DNA from: Chloroflexota bacterium
GTDB taxonomy: Bacteria; Chloroflexota; UBA11872
DNA: 64,000 nt
Reading direction: 5' to 3'
NCBI GenBank assembly: GCA_034422315.1
Contig: DAOUJT010000006.1
Coordinates: 5,911 to 69,910 of the forward strand
This document shows positions 1 to 64,000 of this stretch, in pieces. The notes under the pieces were generated by a model. It ran no database searches. It was not told the DNA's origin and saw nothing but the letters and a program-made list of their open reading frames with translations. Positions within the stretch are counted from its first letter, which is position 1; every line of letters begins with the position of its first letter. A program made the position numbers and the translations under genes.

Positions 1-17
1 GCACCTACTTTCGGCAG

Positions 18-1316
18 GTGAACGACTCCTATGGCGCGACGCTTGCGACGCTGATGGATTCGGGGCTGTACGCGAAGCTCACGGCACAGGGCCTGCTGCT
101 TCCGCACGAGACCGTCGACCCGGGCCTAGCGCCGGAGCCCGGCGCGGCCACGGTGATTCGGCCGGCCCAACTGACGTTTATCTCGTACCCGTTCGAGTGG
201 TCGTTCTCGCAACTGAAGGCCTCGGCCCTGACGACGCTGCGGGTGCAGCGGCTGGCCCTGGCGTACGGCCTGTCGCTGAAGGATGCGAGCGCCTACAACA
301 TCCAGTTGCACGAGGGTCGGCCGACGCTGATCGACACGTTGTCGTTCGAGCCCTATGAGCCGGGGCTGCCGTGGGTGGGGTATCGCCAGTTCTGCCAGCA
401 TTTCCTGGCGCCGCTGGCGCTGCTGGCCTACCGGGACGTGCGGTTGGGCACGCTGCTGCAGAGCCACCTGGACGGGCTGCCCTTGGATATGGCGGCCGGC
501 TTGCTGCCGTGGCGGACGCGGCTGCGACCCGGCTTGTTGATGCACTTGCACCTGCATAGCCGGGCGCAGGCACGCCACGCCGACTCGACGCGGGACCGGG
601 AGCATCTGAAGGGTCGCATGAGCCAGCGCCGGCTGGAGGCGGTGCTGGAGAGCCTGGAGTCGACCGTCCGCAAGCTGTCGTGGAATCCGGGCGACACTCC
701 GTGGGCCAGCTACGGGGACCAGTCGAGCTACAGCGACGCCGGGCAGGCCGATAAGGAACGGCTGGTGGCCGAGTACCTGACGCAGGTGGAGGCCGCTTCG
801 GTGTGGGACCTGGGCGGCAATGTTGGGATCTTCAGCCGGATCGCGGCGGCCGCCGGTGTTCCGGTGGTGTCGATCGACAGCGATCCGGGGGCGGTTGATC
901 TGAACTACCGGCGGATGGTCGAGAAGAACGAACGGAATCTGTTTCCGATCGTGGCCGATCTGGCGAGCCCGAGCCCGGCACTGGGCTGGGACAACCGCGA
1001 GGTGCGGTCGCTGACGGAACGGGGTCCCGCCGGGCTGGTGATGGCTTTGGCGCTGGTTCATCACCTGGCCATCGGCAACAACACGCGCTTTGAGCGGCTG
1101 GCCGGGTTCTTTGCTTCGCTGGGGCGGAGCCTGTTGATCGAATTCGTGCCGCCGGACGACCCGATGGTGAGGCGCCTGTTGGCGATGCGGAATCACACGT
1201 TTCCTTGGTACACGCAAGAGGGTTTTGAAGCCGCGTTCGCCCGGTTTTTCCGGATCGAGCGGTCGGACGGCATTGCCGACTCGCCGCGACGTCTGTACCT
1301 GATGCGATCGCTCTAG
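18..1316 (+). CDS. Class I SAM-dependent methyltransferase with a ~250-aa N-terminal domain of unknown function. The reading frame is open to the window start, so the gene may begin upstream.
   Basis: Rossmann SAM-binding motif VWDLGGNVGIFS at about aa 255. Acidic motif II FPIVADLAS follows. The ORF has no in-frame stop between position 3 and 18. Strong codon bias (GC3). Confidence 0.7.
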   Translation: MNDSYGATLATLMDSGLYAKLTAQGLLLPHETVDPGLAPEPGAATVIRPAQLTFISYPFEWSFSQLKASALTTLRVQRLALAYGLSLKDASAYNIQLHEGRPTLIDTLSFEPYEPGLPWVGYRQFCQHFLAPLALLAYRDVRLGTLLQSHLDGLPLDMAAGLLPWRTRLRPGLLMHLHLHSRAQARHADSTRDREHLKGRMSQRRLEAVLESLESTVRKLSWNPGDTPWASYGDQSSYSDAGQADKERLVAEYLTQVEAASVWDLGGNVGIFSRIAAAAGVPVVSIDSDPGAVDLNYRRMVEKNERNLFPIVADLASPSPALGWDNREVRSLTERGPAGLVMALALVHHLAIGNNTRFERLAGFFASLGRSLLIEFVPPDDPMVRRLLAMRNHTFPWYTQEGFEAAFARFFRIERSDGIADSPRRLYLMRSL

Positions 1317-1414
1317 CGGGCGGGACGTGCGGTAAGGCGCGGCGGTCGTGCGGGGCTGGTTGTACCCACAGGGTTGACAGAGCGCCGGCCCCTGAGTATC
1401 CTCTATGTGTACAG

Positions 1415-2227
1415 ATGGCGCCGCACCGGGGATTGGTGCTTTCGACATCGCTGGCTTGGGCGGCCCCGGTGCGGACGCCCTGTCGCCATGGAAAGGTTGA
1501 CGTGCTGAAGATCCAGCGCCTGGACGGGCGCCTGACCCTGCAGGCCCGGACGCCGGGCCACGATGACGCGGCGGAATACGCGTTCACACCCGCCGACTAC
1601 GACGCGGCCCGCCGCACGGTGAAGCAGACGCTGCTGGAGGCGGAGCCATCGCGCTTTGAACGAGCGTGCCTGGCGGCGTTGGCAGGTTCGAGCGACGGGG
1701 ATGCCATGTCGCCAGCCCGGCGCCGCTACGTGAGCCAACGCCTGGACGAGGAAGCCGTGCGGCGGGGCGTGCTGCTGCGGGCGCATTGGCATTGCCCACA
1801 GTGCGGCGCACCGGGCAGCCAGTGGACCCCGGGCTGCCTGCGCGTTGTTTGTCCCGAGCCCTCGCCGGAACGCCTGGCGCACTGGGACCTATGCCGGGTG
1901 GCTTCGGCCGACGAACTGCTGACGCTGATGGTGAGCGAGGGCTACGAACGGATTGGCGCCTCAGCCCACACGGCTCGGCTGCGCCGGCTGCGGTTTGACC
2001 TGACCGCCTTGCTGCGGAAGTGCCGACCGAGCCTGGCGCGGCGCCTCACCCGCTGGGCTGAAGAGGCGGACGAGATCCACGCCGTGCGCGCAACCGAAAT
2101 GCTGGACCTGGCGGCGAGGCTGGGCACCCGGATTCACGCAGGACCCGATTCGACACCGGAGGCCGATCTGACATCGGCCCTAACCGGCGCCCACAGGCAG
2201 TCAATGGGCGCACCCGCGAAGGAGTAG
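1415..2227 (+). CDS. Hypothetical protein with a Cys-rich segment (HWHCPQCG...CLRVVCPEP), possibly a zinc ribbon.
   Basis: Long ORF with GC3 bias. No family recognised. Start uncertain. Confidence 0.4.
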   Translation: MAPHRGLVLSTSLAWAAPVRTPCRHGKVDVLKIQRLDGRLTLQARTPGHDDAAEYAFTPADYDAARRTVKQTLLEAEPSRFERACLAALAGSSDGDAMSPARRRYVSQRLDEEAVRRGVLLRAHWHCPQCGAPGSQWTPGCLRVVCPEPSPERLAHWDLCRVASADELLTLMVSEGYERIGASAHTARLRRLRFDLTALLRKCRPSLARRLTRWAEEADEIHAVRATEMLDLAARLGTRIHAGPDSTPEADLTSALTGAHRQSMGAPAKE

Positions 2228-2229
2228 AT

Positions 2230-2952
2230 ATGAGCAGCGATTCCCCCGAAGCAGCAACGCTGACCGAGACGGATGGACCGGAAGCCAGGCGCGCCGGCGA
2301 ACCGGTGGACCCCACGGATTCGACGGCGGCGTTTCAGGCAGCGCTGGAAGCGGAGATGGCGCGGCGCATCGAGGCCGTGGAACGCCGCTGGCAGTCGCGC
2401 AAGGACCGCGAGCTGAACCGCGCCCGGCGGCGCTGGGAGTCGGAGGCCGGCCAGGCTATCGACCCGGAACTGCTGGCCTGGATTGCGCAGGCGGACCCGC
2501 GCGAGGTGGGCGACTGGCTGAAGGCGGGGCTGACGGCAGGTCAAGCATCAGAGGCGCCGGTATCGAACGCCGAGCAGGAGAGCCGGGCGGTCCCCGCCGC
2601 GCCGAAGGAAACGTCCGACGCAGCTGCGGGATCTGACGAAGAGACCGAGGACTCGCAGCCAAGATCCGTGGATGCCGGACCCGAAGCGGTCCCCGAGGCG
2701 GCCAGGGAGCAGGAGGACGGGCCAGGCGACGCCGGGGAGACGGAGGCTGCGTCGCCGGCGCCGGACCTGGAGCGCGAGGCGGAGGCGCGGGAACGTTTGG
2801 CGGAACGGCGCAGCCAGGATCCGTCGCCCGACCTGTTTCCAAGCCGGGGCGCGCCGGCGGACGCGTTTCAGCAGATCGAGGCCGGGTTTGCCCGCGGCGA
2901 GGTGGACCTGGAGACCTATGAGACTGCCCGGCGGCGGCGTGGGCTGACGTAG
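2230..2952 (+). CDS. Hypothetical acidic, low-complexity protein.
   Basis: GAAGGAG Shine-Dalgarno 6 nt upstream of the ATG. Stop-start adjacency with the upstream ORF. Glu/Ala/Arg-rich sequence. Confidence 0.5.
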   Translation: MSSDSPEAATLTETDGPEARRAGEPVDPTDSTAAFQAALEAEMARRIEAVERRWQSRKDRELNRARRRWESEAGQAIDPELLAWIAQADPREVGDWLKAGLTAGQASEAPVSNAEQESRAVPAAPKETSDAAAGSDEETEDSQPRSVDAGPEAVPEAAREQEDGPGDAGETEAASPAPDLEREAEARERLAERRSQDPSPDLFPSRGAPADAFQQIEAGFARGEVDLETYETARRRRGLT

Positions 2953-3182
2953 CGGGTTCCCGGTTTGCCCGCTTCGGCCAACGGACACCGGCCCGGCGCT
3001 TCGGCACCGGGCCGGTGTCCGTATTTGGGTGCGGCGACAGTTGGAGGCGCGGCCTCTGGCCGAGCGACTATCGTGAGTCGACAACGGGTTGGCCAGCCGG
3101 CATGGGGGCGTTGGCCGCAACGCGAAACTTGCGCTGGCAGTGTGACGGTGGCCTGGCTCCAGCAGGGGAAAGGTGAGCGCCT

Positions 3183-3650
3183 ATGGCATCGGTTTCCAGG
3201 ATTCACCCGTTTCTGTGGTTCGATGGCCGGGCCGAGGAAGCGGCGAGGTTCTACGTGTCGATCTTTCCGAATTCGAGGATCGTGCACGTGGAGAAGATCG
3301 CGGCCGGGCCGGCGGAGGACGACGCCATCGTGGAGTTCGAATTGGACGGGCAGCGATTCGGGGCGGTGGACGGCGGGCCGATGTATAGCTTTACGCCGGC
3401 GGTCTCGTTTGTGGTGGAGTGCGAGACGCAGGAGGAGATCGACTATTACTGGGAGCGGCTATCGGACGGTGGGCAGACGCAGCCGTGCGGCTGGGTGGCC
3501 GACAAGTTCGGCCTGTCGTGGCAGGTCATTCCGGCGGGACTGGGCGAGATCATGGCGCCGGCGCCCCAGGCGGTGATGGAGGCGTTGCTGGGGATGTCGA
3601 AGATCGAGATCGACAAGCTGCGGAAGGCCGCAAAACTGTCGACGAGCTAG
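3183..3650 (+). CDS. VOC-fold protein of the PhnB / 3-demethylubiquinone-9 3-methyltransferase-like family.
   Basis: Conserved HPFLWFDG...YYWERLSDGG...CGWVADKFGLSWQV signature of the PhnB-like glyoxalase-fold family. Confidence 0.85.
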   Translation: MASVSRIHPFLWFDGRAEEAARFYVSIFPNSRIVHVEKIAAGPAEDDAIVEFELDGQRFGAVDGGPMYSFTPAVSFVVECETQEEIDYYWERLSDGGQTQPCGWVADKFGLSWQVIPAGLGEIMAPAPQAVMEALLGMSKIEIDKLRKAAKLSTS

Positions 3651-3705
3651 GTAGCGTCGGCAAAGACGTCGCAAGCGGCAGGGCGCGGGCTGGTTTCGAC
3701 GAGGA

Positions 3706-3966
3706 TCAGTACCGGTGCTTGGCGGCGATGACTCGGGCGACCGTGGGTTTGGCATCCCTGGCCGGAGCCTGCGAGTAGCCTCCAAGCCCGAGATCAAGCC
3801 GGCGATAAACATCGTAGGGACGTGTCGCCGCTTCCTGGCGGGACGCTTCGTCGTAGGCGCACAGGCCGCGCTTCAGGATTTCCGTGATCGTGAGGCCGGT
3901 TCGCTTGCGCACGGCGGCGAGTGTGCGTTCATCCTCGTCGTCGAGTCGCACGGTCCTGACGTCCAT
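3706..3966 (-). CDS. Ribbon-helix-helix (CopG/Arc-like) DNA-binding protein, a solitary antitoxin-like regulator.
   Basis: N-terminal RLDDEDERTLAAVRKRTGLTITEILKRGL is a typical RHH beta-strand/helix. No toxin partner ORF downstream. Confidence 0.6.
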   Translation of the reverse strand: MDVRTVRLDDEDERTLAAVRKRTGLTITEILKRGLCAYDEASRQEAATRPYDVYRRLDLGLGGYSQAPARDAKPTVARVIAAKHRY

Positions 3967-4057
3967 CCGAGACCTCAGTGCCTGGCTGAATTGCAGATTG
4001 TCCTATATGGCCCTTCGCCAATCTGCCGGCGGCGGAAACCGGGGTGGTGACGACTGT

Positions 4058-4087
4058 GTACGTGCATAGAAGATGCACGAGTACGTG
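4058..4087. promoter_or_regulatory. Inverted repeat GTACGTGCAT-agaag-ATGCACGaGTACGTG upstream of hicA. Candidate operator.
   Basis: The palindrome TGCATAGAAGATGCA is flanked by GTACGTG direct repeats, about 20 nt upstream of the hicA start. Confidence 0.35.
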
Positions 4088-4104
4088 TTGATATCATGCA
4101 CTGA

Positions 4105-4293
4105 ATGGAATTAGCGGTTCGGCGAATCACGCGGCGGCTGGAGCGGGAGGGCTGGTATTTGCAGCGACACGGAGCAAGTCACGACATCTACCGTCATCCG
4201 AGTGTGAGTGGGATCATCGTCGTACCGCGACATCAGACGGTTTCGCCCGGCGTGGCTCGATCCATTGCAAAAAAGGCCGGCTGGGAGGCGTAG
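4105..4293 (+). CDS. hicA: Type II toxin-antitoxin system HicA-family toxin (mRNA interferase).
   Basis: 62 aa. REGWYLQRHGASHDIYRHP... matches the HicA/YcfA fold. Lies immediately upstream of hicB. Confidence 0.85.
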   Translation: MELAVRRITRRLEREGWYLQRHGASHDIYRHPSVSGIIVVPRHQTVSPGVARSIAKKAGWEA

Positions 4294-4299
4294 GCGACC

Positions 4300-4692
4300 G
4301 TGGCGAGATATCCAGCCCTCATCGACGGAGTCAAGGGCGCGTACGGCATGGTGTTCCCTGATCTGCCGGGGGTCGTCGCCATGGGCGCCACGGTGGAGGA
4401 GGCGATGGTGAACGCGGAAGCGGCGCTTCAGGATGCGGCTTTGGAGGCTGAGCGGGACGGCCTAGCGCTGAGCCCTCCGAGCGCGCTGGAGGACGTGGAC
4501 GTGCCGGTCGGTAGCGCTCTGTCGTCGATCCTGCTGGTCCGCGCTGCTCCGGCGCGACGGAGTGTTCGACTCAATCTCACCCTGGACGCCGCGATTGCCG
4601 ACGTCATTACATCTGAGGCGGAGCGGCGCGGCATGTCGCGCAAGCGTTACGTGGAGTGGATGACGCGTCGAGTGGCGCAAATCGGGGGATAG
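4300..4692 (+). CDS. hicB: HicB-family antitoxin with a C-terminal RHH DNA-binding domain.
   Basis: N-terminal YPALIDGVKGAYGMVFPDLPGVVAMGATVEEA is a HicB RNase-H-like fold. The C-terminus is RHH-like. 6-nt gap after hicA. Confidence 0.8.
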   Translation: MARYPALIDGVKGAYGMVFPDLPGVVAMGATVEEAMVNAEAALQDAALEAERDGLALSPPSALEDVDVPVGSALSSILLVRAAPARRSVRLNLTLDAAIADVITSEAERRGMSRKRYVEWMTRRVAQIGG

Positions 4693-4743
4693 GCCCCGTG
4701 CGGCCGCAAGGACGGTAGCTCCTCCGGCAAGAACCGGCCGGGA

Positions 4744-5313
4744 CTATTGTCCGGCTTCGATGCGGGCCAGGATGTCGCGGATTTCGGTGAGGAGTTGGGT
4801 GGCGTCGCTCGGAGCCGCTGCCGGCCTGGGGGCGTCTTCCGACGGTTCCGCACCCAGGGCTACTTGCCGCTGCCGGAGGATGGCGTTGCGGAAGGCCACG
4901 GCGTCGACGACGCCGAGCAGGTTGCCTTCGCTGCTGGCGTTCTGGCCGGACTGACCGGCTGTTTCCACCTTGACCCCCTGCAGGTTGAAGGCGCGCATGA
5001 GGGGACCCTGGTAGAGCCTGAGGTCGGTGATTCGGTTGAGCGGGATGGTGGACTCGCTGCGGGTGAAGACGCCCTTGCGTAGTTCCAGGGCCTGGGTTGT
5101 CAGGCGAGCCGATAGACCATCGAAGTACTTCGGGCCGAACCAGAGGCTGTAGATGAGCCAGAAGGGAATGAACGGGATACCCACGACGGTGACGACCATG
5201 AAGAGCGAGACGAGCACGCGCCAATAGGCGACGGCGCTGCGATCGAACTGAGCATCGAGCAAGGTCTTGCCAGTGACGCCAGGTTGGTCTGATTGCATGG
5301 CTGGATCCTCCAA
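4744..5313 (-). CDS. Bacterial PH-domain (bPH_2, YdbS/YdbT-like) membrane-flanked protein.
   Basis: Two N-terminal TM helices. Then the ...RSESTIPLNRITDLRLYQGPLMRAFNLQGVKVETAG motif typical of bPH_2. Confidence 0.7.
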   Translation of the reverse strand: MEDPAMQSDQPGVTGKTLLDAQFDRSAVAYWRVLVSLFMVVTVVGIPFIPFWLIYSLWFGPKYFDGLSARLTTQALELRKGVFTRSESTIPLNRITDLRLYQGPLMRAFNLQGVKVETAGQSGQNASSEGNLLGVVDAVAFRNAILRQRQVALGAEPSEDAPRPAAAPSDATQLLTEIRDILARIEAGQ

Positions 5314-5367
5314 CTGCCCGATGCCGCGGGTGGCGGGACGCGAGGTAGGGCGGGCGCTAGCCGCGAC

Positions 5368-5799
5368 TCACTTTTGACCGACGGCGCGCCAGAGGTAGAG
5401 GCCGGCGCTGCCGGCGACCCAGGTGAAGAGTACGTCCATCCAGGGGAAGTGGTTGATGTGGGACTGGGCGGCGAGGCCGACTTCGTTCTCAGGGAAGAAG
5501 GTCCACAGCCAGTTCCAGAAGAAGATGATGATGAGGCCTGTGGACCCGAGAAGCAGCGCGGTGGCACCCAGGTACTCGCGGGTGACGGTGTCGTTGGGAC
5601 TGCCGTTGAGGCTGCGGACGCGGTGGTAGCTGATGAGCAGGGAGACAACTACGGCCACGGCCATGAACCAGTTGAGCGCTTGCCAGAGGGGGTACGTATC
5701 GCCGCCGTCGTGGTAGACGGGGGTGAGCATGAGGTTCAGCCCGACAGCGACGGCCACGACGATGAGGGCGACCGCGACAACTCGACAAACCTGATCCAT
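5368..5799 (-). CDS. Small polytopic membrane protein (about 4 TM). Hypothetical.
   Basis: Hydrophobic segments throughout. Internal Met start MDQVCRV preceded by GAGGAAG. The longer ORF upstream is Ser/Pro-rich shadow. Confidence 0.5.
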   Translation of the reverse strand: MDQVCRVVAVALIVVAVAVGLNLMLTPVYHDGGDTYPLWQALNWFMAVAVVVSLLISYHRVRSLNGSPNDTVTREYLGATALLLGSTGLIIIFFWNWLWTFFPENEVGLAAQSHINHFPWMDVLFTWVAGSAGLYLWRAVGQK

Positions 5800-5944
5800 T
5801 GGGCCGCTCACTTCCTCGACCAGGGGGTGAAGTCTGCTGCTGTTCGAGCGGGAGGGTAGCACCCGGGGTTCGGGTGCTTGGGGTATGAGAGAGAAGGCGG
5901 GATTCCTCGGCCCCGCTGCGCTGCGCTCGGAGTGACGGCTGGGG

Positions 5945-6322
5945 TTAGCCGAATGTTCCGTCGTTGCGCTGGTGGAGGATGACGGGGTTGCCCTCGGGAT
6001 CGGAGACGACAGCGAAACGGCAGGCGCCGGGGTCGACCGGCTCGACGACGACGCGAGCGCCGGATGTTCGGACGGTCTCAAGCACGGTATCCAGGCTGTC
6101 GCAGGCAAACGCAGCGGCGGGGCGCAGACCGGCGTCGCCCACCGCGACTGGCATTTCCTGCGATCCATCAAGGGCGACCGTGACGCCTCCGGCGTCGAAC
6201 TCGACCCACTGGTCACCGTACGCCTCGGCCGGTTGGAGTCCCAGCACGTCGCGGTAGAAGGTCACGGCGCGCTGCATGTCTTGCACGGGGTAGTAGAAGA
6301 AGTCGATGCCTCGGACAGGCAT
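5945..6322 (-). CDS. VOC family protein (glyoxalase / bleomycin-resistance fold).
   Basis: GIDFFYYPVQDMQRAVTFYRDVLGL...GARVVVEPVDP...AVVSDPEGNPVIL is a classic VOC betaalphabetabetabeta signature. Confidence 0.8.
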   Translation of the reverse strand: MPVRGIDFFYYPVQDMQRAVTFYRDVLGLQPAEAYGDQWVEFDAGGVTVALDGSQEMPVAVGDAGLRPAAAFACDSLDTVLETVRTSGARVVVEPVDPGACRFAVVSDPEGNPVILHQRNDGTFG

Positions 6323-6467
6323 AGCGGCTCCCACGGGGGTGTGGTGAATCGACCGTCAGCTTACCGAGGAACGGCGTGGACCCTTGACCGATGGGCGGCC
6401 AGCGGGATTCCGTCCGCGACGGAAGGGACGCCCGGTCGCCTTTCGCGGCGAGGGGCCGCCCGTGGGC

Positions 6468-7955
6468 TCAGTTGATGCGGAACTGTTCGGGGGCGCGGGT
6501 GAAGTTGACTTGCTGGCCGGCGGCAAGCACGGCGGTGAGGCCGCCGTTGGTTCTAATGCAACGCGCTTGGTCGGCTTTGGCGTCGGCGTCGGTGGCGCTT
6601 GGGTCGCAGATGGCGGCCAAGCGTCGGCGGAAGTCGGCAATGCGCTCCTGGTGTTCCGGCCGGTCGGCGAGGTTGGTCAACTCGTGGGGATCGGATTGCA
6701 TGTCGAAGAGTTGGGGGTCGTGGCCGACGAAGTGGATGTATTTCCAGCGCCGGTCTCGCAGTAGGTAGGTGGCGGAGGCGGAGCCGGTGGCGTGGTATTC
6801 GCTGAATACGGTGCGGTCGGCGGGCTCTTCGCCCGACGCCATCGACCACAAGTCAGTACCTGGCAGGTCCGCGTCCGCAGCGGCGGGTTCGACGCCGGTG
6901 CCGGCCATGATGGTGGGCGCGAGGTCAACCAGCGATACGGGGCAGTCGACTGAACGGCCGGCTGGCACGTCGGGTCCGGCCAGGATGAGGGGGACGGCGG
7001 CGGCGCTGTCGTACATGACGCTCTTGCCCCAGAGGCCATAGTCACCAAGGGTTTCGCCGTGGTCGCTGGTGTAGACGATGCGAGTGTCGTGAGCCAAGCC
7101 GGCGTCGCCGAGTGCGCCAAGGACATCCCCGATCAGCTCATCGACGAACGAGCACATGGCGTAGTAGACGAGGCGAGCGCGACGGATGGCGTCTTCGGAG
7201 CGGACGTCTGCCGCCGTTTGGATGCGCGCCTTTCGGAAGGCGGCCAACGGCGGATGCGTGGGCCACTGGTCCGGCGACCAGGCGATGGGCATGTCGATGT
7301 CGTCCAGCCGATAGCGGCGCTGATGATGCTCGGGGGCCGCGAATGGGAAATGGGGCAGGGTGAAGGACACGAACAGGCACCAGGGCTTGTCGTGCGTTTG
7401 CGCCTCGGTTTGGATCCAGCGCACGGCTTCGGCGGCGATGGCGGTGTCGTAGCGGATGTACTCGGAGTCGGTGTCGCCGGCATGGTCGACGTGGCCGAGC
7501 TGATAGCGGGTGACAGGCATGTTGGAGCGAAGGCAGCCGTAGACGTCCCCTATCCCGTGCATGACGTGCATGGGGATGCGCTGGTCGGGGAAGCCGATGT
7601 CGTCGGCGGTGTTGCGGTAGTGGAGCTTGCCGATGGTGGTGACGGCGTGGCCCTGTTCGAGGAGCCGATGCCCCCAGCTTTGCGCGGCGCCGCCGGTGTA
7701 GGGCGCGGCGTTATCCCAGGCGCGTATCTGATGGACGTAGCGGCCGGTGGCGAAGCTGGCGCGGGAGGGGACGCAGATGGGGGAGTTGCAGTAGGCGGTG
7801 GCGAATGAGGTACCGGCCGCAGCCAAGGCATCCAGGTTGGGTGTTTGCACCAGGGGATGGTCGGCGGAACCCAGCATGCGCGGGTTGTGCTCGTCGGACA
7901 TGAGAACCAGGAGGTTCTTGGGTTCCACAGCGTCTCCGGACTCAGGGGGTGGCAC
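6468..7955 (-). CDS. Cys-type sulfatase (arylsulfatase / choline-sulfatase family).
   Basis: Sulfatase signature CNSPICVPSRASFATGRY (C-x-P-x-R formylglycine motif) and an alkaline-phosphatase-like core. Confidence 0.85.
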   Translation of the reverse strand: MPPPESGDAVEPKNLLVLMSDEHNPRMLGSADHPLVQTPNLDALAAAGTSFATAYCNSPICVPSRASFATGRYVHQIRAWDNAAPYTGGAAQSWGHRLLEQGHAVTTIGKLHYRNTADDIGFPDQRIPMHVMHGIGDVYGCLRSNMPVTRYQLGHVDHAGDTDSEYIRYDTAIAAEAVRWIQTEAQTHDKPWCLFVSFTLPHFPFAAPEHHQRRYRLDDIDMPIAWSPDQWPTHPPLAAFRKARIQTAADVRSEDAIRRARLVYYAMCSFVDELIGDVLGALGDAGLAHDTRIVYTSDHGETLGDYGLWGKSVMYDSAAAVPLILAGPDVPAGRSVDCPVSLVDLAPTIMAGTGVEPAAADADLPGTDLWSMASGEEPADRTVFSEYHATGSASATYLLRDRRWKYIHFVGHDPQLFDMQSDPHELTNLADRPEHQERIADFRRRLAAICDPSATDADAKADQARCIRTNGGLTAVLAAGQQVNFTRAPEQFRIN

Positions 7956-8035
7956 GCGGGTGGGAGCCTAGCCCACGGTGCAGATGAGCTACGAGCGAAG
8001 TCTTGTCGCGTGCTTTAAAAGCCTTGGGGGGCGAC

Positions 8036-8065
8036 AGCTTGTCCCGTCGCCCCCCAAAAAGGGCA
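8036..8065. terminator. GC-rich hairpin (GGGGGGCGAC-10 nt loop-GTCGCCCCCC) flanked by A/T runs. Probable terminator of the BNR-protein gene.
   Basis: Perfect 10-bp stem directly 3' of the minus-strand gene ending at 8083. TTTTT/AAAAA on both sides. Confidence 0.5.
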
Positions 8066-8082
8066 AGGTCGGCTACACCGCT

Positions 8083-9456
8083 CTAGCCGATGGGGCCCAC
8101 CGGGTTGGGATAGGTGTACCAGTCGGCCGCGGAGGAGTGGCTGAACGCGAACTGGACCTCGCCAGCGGCCCAGAGCGACCGGTCCTGCAGGTAGTTGTTG
8201 CTGAAGGCGATGCCCCGAACCTTCGAGATGTTCAGGTTCACACTGCGATGCCTCCAGTCCGACTTGTTACCCGGGTCCGTGACGGTGCCGGCCCGAACGA
8301 CCTTCCTGCTTATGTAGAGCCCCTTCTTTGTGGTTCCGACCGCGACGGTTCCGTCACGGGTGATATTGGGCGAAAGGGCAATCGTGTTGATGCGGCCCAA
8401 CTCATCCTTGTGATTCTCAATGACCTTCGAGAAGCTCTCGCCGGCATCCCTCGAGCGGTAGACGCCGTGCTGCACGGAACCGACAAAAATGATCGGTTTG
8501 CTGCGAAACTCGGGGTGGAAGGCGACGGCCGAAATAAGGAGATCGTTCGGCAAAGCCCCGCGACCAACCTGCGATCGGAAGCCTCGGCCATTGTTGTTGC
8601 TGCCGAGCAAGCTGGTGGAGGTCCAAGCAAAGACGTGCCTGGAGCTTCCGCGTCCATCGACCGCGGCCAATCCGAGGTACCGTCCGCGCGCCAAGCCGTT
8701 CCCATGCACAGCGGGCACGGGCGACCAGTTCGCCCCGCCGTCGGTGGATTCGAACAGTCCGCCGGCATCGGCAACGGCAAAGAAAGCGTTGTCAGTCTCG
8801 AATGCCGACGAAGCCGCCAAGCCTCCGATTCGACCGGCGGGAAGGCCCGACGCGACCATCCAAGTCTCACCGCGGTTCGTGGAGCGTGCCAGCCCGGCGT
8901 CCGTGGCAGCCAAGATCACGCCGTCGAGATTCACGTTCGGCGACGGCAGGATGGCATTGATGGTCAGATTGGGTAGCCCGCTGGTGACCTGATGAAAGTT
9001 GGCACCCGTATTTGTGGATCGGAGAACGCCGCCGGCGGAGGTGCCGAGCCAGATGTTCCCATCCTGGAAGACGAACGGCGAGGCGGCCATAACCGTGACT
9101 TCGCCGATCGGGGGTGAGGCGGGAAACGGCGCGGGCGCGGGCGCAGGGGCCGGCTGGGGCACAGGCGCAGGGGCCGGCGTGGGAATCGCCCAGGCGAAGG
9201 TTGACTGGACGTCGCTGCGATGGTCGTTCCGGCAAGCCTGCTCGGCCTGGTCGCCGAAGACGCGCTGATAGATGCCGACGTTCTGGCTGTTGCCCAAGTC
9301 GGCCTCGACGATGTCGTTTAGTTCCACACAACTGGTGGGCCACTGAGCCAAGGCTGGCGTGGCCACAAGCGCCAGCAGAAGAGCCGTGGCAAGCGCCGCG
9401 CCTGCGAACAGTCCGCGGACCGTGATTTGCCTGAAACTGGAGTGCCTAGCCAGCAT
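8083..9456 (-). CDS. Secreted BNR/Ycf48-like beta-propeller repeat protein with an N-terminal signal peptide and a PAPAPAP linker.
   Basis: Signal peptide LFAGAALATALLLALVATPALA. Repeated S-x-D-x-G-x-T/W BNR-like motifs (STNTGANF, STNRGETW, STDGGANW, SRDAGESF). Start chosen at MLARHSSF. Confidence 0.7.
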   Translation of the reverse strand: MLARHSSFRQITVRGLFAGAALATALLLALVATPALAQWPTSCVELNDIVEADLGNSQNVGIYQRVFGDQAEQACRNDHRSDVQSTFAWAIPTPAPAPVPQPAPAPAPAPFPASPPIGEVTVMAASPFVFQDGNIWLGTSAGGVLRSTNTGANFHQVTSGLPNLTINAILPSPNVNLDGVILAATDAGLARSTNRGETWMVASGLPAGRIGGLAASSAFETDNAFFAVADAGGLFESTDGGANWSPVPAVHGNGLARGRYLGLAAVDGRGSSRHVFAWTSTSLLGSNNNGRGFRSQVGRGALPNDLLISAVAFHPEFRSKPIIFVGSVQHGVYRSRDAGESFSKVIENHKDELGRINTIALSPNITRDGTVAVGTTKKGLYISRKVVRAGTVTDPGNKSDWRHRSVNLNISKVRGIAFSNNYLQDRSLWAAGEVQFAFSHSSAADWYTYPNPVGPIG

Positions 9457-9700
9457 GCGCCGTCTCCATGGATTACCCGGTAGACATAAGCATCGTAGCC
9501 GCAGGCTACCGGCATGGAAAGAGTAAAGGGCGCTAACTGGCAGGGTTACGGTGTTGATGGGGCGGTTAGTGCGGGTTGCGCGCCGTATCCCAATCGTATA
9601 CAATAGCGGTGTAGCGCTTCGGACCTGATCGATTCGGCCGGACGATCGGCGGTCAGTCGAAGCGGGGCCGTGGCGGCCCGCGTTGGGTGATCCGACGCCT

Positions 9701-9740
9701 GTCCTCGGCGCGCGGCAACTGAATGCCGCGCGCCGAGGAC
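9701..9740. other. Perfect 16-bp GC-rich stem-loop (GTCCTCGGCGCGCGGC-aactgaat-GCCGCGCGCCGAGGAC) in a ~400-bp intergenic region upstream of the capsid-like gene.
   Basis: Seen directly in the sequence. No flanking T-run. Lies between divergent genes. Confidence 0.5.
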
Positions 9741-10008
9741 GAGAGCGCCGGGAATTCCAGCGGCGGCGTCATCACCGCCCGCGCGCTTGTGCGGAGTACG
9801 AGGGCGGCGGACCGCTCGCATCGACCGATGGGATATCGGGACGGGTGCGATTCCGCCGCCCCTGCGGGCCGGGAGGCGACCCGGCGTGCCCCGCGAGACC
9901 AAGCGCCGGCGAAGCGGGGCTTTGCCGAGCAGGCGCCCACGAGCGGCGCCGCCCTGATTCACGACATACCGAGCGCTCCGCATTCGCGGGTGCTCCGGAG
10001 GCAATGCA

Positions 10009-10863
10009 GTGGCGATAACGAAGACCGATTCAATTGGCGACGTGGTGGACACGGTGATTGCCGAAGCCCGTCGCACGCAGATGCACCGCACGGTGATGGA
10101 ACCGCTGGTGCGGACCTATCGGGTCTCGCGCGGGGCTGGCGACCGGCTGGAGATTCCCAAGTTCGGGACGGTATCGGCCAGCGCTCTGACCGAGGGTGTG
10201 GACATGACGAACCCGCAGACGCTGACCACCAGCAAGATCACGATCACGCCCGCCGAGGTGGGTGCGCAGATCGTGCTGACGGACCGCGCGCTGCGGACGG
10301 CCAAGGAAGACATGGCCCGGGCGGCCGGGCGCGTGTTGGGCGATGCGATCGCCCGCAAGCTGGACAAGGACCTGCTGGGGCTGCTGGACGGCTTCAGCGC
10401 GTCGCTGGGCGGGGCCGGCCAGGACATTTCGATGGGCCACCTGCGGGCGGCGGTGTCGCGCCTGCACGGGGCGGCCGAACCGGCGCCGCAGCCGTTCCAC
10501 GCGGTGCTGCATCCGTACCAGGCGCACGACCTGGCGGCGGACATTTCGCCCACGGGCACCTATCCGGTGCCGGCCGGCATCTCGCAGACGGTGCTGGAAA
10601 ACCACTGGGTGGCGCGCGCATTCGGCGTGGATGTCTTCCAGGCCGGAAACCTGGCGGTGGACAGCAGCGACGACGCCAAGGGCGCGGTGTTCTCGAAGGA
10701 GGCGCTGGTGCTGGTGATGTTCAAGGACTGGGCCGTGGAACGCGAGCGCGACGCCTCGCTGCGGGCCTGGGAGTTGAACGTCGTGGCGGACTACGGCCTG
10801 GGCGAATACGCGGACGCCTGGGGCGTGGAGATGTACTTCGACGCGTCCACCCCGTCCAGCTAA
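10009..10863 (+). CDS. Phage major capsid-like protein (P22-coat / HK97-fold-like, 284 aa).
   Basis: The N-terminal pattern (…AEARRTQMHRTVMEPLVRTYRV.RGAGDRLEIPKFG…) resembles coat-protein families. It heads a co-directional structural operon that ends with a tail-fibre-like gene. Assigned by pattern memory, not by alignment. Confidence 0.5.
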   Translation: MAITKTDSIGDVVDTVIAEARRTQMHRTVMEPLVRTYRVSRGAGDRLEIPKFGTVSASALTEGVDMTNPQTLTTSKITITPAEVGAQIVLTDRALRTAKEDMARAAGRVLGDAIARKLDKDLLGLLDGFSASLGGAGQDISMGHLRAAVSRLHGAAEPAPQPFHAVLHPYQAHDLAADISPTGTYPVPAGISQTVLENHWVARAFGVDVFQAGNLAVDSSDDAKGAVFSKEALVLVMFKDWAVERERDASLRAWELNVVADYGLGEYADAWGVEMYFDASTPSS

Positions 10864-10895
10864 GGCTGGGCGATTCCAGGAGGAGGTAGCGGCAC

Positions 10896-11147
10896 ATGCA
10901 CGCTCCCATCATCTGGATCAGGCGCCGCCCGGCGCGGCGCCTGATCCACCGCTTTCCCGGCGCGGAGGGCGGACGCCAGATCCTGGTGATCACGCCGGAT
11001 CGCCAGGAAGCGCAGGACACGGCGCTGGCCATGCGCGAGCGCCAGGCGGCGCGGCTGCACGACCACGGTACAGCCGATCTGGACGCGCTGGACGCGCAGC
11101 GATCGGCCTGGGGCCGGCGCGGCGCCAAGCCCTCGGAGGCCAGCTGA
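10896..11147 (+). CDS. Small hypothetical protein (83 aa) within the phage-like module.
   Basis: Strong SD GGAGGAGG upstream. Its stop overlaps the next start (TGATG). Confidence 0.5.
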   Translation: MHAPIIWIRRRPARRLIHRFPGAEGGRQILVITPDRQEAQDTALAMRERQAARLHDHGTADLDALDAQRSAWGRRGAKPSEAS

Positions 11148-12370
11148 TGAGCGTGACGAGGCGCGCCTTGCGCCATCGAATCGCACAGCGGCTGGCGCCG
11201 TTTCTGACAGGGATGGCGGACGGCGGGTCTATGGTGACGCTGGTCGACCCGGCGCGGCTCCAGGACTCGACGGCATCCGCCGACCTGTGGACCGATAGCT
11301 GGGTCCACCTGCTTGATGGTCCAAGCGCAGGCGAAACCCGGCGCGTGGCGGCCTACGATCCGGCGGATGGCTCGGTAACGGTCAGCCGGGCGTTTCCCCG
11401 CTCGGTCGACGCTGGGTCGTCCTATGAACTCTCGCGGCTGGTTGGGCCCGACGTGATCAACGGGGCCATCGACGCCACGCTCGCGCGCTGTTGGTTCCAG
11501 ACGCTTTCGCCATTGAGCATGCTGGCCGACGGCGCCATGGAACGCCGGGACACGCGGGCCTGGCGTACCTGGAACGCAGACGCGGCCAAAGTGGCGGCCG
11601 GCTCGGACGCGGCCAGCGGAGCCGCGAGCCTGGAAGTGACCACGACGGCGGCGGGCGGTTACGCGGCCTCAACCACGCTGGCCGTGCTGCCGGGCCAGCC
11701 GTACACGCTGGAAGCGTCATTGGCGCCGGGCGGGTCTACGGCGCGACTGGCGGTTCACAACCTGACCGGCAGCGTTGACCTGGACACCGTCACGGCCACG
11801 GGCCGGGCCTGGCAGCGGGTGCGCCTGACGTTCGTGATTCCCGAAGGATGCGAAGAGATCGAGGTCCGCCTGGGCGCCGCAGAGGCGGGGGCGGCGAACC
11901 TTTGGGACGAGGTGGTCCTGCTAGCGGCCGGCCGCCGCCGGTTCCCACTGCCCGCCTGGATCACGCACCGCCAGCAAGTGGTGGAGGTCTGGCGGCGGGC
12001 GGCGGCCCACCCACAGCGGGTGATGTCGGCGGTGACCTGGTGGCGAACCACGGCCAACCCAGGGCCGGCGGGGCCGGAATTGTGGCTGGAAGCGGACCCG
12101 CCGCCCAGCCTGGGCGAGACGCTGCTGATCGAAGGGCTGCGGGCCTACGACCCGCTGGCCAGCGATGACGCCGTGACCGACGCCCCGGTGGACTGGGTGG
12201 TGCAAGGGGCACTGGTGGAGGTCTACCGCCACCTGCACCGCGACGCGCCGGCCGGCGACGTGGCGCGCTACGCAGCCTTGCAACGCGACGCCGCGCTGGA
12301 GTTCCAGCAGCTTTCCCGCCTCTACCGCCCGCGCGCCACTCGACGGGTGATGCTGGGGGGAGGTTGGTAA
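11147..12370 (+). CDS. Hypothetical structural protein (407 aa) of the phage-like module.
   Basis: Translationally coupled on both sides. No recognised family. Confidence 0.55.
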   Translation: MSVTRRALRHRIAQRLAPFLTGMADGGSMVTLVDPARLQDSTASADLWTDSWVHLLDGPSAGETRRVAAYDPADGSVTVSRAFPRSVDAGSSYELSRLVGPDVINGAIDATLARCWFQTLSPLSMLADGAMERRDTRAWRTWNADAAKVAAGSDAASGAASLEVTTTAAGGYAASTTLAVLPGQPYTLEASLAPGGSTARLAVHNLTGSVDLDTVTATGRAWQRVRLTFVIPEGCEEIEVRLGAAEAGAANLWDEVVLLAAGRRRFPLPAWITHRQQVVEVWRRAAAHPQRVMSAVTWWRTTANPGPAGPELWLEADPPPSLGETLLIEGLRAYDPLASDDAVTDAPVDWVVQGALVEVYRHLHRDAPAGDVARYAALQRDAALEFQQLSRLYRPRATRRVMLGGGW

Positions 12371-14749
12371 ATGCCACGCGGCAATCGCCCGCCCTATCCC
12401 TACGACTGCATGGTGGACGGGACGGGCCTGATGCTCAGCACCGGGGCCGAAGGCACGATGGCCTGGCACGAGCGCAAGCTGGATTTCTTTGCGCCGCGCG
12501 TCAGCCAGACCGACCAGTCCTATGCCCAGTTCCCGCCAGAAGACGAGACGACATGGGCGGTAGACGACCTCTCCGGCGGGTATGGCCAGCGGGTCGTTCC
12601 GCGCAGCGGGTCCACCGGCTACGCCCACGGGCTGGCCGACACGCGCATCCCACACCAGGTCACCCTGCCGCCGGACGTCGTGACAACGCCGATTACGTCG
12701 TCGGGAACGATTACGGACCACTTCGAACTGGACGACGCCATCTACGTGCTGGTGGGGTCCGCCGTCTACCGCTCGCGGGACGGCCGGACCTGGACGCTGG
12801 CCAAGGCGTTCGAGCCAGGAGTTACGGCGACGTCCGCCGCGGTCTTCAAGGGACGCGCGGAGCGGCCGATGGCCTTCGTGGGCGTAGGCGGCTCGGCGGC
12901 CGAGGAGCCGTTCTGGACGTTCGACGGCACGACCTGGACGCAGCACGCCGGTCAGCGCGCCAACCCGACGGCGGTGCTGCGAACCGGCGACAGCGGTCAA
13001 ACGTACGCCGATCTCACCGAGGCCGTCAGCGATGCGGACGCGGGGACGTACGGGCACCTGGACTCGCTGGGCGCGGTGCACGACGGCGCCTGGCTGCTGG
13101 TGGGAGGCAAGGCGCCGTTCGCGGCGGTGGCCATCGAGATGAACGTCGCCGCGAATGGCAACGCGACCGATCTGGCAGCGGAGTATTGGAACGGCTCGGT
13201 CTGGACGACCGTGGGCGGGCTAAGCGACGGCACGGCACAGGACGACAAAACGTTGGCCCGTGACGGCGAACTGAGGTTCGAGGAACCGGCGGGCTGGCGG
13301 CGGACGACGATTAACGGGATGGAGGCCTTCTGGCTGCGGCTGACCGTTGCGTCGGCGCTGGACTCCTCAACCCGCATCAACGAACTGGCGGTACGCGAAG
13401 TCCGCAAGGCCGACGCGTTTCTGGTGATCGGTTCGCGGGTGGCGCGGGTGAGCCGAGAGACTGGCGCGCCCAGGCTGTCGATCTCAATGGACGGTGGGTC
13501 GGCTTCCACCTGGACAGACGGCGCACCGGTGGGCGACGGCGCGTCCACCGCCAATGCGCTCCTGCGTCTGGGCGGCACGGCCTACGTGGTGAAGGAAGAC
13601 GGCCTCTACGCGCTGCGACCCGGCGCTGAAAGCGGCGCGGTGGCGGAGCACGTGTGGTCACAGCGGGCCCGGCATTCAAGTCCGCATAGCGGCCGCGGCG
13701 CCGCGGCCTGGCGCGGCTATCTGTGGCTCCCGATGGCGCAGGGGCTTTATCGATTCCGGTCAGGCGACCTGACGCCCACCGGCCCGGAACGTCTGCGCGA
13801 AAACAACTCGCCGATCCGGGGCCGCATCACCGCCTGCGCCGGCGACGCTCACTTCCTGTATGCAGCGCTGCGAGACGAGACCGGGCACACCACGCTGCTG
13901 GCGTTCAATCCCGACCAGCAGTCCTGGCATCCCCTGGCGCAGCTTGGGCGGGTGGACTGCCGGCACATGTGGGTGTCGGACCGGCCGGGGCCGAACCCGC
14001 GGTTGTACCTGGGGATCGGCGGATCGCTGGCCACGATCGTGCTGCCGCGGGGTTCGGCTAATCCGCTGCACGACCCCAACTGTCGCTTCGCGGCCAGCGC
14101 GGAGGTGTACCTTTCGCGCTTCGACGCGGCGTTCGCAGCGCAGCCCAAGGCCTTCCTGGCCCTGACGCTGAGCGGCGAGCGGCTGACGGCGTCCACCTGG
14201 GTGGATGCGGCCTACCGGCTGGCCGACGGCGCGCCGTTCAAACAACTGGGACGCTTTGCCGCCAGCGGTCAGCGCATCGAGTTTGGGCCGGAGGCCGCGG
14301 CGATGGCCATTGACCTGCGGCTGACGCTGCATAGCGACGACCCCGCGACTACGCCGGTAGTCCACGCAGTCTCGCTGGCTTACGCCATTCGCGCGGATTT
14401 CAAGCGGGTGTTTCAGTTCGTGGCGCGGATCGCGGACCAGACGCCGCTGCGCGACGGACGCCGCGACCGGCGGTCGGGCCGCGCGATCAAGCAGGCCATC
14501 GCCGCCGCGGCGGCCACGCGTGAGCCGGTGGTGCTGGTCAGCCCGGACGGTGAGCACATCGAAGCGCTGGTCCGCGGAGCCGAAGCCCAGGGGCGTCGCA
14601 GCGAGGCCGGGCGCGACCTGGAATGGCTGATGCCCGTGACCGCCACCGAATACCGGTCAACCGCCGGCACCGGCACGCACAACCGACTGGCGGCTTATGC
14701 CCACCAGGCCCAGGCCGCCTATCTGCATACCCAACTCGCCAGGCTCTAG
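12371..14749 (+). CDS. Large hypothetical structural protein (792 aa), possibly tail or tubular protein.
   Basis: Its ATG directly abuts the preceding stop. Size and position between capsid and tail fibre. No recognised motifs. Confidence 0.55.
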   Translation: MPRGNRPPYPYDCMVDGTGLMLSTGAEGTMAWHERKLDFFAPRVSQTDQSYAQFPPEDETTWAVDDLSGGYGQRVVPRSGSTGYAHGLADTRIPHQVTLPPDVVTTPITSSGTITDHFELDDAIYVLVGSAVYRSRDGRTWTLAKAFEPGVTATSAAVFKGRAERPMAFVGVGGSAAEEPFWTFDGTTWTQHAGQRANPTAVLRTGDSGQTYADLTEAVSDADAGTYGHLDSLGAVHDGAWLLVGGKAPFAAVAIEMNVAANGNATDLAAEYWNGSVWTTVGGLSDGTAQDDKTLARDGELRFEEPAGWRRTTINGMEAFWLRLTVASALDSSTRINELAVREVRKADAFLVIGSRVARVSRETGAPRLSISMDGGSASTWTDGAPVGDGASTANALLRLGGTAYVVKEDGLYALRPGAESGAVAEHVWSQRARHSSPHSGRGAAAWRGYLWLPMAQGLYRFRSGDLTPTGPERLRENNSPIRGRITACAGDAHFLYAALRDETGHTTLLAFNPDQQSWHPLAQLGRVDCRHMWVSDRPGPNPRLYLGIGGSLATIVLPRGSANPLHDPNCRFAASAEVYLSRFDAAFAAQPKAFLALTLSGERLTASTWVDAAYRLADGAPFKQLGRFAASGQRIEFGPEAAAMAIDLRLTLHSDDPATTPVVHAVSLAYAIRADFKRVFQFVARIADQTPLRDGRRDRRSGRAIKQAIAAAAATREPVVLVSPDGEHIEALVRGAEAQGRRSEAGRDLEWLMPVTATEYRSTAGTGTHNRLAAYAHQAQAAYLHTQLARL

Positions 14750-14760
14750 GAGGCCCCTGT

Positions 14761-15813
14761 ATGGCAACAACCACGGCGAACCTGCGGCTGACGAAGCCGC
14801 TGGGCGCCGAGCGATACGACATCAATGTGTTCAACAACAACGCCGACCTGATCGACGCCGGCTTCCACGCCACGACCGGGCACGACCACTCCGGCAGGGC
14901 GGGCGAAGGCCCTCAACTGACGGAGGCGGCGCTGGCCGCAGGCGCGGTGACGACGGCCAAGCTGGCGCCGGACACCTTCCACGCCGAGCAGTTTCACAAC
15001 GCGCTGCCGAACGGCGACTTCGAGTCGTGGTCGGCCGGCGGAACGGCGGCGCCGGACGGCTGGGCGCTGGCCGGCAATGCGGCCCGGGTCGCGCGCGCGA
15101 CCTCCGTCGTCAAGCACGGGCGCTATGCGGCCTCGCTGACGCGGCGGGGCGCCGACTGCGATCTGCGCCGCGGCCTGGCCGACGACCTGGGCGGGCTGAC
15201 TTACCTGCGCGGGCGTACGTTCACCCTGGGCGGTTGGGTCTACGCGACCGTTCCCAATCGAGCGCGGCTGGAACTGGGCGACGGCGTAACCACGTCCATC
15301 TCGGCCTATCACTCCGGAAGTTCGGCCTGGGAGTGGCTGACCGCGACGATCGTGGCGGATAGCGCGGCGCCGGCGCTGCTGGCGCTCTGCAAGCTCAAGC
15401 AGGGCGACACCACGGCCTGGTTCGACGGGCTGCAGGTGGCCGAAGGCACGCTGGCACCGGCGTTTACGCCCAACCCGCTGGACCAAGCCCTGCGCCTGAC
15501 CAACTTCCAAGACAGCACGCCAGCCAACCACGTGGACCGGGGACAGTGGCGGGCGGAGGTTGGGATGGCCTCGGTGGCGGGCGTGACCTCGCAGAACTGG
15601 TCGGATCTTGACGTGACGTTCGAGACGGCTTTCCGCACGGTCTACGCGGCCCTGGCCACGCCACGCGAGGACATTGGCGGGCGCCGCGTGATTGCGCGCT
15701 GCACCAACCTGCGCGTCAACGGCTTCACCCTGCAAGCCGCCACCGGGGACGCGCGCAATTTCAGCAACACCACGCCGGGCCTGGTCTATTGGCTGGCGAT
15801 TGGAGCGGTGTGA
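14761..15813 (+). CDS. Phage tail-fibre-like / minor structural protein with a conserved N-terminal MATTTANLxLTKP...YD...N.N.D.ID motif.
   Basis: Characteristic N-terminus shared by many prophage tail-fibre proteins. SD TAGGAGG upstream. The C-terminal part is Gly/Ala/Thr-rich and beta-rich. Confidence 0.65.
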   Translation: MATTTANLRLTKPLGAERYDINVFNNNADLIDAGFHATTGHDHSGRAGEGPQLTEAALAAGAVTTAKLAPDTFHAEQFHNALPNGDFESWSAGGTAAPDGWALAGNAARVARATSVVKHGRYAASLTRRGADCDLRRGLADDLGGLTYLRGRTFTLGGWVYATVPNRARLELGDGVTTSISAYHSGSSAWEWLTATIVADSAAPALLALCKLKQGDTTAWFDGLQVAEGTLAPAFTPNPLDQALRLTNFQDSTPANHVDRGQWRAEVGMASVAGVTSQNWSDLDVTFETAFRTVYAALATPREDIGGRRVIARCTNLRVNGFTLQAATGDARNFSNTTPGLVYWLAIGAV

Positions 15814-16163
15814 TGGGAGTCCCCGACCAGCCCGGCTCAATGGAGCCGAGTTCATTCGACGCGCCGGCCGACGCAAGTCCCAGCATTGACATGGATCACC
15901 CGAAGGAGGAACGAGCTTTGGAACCCGAAACCATTGGCATCATCACGGCCGTGACCGTGTATCTCGCGCGCGTGGTGCGCAACGAGATGGTGCGCTGGCG
16001 CAGCCGCGCCCGCGGCACCGACTCGGAAACTCGCGCGTTGCAGCTGCTGGAAAACATCGACCGCAGCCTGATGACGCATCACACCGAAATGACGCGCTAC
16101 CAGGCGTCGATCGCGGACTCGCTGGGCCAGATCAAAGGCCGGCTGGCCCAGGGACGCGTCTAG
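15813..16163 (+). CDS. Small protein (116 aa) with one hydrophobic helix (TIGIITAVTVYLARVV). Possible holin-like or membrane-active protein.
   Basis: TGATG overlap with the tail-fibre gene. Last gene before the terminator hairpins. Confidence 0.4.
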   Translation: MGVPDQPGSMEPSSFDAPADASPSIDMDHPKEERALEPETIGIITAVTVYLARVVRNEMVRWRSRARGTDSETRALQLLENIDRSLMTHHTEMTRYQASIADSLGQIKGRLAQGRV

Positions 16164-16196
16164 ACACGGCTGCGGGGCGTTGGCCCCGAGGCGTTG

Positions 16197-16231
16197 AAGG
16201 CCGGCTCCGTTTGGCGTACGGAGCCGGCCTT
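16197..16231. terminator. Perfect 14-bp stem-loop (AAGGCCGGCTCCGT-ttggcgt-ACGGAGCCGGCCTT), preceded by a second hairpin at 16172-16189. Candidate terminator of the phage-like operon.
   Basis: Located 34 nt after the stop at 16163. No strong U-tract. Confidence 0.45.
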
Positions 16232-16345
16232 CGGTCGTTAGAGCGGCGAATCAACGCTTCACGGAACGCCGGGGGCGGTCGGCGCCGTAGTAGGCTCAAG
16301 CGGCCGCGCAACGCGGCGCGGCGCAGCCCCAAGGAAGGGGCGGCG

Positions 16346-17977
16346 ATGGTCGGTATCCGAGGCCGAACCACGCGCGCCACGGGGCGCTTCTTTGGCTTGG
16401 CTGGCGCGACCCTGCTGACCGTCGTCTTGCTGGCCTGCGGCGCCGACGGGCACGAACCGGGCGCGACCGATCTGGCAGCGGTTGCCGCCGTCGTCGACCG
16501 GTTGGGCGCCTCCGACGATCCGCAACAGGAGTTTGCCGAACTTCCGGCTGAAACCCGCCAATCGGTCATTGACTACCTGAGGCTCGAAGAGACGGAGTCG
16601 TCTGGCGGCGGCGGTCCCACGACCCCGATCAACGCGCCGGAAAACTGCGAACGGCAGGCATCGGGGTACGTGGCTCGCAACGCGCACGGGCGCGAGCTCT
16701 GGACGTACGAGTCCATTACCGAGTGGTGCTGGGCCGACGGGATCATTACCACGGCGCCGGTCTTCACGGTCAACGCGAAGATCCATGCTCCCCTGTGGGA
16801 ATTCGCCGGCCACGTCGAACGGGAGGAATCCGGCGGCCAAGGCGAGGCGGAGCACAGCGACGTGGCGGAGGGTCTGTTCCGGCTCTGCCCGGAGGCTCCA
16901 GACAGTTGCGTTCAGGACGAAAGCGTTCGGGTCAAGAAACGGCAAGACGGCGACGGCGGATACGGCTCGGAGACCTCCGACATCGACCACAGCCCCGAAC
17001 CGTCAGGCCCTTGGACCCGCCCAGGGTATTACCTGGCGTTCCTCGTCTATATCCCGCTGGCCGCCACGCCGCTGATTGCCGGGGACGTCATGCGCCGGAA
17101 GTCGCCGCGCGGTTCCGCCGCCTGGGGGCTGGGGGTCGTGGCCACCGCCCTGGGCGTGCTGGTCTCGCTGTACGTCGCCGTGATGGTGGTCTATACGGCG
17201 ATCTTCAGCATCGGGTCGTTGTTCGGCTCGGATTCGACATCGGTGTCAATGACAACGAGCGTCGAGCGGGTCGAGGTGATGGAGGTCCCGATCGAGGAAA
17301 CGGTGGTGGCGCCGGTGGAGACGCCGGCGGTCGGGGGACAACCCGGAAGCTCGGCAGCGGCCAGTGGGCAATCCGGCGCCGCACCGCCGCCCAGAGATTC
17401 CGCAGGGCCAGGGCCGCGCGCCGACGAATGCACGGATCACGAGGTCAGGCTGACGGCGCGCAACCTATTCGGCCAGCCGGTGTGGAGCTACCGATCCGGA
17501 ACCTGGTGGTGTTGGGACGGGGTGGAGATTACGGACGAGCCCAACGTTTCCACGTGGACCTTGTCGCAGGGTCTGTTCTGGAACCCCGTGGACGACAATA
17601 CCGAGGAGTACGGCGGCCAGGGCGAGTGGACGCATAGGGACACGGTCTACCTGACCTTCGAACTCTGCGTCCCGTTGATTGGATGCACTCAGCGCGACAA
17701 TCAGTTGCTTCGAAAGTCCCAGCACGCCGACGGAACGTCCGCCGTCGACGACTTGCCAAGGCAGGATTCATATCCAGCCGCTTTGTTCTCGCTGATTGGT
17801 CCGCTGGTAGTGGCCCTGACGCTGCTGGTTATCGGTCGGGTGCTGCGGCGGGGCGCCGAACGCGGTGCGCTGGCCTGGGGGTTCGGCGTCAGCGCCACGT
17901 CGCTGGGAGTCTTGATGCTGACGCTCCTCGTTGTCACGGGGCTGTTCTTCGTAGCGGCCAGCCATACGGTGGGATAA
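16346..17977 (+). CDS. Lipoprotein or membrane protein carrying two copies of a W-x-[YF]-x-S-x-T-WCW-x-G Cys-containing domain. Each copy is followed by an R-rich/GS-AWG-GV TM segment.
   Basis: Lipobox LLAC after the signal peptide. Internal duplication: ELWTYESITEWCWADG... and PVWSYRSGTWWCWDG.... Each copy is followed by RR..RGSAAWG(L/F)GV..LGVL TM helices. Confidence 0.6.
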   Translation: MVGIRGRTTRATGRFFGLAGATLLTVVLLACGADGHEPGATDLAAVAAVVDRLGASDDPQQEFAELPAETRQSVIDYLRLEETESSGGGGPTTPINAPENCERQASGYVARNAHGRELWTYESITEWCWADGIITTAPVFTVNAKIHAPLWEFAGHVEREESGGQGEAEHSDVAEGLFRLCPEAPDSCVQDESVRVKKRQDGDGGYGSETSDIDHSPEPSGPWTRPGYYLAFLVYIPLAATPLIAGDVMRRKSPRGSAAWGLGVVATALGVLVSLYVAVMVVYTAIFSIGSLFGSDSTSVSMTTSVERVEVMEVPIEETVVAPVETPAVGGQPGSSAAASGQSGAAPPPRDSAGPGPRADECTDHEVRLTARNLFGQPVWSYRSGTWWCWDGVEITDEPNVSTWTLSQGLFWNPVDDNTEEYGGQGEWTHRDTVYLTFELCVPLIGCTQRDNQLLRKSQHADGTSAVDDLPRQDSYPAALFSLIGPLVVALTLLVIGRVLRRGAERGALAWGFGVSATSLGVLMLTLLVVTGLFFVAASHTVG

Positions 17978-18041
17978 GTCATGCCCAAACCCCGTGGACC
18001 GTGCCGCAACGCAACTCCAGGCAGGGTGGAGGAGCGAGGTA

Positions 18042-19166
18042 ATGCCAGCCGGGCCTGAGCCGCTGCTGGCGGGTATCGCCTACACCCTGCTGATCGTCGT
18101 CCCAATCTGCGCGGCGGCTTTTATCGCGGGGTGGGTACTCCGTCGGTCGGGCGGGCACGAGTCGCTGGTCTGGGGGTTGGGCGTCATCGTCACGGCTTGG
18201 GGCGCCGCCCTGGCCCTTGAGCATGGTCTGCGGATCCTGATCTTCGAAGCTCGGCTGTTTCCAGTCAGTGGGGTGACTATCACCGTGCTTTACTTCCCCC
18301 TGACCAACGCGATCCCACCGATTGTCGCGGCGCTCGGCGCGGGTGTGGTCATGTTGAAAGCGGCGGAGCGAGGCTCGACGACCTGGGCGCTTGGCGTTGT
18401 TGGCGTGGCCTTTGGTGCAGTTGGCCTTGTCAGGGCAATCGCCCCTGTGGCGATCTACCTGCCGACGGCTATTGGATCGCTGGGATTGGGATCCGTTGTC
18501 GAAGTCGAGACCGTGGTCACAGAGATTTCGGTTGAGGAATTCGACGCGCGATCCGCGTATAGGGACAGGGTGACGGTTGAGGACGGCGTGTGTGAGGTGC
18601 ATCGCCGGGGGATCGAAGGCCACAACCTGATCGGGCAGCGGCTGTGGACGTTTCACTCAGAGACACGGTGGTGCTGGAACGGCCGCGAAGTCGGCGCCGA
18701 CCCATCGTACTCGCCCACAGTCAGCGCCTCCGTGGATTCTCACATTCCCTTCGTAAGGGGTGGCTTTCCCGTGGATCCATCGCCTAACGATTCCGAGCTT
18801 CCCTGGGAGCTCGGCGACTGGGCGACCCAAGTCATCCACGTGTGCCCGCCGTTGCTGGAATGCGTGCAAAACGCATATGCGACCGTAGAAAAGCGCCAGT
18901 TTTCGGATGGGTCGACCACTGTGGACTACCCAAGTCTGACGGACCACTCGCAGCGCAGTCCCTGGCACCCGGTGCTGGGCCTGCTGCCTTCGATTGTCAT
19001 AAGTACGACGGCGCTGGTTACCGGTTGGATCCTGCTACGACGGTCCCGGCGCGGATCGGCGGCCTGGGGATTCGGTGTCGTCGCTGTTGGGCTGGGAGTG
19101 CTGGTCCCGATCCTGGTTGTTGTGGTCGGCGTGTTTTTCCTGACGACCAGCTACACCGTGTTTTAG
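18042..19166 (+). CDS. Paralogous membrane protein with one WCW Cys domain and three copies of the R..GS..WG.GV TM motif.
   Basis: RLWTFHSETRWCWNG. C-terminus LRRSRRGSAAWGFGVVAVGLGVLV...TTSYTVF nearly identical in pattern to the upstream gene's C-terminus ...AASHTVG. GGAGG SD. Confidence 0.6.
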   Translation: MPAGPEPLLAGIAYTLLIVVPICAAAFIAGWVLRRSGGHESLVWGLGVIVTAWGAALALEHGLRILIFEARLFPVSGVTITVLYFPLTNAIPPIVAALGAGVVMLKAAERGSTTWALGVVGVAFGAVGLVRAIAPVAIYLPTAIGSLGLGSVVEVETVVTEISVEEFDARSAYRDRVTVEDGVCEVHRRGIEGHNLIGQRLWTFHSETRWCWNGREVGADPSYSPTVSASVDSHIPFVRGGFPVDPSPNDSELPWELGDWATQVIHVCPPLLECVQNAYATVEKRQFSDGSTTVDYPSLTDHSQRSPWHPVLGLLPSIVISTTALVTGWILLRRSRRGSAAWGFGVVAVGLGVLVPILVVVVGVFFLTTSYTVF

Positions 19167-19595
19167 CGAGTCGCGGCCGCAACCCCAGGACGCGCCCAGC
19201 GCCAGCGCAGACAGGACAGGCCAAAACAGACCGGGGAGGGGCAGGCAGCCTTTGCGGGCAGGTTGGTCCGGGACGATGTCGGATGGGAAGTGGCCGGGAT
19301 AACGCTCCTGTAGGTCGGCGTTGGTGGCGATGGGGGTGAGGCGCAGGCCGGGTTTGTGTTCGAGGACGTACCAGGCGACGGGTGGACGACGGCGGCGGTC
19401 GGTGACGCGCGGCGACGTGGTTTCGACGGCGCGTGGATGAACATCCGCGGCAGGCTGCCAGCGCAGCAGGGCGGTGCGCTCGTCGAGTTGGGAGCGGGTG
19501 ATCAGTTCGATTCGGCAGTCGTCGAACTGGCTGCGCAGGAAGCGCGCCTCAGCGCTGTCGAAGTCACCGACCAGTTCGACCGACCTGTCGCGCAT
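19035..19595 (-). CDS. Hypothetical protein translationally coupled to tsaC. Its 3' end overlaps the convergent membrane-protein gene by ~130 bp, so the C-terminal extent is uncertain.
   Basis: ATGA start/stop overlap with tsaC. No recognised family. Confidence 0.4.
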   Translation of the reverse strand: MRDRSVELVGDFDSAEARFLRSQFDDCRIELITRSQLDERTALLRWQPAADVHPRAVETTSPRVTDRRRRPPVAWYVLEHKPGLRLTPIATNADLQERYPGHFPSDIVPDQPARKGCLPLPGLFWPVLSALALGASWGCGRDSLKHGVAGRQEKHADHNNQDRDQHSQPNSDDTESPGRRSAPGPS

Positions 19596-20218
19596 CAGTG
19601 GGGAGGCATGGGCGGGCGGACGGCGGGGACCACGGCCTGAATGGTCGGTGCGTCCACGGCGCCGGCGCGCAGGATCAGCGGGGGATCCTGCGCAAGGTCG
19701 ATCACGGTTGAGGGCGCGCCGGCCCCCGGGCCGCCATCCAACACCAGGTCCACCAGGGTTCCCACCGCGTCGGCGGCCGCCTGGGCGGTCATGGGCGGCG
19801 GCTCGGTGTGCAGATTGGCGCTGGTGCCCGTAAGCGGGGAACCGACGAGGCGTATCAGTTCGCGCACCACGCCGGAAGCGGGAACGCGGACGCCGACCGT
19901 TTCGCCAGGGCCAAGCAGCCGCCGGTCAACGCCCGGGCGGGCCGGCAGCACCAGCGTGACGGCGCCTGGCCAGAAGGCTTGAGCGAGGCGATGGGCGTTG
20001 GGCGACATGTGGGCGATCTCGCGAGCCTGGGCCGCGCTCTCGACAAGGATCGGGATGCCCCCGCCGGGGCCGCGGGTCTTGATGCGAAGGACGCGCGCCA
20101 CGGCCGGGGGGACGCGGATACTGGCGGCCAATCCGTAGAGGGTGTCCGTTGGGATGGCGGCAACCCCGCCGTCAGCCAGCAGTCTGGCGCACCGAGTTAC
20201 CGCAACTGTCGACGCCAT
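19595..20218 (-). CDS. tsaC: L-threonylcarbamoyladenylate synthase (YrdC/TsaC/Sua5 family).
   Basis: AIPTDTLYGLAASI...GPGGGIPILVE...WPGAVTLVLPA...SPLTGTSANLHTEPP is the YrdC domain signature. Confidence 0.85.
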   Translation of the reverse strand: MASTVAVTRCARLLADGGVAAIPTDTLYGLAASIRVPPAVARVLRIKTRGPGGGIPILVESAAQAREIAHMSPNAHRLAQAFWPGAVTLVLPARPGVDRRLLGPGETVGVRVPASGVVRELIRLVGSPLTGTSANLHTEPPPMTAQAAADAVGTLVDLVLDGGPGAGAPSTVIDLAQDPPLILRAGAVDAPTIQAVVPAVRPPMPPH

Positions 20219-20726
20219 CCCGTCACGCAGGGGGCGCGGCGTCAGGCGGGTTGAACTGTCCAGCCATGAGGGTGGGCCAGTGAACTCCTCAGCACGTCGA
20301 ATGGTCAGTCGCCGGTCGCGCACCGGCCGGGCGGCAGCGGTGCCGCCATGCCAGATGATATTTCGCGCCGGGCCACGACCGTTGAATGGAAGCCGACCAC
20401 CCGGGTGTGTCGTCAGGACGACGCGGCACGGTCGTTGCCGTGCACCCCGGGGACACAGGTTTCTGCTAGGCTACGCGAACCTATTCGCAAGTTGGCGGTG
20501 CTGCCGTCCGCACAAGGCCAAACCGTTCTGCCTACGATGCCGATATCAAATACTGAGATACACGTCTCGGGCAATGATGTCGTGGGCGTTACGGTCGTCA
20601 ATGGGCCCGTGGGCAGTAGTGGCCTCGAACTCTGCGCGGCCTGGGCCCGCGAAACGCTGTCGCGTCCGACGATGACCTCGGCCCCACGCGTAGGAGACTG
20701 CTGGAGCAGGCAAGGAGACGAACCCC

Positions 20727-21071
20727 ATGAGCGTTAGCACCGAGTGGGCGTGGAACGATGAAGCCATCGTGGTCACCGCGGATGGCCGGGTGGACGGTAC
20801 CAACGCCCGCGATTTCCAGAGTGCCCTGGAGGCCGTGATCGAGGCCAGCGACCAGGCAGTGATTCTGGACATGGAGCGGCTGACGTACATCAGCAGTGCG
20901 GGGCTGCGGGTGATCCTGCTGGCGGCGAAGTCGCTGCAGCGCAAGGACGCCACGCTTACCATCTGCTCGCTGTCGGATCCGATCCGCGAGATCTTCAGCG
21001 TGAGCGGCTTCGACCAGATCATCCCCATTCACGCCACCCAGGCCGAAGCGCTCGCCGCCCGCAAGAGCTGA
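20727..21071 (+). CDS. STAS-domain anti-sigma-factor antagonist (SpoIIAA/RsbV-like).
   Basis: ILDMERLTYISSAGLRVIL...VSGFDQIIPIHAT is a typical STAS domain with a phosphorylatable Ser. Confidence 0.8.
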   Translation: MSVSTEWAWNDEAIVVTADGRVDGTNARDFQSALEAVIEASDQAVILDMERLTYISSAGLRVILLAAKSLQRKDATLTICSLSDPIREIFSVSGFDQIIPIHATQAEALAARKS

Positions 21072-21185
21072 GCCCGGCGTGCGTGGCGGACGGCGACGGG
21101 GCCGATCCGCGAGAGGCCGAACGGGGTACACGCCGACAGCAACGCGGCCTGTCCTGTTGCCTGTCAGCAGGAAGCCTGAGACCAA

Positions 21186-21530
21186 GTGAAGCTGAGTGTG
21201 GTGAACGTTACGGGGAACGGGGTGATGGTCGTCGCGATCGAGGGCCGAGTCGATAGTTCCAACGCCCAGCGGTTTGAGCGGGTGCTGGATGCCGTGGCGG
21301 ACGCCGGCAAGCGGGGGATCGTCCTGGACCTGGAGAACCTGACGTACATCAGCAGTGCGGCGCTGCGCGTGCTGCTGGGACTCACCAAGGCCCAGGCGCG
21401 GAAAGGCGGCACCCTCACGGTCTGCACCGTGCCGGAGTCCCTGCGCAAGGTTCTCGAGGTGAGCGGCTTCGATCAGATCATTCCCGTGCATGACTCCCAG
21501 GCCGAGGCTTTGGCCGCATGTTCAAGCTAG
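21186..21530 (+). CDS. Second STAS-domain anti-sigma-factor antagonist paralog.
   Basis: VLDLENLTYISSAALRVLL...VSGFDQIIPVHDS. Confidence 0.8.
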   Translation: MKLSVVNVTGNGVMVVAIEGRVDSSNAQRFERVLDAVADAGKRGIVLDLENLTYISSAALRVLLGLTKAQARKGGTLTVCTVPESLRKVLEVSGFDQIIPVHDSQAEALAACSS

Positions 21531-21591
21531 CAATCACCGATACCACGACGGCGGCGCCCGATCCGGGCCATTCCCTCGCGAACCTGGCGGC

Positions 21592-22488
21592 GTGACCGTG
21601 GACGCGGGGTCCCCATCGAAAATCCTGGTTGTCGACGACGAGGCTGACCTTGAGGTGCTGATGCGCCAGCGGATGCGCCGGAGCATCCGAAAGGGCCAGT
21701 TTGAGTTTGTGTTTGCCCGCAACGGCGTGGAAGCGCTGGCGCGGCTACGGGAGAACGACTTTGACGTAGTTCTCTCGGATATCAACATGCCAGAGATGGA
21801 CGGACTGACCCTGCTCCAGCAGATTCCGGATGTGGATCCGGAGGTGCGATCGGTGATCGTTACGGCCTACGGCGATATCGACAACATCCGATCGGCCTTG
21901 AACCGCGGAGCGTTTGACTTCATCACCAAGCCCATCGACTTCCGGGACTTGCGCGCCACGATTGAGCGGGCCCTGGAGCACCGGGCGCTCCTGCGCAGCG
22001 CGACGGAGTCGAGTGGCGACGGCCGGGTGGAAACTGCCAACGACCGACGGGCGATGGCCGGTGCCCCGGTGCTGATCCACATGGAGCACGATGGCATGTA
22101 CGCGGATGACGCGGATGAGGGCAGGCCGCCGGCGAGGAGTGGCATCAAGATTTCGGTGCTCAATGCAACCCCGGACGGAGCCGTCGTAGTTGCGCTGGAA
22201 GGGCGCGTGGACGCCAACACCGTGCGGCAATTCGAACGCGCCATCAACGTGGTGAGCAAGGCTTGCAAACTGGCCATGATTCTCGACTGCCGAAAGCTCG
22301 ACTACATCAGCAGCGCCGGGCTTCGCGTGGTGCTGGGGCTGTCCAAGTCCCTTCGACAAAAAGGGGCCGAGTTGGGCCTTTGCGCGGTGACCGAGCCGGT
22401 CCGCAAGGTCTTCAATGTGAGCGGCTTCGATCAGATCATTCCCGTGCGTGACACTCAGGCCGAGGCGCTGACCGCATGTGCAAGTTGA
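21592..22488 (+). CDS. Response-regulator receiver domain fused to a C-terminal STAS domain.
   Basis: REC: KILVVDDEADLE...VVLSDINMPEMDGLTLLQ...AYGD...GAFDFITKP. C-terminal STAS: LDCRKLDYISSAGLRVVLG...VSGFDQIIPV. GTG start inferred. Confidence 0.75.
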   Translation: MTVDAGSPSKILVVDDEADLEVLMRQRMRRSIRKGQFEFVFARNGVEALARLRENDFDVVLSDINMPEMDGLTLLQQIPDVDPEVRSVIVTAYGDIDNIRSALNRGAFDFITKPIDFRDLRATIERALEHRALLRSATESSGDGRVETANDRRAMAGAPVLIHMEHDGMYADDADEGRPPARSGIKISVLNATPDGAVVVALEGRVDANTVRQFERAINVVSKACKLAMILDCRKLDYISSAGLRVVLGLSKSLRQKGAELGLCAVTEPVRKVFNVSGFDQIIPVRDTQAEALTACAS

Positions 22489-22554
22489 ACTCCGCCTGCC
22501 TCATCCGGGGGGAATTCGCCCGGGCCATGGCACGGGGAACATGGGGGTGAAATC

Positions 22555-23727
22555 GTGGTAGTCAAGCCTCCGTACAAGATCCTGGTCGTTGACGATGAGC
22601 CGGACCTTGAGCCGCTCATGCTGCAGCGCATGCGTCGCAGTATCCGACGAGGCGAGTACACGTTCGTGTTTGCGCGGAACGGAGTCCAGGCCCTTGATCG
22701 ACTGCACGCGGACGACGACATCGACATGGTGGTGTCGGACATCAACATGCCGGAGATGGACGGGCTGACGCTGCTTCAGCAGATACCCAAGGTCGACCCC
22801 AACATCAAGTCCATCATCGTTTCCGCGTATGGCGACATGGAGAACATCCGGACGGCCATGAACCGCGGGGCCTTTGACTTCGTGACCAAGCCCATTGATT
22901 TCCGCGACCTGCGGGTGACGATCGACCGCACGCTGCAACACCTGATGGAGTGGCGCGAGGCACTGGCGTCGCGCGACCAACTGGTGGCGCTGCAGAACGA
23001 GCTGAGCGTCGCCAGCAAGATGCAGCAGTCGATTCTCCCCACCCACTTTCCGGAGAGCCCCGACTACCAGCTCTTCGCCAACATGGAACCGGCCCGCAGC
23101 GTTGGCGGTGACTTTTTCGACGTCGTGATGCTGGAGAACGATCGCATCGGCATGACCGTTGCCGATGTGTCCGACAAGGGCGTGCCCGCCGCCCTGTTCA
23201 TGATGTCGACGCGAACCCTGATCAAGGGCTCGGCGATTGGATCAGCCGGTCCCGGCGACGTGCTGCGCGAGGTCAACGACCTGCTGTACGAGGACAACGA
23301 GACCGAGATGTTTGTGACGGTGCTCTACGCGGAGTACAACCCGGCGAACGGTGAATTCACCTATGCCAGCGGCGGGCATGACCCGCCCTTGCTGGTCAAG
23401 CCGGACGGCACGTCGTCATCCCTGCCCTTGACCGGCGGCATTGCCCTGGGCCTGCTGCCCGACCTGGAGTATCGGCAGAACAGCGTCACGCTGGAGCCGG
23501 GCGAGACCATCGTGCTCTACACCGATGGCGTGAGCGAAGCGATGACCAGCACCGAGGAGCAATTTGGCCTGGAGCGGCTGCAAGCGGCGATGGCGGACGG
23601 CCCCGGCGATGACGCGCGAGCGGCCAACCAGGCGATCTTTCAAGCGGTGAGTGACTTTGTGGGAGACACCCCGGCGTCGGACGACATTACCTGCCTGACG
23701 TTTCGCCGTACGGGGGGTGGGGGATGA
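22555..23727 (+). CDS. Response-regulator receiver fused to a PP2C-type Ser/Thr phosphatase (RsbU/SpoIIE-like).
   Basis: N-terminal REC nearly identical to the upstream REC. PPM motifs GGDFFDV, GMTVADVSDKG, LYTDGVSEA and ASDDITCL. Confidence 0.85.
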   Translation: MVVKPPYKILVVDDEPDLEPLMLQRMRRSIRRGEYTFVFARNGVQALDRLHADDDIDMVVSDINMPEMDGLTLLQQIPKVDPNIKSIIVSAYGDMENIRTAMNRGAFDFVTKPIDFRDLRVTIDRTLQHLMEWREALASRDQLVALQNELSVASKMQQSILPTHFPESPDYQLFANMEPARSVGGDFFDVVMLENDRIGMTVADVSDKGVPAALFMMSTRTLIKGSAIGSAGPGDVLREVNDLLYEDNETEMFVTVLYAEYNPANGEFTYASGGHDPPLLVKPDGTSSSLPLTGGIALGLLPDLEYRQNSVTLEPGETIVLYTDGVSEAMTSTEEQFGLERLQAAMADGPGDDARAANQAIFQAVSDFVGDTPASDDITCLTFRRTGGGG

Positions 23728-24143
23728 GCCTCACGCGCACCGTCGTGATCGAGACGAGGCTGGCGGAACTGACGCGACTGACCGAGGTGGTGGAGAATCT
23801 GGGTGAGGAAGACGACTGGTCGCCCGGTCTGGTTGGCAAGGTGAACTTGGTGCTTGAAGAGTTGGCCATCAACACCATCAATCATGGTCACGACGGCGGG
23901 CTGCACGAGATTTCCTTTACCTTTAGCTCCAGCGACGATGCCTTGACCATCGAGATGGTGGACGACGGTAAGCCGTTCGACCCCCTGACCGAAGCGCCCG
24001 TTCCGGACGTGAACGCGCCGATGGACGAACGGCCGATCGGGGGACTGGGGGTCTTCCTGGTGCGGAAGCTGATGGACGAACTGACATATCGGCGGGAAGA
24101 AGGCCGCAACCACCTGACGCTCGTCGCCTATCGGGCGGAATGA
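23724..24143 (+). CDS. Anti-sigma regulatory factor / Ser-protein kinase of the GHKL ATPase family (RsbW/SpoIIAB-like).
   Basis: 139 aa. ELAINTINHG (N-box) and GGLGVFLVRKLMDE (G2 box). ATGA overlap with the phosphatase gene. Confidence 0.75.
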   Translation: MSLTRTVVIETRLAELTRLTEVVENLGEEDDWSPGLVGKVNLVLEELAINTINHGHDGGLHEISFTFSSSDDALTIEMVDDGKPFDPLTEAPVPDVNAPMDERPIGGLGVFLVRKLMDELTYRREEGRNHLTLVAYRAE

Positions 24144-25426
24144 CTCGGTTGGCCCCCGTGCCCAGGGCATGGCTGCTCGCAGCACTAGGGATTGGGGGCC
24201 TTGCTGCCATCGCGATCGTGGTCTGGGCCATGCTGGCGGTGGGTGGCATGACGGTAACGACCGTTAGCGCGCCGGCGCCGCCGACGGCCCAGGTGGACGC
24301 GACTGCCTCCGTGATAGGCGCGGCTTCCGCTCCCGCGGCCGGTGTGTCTGATGAACGCGTCCTGTTCGGCCAGTCGGCCGCGTTCAGCGGTCCGGCCAGC
24401 GAGCTGGGCCTGAACATGCGTTTGGGCATTCAGGCCGCATTTCAGGAGGCGAACGAAAAGGGCGGCGTGCACGGTCGCCGGCTGGACCTGACGACGCTGG
24501 ATGATGCCTATGAGCCCGAGGCCGCCATTGCCAACACCAAGCAGTTGATCGAGCAGGAGAACGTGTTTGCGCTGATCGGCGCCGTGGGCACGCCGACCTC
24601 GCGTTCCGCCGTGCCCGTGGCGGTTGAGGCGAATACGCCCTACCTGGCGCCGTTTACCGGCGCGGCGTTTCTGCGCGGCGAGGATCTGCATGACGTCGTG
24701 ATCAATCTGCGGGCTTCCTACAACCAGGAGACCGAGGAGATGGTGGATCGCCTGACCAACGACCTGGGGATCAGTCGAATTGCCTTGCTGTACCAGGACG
24801 ATTCCTACGGGCGAGCCGGCTACAACGGCGTGCAGGCCGCCCTGGAGCGGCGCGGCATGACACTGGCCGCGGTTGGCGTGTATCCGCGCAACACCACGGC
24901 CGTGAAGACCGCGCTGCTGGACCTGCGCGAGGGGCAGCCGGAAGCCGTGATCATGGTTGGCGCCTACGAACCGGTGGCTGCCCTGGTTGCGTGGTCACGG
25001 CACCTGGGGTTCATACCGGTGTTCATGACCATTTCCTTTGTCGGCAGCAACGCCCTGGCCCAGGAACTGGGGCCGGAGGGCGCCGGCGTCTTCGTCACGC
25101 AGGTGGTGCCCTTTCCCACGGACACGTCGCTGCCGGTGGTTCAGGCCTACCATCGCGCGTTGGCCGAGTTCGATCCAGACGCTGTTCCGGGCTTTGTTTC
25201 CTTCGAGGGCTATCTGGCTGGCCGTCTGACCATCCTGGGCCTGGAGCGGTGCGGACGCGAGCTGAGCCGTGAGTGCTTCCTGAACAGCCTGCGCAGCGCC
25301 GAGGAGATCGATGGGTTCAGGCTTCACTACGACGATGCCGACAACCAGGGCTCCGATGCGGTGTTCCTCTCGGTCATTGGCGCGGACGGTCGCTACCGCT
25401 CCGTCACCAGACTGTCGAGTTCGTGA
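24140..25426 (+). CDS. LivK-like periplasmic substrate-binding protein (branched-chain amino acid-binding fold, type I PBP) with an N-terminal membrane anchor.
   Basis: ATGA overlap with the kinase gene. LFGQSAAFSGPASELGLNMRLGIQAAFQEANEKGGVHGRRL...FALIGAVGTPTS matches the Leu/Ile/Val-binding family. Confidence 0.75.
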   Translation: MTRLAPVPRAWLLAALGIGGLAAIAIVVWAMLAVGGMTVTTVSAPAPPTAQVDATASVIGAASAPAAGVSDERVLFGQSAAFSGPASELGLNMRLGIQAAFQEANEKGGVHGRRLDLTTLDDAYEPEAAIANTKQLIEQENVFALIGAVGTPTSRSAVPVAVEANTPYLAPFTGAAFLRGEDLHDVVINLRASYNQETEEMVDRLTNDLGISRIALLYQDDSYGRAGYNGVQAALERRGMTLAAVGVYPRNTTAVKTALLDLREGQPEAVIMVGAYEPVAALVAWSRHLGFIPVFMTISFVGSNALAQELGPEGAGVFVTQVVPFPTDTSLPVVQAYHRALAEFDPDAVPGFVSFEGYLAGRLTILGLERCGRELSRECFLNSLRSAEEIDGFRLHYDDADNQGSDAVFLSVIGADGRYRSVTRLSSS

Positions 25427-25428
25427 GC

Positions 25429-27615
25429 ATGTTCGACAGACTGAAACGCTTGCTTGAGGCCCGCTATCGCCTGTCGACCCAGTTGTACTTCGGTATCGGC
25501 GGCGCGGTGGCGCTCACGGTGGCTGCCAGCATCGTCGGGCTGGCGTCCTTTACACAGGTCGGCGAGGCGCAGAGCCGGGTCAACGAGGGAAGCGTGCCTG
25601 AACTGGCCGCGGCCTTCGGCGTGGCCGAATACAGCAGCACGCTGGTGGCCGCGGCGCCGCGCCTGGCGGCGGCCGCCAGTGGCGACGAGGTGAATGAGGT
25701 CGCCCAGAACATCGAGGGTTCGCGCCAGGATCTGGAGGTGCTGTTCGCCATCTTGAATCGCAGCACCGGTGACCCGGAGCGAACCCAGCGCCTTCGGCGC
25801 TACGCCGACACGCTGCTTTCCAACATTGACACGATCAAACGCGAGCGGTTTGACCTCTTCGACCTCGGCGAGCAACGGCAGGCCCTGCGAACCGAACTTG
25901 AAGACCTTCGAAGCAGCCTGGAGGGCGTGATCGTCCCGGCCCTCGACGACCAGTTGTTTTACACGATGACAGGTTTTCGGGCGATCGAGGAATTGCCGCC
26001 AATCCGCCAGGTGTACTTCTCCGAGCCTGAACTCAACCGGTACCGACGCCTGGCGGAACTGCAGTCGGACGTCAACATTGCGACGCAACTGCTGGCCAGT
26101 GCCTTTACGTTATCCAGCCCTTCCCTGATTGAGCCGTTGCGCGAACGGTTCGAGGCCTCGGCTCGCCGTATCGAACGCAACCTCAATGGGCTCTCGGATT
26201 CCGAGTTTTACGCCGAGCTGGTGCCGCTCTTTGACCGGCTCTTTGAGGTTGGCACGGGTGAACCCAGCGGCTTCGATGTGCTTGAACAGGAACTCACCCT
26301 GCTGGAGCGCCAGCAAGTGTTGCTGGCAGGCAACCGCGCCCAGGCTATTGAACTGCTGGATGAGGTCGACGGCCTGGTGAATGCGGCGCGCGCCAGCGCC
26401 GACGAGGCGACGCAGAGTTCGACCGACACCATCGCCACCGGCCGCTTCCTGCTGCTGGTCATCGGAGCGATCAGCGTCGGCGGCGCGCTGCTGATTGCCT
26501 GGCTCTTCGTTGGCCGATTCCTCTTGCGCCGCCTGCAAATGCTGTCCGACTGGATGCTCCGCATGGCCGGCGGCGATCTCGAGACTCGCGTCGAAATGAC
26601 CGGCCGCGACGAGGTGGCGGACATGGCTGCGGCCCTGGAGGTCTTTCGTCGTCACGCCCTTGAAGTCCAGCGACTGAACCTTGTCGAGAAGCTGGCCGAT
26701 GAACTGCAGGACAAGAACGAGCAGTTGGAAAGCGTGCTTGGTGATCTGCAGAAGGCGCAGGACCAGATCGTGATGCGCGAGAAGCTGGCGGCGCTGGGTG
26801 AACTGACCGCCGGGGTGGCCCACGAGATCCGCAACCCGCTCAATTTCGTCAAGAATTTTGCGGAAGCTTCGGAAGAGCTGCTGGAGGAGTTTCAGGAGGT
26901 TCTTGAAGAGAGCGGCGACAGTCTGCCGGAGGCTGACCGCGAGATTATCGAAGAGGTGTCACAAGACCTGACCGACAACCTGGCGCGCATTCGTTCGCAC
27001 GGCGACCGCGCCAACCGGATCGTGCAGGACATGCTGTCCATGGGCCGGGGCTCGGGGGACCGATCGCCCACCGACATCAACCAGTTGGTGGACGAATACG
27101 CGCGGCTGGCCTACCACAGCGCGCGGGGTATGGACCAGAACTTTCAGCTCAGTATTGAGCGGGACTTTGACGACGCCGTTGGGGAACTCAATGTTGTATC
27201 CCAAGACTTGGGACGCGTCTTCCTGAACATGGTGGCCAATTCGTGCTACGCGACCGACGCGCGACGCCAGGCGTCCAAGGCGGACGACGGGGACGCACCA
27301 TTCATGCCGGTGGTCTGGCTGGCTACCCGGCGGCATGAGGACCACATTGAAGTCCGCATCCGCGACAACGGCGGGGGCATGCCGCCGGACGTGGTTGAGA
27401 AGATCTTCAACCCCTTCTTTACCACCAAGCCCACGGGCCAGGGCACCGGGCTGGGCCTTGCCATGTGCAGCGACATCGTGCGCCAGCACGGCGGCCACAT
27501 CAGGGTCGACGTGGAGGACGGCGAAGGCACCGAGATGATGATCGACCTGCCGCTGGTGCCGCCGTCGGATACCGCCGAACAAGAAGCCGATTCCCTACTC
27601 ACACCCTCCGCGTGA
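25429..27615 (+). CDS. Sensor histidine kinase: 2 TM helices, a large periplasmic domain, HAMP, HisKA and HATPase_c.
   Basis: H-box ELTAGVAHEIRNPLNF. G-boxes DNGGGMP and GTGLGLAMC. The ATG lies 3 nt after the SBP stop. Confidence 0.85.
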   Translation: MFDRLKRLLEARYRLSTQLYFGIGGAVALTVAASIVGLASFTQVGEAQSRVNEGSVPELAAAFGVAEYSSTLVAAAPRLAAAASGDEVNEVAQNIEGSRQDLEVLFAILNRSTGDPERTQRLRRYADTLLSNIDTIKRERFDLFDLGEQRQALRTELEDLRSSLEGVIVPALDDQLFYTMTGFRAIEELPPIRQVYFSEPELNRYRRLAELQSDVNIATQLLASAFTLSSPSLIEPLRERFEASARRIERNLNGLSDSEFYAELVPLFDRLFEVGTGEPSGFDVLEQELTLLERQQVLLAGNRAQAIELLDEVDGLVNAARASADEATQSSTDTIATGRFLLLVIGAISVGGALLIAWLFVGRFLLRRLQMLSDWMLRMAGGDLETRVEMTGRDEVADMAAALEVFRRHALEVQRLNLVEKLADELQDKNEQLESVLGDLQKAQDQIVMREKLAALGELTAGVAHEIRNPLNFVKNFAEASEELLEEFQEVLEESGDSLPEADREIIEEVSQDLTDNLARIRSHGDRANRIVQDMLSMGRGSGDRSPTDINQLVDEYARLAYHSARGMDQNFQLSIERDFDDAVGELNVVSQDLGRVFLNMVANSCYATDARRQASKADDGDAPFMPVVWLATRRHEDHIEVRIRDNGGGMPPDVVEKIFNPFFTTKPTGQGTGLGLAMCSDIVRQHGGHIRVDVEDGEGTEMMIDLPLVPPSDTAEQEADSLLTPSA

Positions 27616-28082
27616 CGCGGCCCGGCCGTAGCGCCGGTTTCTAGAACTCACGCGCCCCGTTCGTAGTGAGCCTATTCCATTCATGGTGCGCCGGTAGGAC
27701 CGTGAACGGCCCTGCGACCGGCTCAGAGCGAACGGAGCCACCACTGGGTCGCAGGTTCTGAAGCACGTGCCTTGCGCCCGTCCTCACTCCAAGCCGCCCA
27801 CTCACCGCTGGCCTCGCTGTTGCCCCGTGCCTCCTTCATCACGCCGAGAGCCTCGCCAAGAATCGCAAGTGCCGTCCTCGGTAAGGTCCAGCGGCGTCTG
27901 TAGTCCGCAGCGCGCGATACCGCATGACCAACGGCCAAGCGCCAGGCGATTCCACGCACGCCCAAGCCACTAGGCCAGGGGCAAACGCGTCAACTTCGCT
28001 TCAAGGATTGGCATCGTAGGTTGCCAGATACGATTGTGGCTCTGCGAGAATCCCGATGGTAAGCGTCAGGCCGACGACTCAA

Positions 28083-28664
28083 TTACGATGATGACATTAC
28101 CGCTACGATGACTACTAGTGTGGCTACTTGCCCGAGCAACAGCGCCCCTGTTGCGAGCCATAGCCCCCGGGAATGTTTGGCGTGGGATTCCGGAATCGAC
28201 CGCCTTAAGAAGCTGGTCATCTTCGAGATATCCCGCTTCGCTTCTTGCCGTGCCCTGGACTGAGCTTCGCGAAGCGCCGCAATTTCACGCTGCGCTTCGG
28301 CCTGCGCTGTAGATTGCGCCTCGCGGAGTGCGGAGATTTGCTCATCCAACCCATTGGCGGTGACAGCAAGTTCTGCCAGGATAGGGCTGTCAAGCAGTTT
28401 GGCGCCAGCCCTCAGAATCTCATCCGCGAGGCGCACATGCTGCGTTGCTTGGTCCAGCAAGGCCTTGGCGCTGGCGCTGTAGTCTTCGACCGCCCGCGCC
28501 GTCTCGGATAGCGACTGCGCGCGGGCCTCGGACGTCTTCTCCGCCGCGCGCAGCGACATGAGATGTCGGCCTGTCTGATTCAGCAACGTCTCGGCCTCCG
28601 CGAAGCGCCGCACGACCTCGTCCAATTCCAGCGAGCGGTCGTTGTTCAATCGCTCACCTACCAT
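28083..28664 (-). CDS. Coiled-coil protein with a C-terminal transmembrane anchor. Translationally coupled to the upstream helicase gene.
   Basis: Heptad-rich, with repeats AQSTAQAEAQREIAALREAQSRARQEAK. C-terminal TM GLWLATGALLLGQVATLVVIVAV. 11-nt overlap with the helicase ORF. Confidence 0.55.
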   Translation of the reverse strand: MVGERLNNDRSLELDEVVRRFAEAETLLNQTGRHLMSLRAAEKTSEARAQSLSETARAVEDYSASAKALLDQATQHVRLADEILRAGAKLLDSPILAELAVTANGLDEQISALREAQSTAQAEAQREIAALREAQSRARQEAKRDISKMTSFLRRSIPESHAKHSRGLWLATGALLLGQVATLVVIVAVMSSS

Positions 28665-31600
28665 GTCCGCCCTCCCATGGTTGCTCCGTCAGCGATCCAA
28701 GAAGCTGAACCGTCCTGGTAAGCCGATCGGTGAGCGCCAGTATGCACAATCCCAGTTCGCCGCCGCCCTCGAGCGACCGGTTGACGAGCTGCTGCCGAAC
28801 TGCAGGCGCTTTCCCTGACTGCTCCAAGGCAAGCGTCAATGCTGTCAGCGTGGCTAGCCTGCGCTCCGCCATCCAGTCGCGGAGACCTGCCGCTCCCTGT
28901 TCGATCCCATCGTCCGACACGCTGTAGTTCTCATGGGCAAGCGTGAACGAGGATGCAACGTGGGAGGTGAACTCGTTTAGGTTTCCGTCTGGGATTAACG
29001 CCTCGCTGAGGCCACGGGTCAGCAGCAGTCCCGGGTGGTCCGGGTAGGACTCGAGCAGGCGACCGCTGCTGCCGCGCAACTCGTGCGCCTCGGCAGCCCC
29101 TAGAGTGTCGGCCGTCGCCCGCAGCCAGGCGTCGTAGTCGAAGTACGGGCGGTCGATCAGCTTCTCTAGCACCGGCGCGATGTCGCCTTCCGTCAGGTAA
29201 TCCAGGATGCGTTTCCTGAATTCCGTATCGGGACGGGCCCGTGTAGCGTGGACGGCCAGCCAGAGTTCCCGAAGCGCACGCCGGCGTGCGCGCTCGATCT
29301 CGTCATAGACGAACTCCAGGAGCAGGCGCCCGCAGCCGAGCACGGCGTCACGCAGCGGCTCGGCCTCGTACCGGTTTGCCTTCCGGCGCTCGTTTTCGAC
29401 GCGTTGGATGTTGTGGCGCCGCACGTAATCGAGGTAATGCTCGACAACGGTCGGAGCGTCGATAAGATTCAAGTCCAAGGTGAACGACCTCGAACTCCAC
29501 TCAACCCAGTACTTACCAACGATGCCGAGGACTTGGAGCCGATAGACGGCGCGTTCACGGCTGGTCTGTGTTTCATTCTGCCAAGTGAGGTTGGCCGACT
29601 CCCTGTTGCCGAGGTCAGGAAGATCGTCCACTACTCGTCGCAGCGCCGCTTGGTCCTCTGGAACTCCCGGGAAGCTGTTGAGGTGCATCCAGAGTTGGTT
29701 GGTAACGTCATCCCGTTCACCCCAAGGCAAATATTTGACAACCCGACGGGCTTCCTCTATATCTCGGTCATCTGCGAGTAAACGTCGGATACGATCCTCG
29801 TCGTACTCGATCACCAGCAGAACACATTCAGCGTCCTGGCCGTCGCGTCCCGCACGTCCCACCTCTTGGTAATAGCCTTCGATGCTGCTGGGCATGCCGT
29901 AGTGGACGACGTACCGAATGTTGGGCTTATCGATGCCCATGCCAAACGCCTTGGTCGATACGAGTAACGGGCTTTCGTTCTCCATGAACTGACGTGCATT
30001 CTCACGTTTTTCCCTCTCCCAGTCGCCGGGAAAATGCCTAGGCGCAGTTCCCGAAAAAATCCTAGGATTCAGACCTATACCGGAGTACGAGTCCGCTAGC
30101 AAATCATCTATTTCGACTACGCCGAAACTGCCATTGACGTGGGGACAGAATACGATTCCGGAGTACGTGTTGTGACCCTGGGATTGGAAGAAATTCTGCT
30201 GCGGTATATTGAAACGAGGCGGCAACTGTGAAAGTGCGCCGCACAGCGCGGCGTGCGCGGATTCAGGCTCAGCTATGACGATTCGATAGTGTAGTTCCCG
30301 CCGATCGAAGCTCGCAGGCTTGACCACCGCATGCTCGGACTGTGAATCGTCGATGTCCAATTCCAGCAGCACCTCCTTGAGCACGGCTCGCGAAGCGGTA
30401 CCGGTGAGGGCCAGTACGGGAAGCTGCGAATCCCTGGCGACATCACGAACCGTCGCGCCAAGCCTGAGATAGGCGGGCCGAAAGTCGTGCCCCCACTCGC
30501 TGACGCAGTGAGCCTCGTCAATCACCGCAAAGTTGATTCCGCGTCCAGCGAATGCCGCCGCAGCCAACCGCTGCTGAAACTGCCGTTGCTGTAGCCGCTC
30601 CGGCGCGCAGAAGACGAAGAGCGCTTCACCGGTACCCACGGCCGCTAGTAGCGATGCTTGCTGTCCCTGTCTCGTCAGGTACGAGGAGAACTGCGCAACT
30701 CGCTCGATTCCATACCCGCGCAATCCCTCCGCCTGGTTTTCCATCAGGGCAATCAGTGGATCGATCACCAGCGAGAGGCCCGGCAAACACAGGCCGGCAA
30801 GCTGGTAGATCAGGCTTTTGCCCGCGCCGGTGGGCAGCAGCACGGCACAGTCGCGACCCTGCAGGATTTCCCTAATCGCCTCCATCTGACCTTCGCGGAA
30901 GTCCTTCTTGGCGAACACGGACCACAGCACCTGGCGCAGCGCCCGCGGGAGGCCCGCCGCGTCCGATGGTGACCGCGCATCGGCCGGCAGATGCTCCCAG
31001 ACGAGGTCCACGGGCAGAAATGCACTGCGGACGATGATCTGCGGCGGCTTGCCGAGCGCCGGCAGGCTCTCGCCGGGCGCGCGGTGGGAGTCAAGGCGGA
31101 TCACCAGGTCCGCACGTTCCCCATCCAGGTAAGCGCCATCCGCTTGCTCGCCGAGCGCCGTGTAGCCCTCATCCGGCGTGCGCTGGAGGTCAAGCGATAA
31201 TTCGCCGCCTTCCAGTTGAATGCGGTCCGGACAGGCGCCACTGCCGGCAATCACATCCAGGGCCAGCATGAGACTTAGGTAGCGCGGCAGAGACTCGACC
31301 GACCACGCCGAGCAGCCCTGAAGCTCGACGCGCCAACAGGGGCCCGAGAGCAGCCCTGCGCTCAGCGCCTCGGTGACCGCGGCCATGATGCGGTGCAACT
31401 CGACTGGGCCGTATGCCAACTGCCATCCCTGGCCAGTGGTAAGCGGCGGCGCGGCGGCCGACTGCAGCCGGCGGAACACTTCACCGAGCTTGGGTCCATC
31501 GCGCGTACGCATCTCGGCGGCAGGAATCCGTACAACGTCTATTCCGGACGCTCTCAGTGAGGCGTCACGTTCTTCGTCCTGCTCAATCGACTCGGTGTGC

Positions 31601-32451
31601 TGCTCGCCGTCGATCTCCACGACAAATGGCTGACGAGCCGGCGGGCAGATAAGGAAGTCAACGCGCCTTGACGTACCGTTGGGGTTCTCGATGAGTGCGT
31701 CCAATGAAGCCTGTGGGGTTGTCCAGCGCACGGCCCATGGCACGGTGGCCGCGAGCCATTTCGTAAAGAAGACCCTCTCTTCGTCCGAGTCGAACTCGAG
31801 CGTCGGGTCAGGGTCAGGGGGGCTGTCCCGCGTGACGATTCGTGGATCGAAAACCGGCAGCTGTAACGGAGTTCGGAGCTGTGGACTGAGGTCGCCAGGC
31901 AACGTCGAGGTCGTGACTTTGTCGCCCAACCCTACGTGTTGCAGCAGCGTGTGCTCGGCTGTGGGATCGAGCGGTGGGGCGCTTCCGCGTTGCAGCACTT
32001 TCCACATCACCGCGGCCAGACGCTTGGCGCCCTCGGCCGGATCCTGGGCGACGTCTGGGCGGGCGATCCAGCACTGTTCCAGGGCCGGCTGCCGCGTGGG
32101 AATGGCTCGCAGCGAACCACCCACGTTCACATAGCGGCACACCCATCCGTGGCGTGGCCTAGATGTTGCGTCTACCCACGCGGCGCGGCGCGGCAACGTG
32201 ACGGCCACTCCCGCCGCCGCTCGGCTGGTTGCGTCTACCTGCAAAGCACGGCGCGACAAATGGTCTCGTTCCGGCTGGGGCCTGCCATTGTCGTCATTCG
32301 ATCCATCAATGTTGACCAGTCCATTGCAGCGCGGCCAATTCCCACAGCCCCAGAAAGGTGAGCCGGCTCGCTTGCCGCGTCTGGCGACGCGCCGCACTGT
32401 TGCCGATCCGCAGATGGGGCATGGGGGCGGAGCAGCCACTTGCTGGATCAT
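28654..32451 (-). CDS. 1265-aa multidomain protein: an N-terminal topoisomerase-type C4 zinc ribbon, a DUF559 (Vsr-like endonuclease fold) domain, a RecQ-family DEAH helicase core, and a long uncharacterised C-terminal region.
   Basis: Zinc ribbon CPICGS...WGCGNWPRC. DUF559-like VDFLICPPARQPFVVEIDGEQH. Helicase motif I LLPTGAGKSLIYQL, motif II VIDEAHCVSEWGHDFRPAY, motif III LALTGTAS. Confidence 0.75.
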   Translation of the reverse strand: MIQQVAAPPPCPICGSATVRRVARRGKRAGSPFWGCGNWPRCNGLVNIDGSNDDNGRPQPERDHLSRRALQVDATSRAAAGVAVTLPRRAAWVDATSRPRHGWVCRYVNVGGSLRAIPTRQPALEQCWIARPDVAQDPAEGAKRLAAVMWKVLQRGSAPPLDPTAEHTLLQHVGLGDKVTTSTLPGDLSPQLRTPLQLPVFDPRIVTRDSPPDPDPTLEFDSDEERVFFTKWLAATVPWAVRWTTPQASLDALIENPNGTSRRVDFLICPPARQPFVVEIDGEQHTESIEQDEERDASLRASGIDVVRIPAAEMRTRDGPKLGEVFRRLQSAAAPPLTTGQGWQLAYGPVELHRIMAAVTEALSAGLLSGPCWRVELQGCSAWSVESLPRYLSLMLALDVIAGSGACPDRIQLEGGELSLDLQRTPDEGYTALGEQADGAYLDGERADLVIRLDSHRAPGESLPALGKPPQIIVRSAFLPVDLVWEHLPADARSPSDAAGLPRALRQVLWSVFAKKDFREGQMEAIREILQGRDCAVLLPTGAGKSLIYQLAGLCLPGLSLVIDPLIALMENQAEGLRGYGIERVAQFSSYLTRQGQQASLLAAVGTGEALFVFCAPERLQQRQFQQRLAAAAFAGRGINFAVIDEAHCVSEWGHDFRPAYLRLGATVRDVARDSQLPVLALTGTASRAVLKEVLLELDIDDSQSEHAVVKPASFDRRELHYRIVIAEPESAHAALCGALSQLPPRFNIPQQNFFQSQGHNTYSGIVFCPHVNGSFGVVEIDDLLADSYSGIGLNPRIFSGTAPRHFPGDWEREKRENARQFMENESPLLVSTKAFGMGIDKPNIRYVVHYGMPSSIEGYYQEVGRAGRDGQDAECVLLVIEYDEDRIRRLLADDRDIEEARRVVKYLPWGERDDVTNQLWMHLNSFPGVPEDQAALRRVVDDLPDLGNRESANLTWQNETQTSRERAVYRLQVLGIVGKYWVEWSSRSFTLDLNLIDAPTVVEHYLDYVRRHNIQRVENERRKANRYEAEPLRDAVLGCGRLLLEFVYDEIERARRRALRELWLAVHATRARPDTEFRKRILDYLTEGDIAPVLEKLIDRPYFDYDAWLRATADTLGAAEAHELRGSSGRLLESYPDHPGLLLTRGLSEALIPDGNLNEFTSHVASSFTLAHENYSVSDDGIEQGAAGLRDWMAERRLATLTALTLALEQSGKAPAVRQQLVNRSLEGGGELGLCILALTDRLTRTVQLLGSLTEQPWEGGHGR

Positions 32452-32654
32452 CGGTCTTCGCTAGCCTCTACGGTGGTAGGAGCGCACTGTCGGGTGTCAC
32501 TGAGTCATCTAGCCCCGTCATGATCATGGGGGAATGACGCTGGGCTACGCAAAGGTCTCCGGCGGGAATGTCAATAGCGGATGGTTGCTCTCAGTCCGAC
32601 GAAGGGCGAGCGGGGCAGCCCGACCGAGCGCGGAGCTTCGTCACCAACTACGAA

Positions 32655-33530
32655 TCACTCGTTCAGCAGGCGGTCGATGGCTTGGGCCACGCCGTCGTCC
32701 TCGTAGCTGCCGGTAATCCAGTCGGCGGCCGCCAACACGCGGGGATCGCCGTCGCCCATGGCCACGCCAATGCCCGCGGCGCGTACCAGGTCCAGGTCGT
32801 TCAGGTTGTCGCCGATCCCCATCATCTGGTCAATTGGAACATTCGCCACCGCGGCCACCTGCACCAGCGCGCGGCCTTTATTCACGTCGCACCGCACCAG
32901 TTCGGCAAAGCGCGGGTGCGAGCGCGTCGCTTGCACCGCCGCGCCAAAGCGGCCGTCCATCTCCGCAATGGCGTCAAGCACGCGGTCCTCATCCATCACG
33001 AACACCAGCTTGGTGCTGCCGGCGGTTACCGCTGCGGCCAGGTCGTCGACAAACGTGATGGGAACGTTGGAACTGGCGGCGTAGAAGCGGCCCTCGGGCG
33101 TATCGGCTTCCATGTACAACTCGTCGTCGATGTAGGCGTTGACGTGCAGCCCGCGCTCGCGGGCGAATTCGACGGCCGCCTGAGCCGGTGCTGACGGCAG
33201 CACGTCGTGCTGGTGGGTCACGCCCGTTACCGGGTCTCGCACCAAGGATCCCTGGTAGCAGATGATCGGCAGCGTGACCTTGAGGTCGGTGGCAAAGCGC
33301 CGCGCCGAGCGAAACATCCGCCCGGTGGCGATGGTGATCTCGATCCCTGCGGCGCGTACGTCGTCGATCGCCCGACGAACGCGCGGCGTAATGCCCTGCT
33401 CGCCCTTGACCAGGGTGCCGTCCAAGTCCATGGCAATGATGCGGATGTTCGCGGCCTCAGGCACGGCGCACGGCCCGCCCACCTGTCGCACCGCGGCGAT
33501 ATACTTTCGACCAATGCCGTACGGCTTCAT
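32655..33530 (-). CDS. Cof-type HAD-IIB family hydrolase. Start uncertain; the ORF is open to 33650.
   Basis: IRIIAMDLDGTLV (motif I), ITIATGR, and GDNLNDLDLVRAAGIGVAMGDG (motifs III/IV). Confidence 0.75.
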   Translation of the reverse strand: MKPYGIGRKYIAAVRQVGGPCAVPEAANIRIIAMDLDGTLVKGEQGITPRVRRAIDDVRAAGIEITIATGRMFRSARRFATDLKVTLPIICYQGSLVRDPVTGVTHQHDVLPSAPAQAAVEFARERGLHVNAYIDDELYMEADTPEGRFYAASSNVPITFVDDLAAAVTAGSTKLVFVMDEDRVLDAIAEMDGRFGAAVQATRSHPRFAELVRCDVNKGRALVQVAAVANVPIDQMMGIGDNLNDLDLVRAAGIGVAMGDGDPRVLAAADWITGSYEDDGVAQAIDRLLNE

Positions 33531-33609
33531 CCACGCGCTTGGCTCGTCCCGGTATCCGCGAAAGCGGCGGGCCAATCTTGGCATGAACTCCGGTCTTCGA
33601 GGCCCATAA

Positions 33610-34932
33610 ATGCGCTCCCGTCGCTGGCTGACGCTCGGCATTGGCGTCAAACGCTATCTGCTTCTGATCTTTCTGGGCACCGTCGTCCTGGCGCTGGCCC
33701 TGGCCATGTTCCTGGCCTTCGTCTATCGCACGATCGATATTCCGGGACCGGCGGGGACAGTTGTCTACTACCTCACTCTTCAGTTTCTGGCCCACCCGGT
33801 TCGCGAGCTGACCGTAGGCGCGCTGGGCCTGATAATCGCGGCCTCGGGTGCGTTCCTGCTCGGCCGCAGCGTGCTGTCGGTGGTGGTGGATCCAAAGGAC
33901 GACCTCGCCGAGATTCTCTATCAGAACAGGCGCCTGCAACGCGGGCCACGAGTCGTGGCCATCGGCGGCGGAACCGGTCTGGGTGTATTGCTGCGCGGTC
34001 TGAAGGCGTTCACCAACAACATCACCGCCGTCGTAACCGTGGCCGACGACGGGGGCAGTTCCGGCCGTCTGCGCGAGGAGTTAGGCCTGATGCCCCCTGG
34101 CGACATCCGGCAGTGTCTGGCCGCGCTGGCCGATTCCGAGTCGTTGATGCAGGACGTCATGGAATACCGCTTCAGCCGCGGTCAGGGGTTGCAGGGTCAC
34201 AGCCTGGGCAACCTGCTGATTGCCGCCATGGCTGATCTGAACCAGGGCAATTTTGAGCGCGGGGTTAATGACCTGAGCGAGGTCCTGCGAGTGCGGGGCC
34301 GCATCCTGCCCTCCACCCTGACCGACGTGCGGCTGGCAGCCCAGATGGACGACGGATCGATCGTACGCGGCGAATCGCGCATCCGCTCCGCCGGAAAGCC
34401 GATTGCGCGGGTGCTGATTGAACCGCGCTACGTTGCCGCCAACGATGAGGCCGTCAAGGAACTGCTGGCTGCCGACATGATCGTGCTGGGGCCGGGCAGC
34501 GTGCACACCAGCGTGCTGCCCAATCTGCTCGTCGGCGACATTGCGGCCGCGGTGCGCGCCTCCAACGCGGTGAAGGTGTACGTCTGCAACGTGGCCACGG
34601 AACCGGGCGAAACCGACGGCTACAGCCTGGCCGACCACGTGACGTCGCTTACCTCAAACGTCGGGCCCGGTCTCTTTCAGTACACGCTGGTCAACAACTT
34701 CACCAACCTGGGCATCCAGCCGGGCAGCGGGTCGCGGATTGTCGACTGCGATCCGGCGGTTCAGGTCGAGTTACTGGAAACGGGCGTGCAGGCCGTGATG
34801 GCCGACGTGGTGGACCATAACGACCCACGACACCACGACTCAGTGACGCTTGCCGCCACTCTGATGGAACTGTACGAGGAAGCGTCGCAAAAGACGCCGA
34901 CGCCATTAGCCGCGGGGGCGGCACGCTACTAG
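33610..34932 (+). CDS. YvcK/CofD-like gluconeogenesis-factor family protein (UPF0052) with an N-terminal membrane anchor.
   Basis: VVAIGGGTGLGVLLRGLK...TAVVTVADDGGSSGRLR...PPGDIRQCL is the YvcK signature. Confidence 0.8.
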   Translation: MRSRRWLTLGIGVKRYLLLIFLGTVVLALALAMFLAFVYRTIDIPGPAGTVVYYLTLQFLAHPVRELTVGALGLIIAASGAFLLGRSVLSVVVDPKDDLAEILYQNRRLQRGPRVVAIGGGTGLGVLLRGLKAFTNNITAVVTVADDGGSSGRLREELGLMPPGDIRQCLAALADSESLMQDVMEYRFSRGQGLQGHSLGNLLIAAMADLNQGNFERGVNDLSEVLRVRGRILPSTLTDVRLAAQMDDGSIVRGESRIRSAGKPIARVLIEPRYVAANDEAVKELLAADMIVLGPGSVHTSVLPNLLVGDIAAAVRASNAVKVYVCNVATEPGETDGYSLADHVTSLTSNVGPGLFQYTLVNNFTNLGIQPGSGSRIVDCDPAVQVELLETGVQAVMADVVDHNDPRHHDSVTLAATLMELYEEASQKTPTPLAAGAARY

Positions 34933-34965
34933 GGCCCCAGGCCCCTCACTACTCCTGCTGTTGAC

Positions 34966-35976
34966 TTAGCGGTCGCGCGTCGCGATGTAAGCCGCCACGG
35001 CCTCCAGGTTGCGACGACCCCAATCACTGACAGGTAGCCGGCCCAAGGCCTCGCTGGCCTGGCGCGCGTGCTGGCGAAGACGGTGTTCTGTAAAGACTCG
35101 GGATTCCGCCCGTTCCAGAATCGCCGTGGTCGTCTCTACGTCGGGCGGCACGCCGTCGTCACTGAACATGGATCGCAGGCGTGACCGGTCGGGCCCGTCA
35201 GCCGTCGCCAGCGCGTGAATGATGGGCAAGGTCTTCTTTCGCTTTTGGATGTCGGCGCCCACCGGTTTCCCGGTCACGGCGGGATTGCCCCAGATGCCCA
35301 GCACGTCGTCGCGGATTTGAAAAACGATGCCCAGTTCCCGGCCGTAGGCGCGGCAGGCGTCCCGTGTGGCCGGGTCGTTTCCAGCAAATATGGCGCCGAG
35401 TTCAAAGGCTACGGCGAGCAACGCCGCCGACTTGCGGGCAATCATGTCCAGGTAGTCGGCCACACCCACGTTTGCGGCAGTCTCGAACGCGATGTCCAGG
35501 TGTTGACCCTCGGTTACCAGCCGACATCCCTGTGTGACCACTTCGGTGGCGTCCTTGGCCAGCGGCGCTGACGCGCCGTTGCCTCCGCTCCGCAGCACGC
35601 TGAGCGTCGCCAGCACGTGCAGCAGGTCGCCGGCGTCAATGGCTTGGGGACGTCCCCAGACCACCCAGACGGTGGGGCGGTGTCGGCGCGTCTCGTCATC
35701 GTCCATCACGTCGTCGTGCACCAGCGTGAAGTTGTGCAGCAGTTCCAGCCCGGCCGCCGCAGGCAGCGCTGCCTCCAGGTCACCGCCCAGCGCCTCGCAC
35801 ATCAGCAGGCACAGCGTGGGACGGACGGCCTTGCCTCGGTCGGTGGTGGCGGGCGATCCGTCAGCGTTGACCTGGCCAAGCTGGTAGCGGGCCATGGTGT
35901 ACAGGGCCAAGTCGGGTCCCTCGACGGCGCGGTGGAGTTCGGCGTCGATACGCTCGCGATAGCGGTCGAGAACCAC
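34966..35976 (-). CDS. Polyprenyl synthetase (FPP/GGPP synthase family).
   Basis: FARM LVHDDVMDDDETRRHRPT and SARM FQIRDDVLG aspartate-rich motifs. Confidence 0.85.
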   Translation of the reverse strand: MVLDRYRERIDAELHRAVEGPDLALYTMARYQLGQVNADGSPATTDRGKAVRPTLCLLMCEALGGDLEAALPAAAGLELLHNFTLVHDDVMDDDETRRHRPTVWVVWGRPQAIDAGDLLHVLATLSVLRSGGNGASAPLAKDATEVVTQGCRLVTEGQHLDIAFETAANVGVADYLDMIARKSAALLAVAFELGAIFAGNDPATRDACRAYGRELGIVFQIRDDVLGIWGNPAVTGKPVGADIQKRKKTLPIIHALATADGPDRSRLRSMFSDDGVPPDVETTTAILERAESRVFTEHRLRQHARQASEALGRLPVSDWGRRNLEAVAAYIATRDR

Positions 35977-36022
35977 AGGTGGCGGAACTGACGCCGACGG
36001 CCGTGTGCTCAGCGGTCCGGCC

Positions 36023-37981
36023 TCAGGATCCGACGATCAGTCGTCCCGCGTCGATGCGAACCGCAACTGCGTGGTCGGTGAGGGCGCAAGCGGCATCCAC
36101 GATGCCTGACGCGCTGAGGCCGTGGGCCGCTCGAATGCTGTCAGCCGGTCCGTGCTCATGGAACATGTCCGGCATGGCGACCCGGCGGACCTGCACATCG
36201 CCCAGACCGTTGTCGGCCAGCAACTCAACCACCGCGCTGCCAAAGCCGCCCATCAGATTGTGGTCCTCGACTGTGACCACGCAACGGGTCCGTGCGGCAA
36301 GCTCACAGATCAAGTCACGGTCCAGCGGCTTGACGAAGCGTGCGTTTACGACGGCGGCCTTGACGCCCAGCCGGTCGAGTCGGTCGGCGGCCTCAATGGA
36401 GGGAGCCACACCCCAGCCAACGGCCAACAAGGCAATGTCGGAGCCGTCGCGCAGCATCTCAGCCCGGCCTATGGGCAGAACGCGGGGCGGTCCCTGAATC
36501 GGGACGCCGACCCCGGAGCCGCGCGAATAGCGGATTGCAAATGGTCGGTCGCTGTCCAACGCCGTGCGGAAGAGGTGGCGCAGTTCGTCCTCGTCCTTGG
36601 GCGCCGCCACGACGAAATTGGGGATCGCGCGCAGGTAGGCCAGGTCCAGCACCCCGTGATGCGTGCGCCCGTCGTCGCCCACGATCCCGGCGCGGTCCAC
36701 CCCCAGAATGACCGGCAGATTCTGGATGGCCACGTCGTGCACGATCTGATCGAAGGCCCGCTGCAGGAAGGTGCTGTAGATGCAGACCACGGGTCGCAGC
36801 CCCTGCGTGGCCAGTCCGGCGGCCATGGCTACGGCATGACTCTCGGCGATGCCAACGTCAAAGACCCGCTCCGGCAGCTCGCGCTGCATGTCGGCGAGTG
36901 CAGTGCCCTCGCACATCGCGGCACTGATGGCCACGATGCGCTCGTCCTTGCGGGCCAGATCCGTCAGCGTACGCGCCAGCACCTTGCTGTAGCTGGTGGC
37001 GTTGGCGGCGCCCACGGCCTGGGCGGTGCCGGGTTGGTGCAGCGTTACCGGATCGGCCTCGGCTGTCGGCAGCCCCTTGCCTTTTCGCGTAAAGACGTGA
37101 ATCAGCACCGGACCACGGCGTTCAACGGCGGCCCGAATCACTGATTCAAGCTCCGGCCGATCATGGCCGTCCACGGGGCCCATGTACTCAAACCCGAACG
37201 CTCCACAAAAATCGGCGGCATCGGCGAACGGTTCGGTCGGCTCGGTTGCCATCTGGGTCGCGGTGAAGCGGGCCTGAGCTTTAGGGTCGTCCGGCTGCCA
37301 GGTCTCGCGTCCGCGCCCCATGTTGCGGCTCAACGCACCCACATTCGGCGAGATTGACATCCCGTTGTCGTTCAGCAGCACCACAAAGGGCAAACCCAGG
37401 TCGCCCGCCTGATTCAGCGCCTCGAAGACCACGCCTGAGGTGAACGATCCGTCGCCGATGACGGCCACAGTGGCGGATTCTTCGCCGCGTAGCTGGCCTG
37501 CTACCGCGATTCCCACACCGGCGGAAACGCCCGTGCCGGCGTGGCCGGCGCCCATGACATCGTGATCGCTTTCCTCACGGGCGGCGAACCCCGATAGGCC
37601 GCCTGGCTGTCGCAGGGTCGGGAAGTCGGCGGCGCGGCCCGTGACGAGCTTGTGCGGGTAGGTCTGGTTGCTGGTGTCCCAGACGATCTTGTCCCTGGGA
37701 CTCTCGAGCACACGATGCAGCGCCAGGGTGATCTCAACCACACCGAGATTGCTGGCCAGATGGCCGCCGTTGGCGTCGACGGTTTCGATGATGACCTCGC
37801 GAATTTCGCCGGCCAAGCGGTCGAGCTCCGCGTCCGACATCGCGCGCAGATCCGATGGATCCGCAATCCGGTCGAGTATGCGGTCCACCACGGTCCCCCT
37901 TTTTGAAGCACCCGGGCCGCGGGTGTTCTTCGATACTGCCCGTTGAACGGGGATTCGCGCAATACTTACGCCCCCGCCCAA
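36023..37981 (-). CDS. dxs: 1-deoxy-D-xylulose-5-phosphate synthase.
   Basis: ILDRIADPSDLR...GGHLASNLGVVEITLALH...DKIVWDTSNQTYPHKLVTGR, a TPP-binding GDG motif, and a transketolase-like C-terminus. Confidence 0.9.
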   Translation of the reverse strand: MGGGVSIARIPVQRAVSKNTRGPGASKRGTVVDRILDRIADPSDLRAMSDAELDRLAGEIREVIIETVDANGGHLASNLGVVEITLALHRVLESPRDKIVWDTSNQTYPHKLVTGRAADFPTLRQPGGLSGFAAREESDHDVMGAGHAGTGVSAGVGIAVAGQLRGEESATVAVIGDGSFTSGVVFEALNQAGDLGLPFVVLLNDNGMSISPNVGALSRNMGRGRETWQPDDPKAQARFTATQMATEPTEPFADAADFCGAFGFEYMGPVDGHDRPELESVIRAAVERRGPVLIHVFTRKGKGLPTAEADPVTLHQPGTAQAVGAANATSYSKVLARTLTDLARKDERIVAISAAMCEGTALADMQRELPERVFDVGIAESHAVAMAAGLATQGLRPVVCIYSTFLQRAFDQIVHDVAIQNLPVILGVDRAGIVGDDGRTHHGVLDLAYLRAIPNFVVAAPKDEDELRHLFRTALDSDRPFAIRYSRGSGVGVPIQGPPRVLPIGRAEMLRDGSDIALLAVGWGVAPSIEAADRLDRLGVKAAVVNARFVKPLDRDLICELAARTRCVVTVEDHNLMGGFGSAVVELLADNGLGDVQVRRVAMPDMFHEHGPADSIRAAHGLSASGIVDAACALTDHAVAVRIDAGRLIVGS

Positions 37982-38005
37982 TCAACTGCCCAACGTCTAT
38001 CCGGC

Positions 38006-38758
38006 ATGGATATCGTCGGCTCCACCGCCCTCGTTACGGGCGCCAGCAGCGGGATCGGGCGCGCCGTCGCTAGGGCCCTGGCGCAAGGCGGCGCGCGCGT
38101 TGTTGGTCTTGGCCGCGACCAGCCCGCGCTCAGGTCGCTGGCGGAGGCCACCGGCGCAACCGTGCTGCAAGTGAACCTCGAATCCGACAGCGAGCTACAG
38201 CGATTCGTGGAACAGTCGCTGCCCGACCTTCCGGCGGTCGACGTCCTGGTCAACTGCGCGGGGTCAGGGCGCTTCGGGCCGCTGGCCGAGCACAGCGTGG
38301 AGGACATTGACCGGCTGCTAGCTGTCAACGTGCGCGCTCCAATCGCGCTGACTCAGGCGGTACTGCCGGGCATGCGGCGGCGTGGTCGCGGTCGGGTGGT
38401 GAATGTCGCTTCGATTGCGGGTCGCTTGGGCGTGCCGAACGAGACCGTCTATAGCGCGTCCAAAGGCGCATTGGCGGTCTTCAGCCGCGCCCTGGATGCG
38501 GAGCTGGCCGGAACCGGCGTGGGGGTGACAGTCGTCATTCCGGGTGTGGTGCAAACACCCTTCTTCGAACGTCGGGGCGCACCCTACGACCGGGGCTGGC
38601 CGCGGCCGCTGCCGCCGGAACGCGTGGCGCGGACCATCGTGCGCGCCGTCTCCCGCGACCAGTCGGAGGTCGTGGTTCCAGCCTGGCTGCGGATTCCAGT
38701 CTGGTTGCAGGCCACCATGCCCGGTCTTTACGGAAGGCTGGAGCGCTTGGTTGGCTAA
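38006..38758 (+). CDS. SDR-family short-chain dehydrogenase/reductase.
   Basis: TGASSGIGRAVARAL Rossmann motif. Catalytic YSASKGAL. N-terminal start chosen at MDIVGS. Confidence 0.8.
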   Translation: MDIVGSTALVTGASSGIGRAVARALAQGGARVVGLGRDQPALRSLAEATGATVLQVNLESDSELQRFVEQSLPDLPAVDVLVNCAGSGRFGPLAEHSVEDIDRLLAVNVRAPIALTQAVLPGMRRRGRGRVVNVASIAGRLGVPNETVYSASKGALAVFSRALDAELAGTGVGVTVVIPGVVQTPFFERRGAPYDRGWPRPLPPERVARTIVRAVSRDQSEVVVPAWLRIPVWLQATMPGLYGRLERLVG

Positions 38759-38766
38759 GCGCGCGC

Positions 38767-39777
38767 CTAACGCAACGCGCCGGCCAGAGCGCGAACTGAT
38801 TCCTTGGCCGAAGAGGCGGTATCCAGCACCGCGGTCGGCTCGTAGCCGCAGTGGGCCATGCAGTTGGCGCAGCGCGGGTCCTTACCTCGGCCGTAGGCGT
38901 CCCAATCGGTGGTCTCCAGCAGCTCTTTGTATGACTCCGTGTAGCCGTCGGCCATGAGGTAGCAGGGCCGCTGCCAGCCGAAGATGGAGTAGCTGGGAAT
39001 CCCCCAGGCCGTGCACTGGTAGTCAACCTTGCCTTCGAGGAAGTCCAGAAACCGCGGGCTGTGGTTCAGGCGCCAGCGATCGCGCCTGCCGTCAGCAAAG
39101 GCCTCGCTGAAGACGGCGCGGGTGCGATCAACCGGGAGGAAATGATCCTGGTCGGGCGCCTTCTCGTAGGCGTAGCCGGGCGAGATCATCATGCTGTCCA
39201 CTTCCAACTCGTCATTCAGGAAATCCAGCACCGCCCGCACGTCCTGCGCCGAATCCTGGGTGAAGAAGGTCGTGTTGGTCGTGACCCGGAAACCGGCGTT
39301 CTGGGCGGCCTTGATGGCGGCGACGGCCACTTCGAACACGCCCTCGCGCGCCACGGACTGGTCGTGCCGCTCCTTCAGACCGTCCAGGTGAATGGCGAAC
39401 GCAAAGTAGGGCGACGGCGTGAACAGGTGCAGCTTCTGCTCCAGCATGATCGCGTTGGTGCACAGGTACACGAACTTGCGCCGGCGCACCAGTTCCTCGG
39501 CGATGTGGTCGATCTCGGGATGAATCAGCGGCTCGCCGCCGGCGATGGAAACCATCGGCGCGCCGCTTTCCTCGATTGCCGCCAGCGCTTGCTCCACCGG
39601 CATGCGCCGTCGCAGCGTCTCGGTGGGATGCTGGATTTTCCCGCAGCCCTCGCAGGCCAGATTGCAGGCGTATAGCGGCTCGAGTTCCACGATCAGCGGA
39701 AACTTCTCCCGCCCCTGCAGCCGCTGGCGAAAGAGATACCACCCCACCGCCAGGCTCTGACGCAGCGGAACGCCCAT
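38767..39777 (-). CDS. hpnH: Hopanoid-biosynthesis radical SAM protein HpnH (adenosylhopane synthase).
   Basis: CNLACEGCGK radical-SAM cluster motif. HpnH-specific segments ISPGYAYEKAPDQDHFL, GWQRPCYLMADGY and DPRCANCMAHCGYEP. Confidence 0.85.
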   Translation of the reverse strand: MGVPLRQSLAVGWYLFRQRLQGREKFPLIVELEPLYACNLACEGCGKIQHPTETLRRRMPVEQALAAIEESGAPMVSIAGGEPLIHPEIDHIAEELVRRRKFVYLCTNAIMLEQKLHLFTPSPYFAFAIHLDGLKERHDQSVAREGVFEVAVAAIKAAQNAGFRVTTNTTFFTQDSAQDVRAVLDFLNDELEVDSMMISPGYAYEKAPDQDHFLPVDRTRAVFSEAFADGRRDRWRLNHSPRFLDFLEGKVDYQCTAWGIPSYSIFGWQRPCYLMADGYTESYKELLETTDWDAYGRGKDPRCANCMAHCGYEPTAVLDTASSAKESVRALAGALR

Positions 39778-39844
39778 GAATAACCATTCACCTTCCAGAG
39801 GCGGCCGCCAAACCTACGACGGGAGCGCGCGAGCGTCCAGAGTC

Positions 39845-40189
39845 CTACAGGTCGAGGACTAGACGAAGGCCTTCGTCAATGCGCGCCATCACCTGGAGCG
39901 GCGCCTGGCCCACTGGGTCCGAGAGATAGGCTCGGTCAACGGTCAACAGTTGCGTCACGTTGACCACCGATGGTCGAGGGAGCCCGGCTTCCGACGCCGT
40001 CAAAACGACATTGCCGGGAGCGGCGGCCAGCCGCAGGTTTGTTGTCAGCGCCAGCCCTAGAACCGTCCGAAGCCGGCTACGGTTGAAGGCGTCCGCCTGC
40101 ACGATGAGCACCGGTCGCCGAAACCCAGGCTCGGATCCTCGCGGCTCGTCCAGATCGGCCCAGCAAATGTCGCCCCGCTCGACTACCAC
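39845..40189 (-). CDS. mazF: MazF/PemK-family type II toxin endoribonuclease.
   Basis: RGDICWADLDEPRGSEPGFRRPVLIVQADAFN is the classic PemK/MazF N-terminus. Overlaps the upstream antitoxin gene. Confidence 0.8.
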   Translation of the reverse strand: MVVERGDICWADLDEPRGSEPGFRRPVLIVQADAFNRSRLRTVLGLALTTNLRLAAAPGNVVLTASEAGLPRPSVVNVTQLLTVDRAYLSDPVGQAPLQVMARIDEGLRLVLDL

Positions 40190-40419
40190 TCGTCAGCCGC
40201 GAGACTACGCCCTTGCATGCGGCGCAGTTCGGGTGCCAGCTGACTCGGCTGCTCGCGATAGACCTCGTCCAGCAGCGCCGTGATGTGCTCGTCGCGGCGC
40301 CTCGCGAGGTATTCGGAAACGGCGGTGGCGTACAGCTTGCTGCGAGTTACGCCCAACTCCTTTGCCAGCTCGTCGGCCGCCTGGAACAGATCGTCGGGAA
40401 GCGAAATTGCCGTTTTCAT
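40183..40419 (-). CDS. RHH/MazE-like antitoxin paired with the MazF-family toxin.
   Basis: MKTAISLPDDLFQAADELAKELGVTRSKLYATAVSEYL. 7-nt overlap with the toxin gene. Confidence 0.7.
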   Translation of the reverse strand: MKTAISLPDDLFQAADELAKELGVTRSKLYATAVSEYLARRRDEHITALLDEVYREQPSQLAPELRRMQGRSLAADEW

Positions 40420-40626
40420 ACCGAAATCATACCTCAGCCTGACCCCTGATGTCACGTCCGAGGCAAGGTTGTCACCAGCTTTGGGCTCATCAGATAGCTG
40501 TAGGTGCCGGTGGGACCATGCGAACGTGCATTGGCACCGTGATGGACCCAGGATAGGAATTACCCTCCGTTCAGCCCATGCTGTCCGTGCGCGGTAGCTT
40601 CGGCACGATGCATCGATTCAGCGGGA

Positions 40627-41355
40627 TCAGCGCGGCTTCAGGCTGTGCCCATCGAAGTCATATGCGTCGCTGTTGCGCTCGGCCACGACCCTTAGCGCAT
40701 CCGTGATGACACGGTCCAGCTCAAACTCCGAGTCCGGCTGGCCCACTCTGGCGAACGGAATCGTGGACTGTTCCGGGCTGGCTGATACAAGCCCGAGGTA
40801 GAAGCTCTCAAATTGCTCGTCGCGGCCTGCTGGGTCTTGGCGGCCCGTAAACAGCCTGAGGCCGCGGTGAGCATTCTCAATTGTCGGAGAGCGGCGGCTC
40901 GTTCCGTCGTGGCGGGCACCTTCGTCAAATACGAAGAGTCCAACCAGCGTGGCGTATGGAAATCGACGGTGAAGCGTGACGGCCTCGAACAGCATGTCAC
41001 CTCGCCGGTTAGTGAAGTTCTTCTGGTAGTTCTTCGTTCGCAGGTCGGGGAAGCTGATGCACTTGACCGAGAACGCAAGAAGTAAGCCGGCCTCTTCGGT
41101 CGCCCAGGTCACGTCGACTCGCTTATCACCAATCCCTCCAGCCATCCGGCGCTCGGCTCCAGAAACGCGGTTGCCGCTGGCAACAGGGCGTGCGCCAGAT
41201 AATCCGCGCTGTCGCAGACACTCGGCGACCACTTGGGCAATGGCGGCCGACATCAACTCCGAATAGCGCTTCTTGTCGCTGGCGCGTGCTTTAAGGGTCG
41301 GTTTCGGCTCGAGCCCACAGAGCACATTGAGCAGTCGCTGATGATCGGTGCTCAT
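40627..41355 (-). CDS. Putative Type II restriction endonuclease (novel, no family recognised). Candidate PD-(D/E)xK residues lie around GDKRVDV...EEAGLLLAFSVK.
   Basis: Immediately downstream of, and overlapping by 4 nt, an N6-adenine DNA methyltransferase gene. Size 242 aa. Assignment by genomic context. Confidence 0.45.
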   Translation of the reverse strand: MSTDHQRLLNVLCGLEPKPTLKARASDKKRYSELMSAAIAQVVAECLRQRGLSGARPVASGNRVSGAERRMAGGIGDKRVDVTWATEEAGLLLAFSVKCISFPDLRTKNYQKNFTNRRGDMLFEAVTLHRRFPYATLVGLFVFDEGARHDGTSRRSPTIENAHRGLRLFTGRQDPAGRDEQFESFYLGLVSASPEQSTIPFARVGQPDSEFELDRVITDALRVVAERNSDAYDFDGHSLKPR

Positions 41356-43040
41356 TGCGAGCGAGTCCGCGCGAACCTGCGCGAGCGGAGTATGTCCCGC
41401 GTCTTTCTTACCTGCGATAAGAGGACGGCGCGCGATGCACGTTGCTGACCGAGCAGTACTTCATCGACCCTGGCCCGGATGTCGTCATGCGCCGCAGAGC
41501 GAAGCAGCCGTCCCGTGGATGCTTCCATGGACCGCAATTCACGCGCGCAACGCTCAATAGTCCGAGGCGATGGGACAGGTAGCTGTGCTGCTTCACGAGG
41601 CTCCATTTTCAAAACCCCTCCGCCGTATGAGCGGCCAGCAATTTCGGCGCCGAGAGCGGTAACGGAATTGAGCGCCGCAAGAGGCAGCAGTTCCCAGTCG
41701 CGTCGAAACGGTGCGTGGAGGCGCAGTCCATGTACTGAGTTCAGGGCATGAACTCTGGCCGTGTTGGCAATCAGGCGTGGAGAGTCGTGGCTCATATAAG
41801 TGACGAACATGTCGGGGAGCTTCGGCAGTGGAACGCTCCACCAGGGACGACGAACCCGACACTTGTAGGCCTGATGCACTTTCTGCTGCTCACCGATTTC
41901 TACGTACGTGCGGGCAGCTGGGGATCGCAGGGCGTCGCCCGGATAGAAGAGTTGCGTTTTGGAGTTTCGTTCCGTGAGCTCACGATGAACGTCGCGCGAG
42001 TACGCAAGGTTCTTGAGAGCACCTGATCCTGGCGGAAGCACATCGATGAGATCGCTCGGACCAAGATTCAACCGGTTCGCTTGAGCCTTTGACATTCGAA
42101 AGTACGTGTTGTTCCCAGTTACAGCGCCGAGGTGAACTGTGCCCCACCGAGACAGGGGCACGAAGTCCTGTGAATCAAGCAACTCTCTGTAGAAGTCGAA
42201 AGATTCTCCAGCGACCAACGCCGACGTCCATTTCGTCTCCTCCGGGGCAGGAGTCCAGTTCCTGCGCGTGACCTGGTGACGTTGCAAACTCTCCAAGTCT
42301 TTTGCCTGCACGAGTTCGATGGAATCGGTGGAGCCTCGTCCTTCGGCGAGCAGCAGAACAATCTCGCTGATCACACCGGGAAACACTCGCGTTTCGAATG
42401 TGACCAGTGTGACCCGGGCAAACTGGCACATCAGGTATCGGCGGACGGGGGCGGCGTACCTGACATGTAGAAGCTCGGCGGGAAGAACCAGTGCCAAGCG
42501 CCCGTCCCTATTGAGGAATTGAGAGGCGTGCACAACAAATGCCGCCCAGGAATTGGCTAGGCCATCAAGCTGAACGCCTCCCGCAGCCGCGGCGCGTTGC
42601 GCCTTCGTCCTGGCGTTGCCAGCGAACGACTGGTACCGCACAAACGGTGGGTTTCCGATCACGGCGTCGGCCGTCGGCGTCGGCCGTATGTCAAAGAAGT
42701 CGGCTGCCTCAACTCGCGCATTGGCGTGTAGCGATGCAATGGTTGAACGCGCGATGTCGCTGGCGACCGCGTCAAGTTCGAAGCCCAAGATTGAGGCAGC
42801 CGGCTGCTCTCCGAGATCGCTCAGGTTCTTTAGCCGCTGCGAGGCCGCGGCCAGAAAAGCTCCTTCTCCGCAAGAGGGTTCGACAACCGTGTCACGTGAT
42901 CCGCGGATGGCCCATTCCGCTAGAAAGTTCGCGATCTGCGGAGGCGTATAGAAGGCCCCGCGAGCCTTCAACGGCGAAACAGCGACGGTCAGACATCCTT
43001 CACGACTGATGAAAAAACCGTAGCACGCATGGACCGCCAC
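41352..43040 (-). CDS. N6-adenine-specific DNA methyltransferase (gamma-class, Type II/IIG-like).
   Basis: GAFYTPPQIANFL (AdoMet-binding motif I region) and IGNPPFVRY (catalytic NPPF motif IV). Confidence 0.8.
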   Translation of the reverse strand: MAVHACYGFFISREGCLTVAVSPLKARGAFYTPPQIANFLAEWAIRGSRDTVVEPSCGEGAFLAAASQRLKNLSDLGEQPAASILGFELDAVASDIARSTIASLHANARVEAADFFDIRPTPTADAVIGNPPFVRYQSFAGNARTKAQRAAAAGGVQLDGLANSWAAFVVHASQFLNRDGRLALVLPAELLHVRYAAPVRRYLMCQFARVTLVTFETRVFPGVISEIVLLLAEGRGSTDSIELVQAKDLESLQRHQVTRRNWTPAPEETKWTSALVAGESFDFYRELLDSQDFVPLSRWGTVHLGAVTGNNTYFRMSKAQANRLNLGPSDLIDVLPPGSGALKNLAYSRDVHRELTERNSKTQLFYPGDALRSPAARTYVEIGEQQKVHQAYKCRVRRPWWSVPLPKLPDMFVTYMSHDSPRLIANTARVHALNSVHGLRLHAPFRRDWELLPLAALNSVTALGAEIAGRSYGGGVLKMEPREAAQLPVPSPRTIERCARELRSMEASTGRLLRSAAHDDIRARVDEVLLGQQRASRAVLLSQVRKTRDILRSRRFARTRSQ

Positions 43041-43115
43041 CTGCCTGCCAAGCGCTTTCGACGCAAGCTACTGTGCTGGAGGCTTGGCAAGTCGCCGAGA
43101 GCAACTGCCGCCGCG

Positions 43116-43406
43116 TCAGGGCGTATCCTCGCCGGGCTCGAAGCTGATCGTGAGCCGCATCCCGGTGGCCTGGGCGAACTTCTCGAGCGTGCGGGTGGAG
43201 GGGTGGGCGCGTCCGCTTTCGAGTCGGGCCACGACCGACTGGGTGGTCTGCATGCGTTCGGCCAGCTGTGCCTGCGTGAGCCCGGCGTTCGTGCGCGCCT
43301 CGATCAGGGCCCGCGCCAGCCGGAACTTTGGCGCGAATTCGTCATAAGCCTCTCGATAGGCCGGATCGCGTAGCCACGTCGTGTGCAGGGATTGAACATT
43401 GCGCAT
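43116..43406 (-). CDS. XRE-family HTH transcriptional regulator. Candidate controller (C) protein of the adjacent R-M system.
   Basis: HTH LTQAQLAERMQTTQSVVARLESG. Located immediately upstream of the methylase and endonuclease genes on the same strand. Confidence 0.65.
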   Translation of the reverse strand: MRNVQSLHTTWLRDPAYREAYDEFAPKFRLARALIEARTNAGLTQAQLAERMQTTQSVVARLESGRAHPSTRTLEKFAQATGMRLTISFEPGEDTP

Positions 43407-43476
43407 GCCATGAGCATACGAACGCTTCGCAACTCCAACTAGATTTCCTGGTTTGGCCGGCTGCGACCTGACGCTG

Positions 43477-45372
43477 TCACCGACCGTCCTCGTCCCGCCC
43501 CGCTTTCCTGGCGTACCGCCCCAGTGCCATCAACGGAAATAGCAGTCGATAGAAGTGATAGTTGATGTAGAAGGCGCCGGGGAAACCGGTGCCGGTGTAG
43601 TGGTCTTCGTCCCAGTTCCCGTCGTGGCGTTGCGTGCGAATCAGGAATTCGACGCCGCCTCGCACCGCCGGCGATTCGAGGTCCGCCTCCAGCAGGGCCA
43701 TGAGCGCCCAGGCGGTCTGCGACGCGGTGCTGGCCCCGCGACCGATCCAGGCGGGGTCGTCGTAGGAGCGGAGGTCCTCGCCCCAGCCGCCGTCGGCGTT
43801 CTGGTGCGCTTCCAGCCAGGCCACGGCGCGGCGCAGCGCGGGATCGTCAAGCGGCGTGCCGGTGGCAACCAGCGCCGGGACAACCACGCTCAGCCCGTAG
43901 ATGTGGTTGGCGCCCCAGCGGCCGAACCAGGAGCCGCCGGTCTCCTGCTCGGCGCGCAGCCAGGCCAGTCCCCGCCGCGCCGTCTCGGTGCCCAGAGCGT
44001 CCTCCTGCGCCAGGAAGTGCAGCGCACGCGCCGTCAGGTCGGCCGACGGGGGATCGATGACCTCGCCAAAGTCGCGGAACGACGGCTCGCGGCAAAGCGC
44101 ATTGGTGTTGTCGGCGTCGAACGCGCCCCAGCCGCCATTGCGCGACTGCATGCCTTCGATCCAGCCACGCGCCCGCACCAGCGCGGCGTCGACACGATCG
44201 GGGTCGGGATGGTCGACCCGCCGCAGCGCCAGCCCGACCTCGGCGGTGTCGTCGATGTCGGGATAGTTGTCGTTGGCGAACTCGAACGCCCAGCCTGCGG
44301 GCGCCAGGTGGGGCCGCCGGACGCTCCAGTCGCCTTTCACGCGGACTTCCTGGTCCAGCAGCCAGTCCGCCGCTCGAATCAGGCGGGGATCGTCGCCTGG
44401 CGTGCCGGAGTCATTGAGCGCCACGATGGCCAAAGCGGTATCCCAGACCGGCGACTGACAGGCCTCCAGCCGGCGCGCATACCCGTCGTCAATGGTGAAG
44501 GTGTCGAGTCCATCCAGGGCGCGCGCGATCATCGGATGGTCCAGCGGATAGCCGCGCAGCGTGAGCGCAATGATTGAGTTGACCCATGCCGGCTGGATGC
44601 CGCCCCACGAACCATCGCGTTCCTGCCGGCGCACGATCCAGGCCTCGGCGCGACTCAGCGCCGCCTTGCGCAGCCAGCCGATCGGACGCTTCTGGTACCA
44701 GCGGAGCAATCGGTCGACATGGTTGAAGAGCCCGGTCCACGTCAGGAACGAATAGTCCATGCGCGGAGCGTCAAACGTACGCAGTTCGTCGATCGAAAAC
44801 GGCGCGGGGCGAACCGGCTCATGGGAGCGAATGATCGTCAACGCCACGTAGGTCTGGCGCGCCCAGCAGGCGAAGTCGTAAATGTTGAGCGGCCACCAGG
44901 GCGGAAGCAGCATGACTTCCGGCGGCATGGCCGGAACGTCGTCCCAGGACCACCAGCCGTTCAGCGCCAGCCAAAAGCGAGTGAAGGTGCGGGTCGCCTC
45001 CACGCCGCCCTGTTCGCGAATCCAGGCCGCCGTCTGCTGCATGGGGGCGTCGTCCGGCTGGTCGCCGGCCAGGCGCAGCGCCACGTAGGCCTCGGTGGTG
45101 GTGTGGAGGTCGGACGGGCCGCCGTGGAAGTTGGCCCAGGTGCCGTCCGGCTGCCGGCGCGAGCGAATCCAGCGCGCGGTTCGCTCGGTCGTACCGCTAT
45201 CCAGGATGCCCAGGTAACGCCGCAGGAACAGGTCCTCGGCCTCGATGGTGACGTTGCTCTCCAGCTCGCCTTTCCACCAGCCCTCGGGATCCTGCAGGCC
45301 CAGCAGGTATCGTCGCGCTCGCTCGATAGCGTTGGAAAGCGCGTTGGGCCTCGCGGATACCTCGACGCTCAT
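43477..45372 (-). CDS. shc: Squalene-hopene cyclase.
   Basis: QW repeats. Catalytic DIDDTAEV (DxDDTA) motif. GSWFGRWGANHIYG. Its start overlaps the hpnE stop (ATGA). Confidence 0.9.
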   Translation of the reverse strand: MSVEVSARPNALSNAIERARRYLLGLQDPEGWWKGELESNVTIEAEDLFLRRYLGILDSGTTERTARWIRSRRQPDGTWANFHGGPSDLHTTTEAYVALRLAGDQPDDAPMQQTAAWIREQGGVEATRTFTRFWLALNGWWSWDDVPAMPPEVMLLPPWWPLNIYDFACWARQTYVALTIIRSHEPVRPAPFSIDELRTFDAPRMDYSFLTWTGLFNHVDRLLRWYQKRPIGWLRKAALSRAEAWIVRRQERDGSWGGIQPAWVNSIIALTLRGYPLDHPMIARALDGLDTFTIDDGYARRLEACQSPVWDTALAIVALNDSGTPGDDPRLIRAADWLLDQEVRVKGDWSVRRPHLAPAGWAFEFANDNYPDIDDTAEVGLALRRVDHPDPDRVDAALVRARGWIEGMQSRNGGWGAFDADNTNALCREPSFRDFGEVIDPPSADLTARALHFLAQEDALGTETARRGLAWLRAEQETGGSWFGRWGANHIYGLSVVVPALVATGTPLDDPALRRAVAWLEAHQNADGGWGEDLRSYDDPAWIGRGASTASQTAWALMALLEADLESPAVRGGVEFLIRTQRHDGNWDEDHYTGTGFPGAFYINYHFYRLLFPLMALGRYARKAGRDEDGR

Positions 45373-46721
45373 GCGGCTGTCGGCAAGCCCCGATCTCGCC
45401 CGAGGGCCAGCAGGATGTTGCGGGCCGCCTGGCGGCCGCTGCGGACGGCCCCTTCCATCGTGGCGGGCCAGCCGGTATCGGTCCACGCGCCGGCCAATGC
45501 GATTCGCGGGTCAGCCGTCGCCGCGCGCGGCCGCAGCTGCAGCGTGCCGGGGGACGGACGGAAGGTGGCTCGGTGCTCTCGCGTGACATAGAACGCCGTC
45601 ACGCGAGCTTCGGCGGCCGCGGGGAACAGACGGGCGAGTTCGGGGACGAACATCGCGCGCAACTCCTCGGTCGGGCGCTCGGCGTAAGCCATGGCGCCGG
45701 AAAGCGAAACGGCCAGACACTGGCCTATAGTCAAGCCTGCCGCAGCGCTGCGGTCAAACACCCACTGCACCGGCGTCCCCACGCCCGCGGCAAACGCATG
45801 CGCCATGACCGGTCGGTCGTAGATCACGTGCAGATTGACGATTGGGCTGTGCCCCAGGCCGGTGAAGCTCGCGGCGTTGGCGTGAACCTCCGCCGGTACC
45901 AGCCGGGCCGCCTGCTCGTGCGGCACGGCCAGCACCAGGGCCGCCGCCTGGATCTCTTCCGCGCCTACCCGGACCTGAACGCCCTCGGCGTCCGAGCGCT
46001 CGACGCCCGAAATCGCGCTGTGCATCCGGACGTCTACGCCAGAGGCCCCCAGTGCCGCTTCCGCCCGCGTGCCGTGCGCTTTCCCGAGCGGCACGGTTGC
46101 GTACCCGAGATCGGCGGCGGGCCCGTCGGTCAGCAATCCCACCTGGAACACCATGGCGCTCAGCCACAACGAGGCTTCGTCGGAGGGCAGGTTCAGCGTC
46201 GGCAGGACGATCAGGTCCCAGAACGATTCAAGCGCTCGCCGCGAGACGCCGTGGTTGCGCAGCCATGCGCCAAACGTCTGCTCGTCCAGGCTGCGGTCGC
46301 CCAGGTCCAACCGCGCCAGCGCCGCCGCCGAGCGCACGACGCGCCACTTGTCCAGTCGGCCGAGATGCCGGTACGACGCCAGGCTGCGGCTCAAGTGCAG
46401 CGGCGCGGGCAAGTCGGACCGCGCCAGGCGGCTGAGGCCGCGCTCGGGATGGATGACCGGGATGTCCAGCCGCCGTTGGAGCGTCACCAGGTCGCTTGCG
46501 CCAATCCGCTCGATGAACGCACGGTAGGCCGTGCAGCAGCGCAGGAATACGTGCTGGCCGTTGTCCAGCCAGAGCCCGTCGCGCTGAAACGAGTAGGTGG
46601 CGCCGCCCAGCCGCCCGCGGGCTTCCAGCAACGTCACTCGCAGACCCGCGTCCGCCAGCGCCAGCGCCGCGCTGATTCCGGCCAGGCCGCCGCCTGCCAC
46701 CACCACCGGCGCGGCGCTCAC
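45369..46721 (-). CDS. hpnE: Hydroxysqualene dehydroxylase HpnE (FAD-dependent amine-oxidase fold).
   Basis: VVVAGGGLAGISAALALADAGLRVTLLEARGRLGG dinucleotide-binding motif. Positioned between hpnD and shc. Confidence 0.8.
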   Translation of the reverse strand: MSAAPVVVAGGGLAGISAALALADAGLRVTLLEARGRLGGATYSFQRDGLWLDNGQHVFLRCCTAYRAFIERIGASDLVTLQRRLDIPVIHPERGLSRLARSDLPAPLHLSRSLASYRHLGRLDKWRVVRSAAALARLDLGDRSLDEQTFGAWLRNHGVSRRALESFWDLIVLPTLNLPSDEASLWLSAMVFQVGLLTDGPAADLGYATVPLGKAHGTRAEAALGASGVDVRMHSAISGVERSDAEGVQVRVGAEEIQAAALVLAVPHEQAARLVPAEVHANAASFTGLGHSPIVNLHVIYDRPVMAHAFAAGVGTPVQWVFDRSAAAGLTIGQCLAVSLSGAMAYAERPTEELRAMFVPELARLFPAAAEARVTAFYVTREHRATFRPSPGTLQLRPRAATADPRIALAGAWTDTGWPATMEGAVRSGRQAARNILLALGRDRGLPTAA

Positions 46722-47554
46722 CGGCCCGCCAAGCTCTGCGCCGCGACCAGCGCCTTCTCCCAGGCCGGCAGCGCCACGCGTCCCCGCAAGACGGCCGCCG
46801 GATCGCGCTCGATGCGCCGCAAGACGCGTCGATAGATGCCCGCCATGGCTCCCGCACAGGCGGAGCTGCGCGGGTCCAGCATGGGGCGCAGCCGCAGCCC
46901 CTCATCGAACCACTGCGTCGCGCGAATAGTCTGGAACCGAATCATCTCGTCGAATTGCGGGCCGGGCGGCGCGTCCGGGTCAAGCGTGCACTTGAACCGG
47001 CGCAGGTCTTCCCGCGGCAGGTAGATGCGATCGTTGCGATAGTCCTCCCGTACGTCTCGCAGGATGTTCGTGAGCTGCAACGCTACGCCCAGGGCATCGG
47101 CCAGCGGGGCCGCGCGCTCCATATTGTTGGCGCCGAACACCCCCAGCGACAGCCGGCCGATGGTGCCAGCGACTCTCCGGCAGTAGACCACCAGGTCGTC
47201 GAAGGTCTCGTACGTCGTGCCTCGAACGTCCATTTCCACGCCGTCGATCAGTTCGCCGAAGGCTTCCAGCGGAATCGGGAGCTGCCGGGAGGCGTGTCCG
47301 AGTGCGGCCAGCACCGGCTGATCCGCATCCGGCCCGATCTCCGTCAGTCGTTCTCTCGCCGTGCCCAGCGCCCTCGCCTTGGCCTCGGCGGGCAGGTCGC
47401 CGTCACCGATGTCGTCTATCTCACGCGCCAGCGCGTAGACCGCGCAGAGCGCCTGCCGCTTCGGTCCCGGTAGCAGGCGGATGCCCCAGTAGAAATTGCC
47501 GGCCTGCGTGCGGGTGATGTGCTCGCAGTGGGCGTAGGCCGCGGCCGGGTCCAT
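46718..47554 (-). CDS. hpnD: Presqualene diphosphate synthase HpnD (squalene/phytoene synthase family).
   Basis: NFYWGIRLLPGPKRQALCAVYALAREIDDIGD is the HpnD pattern. 4-nt overlap with hpnE. Confidence 0.8.
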   Translation of the reverse strand: MDPAAAYAHCEHITRTQAGNFYWGIRLLPGPKRQALCAVYALAREIDDIGDGDLPAEAKARALGTARERLTEIGPDADQPVLAALGHASRQLPIPLEAFGELIDGVEMDVRGTTYETFDDLVVYCRRVAGTIGRLSLGVFGANNMERAAPLADALGVALQLTNILRDVREDYRNDRIYLPREDLRRFKCTLDPDAPPGPQFDEMIRFQTIRATQWFDEGLRLRPMLDPRSSACAGAMAGIYRRVLRRIERDPAAVLRGRVALPAWEKALVAAQSLAGR

Positions 47555-47557
47555 CGC

Positions 47558-48454
47558 CTACCAGTCCAGCGCGATGCGCAACACTCGCAGCGCGGCCCGC
47601 GCCTTGGCCCGGGCGTTTGGCCGCGGCGACTGCGTCAGGACGTCGTAGTCAGCGTGGCGAATTGCCTGCAGGGCCGCGCGGCCGCCTTCGATGAACGACG
47701 CGATGGCCATGCCGCGCACGCCGGGCAGCGTTCGCACCAGCGTGGCGCCCTGGTCGAAGAGGCTCCAGGCCCGGTCCACCTCGAAGTGCATCAACTCCCG
47801 AAACTCCCGCGTGGGCCGGCCTTCGGCAATCGCCTCGAGCGAGCCGTCGAAGCGGTCCAGGTCTTCCAGCGGCAGGTACACCCGGTCCATCTGGAAGTCC
47901 TCGGCCACGTCCTGCCAGTGCTCGGTCAGTTGCAGGCCCGTGCAGATCAGGTCCGAAAGCCAGAACCGCTCCGGGGTGGCCGCCTCGAAGACATACAGCA
48001 CCAGGTGGCCCACGGGGTTGGCGGACAGTTCGCAGTAGGCCGCCAACTCTTCATGGGTCGCGTATCGCTTCTTGGTCTGGTCCTGCCGGTTGGCGCCAAT
48101 GAGTGCGCGGAACGGCGTGTCGGGGATCGAGTAGCGTTCCACCGTCGGGACGATGCGCCGCATCACGTCGTGGCTGGGTAGGCCTCCGCTGAAGACGGCG
48201 TCCACCTCGCCATCCAGCCAGTCCAGCAACGCCAGCCGGTCGCCTTCGGCGTAGTCGCCCAGCTGATCGGTCAGGCGGGCGAATCCGTAGATGTTGTGAA
48301 GGTGCCGCCGCAACTGTCCCGGCAGCAGCCGCGATGCCACCGGGAAGTTCTCGCCGCCCGCGCGCTGCATGACGGCGGCCAGAGACGGGACGGACTTGGG
48401 AGGGGAGGTGGTGGTCATCGGATCAGGTCGGGACGGGCGCGGGCGGCGGAGCAT
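47558..48454 (-). CDS. hpnC: Hydroxysqualene synthase HpnC (squalene-synthase family).
   Basis: ENFPVASRLLPGQLRRHLHNIYGFARLTDQLGD is HpnC-type. First gene of the hpnCDE-shc operon. Confidence 0.8.
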   Translation of the reverse strand: MLRRPRPSRPDPMTTTSPPKSVPSLAAVMQRAGGENFPVASRLLPGQLRRHLHNIYGFARLTDQLGDYAEGDRLALLDWLDGEVDAVFSGGLPSHDVMRRIVPTVERYSIPDTPFRALIGANRQDQTKKRYATHEELAAYCELSANPVGHLVLYVFEAATPERFWLSDLICTGLQLTEHWQDVAEDFQMDRVYLPLEDLDRFDGSLEAIAEGRPTREFRELMHFEVDRAWSLFDQGATLVRTLPGVRGMAIASFIEGGRAALQAIRHADYDVLTQSPRPNARAKARAALRVLRIALDW

Positions 48455-48771
48455 CCATGTGACACGCGCTCCCGTCCAGGGTTCCAGCGGCCGCCCACCG
48501 CCGACCGGTCCGGTGGAAGTTTAGGCCACGCCTCCATCCCGCTATCCGGGTGAGCGCTGACCAGCTGATTGGAAGACAGAAGCGATCGCTCACTCCACCG
48601 CCTCGTCGCGTAAGATCAGCGTCCGGCCGCGTCGTCCCGATACGCCGCCCGCGAGCGTCGGTGGGCAGTTACGGCCACCGCCAGCGCCGCGAACCCGACG
48701 GTGACCGGATGCGGCCGAACCGGCCATGACGGCCAGTCAATCCCTGCGCTGTGACACCGAGGAGAGCCATC

Positions 48772-49791
48772 GTGCGAATTGGAATCAACGGATTTGGGCG
48801 GATCGGCCGCCTGGCCTTGCGGGCGCTGCTGGAGCGCCATCCCCAGGCCGAGATCGTCGGCATCAACGACCTGGCCGAGTTACGCGCCTCCGCGCACCTG
48901 CTGCAGTACGACAGCAACTACGGCCGCTTTGGACAAGGCGTGGAAGCCACGGCCGGCGGGCTGGTCGTGGGCGGGACGTCGATCCCGTATTACTCCGTCC
49001 GCGACTGGACCGCGCTGCCCTGGGGCGACCTGGGCGCCGACCTGGTGGTGGAGTCCACCGGTGTGGGCACGGAACGCGCGCGGGCGGCGGCCCACCTGGA
49101 TGCGGGCGCCGGTCGAGTGCTGATCTCCGCGCCCTCCGGCGACGCCGATCTCACCGTGGTCCTGGGCGTCAACGACGATCAGTTCGATCCCGCCTCGCAC
49201 TACGTGGTCAGCAACGCCTCGTGCACCACCAACGGTCTGGCGCCGCCGCTGGACGTGGTGCACCGCGAGTTCGGCGTGCGCAAGGGGCTGATGTCAACCA
49301 TCCACGCCTACACGTCCTCGCAGAGCCTGGTGGACACCGCCATCGGCGATCTGCGCGAAGCCAGGGCCAGCGCAATGAGCATCGTGCCGGCCAGTACGGG
49401 CGCGGCTCGTGCCATCGGACTGGCCATCCCGGAACTCGACGGCCGCATGCACGGCGCGGCCTACCGGGTGCCGGTATCAACGGTCTCCATCGTCGAGTTT
49501 GTCGCGCACTTGGAGCGTCCGGTCGACGAAGGCGAGGTCACCGACGCACTGCGCGCCGCGGCGGCCGGCCGGCTGGACGGCATTTTGGGCGTTTCCGACG
49601 AGCCGCTGGTCTCGATCGACCTCAAGGGCGACACCCGCTCCTCGATCGTGGACGCCGGCTCGACCATGGTCATCGGCGGCGACCTGGTGAAGGTCGCGGC
49701 CTGGTACGACAACGAGTGGGGCTACGCCTGCCGGATCGGCGATGCGGCCATGGCCATCGGCGAGCGTGTCGGAGCGCCCGCCCAGGTCTGA
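48772..49791 (+). CDS. gap: Glyceraldehyde-3-phosphate dehydrogenase.
   Basis: VRIGINGFGRIGR. Active site SNASCTTNGLAP. GTG start preceded by GGAGAG. The upstream in-frame GTG at 48751 lies before the SD. Confidence 0.9.
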   Translation: MRIGINGFGRIGRLALRALLERHPQAEIVGINDLAELRASAHLLQYDSNYGRFGQGVEATAGGLVVGGTSIPYYSVRDWTALPWGDLGADLVVESTGVGTERARAAAHLDAGAGRVLISAPSGDADLTVVLGVNDDQFDPASHYVVSNASCTTNGLAPPLDVVHREFGVRKGLMSTIHAYTSSQSLVDTAIGDLREARASAMSIVPASTGAARAIGLAIPELDGRMHGAAYRVPVSTVSIVEFVAHLERPVDEGEVTDALRAAAAGRLDGILGVSDEPLVSIDLKGDTRSSIVDAGSTMVIGGDLVKVAAWYDNEWGYACRIGDAAMAIGERVGAPAQV

Positions 49792-49808
49792 GCGGATCGT
49801 CCGCGCCC

Positions 49809-49826
49809 AATGTTTCACGTGAAACA
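49809..49826. promoter_or_regulatory. Perfect 18-bp palindrome ATGTTTCACGTGAAACAT between gap and pgk. Candidate transcription-factor operator.
   Basis: Seen directly in the sequence. Central CACGTG core. Located 18 nt after the gap stop and 78 nt before pgk. Confidence 0.4.
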
Positions 49827-49903
49827 TCGGCGGCAGCCCGTCCCGCGAACCTCTTGGTCCGGTGCGCCAGGCTGGCCCCCGGGTCCACGTGTAGGGACGC
49901 CTT

Positions 49904-51082
49904 GTGAAACGCGGTAGCCAGGACTTGGACGTTCGCGGTCGGCGCGTTCTCTTGAGGGTGGACGCCAATGTGCCGCTGGACGTCGGCTCGATTCGCGACG
50001 ACACGCGTCTGCGGGCCATCGTGCCAACGCTGGCCGATCTGCAAGCACGAGGCGCGCGGCTGGCTGTGGCCTCACACCTTGGCCGGCCGAAGGGTCAGGT
50101 CGATCCTGGGCTATCCCTGGCCCCGGTAGCCGAGCGCCTAGGCGAACTGCTGGGCTGCGCGGTGTCGCTCGCTCCGGACAGCGTTGGTCCGGCTGTGGAA
50201 GCCCGGACTCGGAGCCTTGACGACGGCGAGGTGCTGCTCCTGGAGAACCTGCGCTTCCATCCCAGCGAGGAACAGAACGATCCCGCGCATGCCGCCGCCC
50301 TGGCGAGGCTGGCCGATGTCTACGTCAACGACGCATTCGGTACGGCCCACCGGGCGCACGCCAGCACGGTGGGCGTCGCGCGGTTGTTGCCCGCGGCCGC
50401 CGGACCCCTGATGCACGCCGAGATCCGGGCATTGGACCGCGTGACTCGCGATCCGGCTCGTCCCTACGTGGCCGTCCTTGGCGGGGCCAAGGTCTCGGAC
50501 AAGATCGGCGTGCTGCGGCGGCTGGCGACGCAGGTCGACGCGCTGCTGCTGGGCGGAGGTATCGCCAACACCTTCCTGGCCAACTCGAGCGGATCGCTCG
50601 GGCGCTCGCTGGTCGAGCCGGGCCAGGCCGGGGTCGTGGCCGACGTGCGCGCGGCCGCGGCGACTTCCGGCTGCCGAATTTTGCTGCCGGTGGACGCCGT
50701 CGCGGCATCGGAGATCGATCCTGCCGCCGCCACGACCATCGTGTCCGCCGATCAGGTTCCCGACGACCGGATGGCGCTCGACATCGGTCCGGTAACGACC
50801 GCCGCCTTCCTGGAGGTGCTGGCGGACGCCCGCACCGTGATTTGGAATGGGCCGCTGGGCGTCTATGAGCATGCGCCGTTTGCCCGGGGCACGCTGGCCG
50901 TGGCCCGCGGGCTGGCCGAGTTCTCCGCCTTCGTGGTGATCGCGGGCGGCGATGCGCTGGCCGCGGTGCAGGCCGCCGGCGTGGCGGATCGCATGGGCCA
51001 TCTCAGCACCGGCGGCGGCGCCACGCTGGAATTCCTGGAAGGCCGCGAACTGCCGGGCCTTGCCGCCTTGCCCGACGCCTGA
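49904..51082 (+). CDS. pgk: Phosphoglycerate kinase.
   Basis: RVLLRVDANVP...ASHLGRPKG...GGGIANTFL... are PGK motifs. Confidence 0.9.
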   Translation: MKRGSQDLDVRGRRVLLRVDANVPLDVGSIRDDTRLRAIVPTLADLQARGARLAVASHLGRPKGQVDPGLSLAPVAERLGELLGCAVSLAPDSVGPAVEARTRSLDDGEVLLLENLRFHPSEEQNDPAHAAALARLADVYVNDAFGTAHRAHASTVGVARLLPAAAGPLMHAEIRALDRVTRDPARPYVAVLGGAKVSDKIGVLRRLATQVDALLLGGGIANTFLANSSGSLGRSLVEPGQAGVVADVRAAAATSGCRILLPVDAVAASEIDPAAATTIVSADQVPDDRMALDIGPVTTAAFLEVLADARTVIWNGPLGVYEHAPFARGTLAVARGLAEFSAFVVIAGGDALAAVQAAGVADRMGHLSTGGGATLEFLEGRELPGLAALPDA

Positions 51083-51084
51083 GA

Positions 51085-52965
51085 CTAGTCGCGCTCCGAG
51101 TCCTCGCCCAGCCACAAGCGCGCATCGCCCACGCGGCGGGTGATGGCGCGACTGTCCAGGTACTCCAGCAGCGCGAGCGCGTACTTGCGGCTGGTTCCGA
51201 GCGCGTCTCGCACCTCGCGAACGGTAACCGACGGCGCGGATTCGAATAGCTCGCGTACCGCGCGAAGCCAGGCTTCGTAAGTCCGACGCGATAGAGCGAT
51301 ATCGGCGGCCAGCAGCACAAGCCGGCCGTCCTGCGCGAGCGCCGACGCCAGCCGCGGCGTTCCTCCGGCAGCGGTCAACGCCAGGGCAAGCGACGGCGGC
51401 GTTGATCCACCCTGGTCGAGGTGGGCGAGCAGTCGACCGGCGGCGCGCTGCTCGGCCTCGGTGAGTTCGACGCTGTGACCGGCCAGGGCCACTCGGGGTC
51501 CGTCCAGCCGCACGGCGCCCCGGGCTGCGGCCTCCGCCGCAAGCTCGCCGACCGCATCGGCCGGCGCGTCCATGGTCCGGGCAAGGTCGGACGTCCTGAG
51601 ACCGGCCGCCCCCGGGTCGGACTCGTGGTGCGTCCGCAGCGCGCTGATTAGCTCCGAAGTCAGGCGTTCAATCACCTGCACGCTGCCCACATAGCTGCGG
51701 AGCGTCCGTGCCTCGCCGCCGGCGGTCAGGCCGGTCAAGGTCTGCGCCGTGGTCTCGCTATCCAGTTCGGTTCGCCGCGCCAGCTCAGCCAGGGTGACGA
51801 GCCGGTCGGCCAGAGCGTCACGAACAAGCGTGGCGGCATCGCCGGCCGCGGCTCGCTCCAGGGCGTCCAGTACCGCCGTGTCGCCTCGCGGGGCATGGCG
51901 CGCCAGGGCGCGAACGACGTCGCCGCCCCCGATCGTGGCCGCTGGCGAGAGCCGCCGGATCACGTAGCGGTCGCCTCGGCGCGCGGCAATCGGGGCGTCC
52001 AGTCGCCACTGAACCCAGCCGGATCCGCCCGGTGGAATGGGATCGCGCTCCAGCAAACGAAGCCGCGCAATTCGTGAGGCCGCCCCGATGTGCAGCGACA
52101 CGTCCTCGCCGGGCTTCAGCGCCCGCGGCGCCGCCGGGAGCATGCGCAGCCGGGCGTCGATGCGGCGCGTTTCGAACACCGCGTCTTCCACGGCCAGCAC
52201 ATCGCCTCGACGCGTCTGCGAGGGGCTCGTTCCACCCAGGTTCACCGCCACCCGACGGCCGGGCTGCGCGGCGCCGATGGTCGCCTGGTGGGACTGCAGG
52301 CCGCGGACCCGAACGCTGCGTGCCCCGGGATAGAGGCGGGGCTGATCGCCGACGTGCAGGGTCCCGCCGGACAACGTGCCGGTGATGACGGTACCGAAGC
52401 CCGGCATGGTGAACACGCGGTCGATCGGGATGCGAGCGCCGCCGCGGTCCAGCCGTGGCGGGCGCTGAGCAAGTACGTCGTCCAGCGTCTCGACCAGCTC
52501 ATCCAGTCCGGTTCGGGACTGCGCCGACACGTGCACGATCGGCGCGTCAGCCAGCGTGCGTCCCTCCAGGGCCTCGCGTACGTCCTCTTCGACCAGTTCC
52601 GCCCACTCGTCGTCAACCAGGTCGGCCTTGGTCAGGGCGACCACGCCGGCATCGATTTCCAGCAGGTCGATGATGTCCAGGTGCTCGCGCGTCTGGGGCA
52701 TGACGCCCTCGTCCGCCGCAATGACCAGCAGCACCGCGTCGATCCCGCCGACGCCGGCCAGCATGTTGGAGACAAAGCGCTCGTGCCCCGGTACATCAAT
52801 CACCGAGACCTCGCGTCCGCCGGGCAGCGTGAACCAGGCGAAGCCCAGATCGATGGTCAAGCCGCGTTCGCGTTCCTCGGCCAGTCGGTCCGGGAAGATC
52901 GAGGTCAGCGCTTCGACCAGGGTGGACTTGCCGTGGTCCACGTGACCGGCCGTGCCCACCGTCAT
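51085..52965 (-). CDS. selB: Selenocysteine-specific translation elongation factor SelB.
   Basis: N-terminal GTPase GTAGHVDHGKSTL...DVPGHERF. Long C-terminal winged-helix region typical of SelB (626 aa). Confidence 0.85.
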   Translation of the reverse strand: MTVGTAGHVDHGKSTLVEALTSIFPDRLAEERERGLTIDLGFAWFTLPGGREVSVIDVPGHERFVSNMLAGVGGIDAVLLVIAADEGVMPQTREHLDIIDLLEIDAGVVALTKADLVDDEWAELVEEDVREALEGRTLADAPIVHVSAQSRTGLDELVETLDDVLAQRPPRLDRGGARIPIDRVFTMPGFGTVITGTLSGGTLHVGDQPRLYPGARSVRVRGLQSHQATIGAAQPGRRVAVNLGGTSPSQTRRGDVLAVEDAVFETRRIDARLRMLPAAPRALKPGEDVSLHIGAASRIARLRLLERDPIPPGGSGWVQWRLDAPIAARRGDRYVIRRLSPAATIGGGDVVRALARHAPRGDTAVLDALERAAAGDAATLVRDALADRLVTLAELARRTELDSETTAQTLTGLTAGGEARTLRSYVGSVQVIERLTSELISALRTHHESDPGAAGLRTSDLARTMDAPADAVGELAAEAAARGAVRLDGPRVALAGHSVELTEAEQRAAGRLLAHLDQGGSTPPSLALALTAAGGTPRLASALAQDGRLVLLAADIALSRRTYEAWLRAVRELFESAPSVTVREVRDALGTSRKYALALLEYLDSRAITRRVGDARLWLGEDSERD

Positions 52966-52991
52966 CGGGGCCAGCGCGTCAGCGGACGCGG

Positions 52992-53714
52992 TCAGAAGTG
53001 CTCCATGTCTTCGCGGGTCATCGTCGGCCAGGAGCCATCGCGGGGCAACGGCTGCGGCTCGCGCACGAGGTCGCCGTCCGCGTCCGCATGAAGGACCACG
53101 AAGACCGGCAACAGGCTCCAGCGCAGATCGTCCGCGCCACCCTGCAAATAGGCTTGGCGCACCGGGGCAAAGTCCGCCAGTTGCAGGGACTCGTGCGCCA
53201 CCCCCGTCTCGCTTAGCCGGTCAAAGAAGATCTTGCACAGCATCGGGAGATTGACCGTGTGCGCCACGCGCCCGAAGGCCCGGCAGATCATGGGTCGCCC
53301 GTGGTAGCCGGCGCAGAGGTTGTCGTTGGTGAGCAGCACGCAGCGCTGGACGCGCCGCCGGTCGACGTTCTGCATCAGCCGGCTCAGCTCCTCCATGCTG
53401 CGCGCCCGCAAGGCCCGTCGAAAGGGGCCGCGCTTGCGGTCCAGCAGCCGGCGGGCGCGTCGGACGATTCGGCGTCGCTCGTCGGCCGTGGAGTCCCGAT
53501 GCAGCGCCGGCAGCAGGATGGCCCATTCCTCTTCGCTGATATAGACCTGCTGATGGCAGCAGCGGGCGCAGCCGCTGGGACAGCGCAGGATGGGATGCGC
53601 GCCTTCAACCATGACGTTCAGCGTGTCCACCACCTCAAGCGTGGTGATCAGGTTTGGGTCGTCGCCTAGCGTGTCGGTAACACGCGTAAACGCGGTGGAC
53701 AGGTCAGCGGGCAT
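52992..53714 (-). CDS. YkgJ-family cysteine-cluster protein (CxxCxxCC; putative Fe-S or Zn-binding oxidoreductase).
   Basis: RCPSGCARCCHQ and later CAGYHGRPMICR motifs. Co-directional with selB, 27 nt upstream of it. Confidence 0.6.
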   Translation of the reverse strand: MPADLSTAFTRVTDTLGDDPNLITTLEVVDTLNVMVEGAHPILRCPSGCARCCHQQVYISEEEWAILLPALHRDSTADERRRIVRRARRLLDRKRGPFRRALRARSMEELSRLMQNVDRRRVQRCVLLTNDNLCAGYHGRPMICRAFGRVAHTVNLPMLCKIFFDRLSETGVAHESLQLADFAPVRQAYLQGGADDLRWSLLPVFVVLHADADGDLVREPQPLPRDGSWPTMTREDMEHF

Positions 53715-53788
53715 GACCTGATTCTCTCAGCGAGGCCGCTCGCCCCTGGCGAATTCCGTGGACCGCGCAACGCATGACAACTCTCGGC

Positions 53789-54157
53789 CTAGCCAAATGC
53801 GCCGAGCAATACGAGCAGGACGGCCGTGCCAAGGCCAATGCCATAGGCGACGACGGCCGTCGCAAACGTCAGCACTGTGCGCCGCCACCTGATTTGCTGC
53901 TCAAGGCGCTCCATGCGGCGTCCCATGCGATCCAGACGAGCAGCGTCGCGCTCGGCTCGGGCCTGAGCCTGGCCAGCTTCCGCGCGCAGCTCGCCGATCG
54001 CCAGCGCGTTCATCCGCGGGAGGTCCCCCATTGGGGCCTGTTGGGGAGAGCCGGGCTGGGTCCGCGCCATGAGTTCCGGCAGTTGCTGGATTACCCGCGG
54101 CAGCACCTGCTGCGTCACCTGCTGTAGTACCACGCGGCTCAAGAGTTGGGTCGCCAT
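53789..54157 (-). CDS. Small C-terminally membrane-anchored protein with a coiled-coil segment. Hypothetical.
   Basis: C-terminal TM VLTFATAVVAYGIGLGTAVLLVLLGAF. Confidence 0.45.
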   Translation of the reverse strand: MATQLLSRVVLQQVTQQVLPRVIQQLPELMARTQPGSPQQAPMGDLPRMNALAIGELRAEAGQAQARAERDAARLDRMGRRMERLEQQIRWRRTVLTFATAVVAYGIGLGTAVLLVLLGAFG

Positions 54158-54191
54158 CTCACGCCTGCCCTCGGTGTCGCCAACGCGTGCG

Positions 54192-57100
54192 TCATCCGGC
54201 CGGCGCCGGCTGACTGGTGGGATCTACGCGATAGATCACCGTAGCATCGTCCCGGTATATCTCGCGTACGCCGAACGCCGCCATACGGTCGAACTTTGCC
54301 AGCGCTTCCGCCGGGTAGATGCTCCGTTCGAGTTCGCCAACGTAGACCAGACCGACGTTGAACGTCGAGAGCAGCGCGCGAGCCCGACGGACGTCCCCGG
54401 TCGCAAACAGCTCGCGGGCGTCGTCAAACCTGGCCTCGACTTCGTGTACGTAGCCCCAGTGTTGCTGCTTGGCGTGCCAGTCCCAGGCCATGACCGTTGG
54501 GAGGCCAGTGTAGACCGAGACCCGTCCGCCCCAGCGATAAATGGTGGTTGGCGTTTCCGCCACCACGGGGGCTCCAGGCACGTTTGCCCGCAGCCATTCG
54601 ATGGCGCGTTGGTCGGCGCTCAGGCCAACCGGCACACCCCGGTCATAGATGACGCCGCCGTCCATAAAGGCTTCGCCATCCAGCGTTGCGGGCAGCGGCT
54701 GAATGCGCAGGTCCAGCTTGTGCGGCGTGGCCAGGAGGGGATAGGACAGCGCGGTGATCGCCAGCAGCACGAGCCCGGCGCTCCAGGCCATGCGCGCCCC
54801 ATTGAATCGCCGTCCGCGCCGGGGCCTTAGCACGCGAACCAGGCATGGGAGGGCAAGCGCCGCGCCCAGGCCCAGCAGGGTCCAGGCTTGCAGATAGGAC
54901 TTGAAGATGGTGTTGAGCCGCCCAATGTCGTCCCGAACCACGATGAACTCAGGCGCCGCCGTTAGCCCCACGCCGGCCAGCAGCAGCGCGAGCGGCGCGA
55001 GCGCCCTGGGGTCGCCACGAAGCGGCCACGCCGAGGTGGCGCCCAGGACGAGCAGGCCGACGATGAGCGCGCGAGTCGACCAGTCGGCGCCGGCGCCCAT
55101 GAGGCCTGCCAGCAGAAGTGCGCCGGCTGCCAGGCCGGAGGCCCGGCGCGCGATTGACGGCCGTTTCCGCAGGCCATCCACCAGGCGCAGCGCCGCGTAG
55201 GACGCGAGCACGGCGACCGGCAATCCGAAGATGAGCAGCCATTGCGCCGCGGGCGTGGTTCCCGGTGTGGGATCAAAGCCTCCGTAGAACTCCACGTAGG
55301 CCGCGTGGAAGGGCTGGAAGAGCAGCTGCGACGCGAGCGACAGTCCGATGCCCACGCCGAGCAAGGTCACGACCAGGGTTCGTGGTCCAGGAGAACCACC
55401 GCGCCAGAGCGCATAGGCAAGCGCGGCGAGCGTGATGACGGTGTACGTCGGGTAGTCCCAGGGGTTGATGACCCGGTGGAGCGCCAGCACGAACGCCTGG
55501 AGCGCCAGCACCGCGACCCACGGAGGCCATCCGGTCACTCGCTTGAGCCGCGCGGCCTCGCCAAGACCCAGGATCGCCACCGCGCCGATCAGCGCCATGC
55601 CGGTGTTGGCGAAGTTCATCAGGTGGGGATGGAGGTCCCCGTACATGAAGGTGAACCACGGAAACTCGTTGACCGTCCTGGGGATGACGCGTGTCGCCGC
55701 CCAGAAATCGAAGGACTCGGCCAGCCCGCCCCTGACAAGCAGCCCCGGAGCCTCCAGCGCGGCGATGCCGGACTCGCCGGCCGCACGCTGCGCGAACACC
55801 ACGAGTTGCAGCGCCACGTGCAGGTTGCCGGCCAGCAGCACCAACGCCACCGCGGCGACGCCGACGGCCACCGCCTCGGCCCATCGCCGGCCCAGGAGGG
55901 TCCAGAAACCTGCGGCCGCGCCGAAGATCGCGGCGACGGTGGCCGCGAACGCGCCGGCCACCGCCAGGTTGTAGGCCGTGGCCGGCAGGATGCCCAGCGT
56001 CCTGGCCAGCGCGGCCGTGGGCACGTGGCCCAAGTAGTAATAGTTCAGCCGGCTGCCCGCGTGCCAGGGATCGTGCGGCGGAAAGACCGGGCTGCGAATC
56101 ACGGCATTGAGATGCGCGAAGTCCATGGGCTTCTCGCCGCCGAACACGGGATGCCAGAGGTCCGGGTTGCGCGCCCGCAGGATCAGCATGGCGCCGAAGG
56201 CCAGCAGCATGAGCGTTTCGATCAGCAATACCGGTCCGGTTGACGTCGCGATTGATGAACGCATTTCGCTGCCGCGGCGCCAGACCACGATGCCCGCAGC
56301 CGCCGCAACGACACCCGCGCCGACCAGGATCGCCGGCGTGTCGAAGCGCAGCACCCCGGTACTGGCCAACCACCACGCAGGGAATACAACGACGGCCGGT
56401 CCCAGCACCCGCGCCGCCGCATATCCCCGGTCGGGCAATTGCCGCAGCGCCGGCCAGACGAGGGGCCAGGCCAGGAGTCCCGACAGCCAGACGGCTGCGA
56501 ACCAGGCCAGGGCTGCGCCCGCGCCCCCGATGGGACGGTCCTGGAACTGGCTGGGCCAGCTGGCCTGCGTCTGTATCCGGGCCGCCTCCGCCGTCGTGAG
56601 GACGGTGCGGCGGGTAACGGCATCCTTGGGCAGCACCTGCATCACGCCGCGCAGGTCAACGGCGCCAAGCTCCCGCTGGATGGTGGCCGACGTTCCGGGC
56701 CCTCGCCGTCCGTAGATCGAGACCGTGGGGTGGTCGTAGACGCTGAACGCCTCTTCGGCCGCGCGGTCATCGATGCTCCAGCGGCCGAGCGTGGGCCGCG
56801 ATTCGAAGCGCGCCAGCAGGTCGAAGCCCAGCGAACCGTCAGCCAGGGCTTCGTAGTAGCGACCCGTGAGCGGATAACGCTGCGGCATGCGCGGGATGGT
56901 GGCCGCGCCGCGATCGCTGGCCAGCACCACGAGGTCGGCCTGGCTGAGTGTCCGGATCAGATGGGTGCGTTTCGCCTCGTCGTCTGGTTCGTAGACCCGC
57001 AGTTGCAGGTGCGTGAATAGATCCGGGCCAAGCCCCTCCAGCGGCAGGGGCAGCGCGTCGTCCCAGTGCTCCACGGCAATCGCCGATCCCGAAGGGACAT

Positions 57101-58457
57101 GGTTGTAGATGAAGGCCGACGCCTCGACCCGCGTGTGGTCGCGACCGTAGATCTGCTCGAAGGCCAGCGTCCAAAACGCCGTCGCACCCAGGACTAACGT
57201 GAGCGCTGCGCCGACGCCCCAGCCCGCCAGCCCGCGCAGTCGCCCGCGCCGCGCCCAGCCCCACGCAAACATCCAGGCTGCCGCCAGGGCCAGAACCGGG
57301 TAGACCGGGTGGAAGTAGCGCATGGTCTTGAGCACGAATGCGCCGAAGACCAGGACGTTCAGCCCGCCCCAGGCCAGCGGCAGCGCCAGAGGGTGCGCCC
57401 GCCCGCGCCACCACACCGCGGCCGCCAGGCCGAGCGCCGCAAGCGCCGCCAGGCCAAACGCGGGGCCCGCGCCCCAGCGGACGATCTGTTCCAGCGGAAA
57501 GAGCCAGGCGGCGGTCCCCGCCCACTGGATGCCGGGCGGCCAGTCCAGGGCGCCCGATTGGATGGCCTGCTGCTGGGCCAGGGCGCTCGAGAACGCGGAG
57601 GACAGCCGCCAGTCCCAGGGCCATGCCTCGGCGAAGGCGTAGGGCTGGAAGAGTCGAAAGGTCAGCGCCGCAAACGCGCCAAATGCGAGCAGGTGTCCCA
57701 GCCACAGGCCACGCCGCGCCCAGGTGTCGCGGAGCATTCCCTCGCGCAGCCACGTCAGCGCCCACCAGCCGGCAAAGAGCACGAGCAATAGACCGGTGCT
57801 CAACTTGCTGGCCATCGCCAGTCCGGCGGCGATACCGGCGAGTCCCAGGCCGCGGGTGTCGCGCGAGGCGGCGTAGCGAACCAGCAGCCAGAGCGCGAGC
57901 GTGGCGAAGAAGGTGGCGAAGGTGTCGACGGCGAAAAAGTGGGCGATCTGGATGGAGTGCACGGCCACGGTCATGAGGGCTGCCGCGATTACGGCCGGCC
58001 ATGGTCCGAGCAGCCGCCGACCCAGCAGGTAGACGAGCAGCACGGTCCCAAGGTCGAACAGGGCCGAAGAGGCACGGCCAACCAGGTAGGCCTCGTCGTA
58101 TCCGGTGCGGCCCAGCGCGCGCGCGAGCGACTCGACGAGGAACAGCGGGAAGGTTCCGTAGACGAAGAACGAAATGTCGTGGTTGAACGGATTCAGGGGC
58201 GAGCGGCCGGGATCGAAGTAGGTCCACACGTCCGGCGCGGGCTGGATCTGCAGCAGCACCGTGCTGAGGAAGCGCTCGTCCGGGTGCTGGTGCTGTCCCT
58301 GGTCCCAATCAAGGCCGATGAAGCGCAGGGCCGCGGCCATGGCCAGCACCACGGCGACCACACCCGCGTGCAACGTCAGGGCCGGCGCAGGTGGATGCGC
58401 GACCTGGCGCAGCAACCGTGAGACCGCTGTGGCCAGCGCTGTGGCGCGGTCGCTCAT
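54192..58457 (-). CDS. Giant (1421 aa) polytopic membrane protein with an internally duplicated architecture: two GT-C / DUF2298-like glycosyltransferase-type modules.
   Basis: More than 20 predicted TM helices. N-terminal ...DERFLSTV...YGTFPLFLVE resembles PMT/ArnT/DUF2298 families. The second half repeats a TM-bundle plus soluble-domain layout. Its start overlaps the birA stop (ATGA). Confidence 0.6.
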   Translation of the reverse strand: MSDRATALATAVSRLLRQVAHPPAPALTLHAGVVAVVLAMAAALRFIGLDWDQGQHQHPDERFLSTVLLQIQPAPDVWTYFDPGRSPLNPFNHDISFFVYGTFPLFLVESLARALGRTGYDEAYLVGRASSALFDLGTVLLVYLLGRRLLGPWPAVIAAALMTVAVHSIQIAHFFAVDTFATFFATLALWLLVRYAASRDTRGLGLAGIAAGLAMASKLSTGLLLVLFAGWWALTWLREGMLRDTWARRGLWLGHLLAFGAFAALTFRLFQPYAFAEAWPWDWRLSSAFSSALAQQQAIQSGALDWPPGIQWAGTAAWLFPLEQIVRWGAGPAFGLAALAALGLAAAVWWRGRAHPLALPLAWGGLNVLVFGAFVLKTMRYFHPVYPVLALAAAWMFAWGWARRGRLRGLAGWGVGAALTLVLGATAFWTLAFEQIYGRDHTRVEASAFIYNHVPSGSAIAVEHWDDALPLPLEGLGPDLFTHLQLRVYEPDDEAKRTHLIRTLSQADLVVLASDRGAATIPRMPQRYPLTGRYYEALADGSLGFDLLARFESRPTLGRWSIDDRAAEEAFSVYDHPTVSIYGRRGPGTSATIQRELGAVDLRGVMQVLPKDAVTRRTVLTTAEAARIQTQASWPSQFQDRPIGGAGAALAWFAAVWLSGLLAWPLVWPALRQLPDRGYAAARVLGPAVVVFPAWWLASTGVLRFDTPAILVGAGVVAAAAGIVVWRRGSEMRSSIATSTGPVLLIETLMLLAFGAMLILRARNPDLWHPVFGGEKPMDFAHLNAVIRSPVFPPHDPWHAGSRLNYYYLGHVPTAALARTLGILPATAYNLAVAGAFAATVAAIFGAAAGFWTLLGRRWAEAVAVGVAAVALVLLAGNLHVALQLVVFAQRAAGESGIAALEAPGLLVRGGLAESFDFWAATRVIPRTVNEFPWFTFMYGDLHPHLMNFANTGMALIGAVAILGLGEAARLKRVTGWPPWVAVLALQAFVLALHRVINPWDYPTYTVITLAALAYALWRGGSPGPRTLVVTLLGVGIGLSLASQLLFQPFHAAYVEFYGGFDPTPGTTPAAQWLLIFGLPVAVLASYAALRLVDGLRKRPSIARRASGLAAGALLLAGLMGAGADWSTRALIVGLLVLGATSAWPLRGDPRALAPLALLLAGVGLTAAPEFIVVRDDIGRLNTIFKSYLQAWTLLGLGAALALPCLVRVLRPRRGRRFNGARMAWSAGLVLLAITALSYPLLATPHKLDLRIQPLPATLDGEAFMDGGVIYDRGVPVGLSADQRAIEWLRANVPGAPVVAETPTTIYRWGGRVSVYTGLPTVMAWDWHAKQQHWGYVHEVEARFDDARELFATGDVRRARALLSTFNVGLVYVGELERSIYPAEALAKFDRMAAFGVREIYRDDATVIYRVDPTSQPAPAG

Positions 58458-59263
58458 GGACGCCGCGACTGGACGTCCGGTATCAGCCGCACGGAGACAT
58501 CGCCGCTGGAGATCCGCTGGAGATCGCCGGCCGCGTCGCGCAGGCGCAGCGCACCGTCGGGATCGAAGCCTTCAACCAGGCCGCGCGCAGACAGGGCGCC
58601 GCTCAGCCTGACCTGGCGGCCCAACAGCGCCGACCGGCGAACCCACGCCGAGAAGACCGCGTCCCAGGCGGCACCCTCGGCCGCCAGGCACTCCAGGACC
58701 CGGGCAACGCAGGTCGCCAGCAGGTGGTTTCGATCAAACGGCCGGGTTGCATAGGCGGCAATGGTCGTTGTGGCCTGCCCCTCGGCCATGCCAGTCCCGC
58801 TAAATGCGTTCAGCCCAACGCCAATCACGGCGGCGTTCCCGGATGTCTCAACCAGGACGCCTCCGGCCTTGGCCTCGCCAACGACCAGGTCGTTCGGCCA
58901 CTTGATGGAGACCGAGGCGCCTGTACACGCCTGGATCGCTCGCGCCACGCCCACCGCGGCCGCGATGGTCAGGCGACCCGTCGCGCCGGAAGCCGCGGAC
59001 ACGGGGCGCACGACGACAGAGAACAGCAGGCCGCCCGGGGTGGTGAGCCAACGGCGGCCCCGACGCCCACGTCCCCGCGTCTGGCGCTCGGCCGCGTACA
59101 CCGCTCCGTGCGGCGTGCCGGCGCGCAGGCCGGCCAGCGCCTCGTCCTGCGTGGAGCCAATGCGTTCCCACACGGTCACGGGTCCGTGCAGGCCGTGTGC
59201 CGACAGTCCCGCTTGAATGGCCGACGGGCAAAGCGACGTCCACTGAATCGGCGAGCTCTTCAA
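58454..59263 (-). CDS. birA: Biotin--[acetyl-CoA-carboxylase] ligase.
   Basis: RQTRGRGRRGRRW biotin-binding loop. KWPNDL motif. Confidence 0.85.
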   Translation of the reverse strand: MKSSPIQWTSLCPSAIQAGLSAHGLHGPVTVWERIGSTQDEALAGLRAGTPHGAVYAAERQTRGRGRRGRRWLTTPGGLLFSVVVRPVSAASGATGRLTIAAAVGVARAIQACTGASVSIKWPNDLVVGEAKAGGVLVETSGNAAVIGVGLNAFSGTGMAEGQATTTIAAYATRPFDRNHLLATCVARVLECLAAEGAAWDAVFSAWVRRSALLGRQVRLSGALSARGLVEGFDPDGALRLRDAAGDLQRISSGDVSVRLIPDVQSRRP

Positions 59264-59486
59264 CGGCTTTTTGAGCGGGGTGGCGACGCGCCCAGTTTCA
59301 CCGACGCCTGGTTCCGGCGAAAGACCGGGGCACGGCCGCGGCCCCGGTGGCTATACACTGGGCCAAGCGGTCAGCGACAGGTCACCGTTGACCAGTAGGC
59401 GGCGCCTGCGGCTTTGTAGCTTGCAGGCTTGGCGGATATGCTCCCCGCTGCCACTCCAGCTAGTGTGGCCATGTGGGGGAAAGACT

Positions 59487-59687
59487 GTGGCGTATAGCGT
59501 GATCAGCCAGAAGTCCGGACACACGTACCACTTGCACTCGCGAGTGGTGACGCTGCGCGGCGGTCGTCAGCAGCGCATCTATTACTTCGCCAAAACGGTG
59601 GGCGAAGGGGCGGTTGACGAGATGCCCGAGGGGTACGTTGTCTCGGAAAACCCGCGCACCGGGCTTCCCTTGCTCAAAAAGGGCTGA
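59487..59687 (+). CDS. Small hypothetical protein (66 aa, GTG start).
   Basis: GGGGGAAAG SD-like sequence upstream. Sequence KSGHTYHLHSRVVTLRGGRQQRIYYF. No family recognised. Confidence 0.35.
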   Translation: MAYSVISQKSGHTYHLHSRVVTLRGGRQQRIYYFAKTVGEGAVDEMPEGYVVSENPRTGLPLLKKG

Positions 59688-59689
59688 TC

Positions 59690-60172
59690 CTAGAGCCGCA
59701 GCTCGCGAATTCGACGCGACAGATAGCTTCCGCGCACACCTAGCCGGGCCGCCGTAGCGGCCGCCGAGCAACGACGCTCGCGGATGGCCCGCCGCACAAG
59801 TTCTTCCGGCAGCAGCAGTTCGGCCGCAAACCGATTCGCCTCCCATTCGAGGCGTTGGCGCCCGCACCGGCTGCCGATGTTGTGTGGAGTGCCCGCGTGC
59901 AGCACCCAGTGCCCCAGTTCGTGGGCGGCGGTAACGTTCCGGTCGGCGCCTGCCAGCCGCGTGTTGAGCACGAGCGCCGGACGTTGACCGTCCAGGTCGG
60001 CCAGCAGGCCGCGGATCCCGAGCGGCAACGGTTGTTGGTAGACGCGCAGCCGCGTTGCCGATTCGGCCAGGTCCGTGGCGTCGAGGATCGGGGCTGACGG
60101 CGCCAGGCCGCCCTGACGTCGCAGCAGGACGGCAGCCGCCTGGATTTCCCGGATGGTGCGACGGCGAGCCAT
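59690..60172 (-). CDS. ImmA/IrrE-family zinc metallopeptidase.
   Basis: HELGHWVLH (HExxH) followed by ...EWEANRFAAELLLP, typical of ImmA/IrrE. The longer ORF continuing to 60541 is Pro/Arg-rich and probably untranslated. Confidence 0.7.
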   Translation of the reverse strand: MARRRTIREIQAAAVLLRRQGGLAPSAPILDATDLAESATRLRVYQQPLPLGIRGLLADLDGQRPALVLNTRLAGADRNVTAAHELGHWVLHAGTPHNIGSRCGRQRLEWEANRFAAELLLPEELVRRAIRERRCSAAATAARLGVRGSYLSRRIRELRL

Positions 60173-60324
60173 GCCTATACCATACATATACCGAACATAA
60201 CCTCGCCGGACGATACGCCCGTATGCCGTGGACTCAGCCGGCTGACCGCCGGCTCGGCGCCGCCTACCATGCCCGCGTACCTTGACGAATCCGACCGCGG
60301 CGCCGAGGAGGCGCGAGCGCTCCA

Positions 60325-61704
60325 GTGACGACCGCCTTGCTTGCCGACCTTCAGCGACTCGGGGGCGCGCCCCACCTGCTGGTGCATCCCGATGAGCTTG
60401 TCGCTTATGGCTACGACGCCACGATGGGATACCGCGGGGCGCCGGCCGCCGTGGTGTTGGCCGAGACGGAGGCCCAGGTTGTCGAGGGTCTGGCGGCGGC
60501 GGTAGCACGGGGCGTGCCCTGCCTGGCGCGGGGCGCGGCAACGAGCCTGTCCGCTTCGGCCGTGCCGCCCGACGGCGCCCTGGTGATCGATACGAATCGA
60601 ATGCGCCGCATTGCGGACTTTGATGCGGAACGCCGGCGCGCCGTGGTCGAGCCCGGCGTGGTCACCCGCGACTTTCGAGACTTTGCCGCCGAGCGAGGTC
60701 TGTTCTACGCGCCCGATCCCTCATCCGAAGCGGCTGCCACGATCGGCGGCAACGTGGCCACCAACGCCGGTGGTCCATACGCCTTCAAGTACGGGGTCAC
60801 CCGCGACGCGGTCGTCGGTCTGCGCGTGGTCACGCCCCGCCACGGTCTGCTGAGCCTGGCGCGCGGGGCGGACGATGGCGTGATCGACCTGATCATTGGC
60901 TCGGAGGGAACGCTGGGCATCGTGACCCAGGTCACGCTCCAGCTTCGCCCGTTGCCGTCCCACCGGACCGTGCGCGCGGCCAGCTTCCCCGATGGGGAAT
61001 CCGCGCTGCGGGTGGTGGCCAGGATCATGGAAGGCGGCATCACGCCGGCCAAGCTCGAGTTCCTGGACGACATCACGGTCGAGTCGCTGGAGCGCTCGCG
61101 TCCCTGGGGATTCCCTCGCGATGCGGGCGGCCTGCTGCTCGTTGAACTGGACGGCACCGAAGCCGAGGTGCGAGACGAGAGCATCGCGCTGGATGAGTTG
61201 CTGAGGTCGGCGGGAGGCGGGATGGACCGCGTGAATCCCGACCGCGCCGAGCGTTGGTGGGAGGCACGGCGTGGAATCACGGCCTCGCTGGCGAAGATCC
61301 GGCCGGCCAAGATCGGCGAGGACATCTGCGTGCCTTACTCCCAGCTGGCACCCACGTTCGCGGCCATCAAGCAGGCTGCCGACGACGCCGACGTAGTGGT
61401 GGCGATCTTCGGCCACGCGGCGGACGGCACGCTGCACCCGAACATGCTCTACGACCCGACTGACGCGGACGAGCGCGAGCGAGCCCTTGGCTTGCTGCCG
61501 ATCGTGGCGGACGCCGGTCTGTCCGCAGGCGGCATTCTCTCGGGCGAGCACGGCCTGGGGCGGGTGAAGCAGCCCTTCGTCGACCGTGCGTACGACGCGC
61601 CCACGCTGGCGGCTATGCGACGGATCAAGCGCGCGTTTGATCCGGACAACATCATGAACCCGGGCGCCATGTGGCCGACGGAGTCAGTGGAAGCTCACGG
61701 GTAG
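60325..61704 (+). CDS. FAD-linked oxidase (GlcD / D-lactate dehydrogenase-like, PCMH-type FAD-binding).
   Basis: FAD-binding PCMH domain (…VVEPGVV…) and C-terminal FAD-oxidase domain (HAADGTLHPN, SGEHGLG). Confidence 0.8.
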   Translation: MTTALLADLQRLGGAPHLLVHPDELVAYGYDATMGYRGAPAAVVLAETEAQVVEGLAAAVARGVPCLARGAATSLSASAVPPDGALVIDTNRMRRIADFDAERRRAVVEPGVVTRDFRDFAAERGLFYAPDPSSEAAATIGGNVATNAGGPYAFKYGVTRDAVVGLRVVTPRHGLLSLARGADDGVIDLIIGSEGTLGIVTQVTLQLRPLPSHRTVRAASFPDGESALRVVARIMEGGITPAKLEFLDDITVESLERSRPWGFPRDAGGLLLVELDGTEAEVRDESIALDELLRSAGGGMDRVNPDRAERWWEARRGITASLAKIRPAKIGEDICVPYSQLAPTFAAIKQAADDADVVVAIFGHAADGTLHPNMLYDPTDADERERALGLLPIVADAGLSAGGILSGEHGLGRVKQPFVDRAYDAPTLAAMRRIKRAFDPDNIMNPGAMWPTESVEAHG

Positions 61705-61782
61705 GTCAGTCCGAAATAGCCGAGGGGCCGCGGCGACCGCCGCGGCCCCTCGTGTTGCCCGTTGCCAGCGGGCAGGTTGGCG

Positions 61783-63198
61783 TTACGAAGCCTCGACCGG
61801 GTAGGTCTCTTCGCCGTGTTCCGGCATGTCGAGACCGCTCATTTCCTCCTCGGGCGACGCGCGCAGGCCCATGGTGAGCTTCAGCGCGTTGAAGAGCAGG
61901 AGGCCGGTGCCCAACGCCCAGACGACCGCCACGACAGCGGCGATCAACTGCGCCACGAATTGGATCCCGTTGCCGGCAACGAAGCCGCTGACGCCGTAGG
62001 TGCCGTCGGCGAAGATGCCGACCGCCAGCAGGCCCCAGACGCCAGCCACGCCGTGGACCGAGGATGCGCCAATCGGGTCGTCGATCTTCAGCTTGGTGTC
62101 GATGAACCAGACGCCGACCAGCATGACGATGGCGCCAACCGCGCCAACCACCACGGCGGCCCAGGGCGCGATGAAGGCGCAGGGGGCGGTGACGCCGACC
62201 AGGCCGGCCAGCGCGCCGTTGGCGGTGTCGGCCGCGCTGATCTTGCCGCGCTGCACCAGCCGGATGTAGGCGGCCGTAACCGCGCCCGCGGCGCCGGCCA
62301 GGAAGGTGTTGGCAATGATGACCGCGATGCGCGGGTCGTTGCCGTTGACCGTGCTGCCGGCGTTGAAGCCGAACCAGCCGAAGAACAGGATGAACGTCCC
62401 AATGACCACGTACACCATGTTGTGGCCCCTGAGATCGCGTACCTCGCCGTTGGGTCCGTACTTGCCCATGCGGGCGCCCACGGTGTAGGCGCCGGCCAGC
62501 GCCAGCACGCCGCCGATGGTGTGCACCACGCCGGAACCGGCGAAGTCCACGGCTGCGGCGCCGATCCAGCTTTCCAGCTGCTCGCCGCCCAGCCAGCCGC
62601 CGCCCCACATCCAGTGCCCGTAAATCGGGTACACCAGCGCGGTGACCAGGAAGCTGTAGGCCAGGTAGGCGGTGACCTTGGTGCGCTCGGCCACGGCGCC
62701 GGCCACGATGGTGGCGGTGGTGGCGGCGAACACCATCTGGAAGAACCAGAACATCGCCGTCGACACGTCGTAGGCCTGGTTGACCAGGAAGAACCCGGAG
62801 TAGCCGATGAAGGCGTTGCCCTGGTCAAGTCCGGGGAAAGCTCCCGACCCGCCGAACATGAACGCGTAGCCGAAGGCCCAGAACGAGAGGCCACCAGCCG
62901 CGAAGTCCAGCATGTTCTTGGTCAGGTAGTTGACGGTGTTCTTGGCGCGGATGAGGCCGGCGCCCAGGAAGGCAAAGCCGGCCTGCATGAAGAACACCAG
63001 GGCGCCGGAAAGCAGCGTCCATACGAAGGTGAGGCCGACGGTTGGGTCGGCCTCGAGCGTGGCTTCGCCCGACGGGTCGGCCTGGGCGAAGACCAGGTTG
63101 CGAATGAGCATGAAGGCCGTGAGCGCCAGCAGCACGGCGGTCACCGCGCGAACAGTCAACGCCCAGCGGGGCGCGTCGCGCGTCCAGAGAAGCGACAT
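61783..63198 (-). CDS. amt: Ammonium transporter (Amt family).
   Basis: FFMQAGFAFLGAGLIRAKN...DFAGSGVVH Amt signatures. 11 TM. Start at MSLLWT. Confidence 0.85.
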   Translation of the reverse strand: MSLLWTRDAPRWALTVRAVTAVLLALTAFMLIRNLVFAQADPSGEATLEADPTVGLTFVWTLLSGALVFFMQAGFAFLGAGLIRAKNTVNYLTKNMLDFAAGGLSFWAFGYAFMFGGSGAFPGLDQGNAFIGYSGFFLVNQAYDVSTAMFWFFQMVFAATTATIVAGAVAERTKVTAYLAYSFLVTALVYPIYGHWMWGGGWLGGEQLESWIGAAAVDFAGSGVVHTIGGVLALAGAYTVGARMGKYGPNGEVRDLRGHNMVYVVIGTFILFFGWFGFNAGSTVNGNDPRIAVIIANTFLAGAAGAVTAAYIRLVQRGKISAADTANGALAGLVGVTAPCAFIAPWAAVVVGAVGAIVMLVGVWFIDTKLKIDDPIGASSVHGVAGVWGLLAVGIFADGTYGVSGFVAGNGIQFVAQLIAAVVAVVWALGTGLLLFNALKLTMGLRASPEEEMSGLDMPEHGEETYPVEAS

Positions 63199-63515
63199 CG
63201 TTGCGTGTCTCCGTTCAAAGAGAAAAGGGTTGAGTTCCGCGCCCGCGCGCCATCGCCGGGCATTCCCCATCGCCACGAGTCGTCTTCGGGCGCCTGCGCC
63301 GCACCTGCCGTGGCGGCACGTTGAGGGCGCGCGCCCCACGGGGATTCGTCCTCGATCCCCGCGCTCTGGACGTTTACATAGGCCGGCTCGCTTGACTCAA
63401 TTGGCGGAAGTTGGACAAGCGTAGCGCGCGAGCGACAGAACTGCGAAACGCGGCTGCCTCAGGACTGAATGATCGCGACGCGGATCGCGCCTGAGGGTGC
63501 CCAACCGTCGTTAGG

Positions 63516-64000
63516 CTACATCACCAGGTTTTCGCCGCCGTCCACGCCGATCACGTTGCCGGTGATCCAGGCGGCGTCGGCCACGGTGAGGGCGGCGATG
63601 GCGCGGGCCACGTCGTCGGTGGTGGTTATTCGTTTGGCCGGGTTCATGCGCCGGGCCTGGTCAATCATGGCGTCGTTGCCGGGGATCTTTCGTAGGGCTG
63701 GCGTGTCGGTCACGCCGGCGCGGATGGCGTTGGCCGAGATTCCCTGGGGGGCCAACTCCACCGCCAGTTGCCGGATGTGCTGTTCCAGGCCGGCCTTGGC
63801 GGCGCCGACCGGGCCGTAGCTGGGCCAGATGGTTGAGGTCCCGGCGCTGGTCATGGCGTAGATGCGCGAGCCCTGGCTCATCAGGCCGCGCTCAACCAGG
63901 TCCTGCGACCAGTAGACGAGGGTGTGAGCCATCAGGTCCAGCGTCATGTCCATCTGCTTGGAGGTGACGCCGGGCGTGTCGTCGGTTCCCACGTAGGGAA
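63516..64000 (-). CDS. SDR-family oxidoreductase (enoyl-ACP reductase-like), C-terminal part only. The gene runs off the window end.
   Basis: YGPVGAAKAGLE catalytic Y-x3-K region. ITGNVIGVDGG C-terminal motif. The reading frame is open to position 64000. Confidence 0.6.
   Translation of the reverse strand, partial: PYVGTDDTPGVTSKQMDMTLDLMAHTLVYWSQDLVERGLMSQGSRIYAMTSAGTSTIWPSYGPVGAAKAGLEQHIRQLAVELAPQGISANAIRAGVTDTPALRKIPGNDAMIDQARRMNPAKRITTTDDVARAIAALTVADAAWITGNVIGVDGGENLVM

Follow-up and report, generated by a model that had tools for sequence, protein, structure and literature searches.

Nuclease-NTPase systems are a widespread defense class and work through protein complexes (bioRxiv 10.1101/2025.07.10.664194). 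Hachiman HamAB, Hna, Nhi, Upx and AbpAB are grouped together as nuclease-NTPase or nuclease-helicase systems (bioRxiv 10.1101/2025.07.10.664194; PMC12278908), and the Hachiman helicase keeps its nuclease in check for as long as there is no DNA damage (PMC12278908). PsyrTA/RqlHI behaves as a toxin-antitoxin pair (PMC4670107). The gene pair described here is, judged from its sequence and genomic context, a credible, unnamed defense candidate of the nuclease-helicase kind, for which we infer a mechanism.

The pair lies in a window of 64,000 nt, the whole stretch of DNA analyzed, from a Chloroflexota bacterium (UBA11872; assembly GCA_034422315.1, contig DAOUJT010000006.1, positions 5,911-69,910 of the forward strand). 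A sequence-only reading of the window had proposed two translationally coupled ORFs, and both ORF calls and direct reading of the sequence bear this out (Table 1). The ORFs overlap by 11 nt (28654-28664), and the Shine-Dalgarno-like motif ahead of the partner ATG lies within the 3' end of the large ORF. Spacing between the two genes stays tight in related loci (-14 to +20 nt), and the large protein and its partner are therefore expected to be co-produced. The partner lies directly beside the helicase gene in 92 of 94 related loci, and the other two loci are both cut by a contig end. Because the pair recurs in this way, it is a real two-gene unit and not a chance pair of ORFs. The partner family comprises 114 clusters, every one of three distant partner homologs adjoins a DUF559-RecQ protein, and comparison of the related loci found no third gene common to all of them. 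The flanks, first put at ~470 and ~200 bp, measure 467 bp to a downstream HAMP/HisKA sensor kinase gene and 203 bp to an upstream HAD-type hydrolase gene.

Table 1. Features of the two-gene cassette and its flanks. Positions are those of the window.
Feature	Position	Strand	Remarks
Downstream spacer, 467 bp	27616..28082		Part of recently exchanged segment; no gene or known RNA indicated
Partner gene (193 aa, ATG start)	28083..28664	-	Amphipathic helical, coiled-coil-like, C-terminal TM helix; from ORF and alignment of homologous partners
Predicted C-terminal TM helix of partner, aa 171-190	28095..28154	-	Kyte-Doolittle mean 2.2
Translational-coupling junction	28654..28676	-	Shine-Dalgarno-like GGGAGGG at 28670-28676, partner ATG at 28664, 11-nt overlap with end of large ORF
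Large gene (1265 aa, ATG start)	28654..32451	-	Zn-ribbon, N-terminal alpha/beta, Vsr/DUF559, middle alpha/beta, RecQ-family core, winged helix, TPR-like; from ORF and domain searches
C-terminal region, aa ~901-1265	28657..29751	-	Helical linker, winged-helix-like element (~aa 951-994), TPR-like alpha-solenoid
RecQ-family SF2 helicase core, aa ~505-900	29752..30939	-	Motifs 0, I (PTGAGKS), II (DEAH), aromatic-rich loop (HCVSEWGHDFR), III (TGTAS), VI (QEVGRAGRD)
Middle alpha/beta domain, aa ~340-500	30952..31434	-	Between nuclease and helicase
Vsr/DUF559-type PD-(D/E)xK nuclease domain, aa ~220-332	31456..31794	-	E225, R263-x-D265, E279-x-D281-G-x-Q-H285, D292-x-x-R295-D296
Conserved N-terminal alpha/beta domain, aa ~85-200	31852..32199	-	Motifs W-x-D-A-T, G-W-x-C-R-Y, Q-C-W-I-A-R, L-Q-R-G-S-A-P-P
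Topoisomerase-type C4 zinc ribbon, aa 11-48	32308..32421	-	C11, C14, C36, C42; PF01396
Upstream spacer, 203 bp	32452..32654		Between HAD-type hydrolase and large gene; presumed promoter site

The zinc ribbon predicted at the start of the large protein stands in part. All four of its cysteines are present and many homologs carry a precomputed PF01396 match, but the Zn_ribbon_Top1 score in this protein is below threshold (19.4 bits; Pfam cut-off 32), and the ribbon varies across the family: of 157 members, 41-69% have its cysteines, a range to which start-codon miscalls contribute. Two conserved alpha/beta domains flank the nuclease, one on either side. The proposed DUF559 fold scores above its Pfam cut-off (aa 264-329; 27.8 bits vs 20.6). 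The nuclease signature is 94-99% conserved among 157 full-length members sharing 31-100% identity, and the check for dead catalytic residues gave 99% conservation for D265, E279, D281, H285 and D292. By this measure the catalytic-type signature is intact.

The complete RecQ-type DEAH core, with motifs I, II and III, is likewise found as predicted (DEAD, aa 520-690; Helicase_C, aa 813-871). TIGR00614 (recQ_fam) clears its cut-off of 219.8 with 264 bits, and E. coli RecQ (1oyw) is the top sequence match in a PDB profile search (2.4e-85). The helicase motifs are ~100% conserved in the 157 members, and the core appears fully intact, including its aromatic-rich loop. The C-terminus, of which ~350 aa had been left unassigned, indeed has no Pfam match in its ~365 residues but resolves to a winged helix and a TPR-like solenoid; R1056 and R1079 in this region are invariant.

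A rival reading is a housekeeping or SOS enzyme of DNA repair and recombination. It would be an accessory RecQ paralog with its own nicking nuclease, acting on stalled forks, mismatches or recombination intermediates, and the partner would be a structural cofactor. RecQ-family membership by TIGR00614, the role of Vsr as a repair nuclease (PMC3424549) and the public annotation of members as 'RecQ family ATP-dependent DNA helicase' suit such an enzyme, whereas the absence of the RQC Zn-binding and HRDC domains and a RecQ equivalog score of 286 (cut-off 640) do not; on these grounds an identification as RecQ proper was rejected.

The partner had been read as a coiled-coil protein with a C-terminal membrane anchor. 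Its helical character holds (P+G content 3.6%; heptad-type 3.5-residue periodicity, z = 2.7), as does the hydrophobic segment in this particular protein, whose mean hydropathy was taken over 19 residues. The anchor is not family-wide, however, as just 22 of the 82 unique partners have one, and membrane localization therefore cannot be the general mechanism.

A large enzyme gene with a small partner gene tightly coupled behind it is also what a toxin-antitoxin-like addiction module would look like. The nuclease-helicase would be genotoxic alone and neutralized by its co-translated partner, as RqlI constrains RqlH, and the pair would persist as a selfish or stress-responsive module, with phage defense secondary or absent. 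The PADLOC PsyrT model does match the helicase (237 bits), the pair is mobile, with a patchy distribution, and RqlH and RqlI are toxin-antitoxin-like, physically interacting proteins (PMC4670107). The toxicity of RqlH, however, is mediated by its C-terminal PRTase domain (PMC4670107), which the large protein lacks. The partner is similar to no PADLOC antitoxin model. In classic type II toxin-antitoxin pairs the antitoxin gene usually comes first, which also counts against a module of this kind. We consider it unlikely; since many toxin-antitoxin systems are defense systems, it overlaps with the explanation that we favor below and does not exclude it.

The family is large, with 925 clusters at 50% identity, and is spread over several phyla, with members in Actinomycetota, Acidobacteriota and Proteobacteria MAGs. 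A homolog search gave ~72 full-length proteins before scores fell sharply to generic RecQ. The neighborhoods, whose variability the sequence-only reading had named as a check, differ between loci: no synteny is conserved across the ~11 distinct genomic contexts inspected, about half of which, this window included, are housekeeping surroundings, and integrases or transposases adjoin several loci. GC content is 60.5%, against ~65-70% in the surroundings. In a comparison with a syntenic relative (L081), a single genome pair, the dS of the helicase gene, at 0.164, is 4-6 times lower than that of five flanking genes (0.67-0.96), its dN/dS is 3-5 times higher (0.35-0.41 against 0.06-0.14), and its GC content is about 6 points lower. 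The low dS, raised dN/dS and lower GC indicate recent exchange and fast evolution.

The downstream spacer follows the cassette in this comparison. It is 88.4% identical to L081, compared with 78-85% for the flanking genes, and its divergence of ~0.12 is in line with the cassette dS of 0.16. A conserved ORF within it is not likely because the two sequences differ by indels of -2 and +1, and the spacer has no Rfam match. The upstream spacer is 81.8% identical to L081 and presumably holds the promoter; no sigma-70 consensus was found in it, an outcome that is uninformative for this high-GC host.

For a repair enzyme, the housekeeping flanks seen here and at several other loci would be natural surroundings, as would those of one family locus that adjoins LexA and a DinB-type polymerase. 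The lack of conserved synteny, the anomalous GC content, the substitution rates and a count of neighboring defense-model matches about ten times that of canonical recQ all argue against a repair role, which we regard as quite unlikely.

Recent exchange, together with the adjoining integrases and transposases, could point instead to a helicase-nuclease with which an integrative element replicates, transfers or homes, and which has no part in host immunity. The homing endonuclease I-Bth0305I uses the same nuclease fold, and the phage family phrog_33220 has DUF559 and a RecQ-like core. This function is nevertheless very improbable, given that searches of 2.9 million viral contigs, 50,697 phage genomes and 72,556 plasmids gave no family member, that the cassette in the window has neither terminal repeats nor a tRNA or integrase at its flanks, and that the two genes travel alone with no conserved element backbone. 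Because of that absence from viral contigs, phages and plasmids, mobility is deduced from context and dS only.

The gene neighborhoods favor defense. The 133 nearest neighbors match 190 PADLOC models (E<=1e-10) and a size-matched control of canonical-recQ neighbors matches 18, counts that refer to matched models rather than ORFs and to two locus sets differing in taxonomy and contig source. The Pfam content of the neighbors is typical of defense islands. As initially stated, no named system can be assigned: PADLOC has no model that extends over the C-terminal region or the partner, and it gives just one marginal match in the N-terminal region (PDLC02868, to the nuclease core, E 8.8e-4). The earlier proposal of a candidate two-gene defense cassette is thus supported, with function read from context. 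Because the pair moves between genomes and is often found with anti-phage genes around it, it is probably a so far undescribed system of defense against phages. Among the explanations considered, a horizontally mobile two-gene cassette for anti-phage (or anti-mobile-DNA) defense of the nuclease-helicase class is the most likely, and we favor it with reasonable though not high confidence.

The large protein joins the nuclease and the RecQ-type helicase in one chain, followed by the winged helix and TPR-like solenoid, and in such a defense system it would be the effector. The zinc ribbon and RecQ core may load the enzyme on single-stranded or branched DNA, with phage replication or recombination intermediates and damaged DNA as candidate substrates. 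ATP-driven 3'-5' translocation would then carry the nuclease along to nick or degrade the target. The TPR-like domain and the partner might regulate the enzyme, either by restraining it until a trigger arrives or by scaffolding and localization, which in this window would be to the inner membrane through the TM tail of the partner. The cassette has no methyltransferase, so the system would discriminate by DNA structure or by a phage-derived trigger, not by modification. Its action could end in the direct clearance of invader DNA or in abortive infection.

Among described systems, Hhe is reportedly a single-protein defense with helicase and Vsr-type endonuclease domains, and so resembles the large protein, in which a single chain likewise unites a helicase with a nuclease of Vsr/DUF559 type. 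Hhe differs in that it reportedly has an SF1 (Upf1-like) helicase and a C-terminal nuclease, and it is not known to have a partner gene. No Hhe model is among the best 25 of the 31 PADLOC matches of the full protein, or among those of the N-terminal region at E<=1. Sister proteins of 1461 aa of the Hymenobacter type, and phrog_33220, share the DUF559 signature, middle domain, RecQ core and winged-helix part at 31% identity. They lack the zinc ribbon and the first N-terminal domain, their C-terminal end differs, and the gene downstream of the Hymenobacter-type sister is not detectably related to the partner. The Hymenobacter locus also adjoins GmrSD and a C5-methylase fragment.

DpdF, of the Dpd 7-deazaguanine DNA modification/restriction cluster, gives the best PADLOC matches, up to 317 bits on the helicase core. 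The weak match of its long sub-model PDLC02868 to the nuclease core suggests that some 'DpdF-like' proteins share the DUF559 and RecQ-like arrangement. The C-terminal region and partner have no DpdF counterpart, and no dpd genes are in the neighborhood; DpdF was rejected as an identity at an NCBIfam equivalog score of 176.7 (cut-off 550), aligned to the first helicase lobe only. PsyrTA/RqlHI resembles the pair in combining a RecQ-like helicase with a small co-operonic partner. The large protein differs by its N-terminal DUF559 module and TPR-like C-terminus, and PsyrT/RqlH was rejected for want of a PRTase and of a partner like the PsyrA/RqlI models. E. coli RecQ has the same core, with motif 0, DEAH box, aromatic-rich loop and motif VI; the large protein differs from it by a 500-aa N-terminal nuclease module and by the genomic behavior of a mobile accessory gene.

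None of the PADLOC models of the Hachiman-type systems matches the large protein in its N- or C-terminal region, and none matches the partner. In the large protein, a nuclease of the Vsr/DUF559 clade shares a single chain with a motor that is a bona fide RecQ-family core, and this chain also carries two extra alpha/beta domains, the winged helix and the TPR-like solenoid; the second gene encodes a small helical protein, sometimes membrane-anchored, in place of a nuclease or NTPase. The pair nevertheless resembles HamAB, Hna, Nhi, Upx and AbpAB in combining a PD-(D/E)xK nuclease with an SF1/SF2 NTPase, in its compact one- or two-gene operon within defense islands and without a methyltransferase, and in the regulation through protein-protein complexes that would be expected of it.

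The large gene and its small partner were recovered as open reading frames (ORFs) where the sequence-only reading had placed them (table). They overlap by 11 nt, and a GGGAGGG sequence within the 3' end of the large ORF precedes the partner ATG. The non-coding flanks are also as described, with 467 bp to a HAMP/HisKA sensor kinase gene and 203 bp to a gene for a HAD-type hydrolase. The genes around the cassette encode the hydrolase, CofD, a polyprenyl synthase, the sensor kinase and a periplasmic binding protein, both in the window and in L081, a syntenic relative with the cassette at the same site. Promoter and terminator scans returned nothing on the strand of the cassette, and such scans are uninformative for a high-GC non-model organism.

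Positions of the gene pair and of other features in the window and at related loci (L-numbers are other loci or contigs).
Locus	Feature	Positions	Strand	Description
Window	Large gene	28654-32451	-	ORF, 1265 aa
Window	Partner gene	28083-28664	-	ORF, 193 aa
Window	In-frame 63-nt tandem duplication	32165-32259	-	aa ~65-96 of the large protein
Window	Copies in the tandem duplication	32165-32196, 32228-32259		78% identical
Window	Low-GC stretch	41001-43000		GC 0.59-0.60 vs ~0.67 for the window
Window	ORF	41352-43040	-	562 aa
Window	ORF	54192-58457	-	1421 aa
Window	Strong positive AT skew	55-59 kb		0.20-0.30
L085	GmrSD-type gene	12260-14080		
L091	GmrSD-type gene	10581-12392		
L131	GmrSD-type gene	4846-6117		
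L132	GmrSD-type gene	4466-5818		
L087	GmrSD-type gene	3773-5878		
L004	GmrSD-type gene	15817-17769		
L087	Inverted copies of the whole pair	8001-12547, 16074-20068		74-kb contig
L090	Split large gene	6265-10011		936-aa and 308-aa ORFs, 5.95-Mb genome

Library scans with Pfam and NCBIfam reproduced the domain calls made from the sequence for the large protein. The DUF559 domain (aa 264-329) scores 27.8 bits against a Pfam cut-off of 20.6, DEAD and Helicase_C domains were found, and the protein belongs to the RecQ family by TIGR00614 recQ_fam (264.1 bits, cut-off 219.8). The topoisomerase-type Zn-ribbon (aa 11-48) stands less securely: all four cysteines are in place and a match is recorded for many homologues, but the score of 19.4 bits is below the Pfam cut-off of 32. 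The cysteines occur in only 41-69% of 157 full-length family members, partly because start codons have been miscalled; the DNA upstream of the L081 gene, for example, encodes the same MIQQ..CPICG start.

The active sites were compared across the same 157 members, which are 31-100% identical. The nuclease signature E225, D265, E279-x-D281-G-x-Q-H285, D292-x-x-R295-D296 is 94-99% conserved and aligns with NGO0050; the nuclease residues, whose conservation the sequence-only reading had proposed to check, are retained, with D265, E279, D281, H285 and D292 at 99% and R295 at 97%. The Pfam DUF559 score, a Vsr-like fold and the acidic/His active-site signature place the domain in the Vsr/DUF559/DUF2726 clade, which a survey of PD-(D/E)xK enzymes defined by three structures (PMC3424549). 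The helicase core is complete, as claimed. Motifs 0 (F518/Q522), I (G542-K545-S546), II (DExH, D645-E646-x-H648), III (T683/T685) and VI (Q862/R866/R869) and the aromatic-rich loop (W653/H655/F657/R658) are intact, their residues being kept in 96-100% of the members. Judged by these residues, the large protein is a predicted nuclease with an intact Vsr-type signature joined to an intact RecQ ATPase/translocase signature. The architecture is common to about 72 full-length homologues (30-87% identical), the alignment is conserved from end to end, and scores drop sharply from 538 to 175 bits at the onset of generic RecQ proteins.

The C-terminus had been described as unassigned, and the last ~365 residues indeed have no match in the library scans, but the region can be modelled. 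Confident AlphaFold models were obtained for parts of the large protein from 58-sequence alignments. Residues 885-1265 (pLDDT 89) are modelled as a winged-helix-like element followed by an all-α solenoid, and residues 60-505 (pLDDT 88.6, pTM 0.89) as sub-domains forming one compact body. These models indicate a TPR-like C-terminus and a compact N-terminal module. A Foldseek search of the PDB with the C-terminal model returned nothing significant, no specific relative was found for the α/β domains flanking the nuclease (aa ~85-200 and ~340-500), and sequence relatives of the large protein in the PDB are confined to the RecQ core. The tandem duplication falls in the linker that follows the Zn-ribbon, where it repeats an 'RRAxxVDATSR' motif; it is missing from the 87%-identical large protein of L081 (P0003).

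A small same-strand ORF abuts the helicase gene in 92 of 94 family loci, at a spacing of -14 to +20 nt, and the two exceptions end at a contig edge. A partner profile HMM finds 70 of these partners, and the rest are mostly divergent helical proteins with a terminal TM helix. Small downstream genes at distant loci are homologous to the window's partner; the partner family has over 110 clusters with a typical length of 163 aa, and three distant homologues on Mb-scale contigs each directly follow a DUF559-RecQ protein, again with an overlap of 11 nt. The partner is obligatory, translationally coupled and helical. A toxin-antitoxin-like addiction module is a rival explanation of the pair, less well supported than a defence role.

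In the window's partner the C-terminal TM anchor noted earlier is present, as a hydrophobic helix at aa 171-190. The sequence upstream of it is helical and amphipathic, with a 3.5-residue periodicity (z = 2.7; 1.6-4.7 in 18 homologues). The membrane anchor is recurrent but not universal, since only 22 of 82 unique complete partners have the TM end. Many of the 60 TM-less partners (L083-L172) end instead in a short basic/hydrophobic tail, such as ...RQKKKLGL, …PEKIKKKLGW or ...PIIVKRWF, and such tails might bind membranes or DNA. An internal repeat 'ALREAQS...ALREAQS' at aa ~112-139 corresponds to 14 aa inserted in comparison with L081 and L082, a sign that the helical region of the partner varies rapidly in length.

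The family is widespread. An exhaustive search with the C-terminal region gave 925 clusters (50% identity) at E<=1e-3 and 613 at E<=1e-10; in full-length matches, which are ~1100-1460 aa long, this region is always at the end of the protein. Members occur in Actinomycetota (including Gaiellaceae), Bryobacterales, Proteobacteria MAGs and many soil, freshwater and marine metagenomes. A scan of genome contigs with the full-length alignment drew generic RecQ motifs, and its only true members were L001 and L002; viral and metagenome scans therefore relied on the family-specific C-terminal alignment (A5). Searches of IMG/VR viral contigs, sequenced phages and plasmids yielded no members.

Gene contexts differ from locus to locus. 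Housekeeping genes flank the cassette in the window, L081, L082, L089, L002, L090 and L092, and integrases or transposases adjoin it in L001, L085 and L087. The cassette in L086 adjoins genes for LexA and a DinB-type polymerase; the view of the large protein as an accessory repair enzyme is less well supported than one of defence. The 64-kb window has no rRNA or tRNA genes, and a search of it for element boundaries revealed no terminal or direct repeats, tRNA genes or integrase. A function for a mobile element likewise has less support.

The GC content of the cassette is ~60.5%, against ~65-70% in its surroundings. Between the window and L081, the helicase gene is 92.2% identical in nucleotide sequence and the downstream spacer 88.4%, against 78-85% for flanking genes. 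Five flanking genes have Nei-Gojobori dS values of 0.67-0.96, compared with 0.164 for the helicase gene and 0.379 for the partner. The cassette has therefore been exchanged between lineages well after the two diverged, a result that concerns this single genome pair. With a dN/dS of 0.35-0.41, compared with 0.06-0.14 in the flanks, the cassette evolves under weaker or diversifying constraint. The 88% conservation of the 467-bp downstream spacer had raised the suspicion of a hidden RNA or small gene. This was rejected, as its divergence of ~0.12 equals the dS of the cassette (0.16) and indels of -2 and +1 break the frame. The spacer has no Rfam match. Its conservation follows from the exchange history of the cassette, and a hidden gene is not needed to explain it.

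Several irregularities were seen in the same sequences. The inverted copies of the pair in L087 flank two SF1-helicase genes (AAA_11/AAA_30) and may reflect either a genuine inverted duplication or an error of assembly; L100 and L116 also have this SF1 helicase next to the cassette. The large gene of L090, whose partner is intact, may have decayed to a pseudogene, or its split may reflect a frameshift or a sequencing error. Elsewhere in the window, the 562-aa ORF in the second low-GC stretch may be another horizontally acquired gene, and the 1421-aa ORF coincides with the strong positive AT skew, an unusual composition that suggests a repetitive or biased protein.

Association with defence islands was assessed by scanning up to three of the nearest ORFs on each side of family loci and of control loci with PADLOC, a library of defence-system models, at E<=1e-10. 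The control loci were those of canonical recQ genes, drawn from the full-length-alignment genome scan. The 133 family neighbours match 190 PADLOC models and the 127 control neighbours 18, these counts being of models and not of ORFs and the two sets differing in taxonomy. Models matched by family neighbours include ZacC, HEC-01A/B, AriA, MkoA, type III MTase, AbiLi and several PDC candidates. The Pfam content of the family neighbours is of the kind usual in defence islands, with SF1/SF2 helicases, integrases, AAA_15/21 and PD-(D/E)xK, HNH and PLD nucleases. The L088 cassette, for example, neighbours Hachiman, an AAA_15/21 ATPase and an SF1 helicase-nuclease, the L091 cassette an Eco57I-like enzyme and a PIN protein, and GmrSD is near the cassette in L085, L087 and L091.

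Clustering of neighbour ORFs revealed no universal third gene. The commonest is a GmrSD-type (type IV restriction) enzyme, found at 5 of 59 loci. At four loci, from two different subclades, its gene follows the cassette directly on the same strand, and it also adjoins the gene for a 1461-aa DUF559 + RecQ protein of Hymenobacter, a sister of the family. The GmrSD-type gene may work together with the cassette or may just have been transferred along with it as part of an island.

The candidate two-gene defence system proposed from the sequence is real as a finding, and its interpretation holds up; a defence role for the pair is likely. The enzyme would load on ssDNA or branched DNA through its Zn-ribbon, RecQ core and winged helix, translocate 3'-5' and nick or degrade the DNA, while the TPR-like domain and the partner may restrain, scaffold or localise it. 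Because the cassette is without a methyltransferase, self and foreign DNA would be discriminated by DNA structure or a phage trigger. A more specific reading, improbable as a whole, would give the system a new organising principle, in which a small tail-anchored or membrane-peripheral coiled-coil partner holds the RecQ-Vsr enzyme at the inner membrane. The enzyme would intercept phage DNA where it enters, or would be let go onto the nucleoid only once the partner had sensed infection. The TM helix and the short basic/hydrophobic tail would be two solutions for membrane association, and the TPR-like solenoid a docking or sensor surface.

If a defence role is confirmed, the nuclease-helicase class gains a system of ~900 clusters (50% identity) in several phyla, mostly in uncultured soil, freshwater and marine bacteria. 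The family would also be the first in which the fusion of a bona fide RecQ-type core with a Vsr-type nuclease serves immunity. RecQ helicases, well known as genome caretakers, would then have been recruited for conflict repeatedly (PsyrT/RqlH, DpdF-like proteins and the DUF559-RecQ family), and a small partner with alternating membrane-anchor forms would offer a tractable handle on the control of potentially self-destructive enzymes. Members are annotated as 'RecQ family ATP-dependent DNA helicase', which hides them from surveys of defence systems.

The sequence-only reading could not assign the pair to a named system, and comparisons with canonical RecQ, DpdF, PsyrTA/RqlHI and Hachiman agree. 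The large protein scores 286 against a cut-off of 640 for the bacterial RecQ equivalog TIGR01389 and 238 against 1015 for PRK11057; it has no Pfam RecQ_Zn_bind, RQC or HRDC match, its winged-helix element being recognizable only at the fold level. The NCBIfam DpdF equivalog gives 176.7 bits (cut-off 550) and aligns to aa 520-744 only, strong PADLOC 'DpdF' matches are confined to the helicase core, and no dpd cluster (DpdA/B/C, restriction genes) lies beside the cassette in the window, L081 or other inspected loci. RqlH/PsyrT is defined by a toxic PRTase domain (PMC4670107). The large protein has no PRTase Pfam match, its best PsyrT stretch covers model positions 8-200 of 689, and the window's partner, which gives coiled-coil noise alone in PADLOC, is unrelated to PsyrA/RqlI. 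No HamA or HamB model is among the PADLOC matches listed, and the DUF559 nuclease is fused to the helicase, whereas HamA (DUF1837) of Hachiman is separate. Restriction-modification was rejected, as neither gene of the two-gene unit has a methyltransferase domain. No PADLOC model covers the C-terminal region or the partner, and the N-terminal region has only a marginal match to one long 'DpdF' sub-model (E 8.8e-4). Searches of the literature on RecQ, DUF559, Vsr and defence turned up no description of the architecture.

The PADLOC 'DpdF' sub-model PDLC02868 and the phage protein family phrog_33220 have matches to the DUF559 core as well as to the RecQ core of the large protein, so the nuclease + RecQ-like arrangement exists under other labels in defence and phage libraries. 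These two and the Hymenobacter protein form a wider DUF559 + RecQ-like superfamily with the family described here, but lack the Zn-ribbon, the first N-terminal domain, the family's C-terminal end and the partner; the gene downstream of the Hymenobacter sister has no detectable homology to the partner. Precedents for the proposed mechanism are Hachiman, whose helicase keeps the nuclease in check until DNA is damaged (PMC12278908), and nuclease-NTPase systems, which act as protein complexes (bioRxiv 10.1101/2025.07.10.664194). The pair resembles nuclease-NTPase defence systems, a class and not a homologous family, in having a predicted nuclease and an NTPase encoded together, here DUF559 and a RecQ ATPase in one chain, and in its defence-island enrichment (190 vs 18 PADLOC models). 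As a defence candidate of the nuclease-helicase type, the two-gene unit is credible, widespread and as yet without a name.
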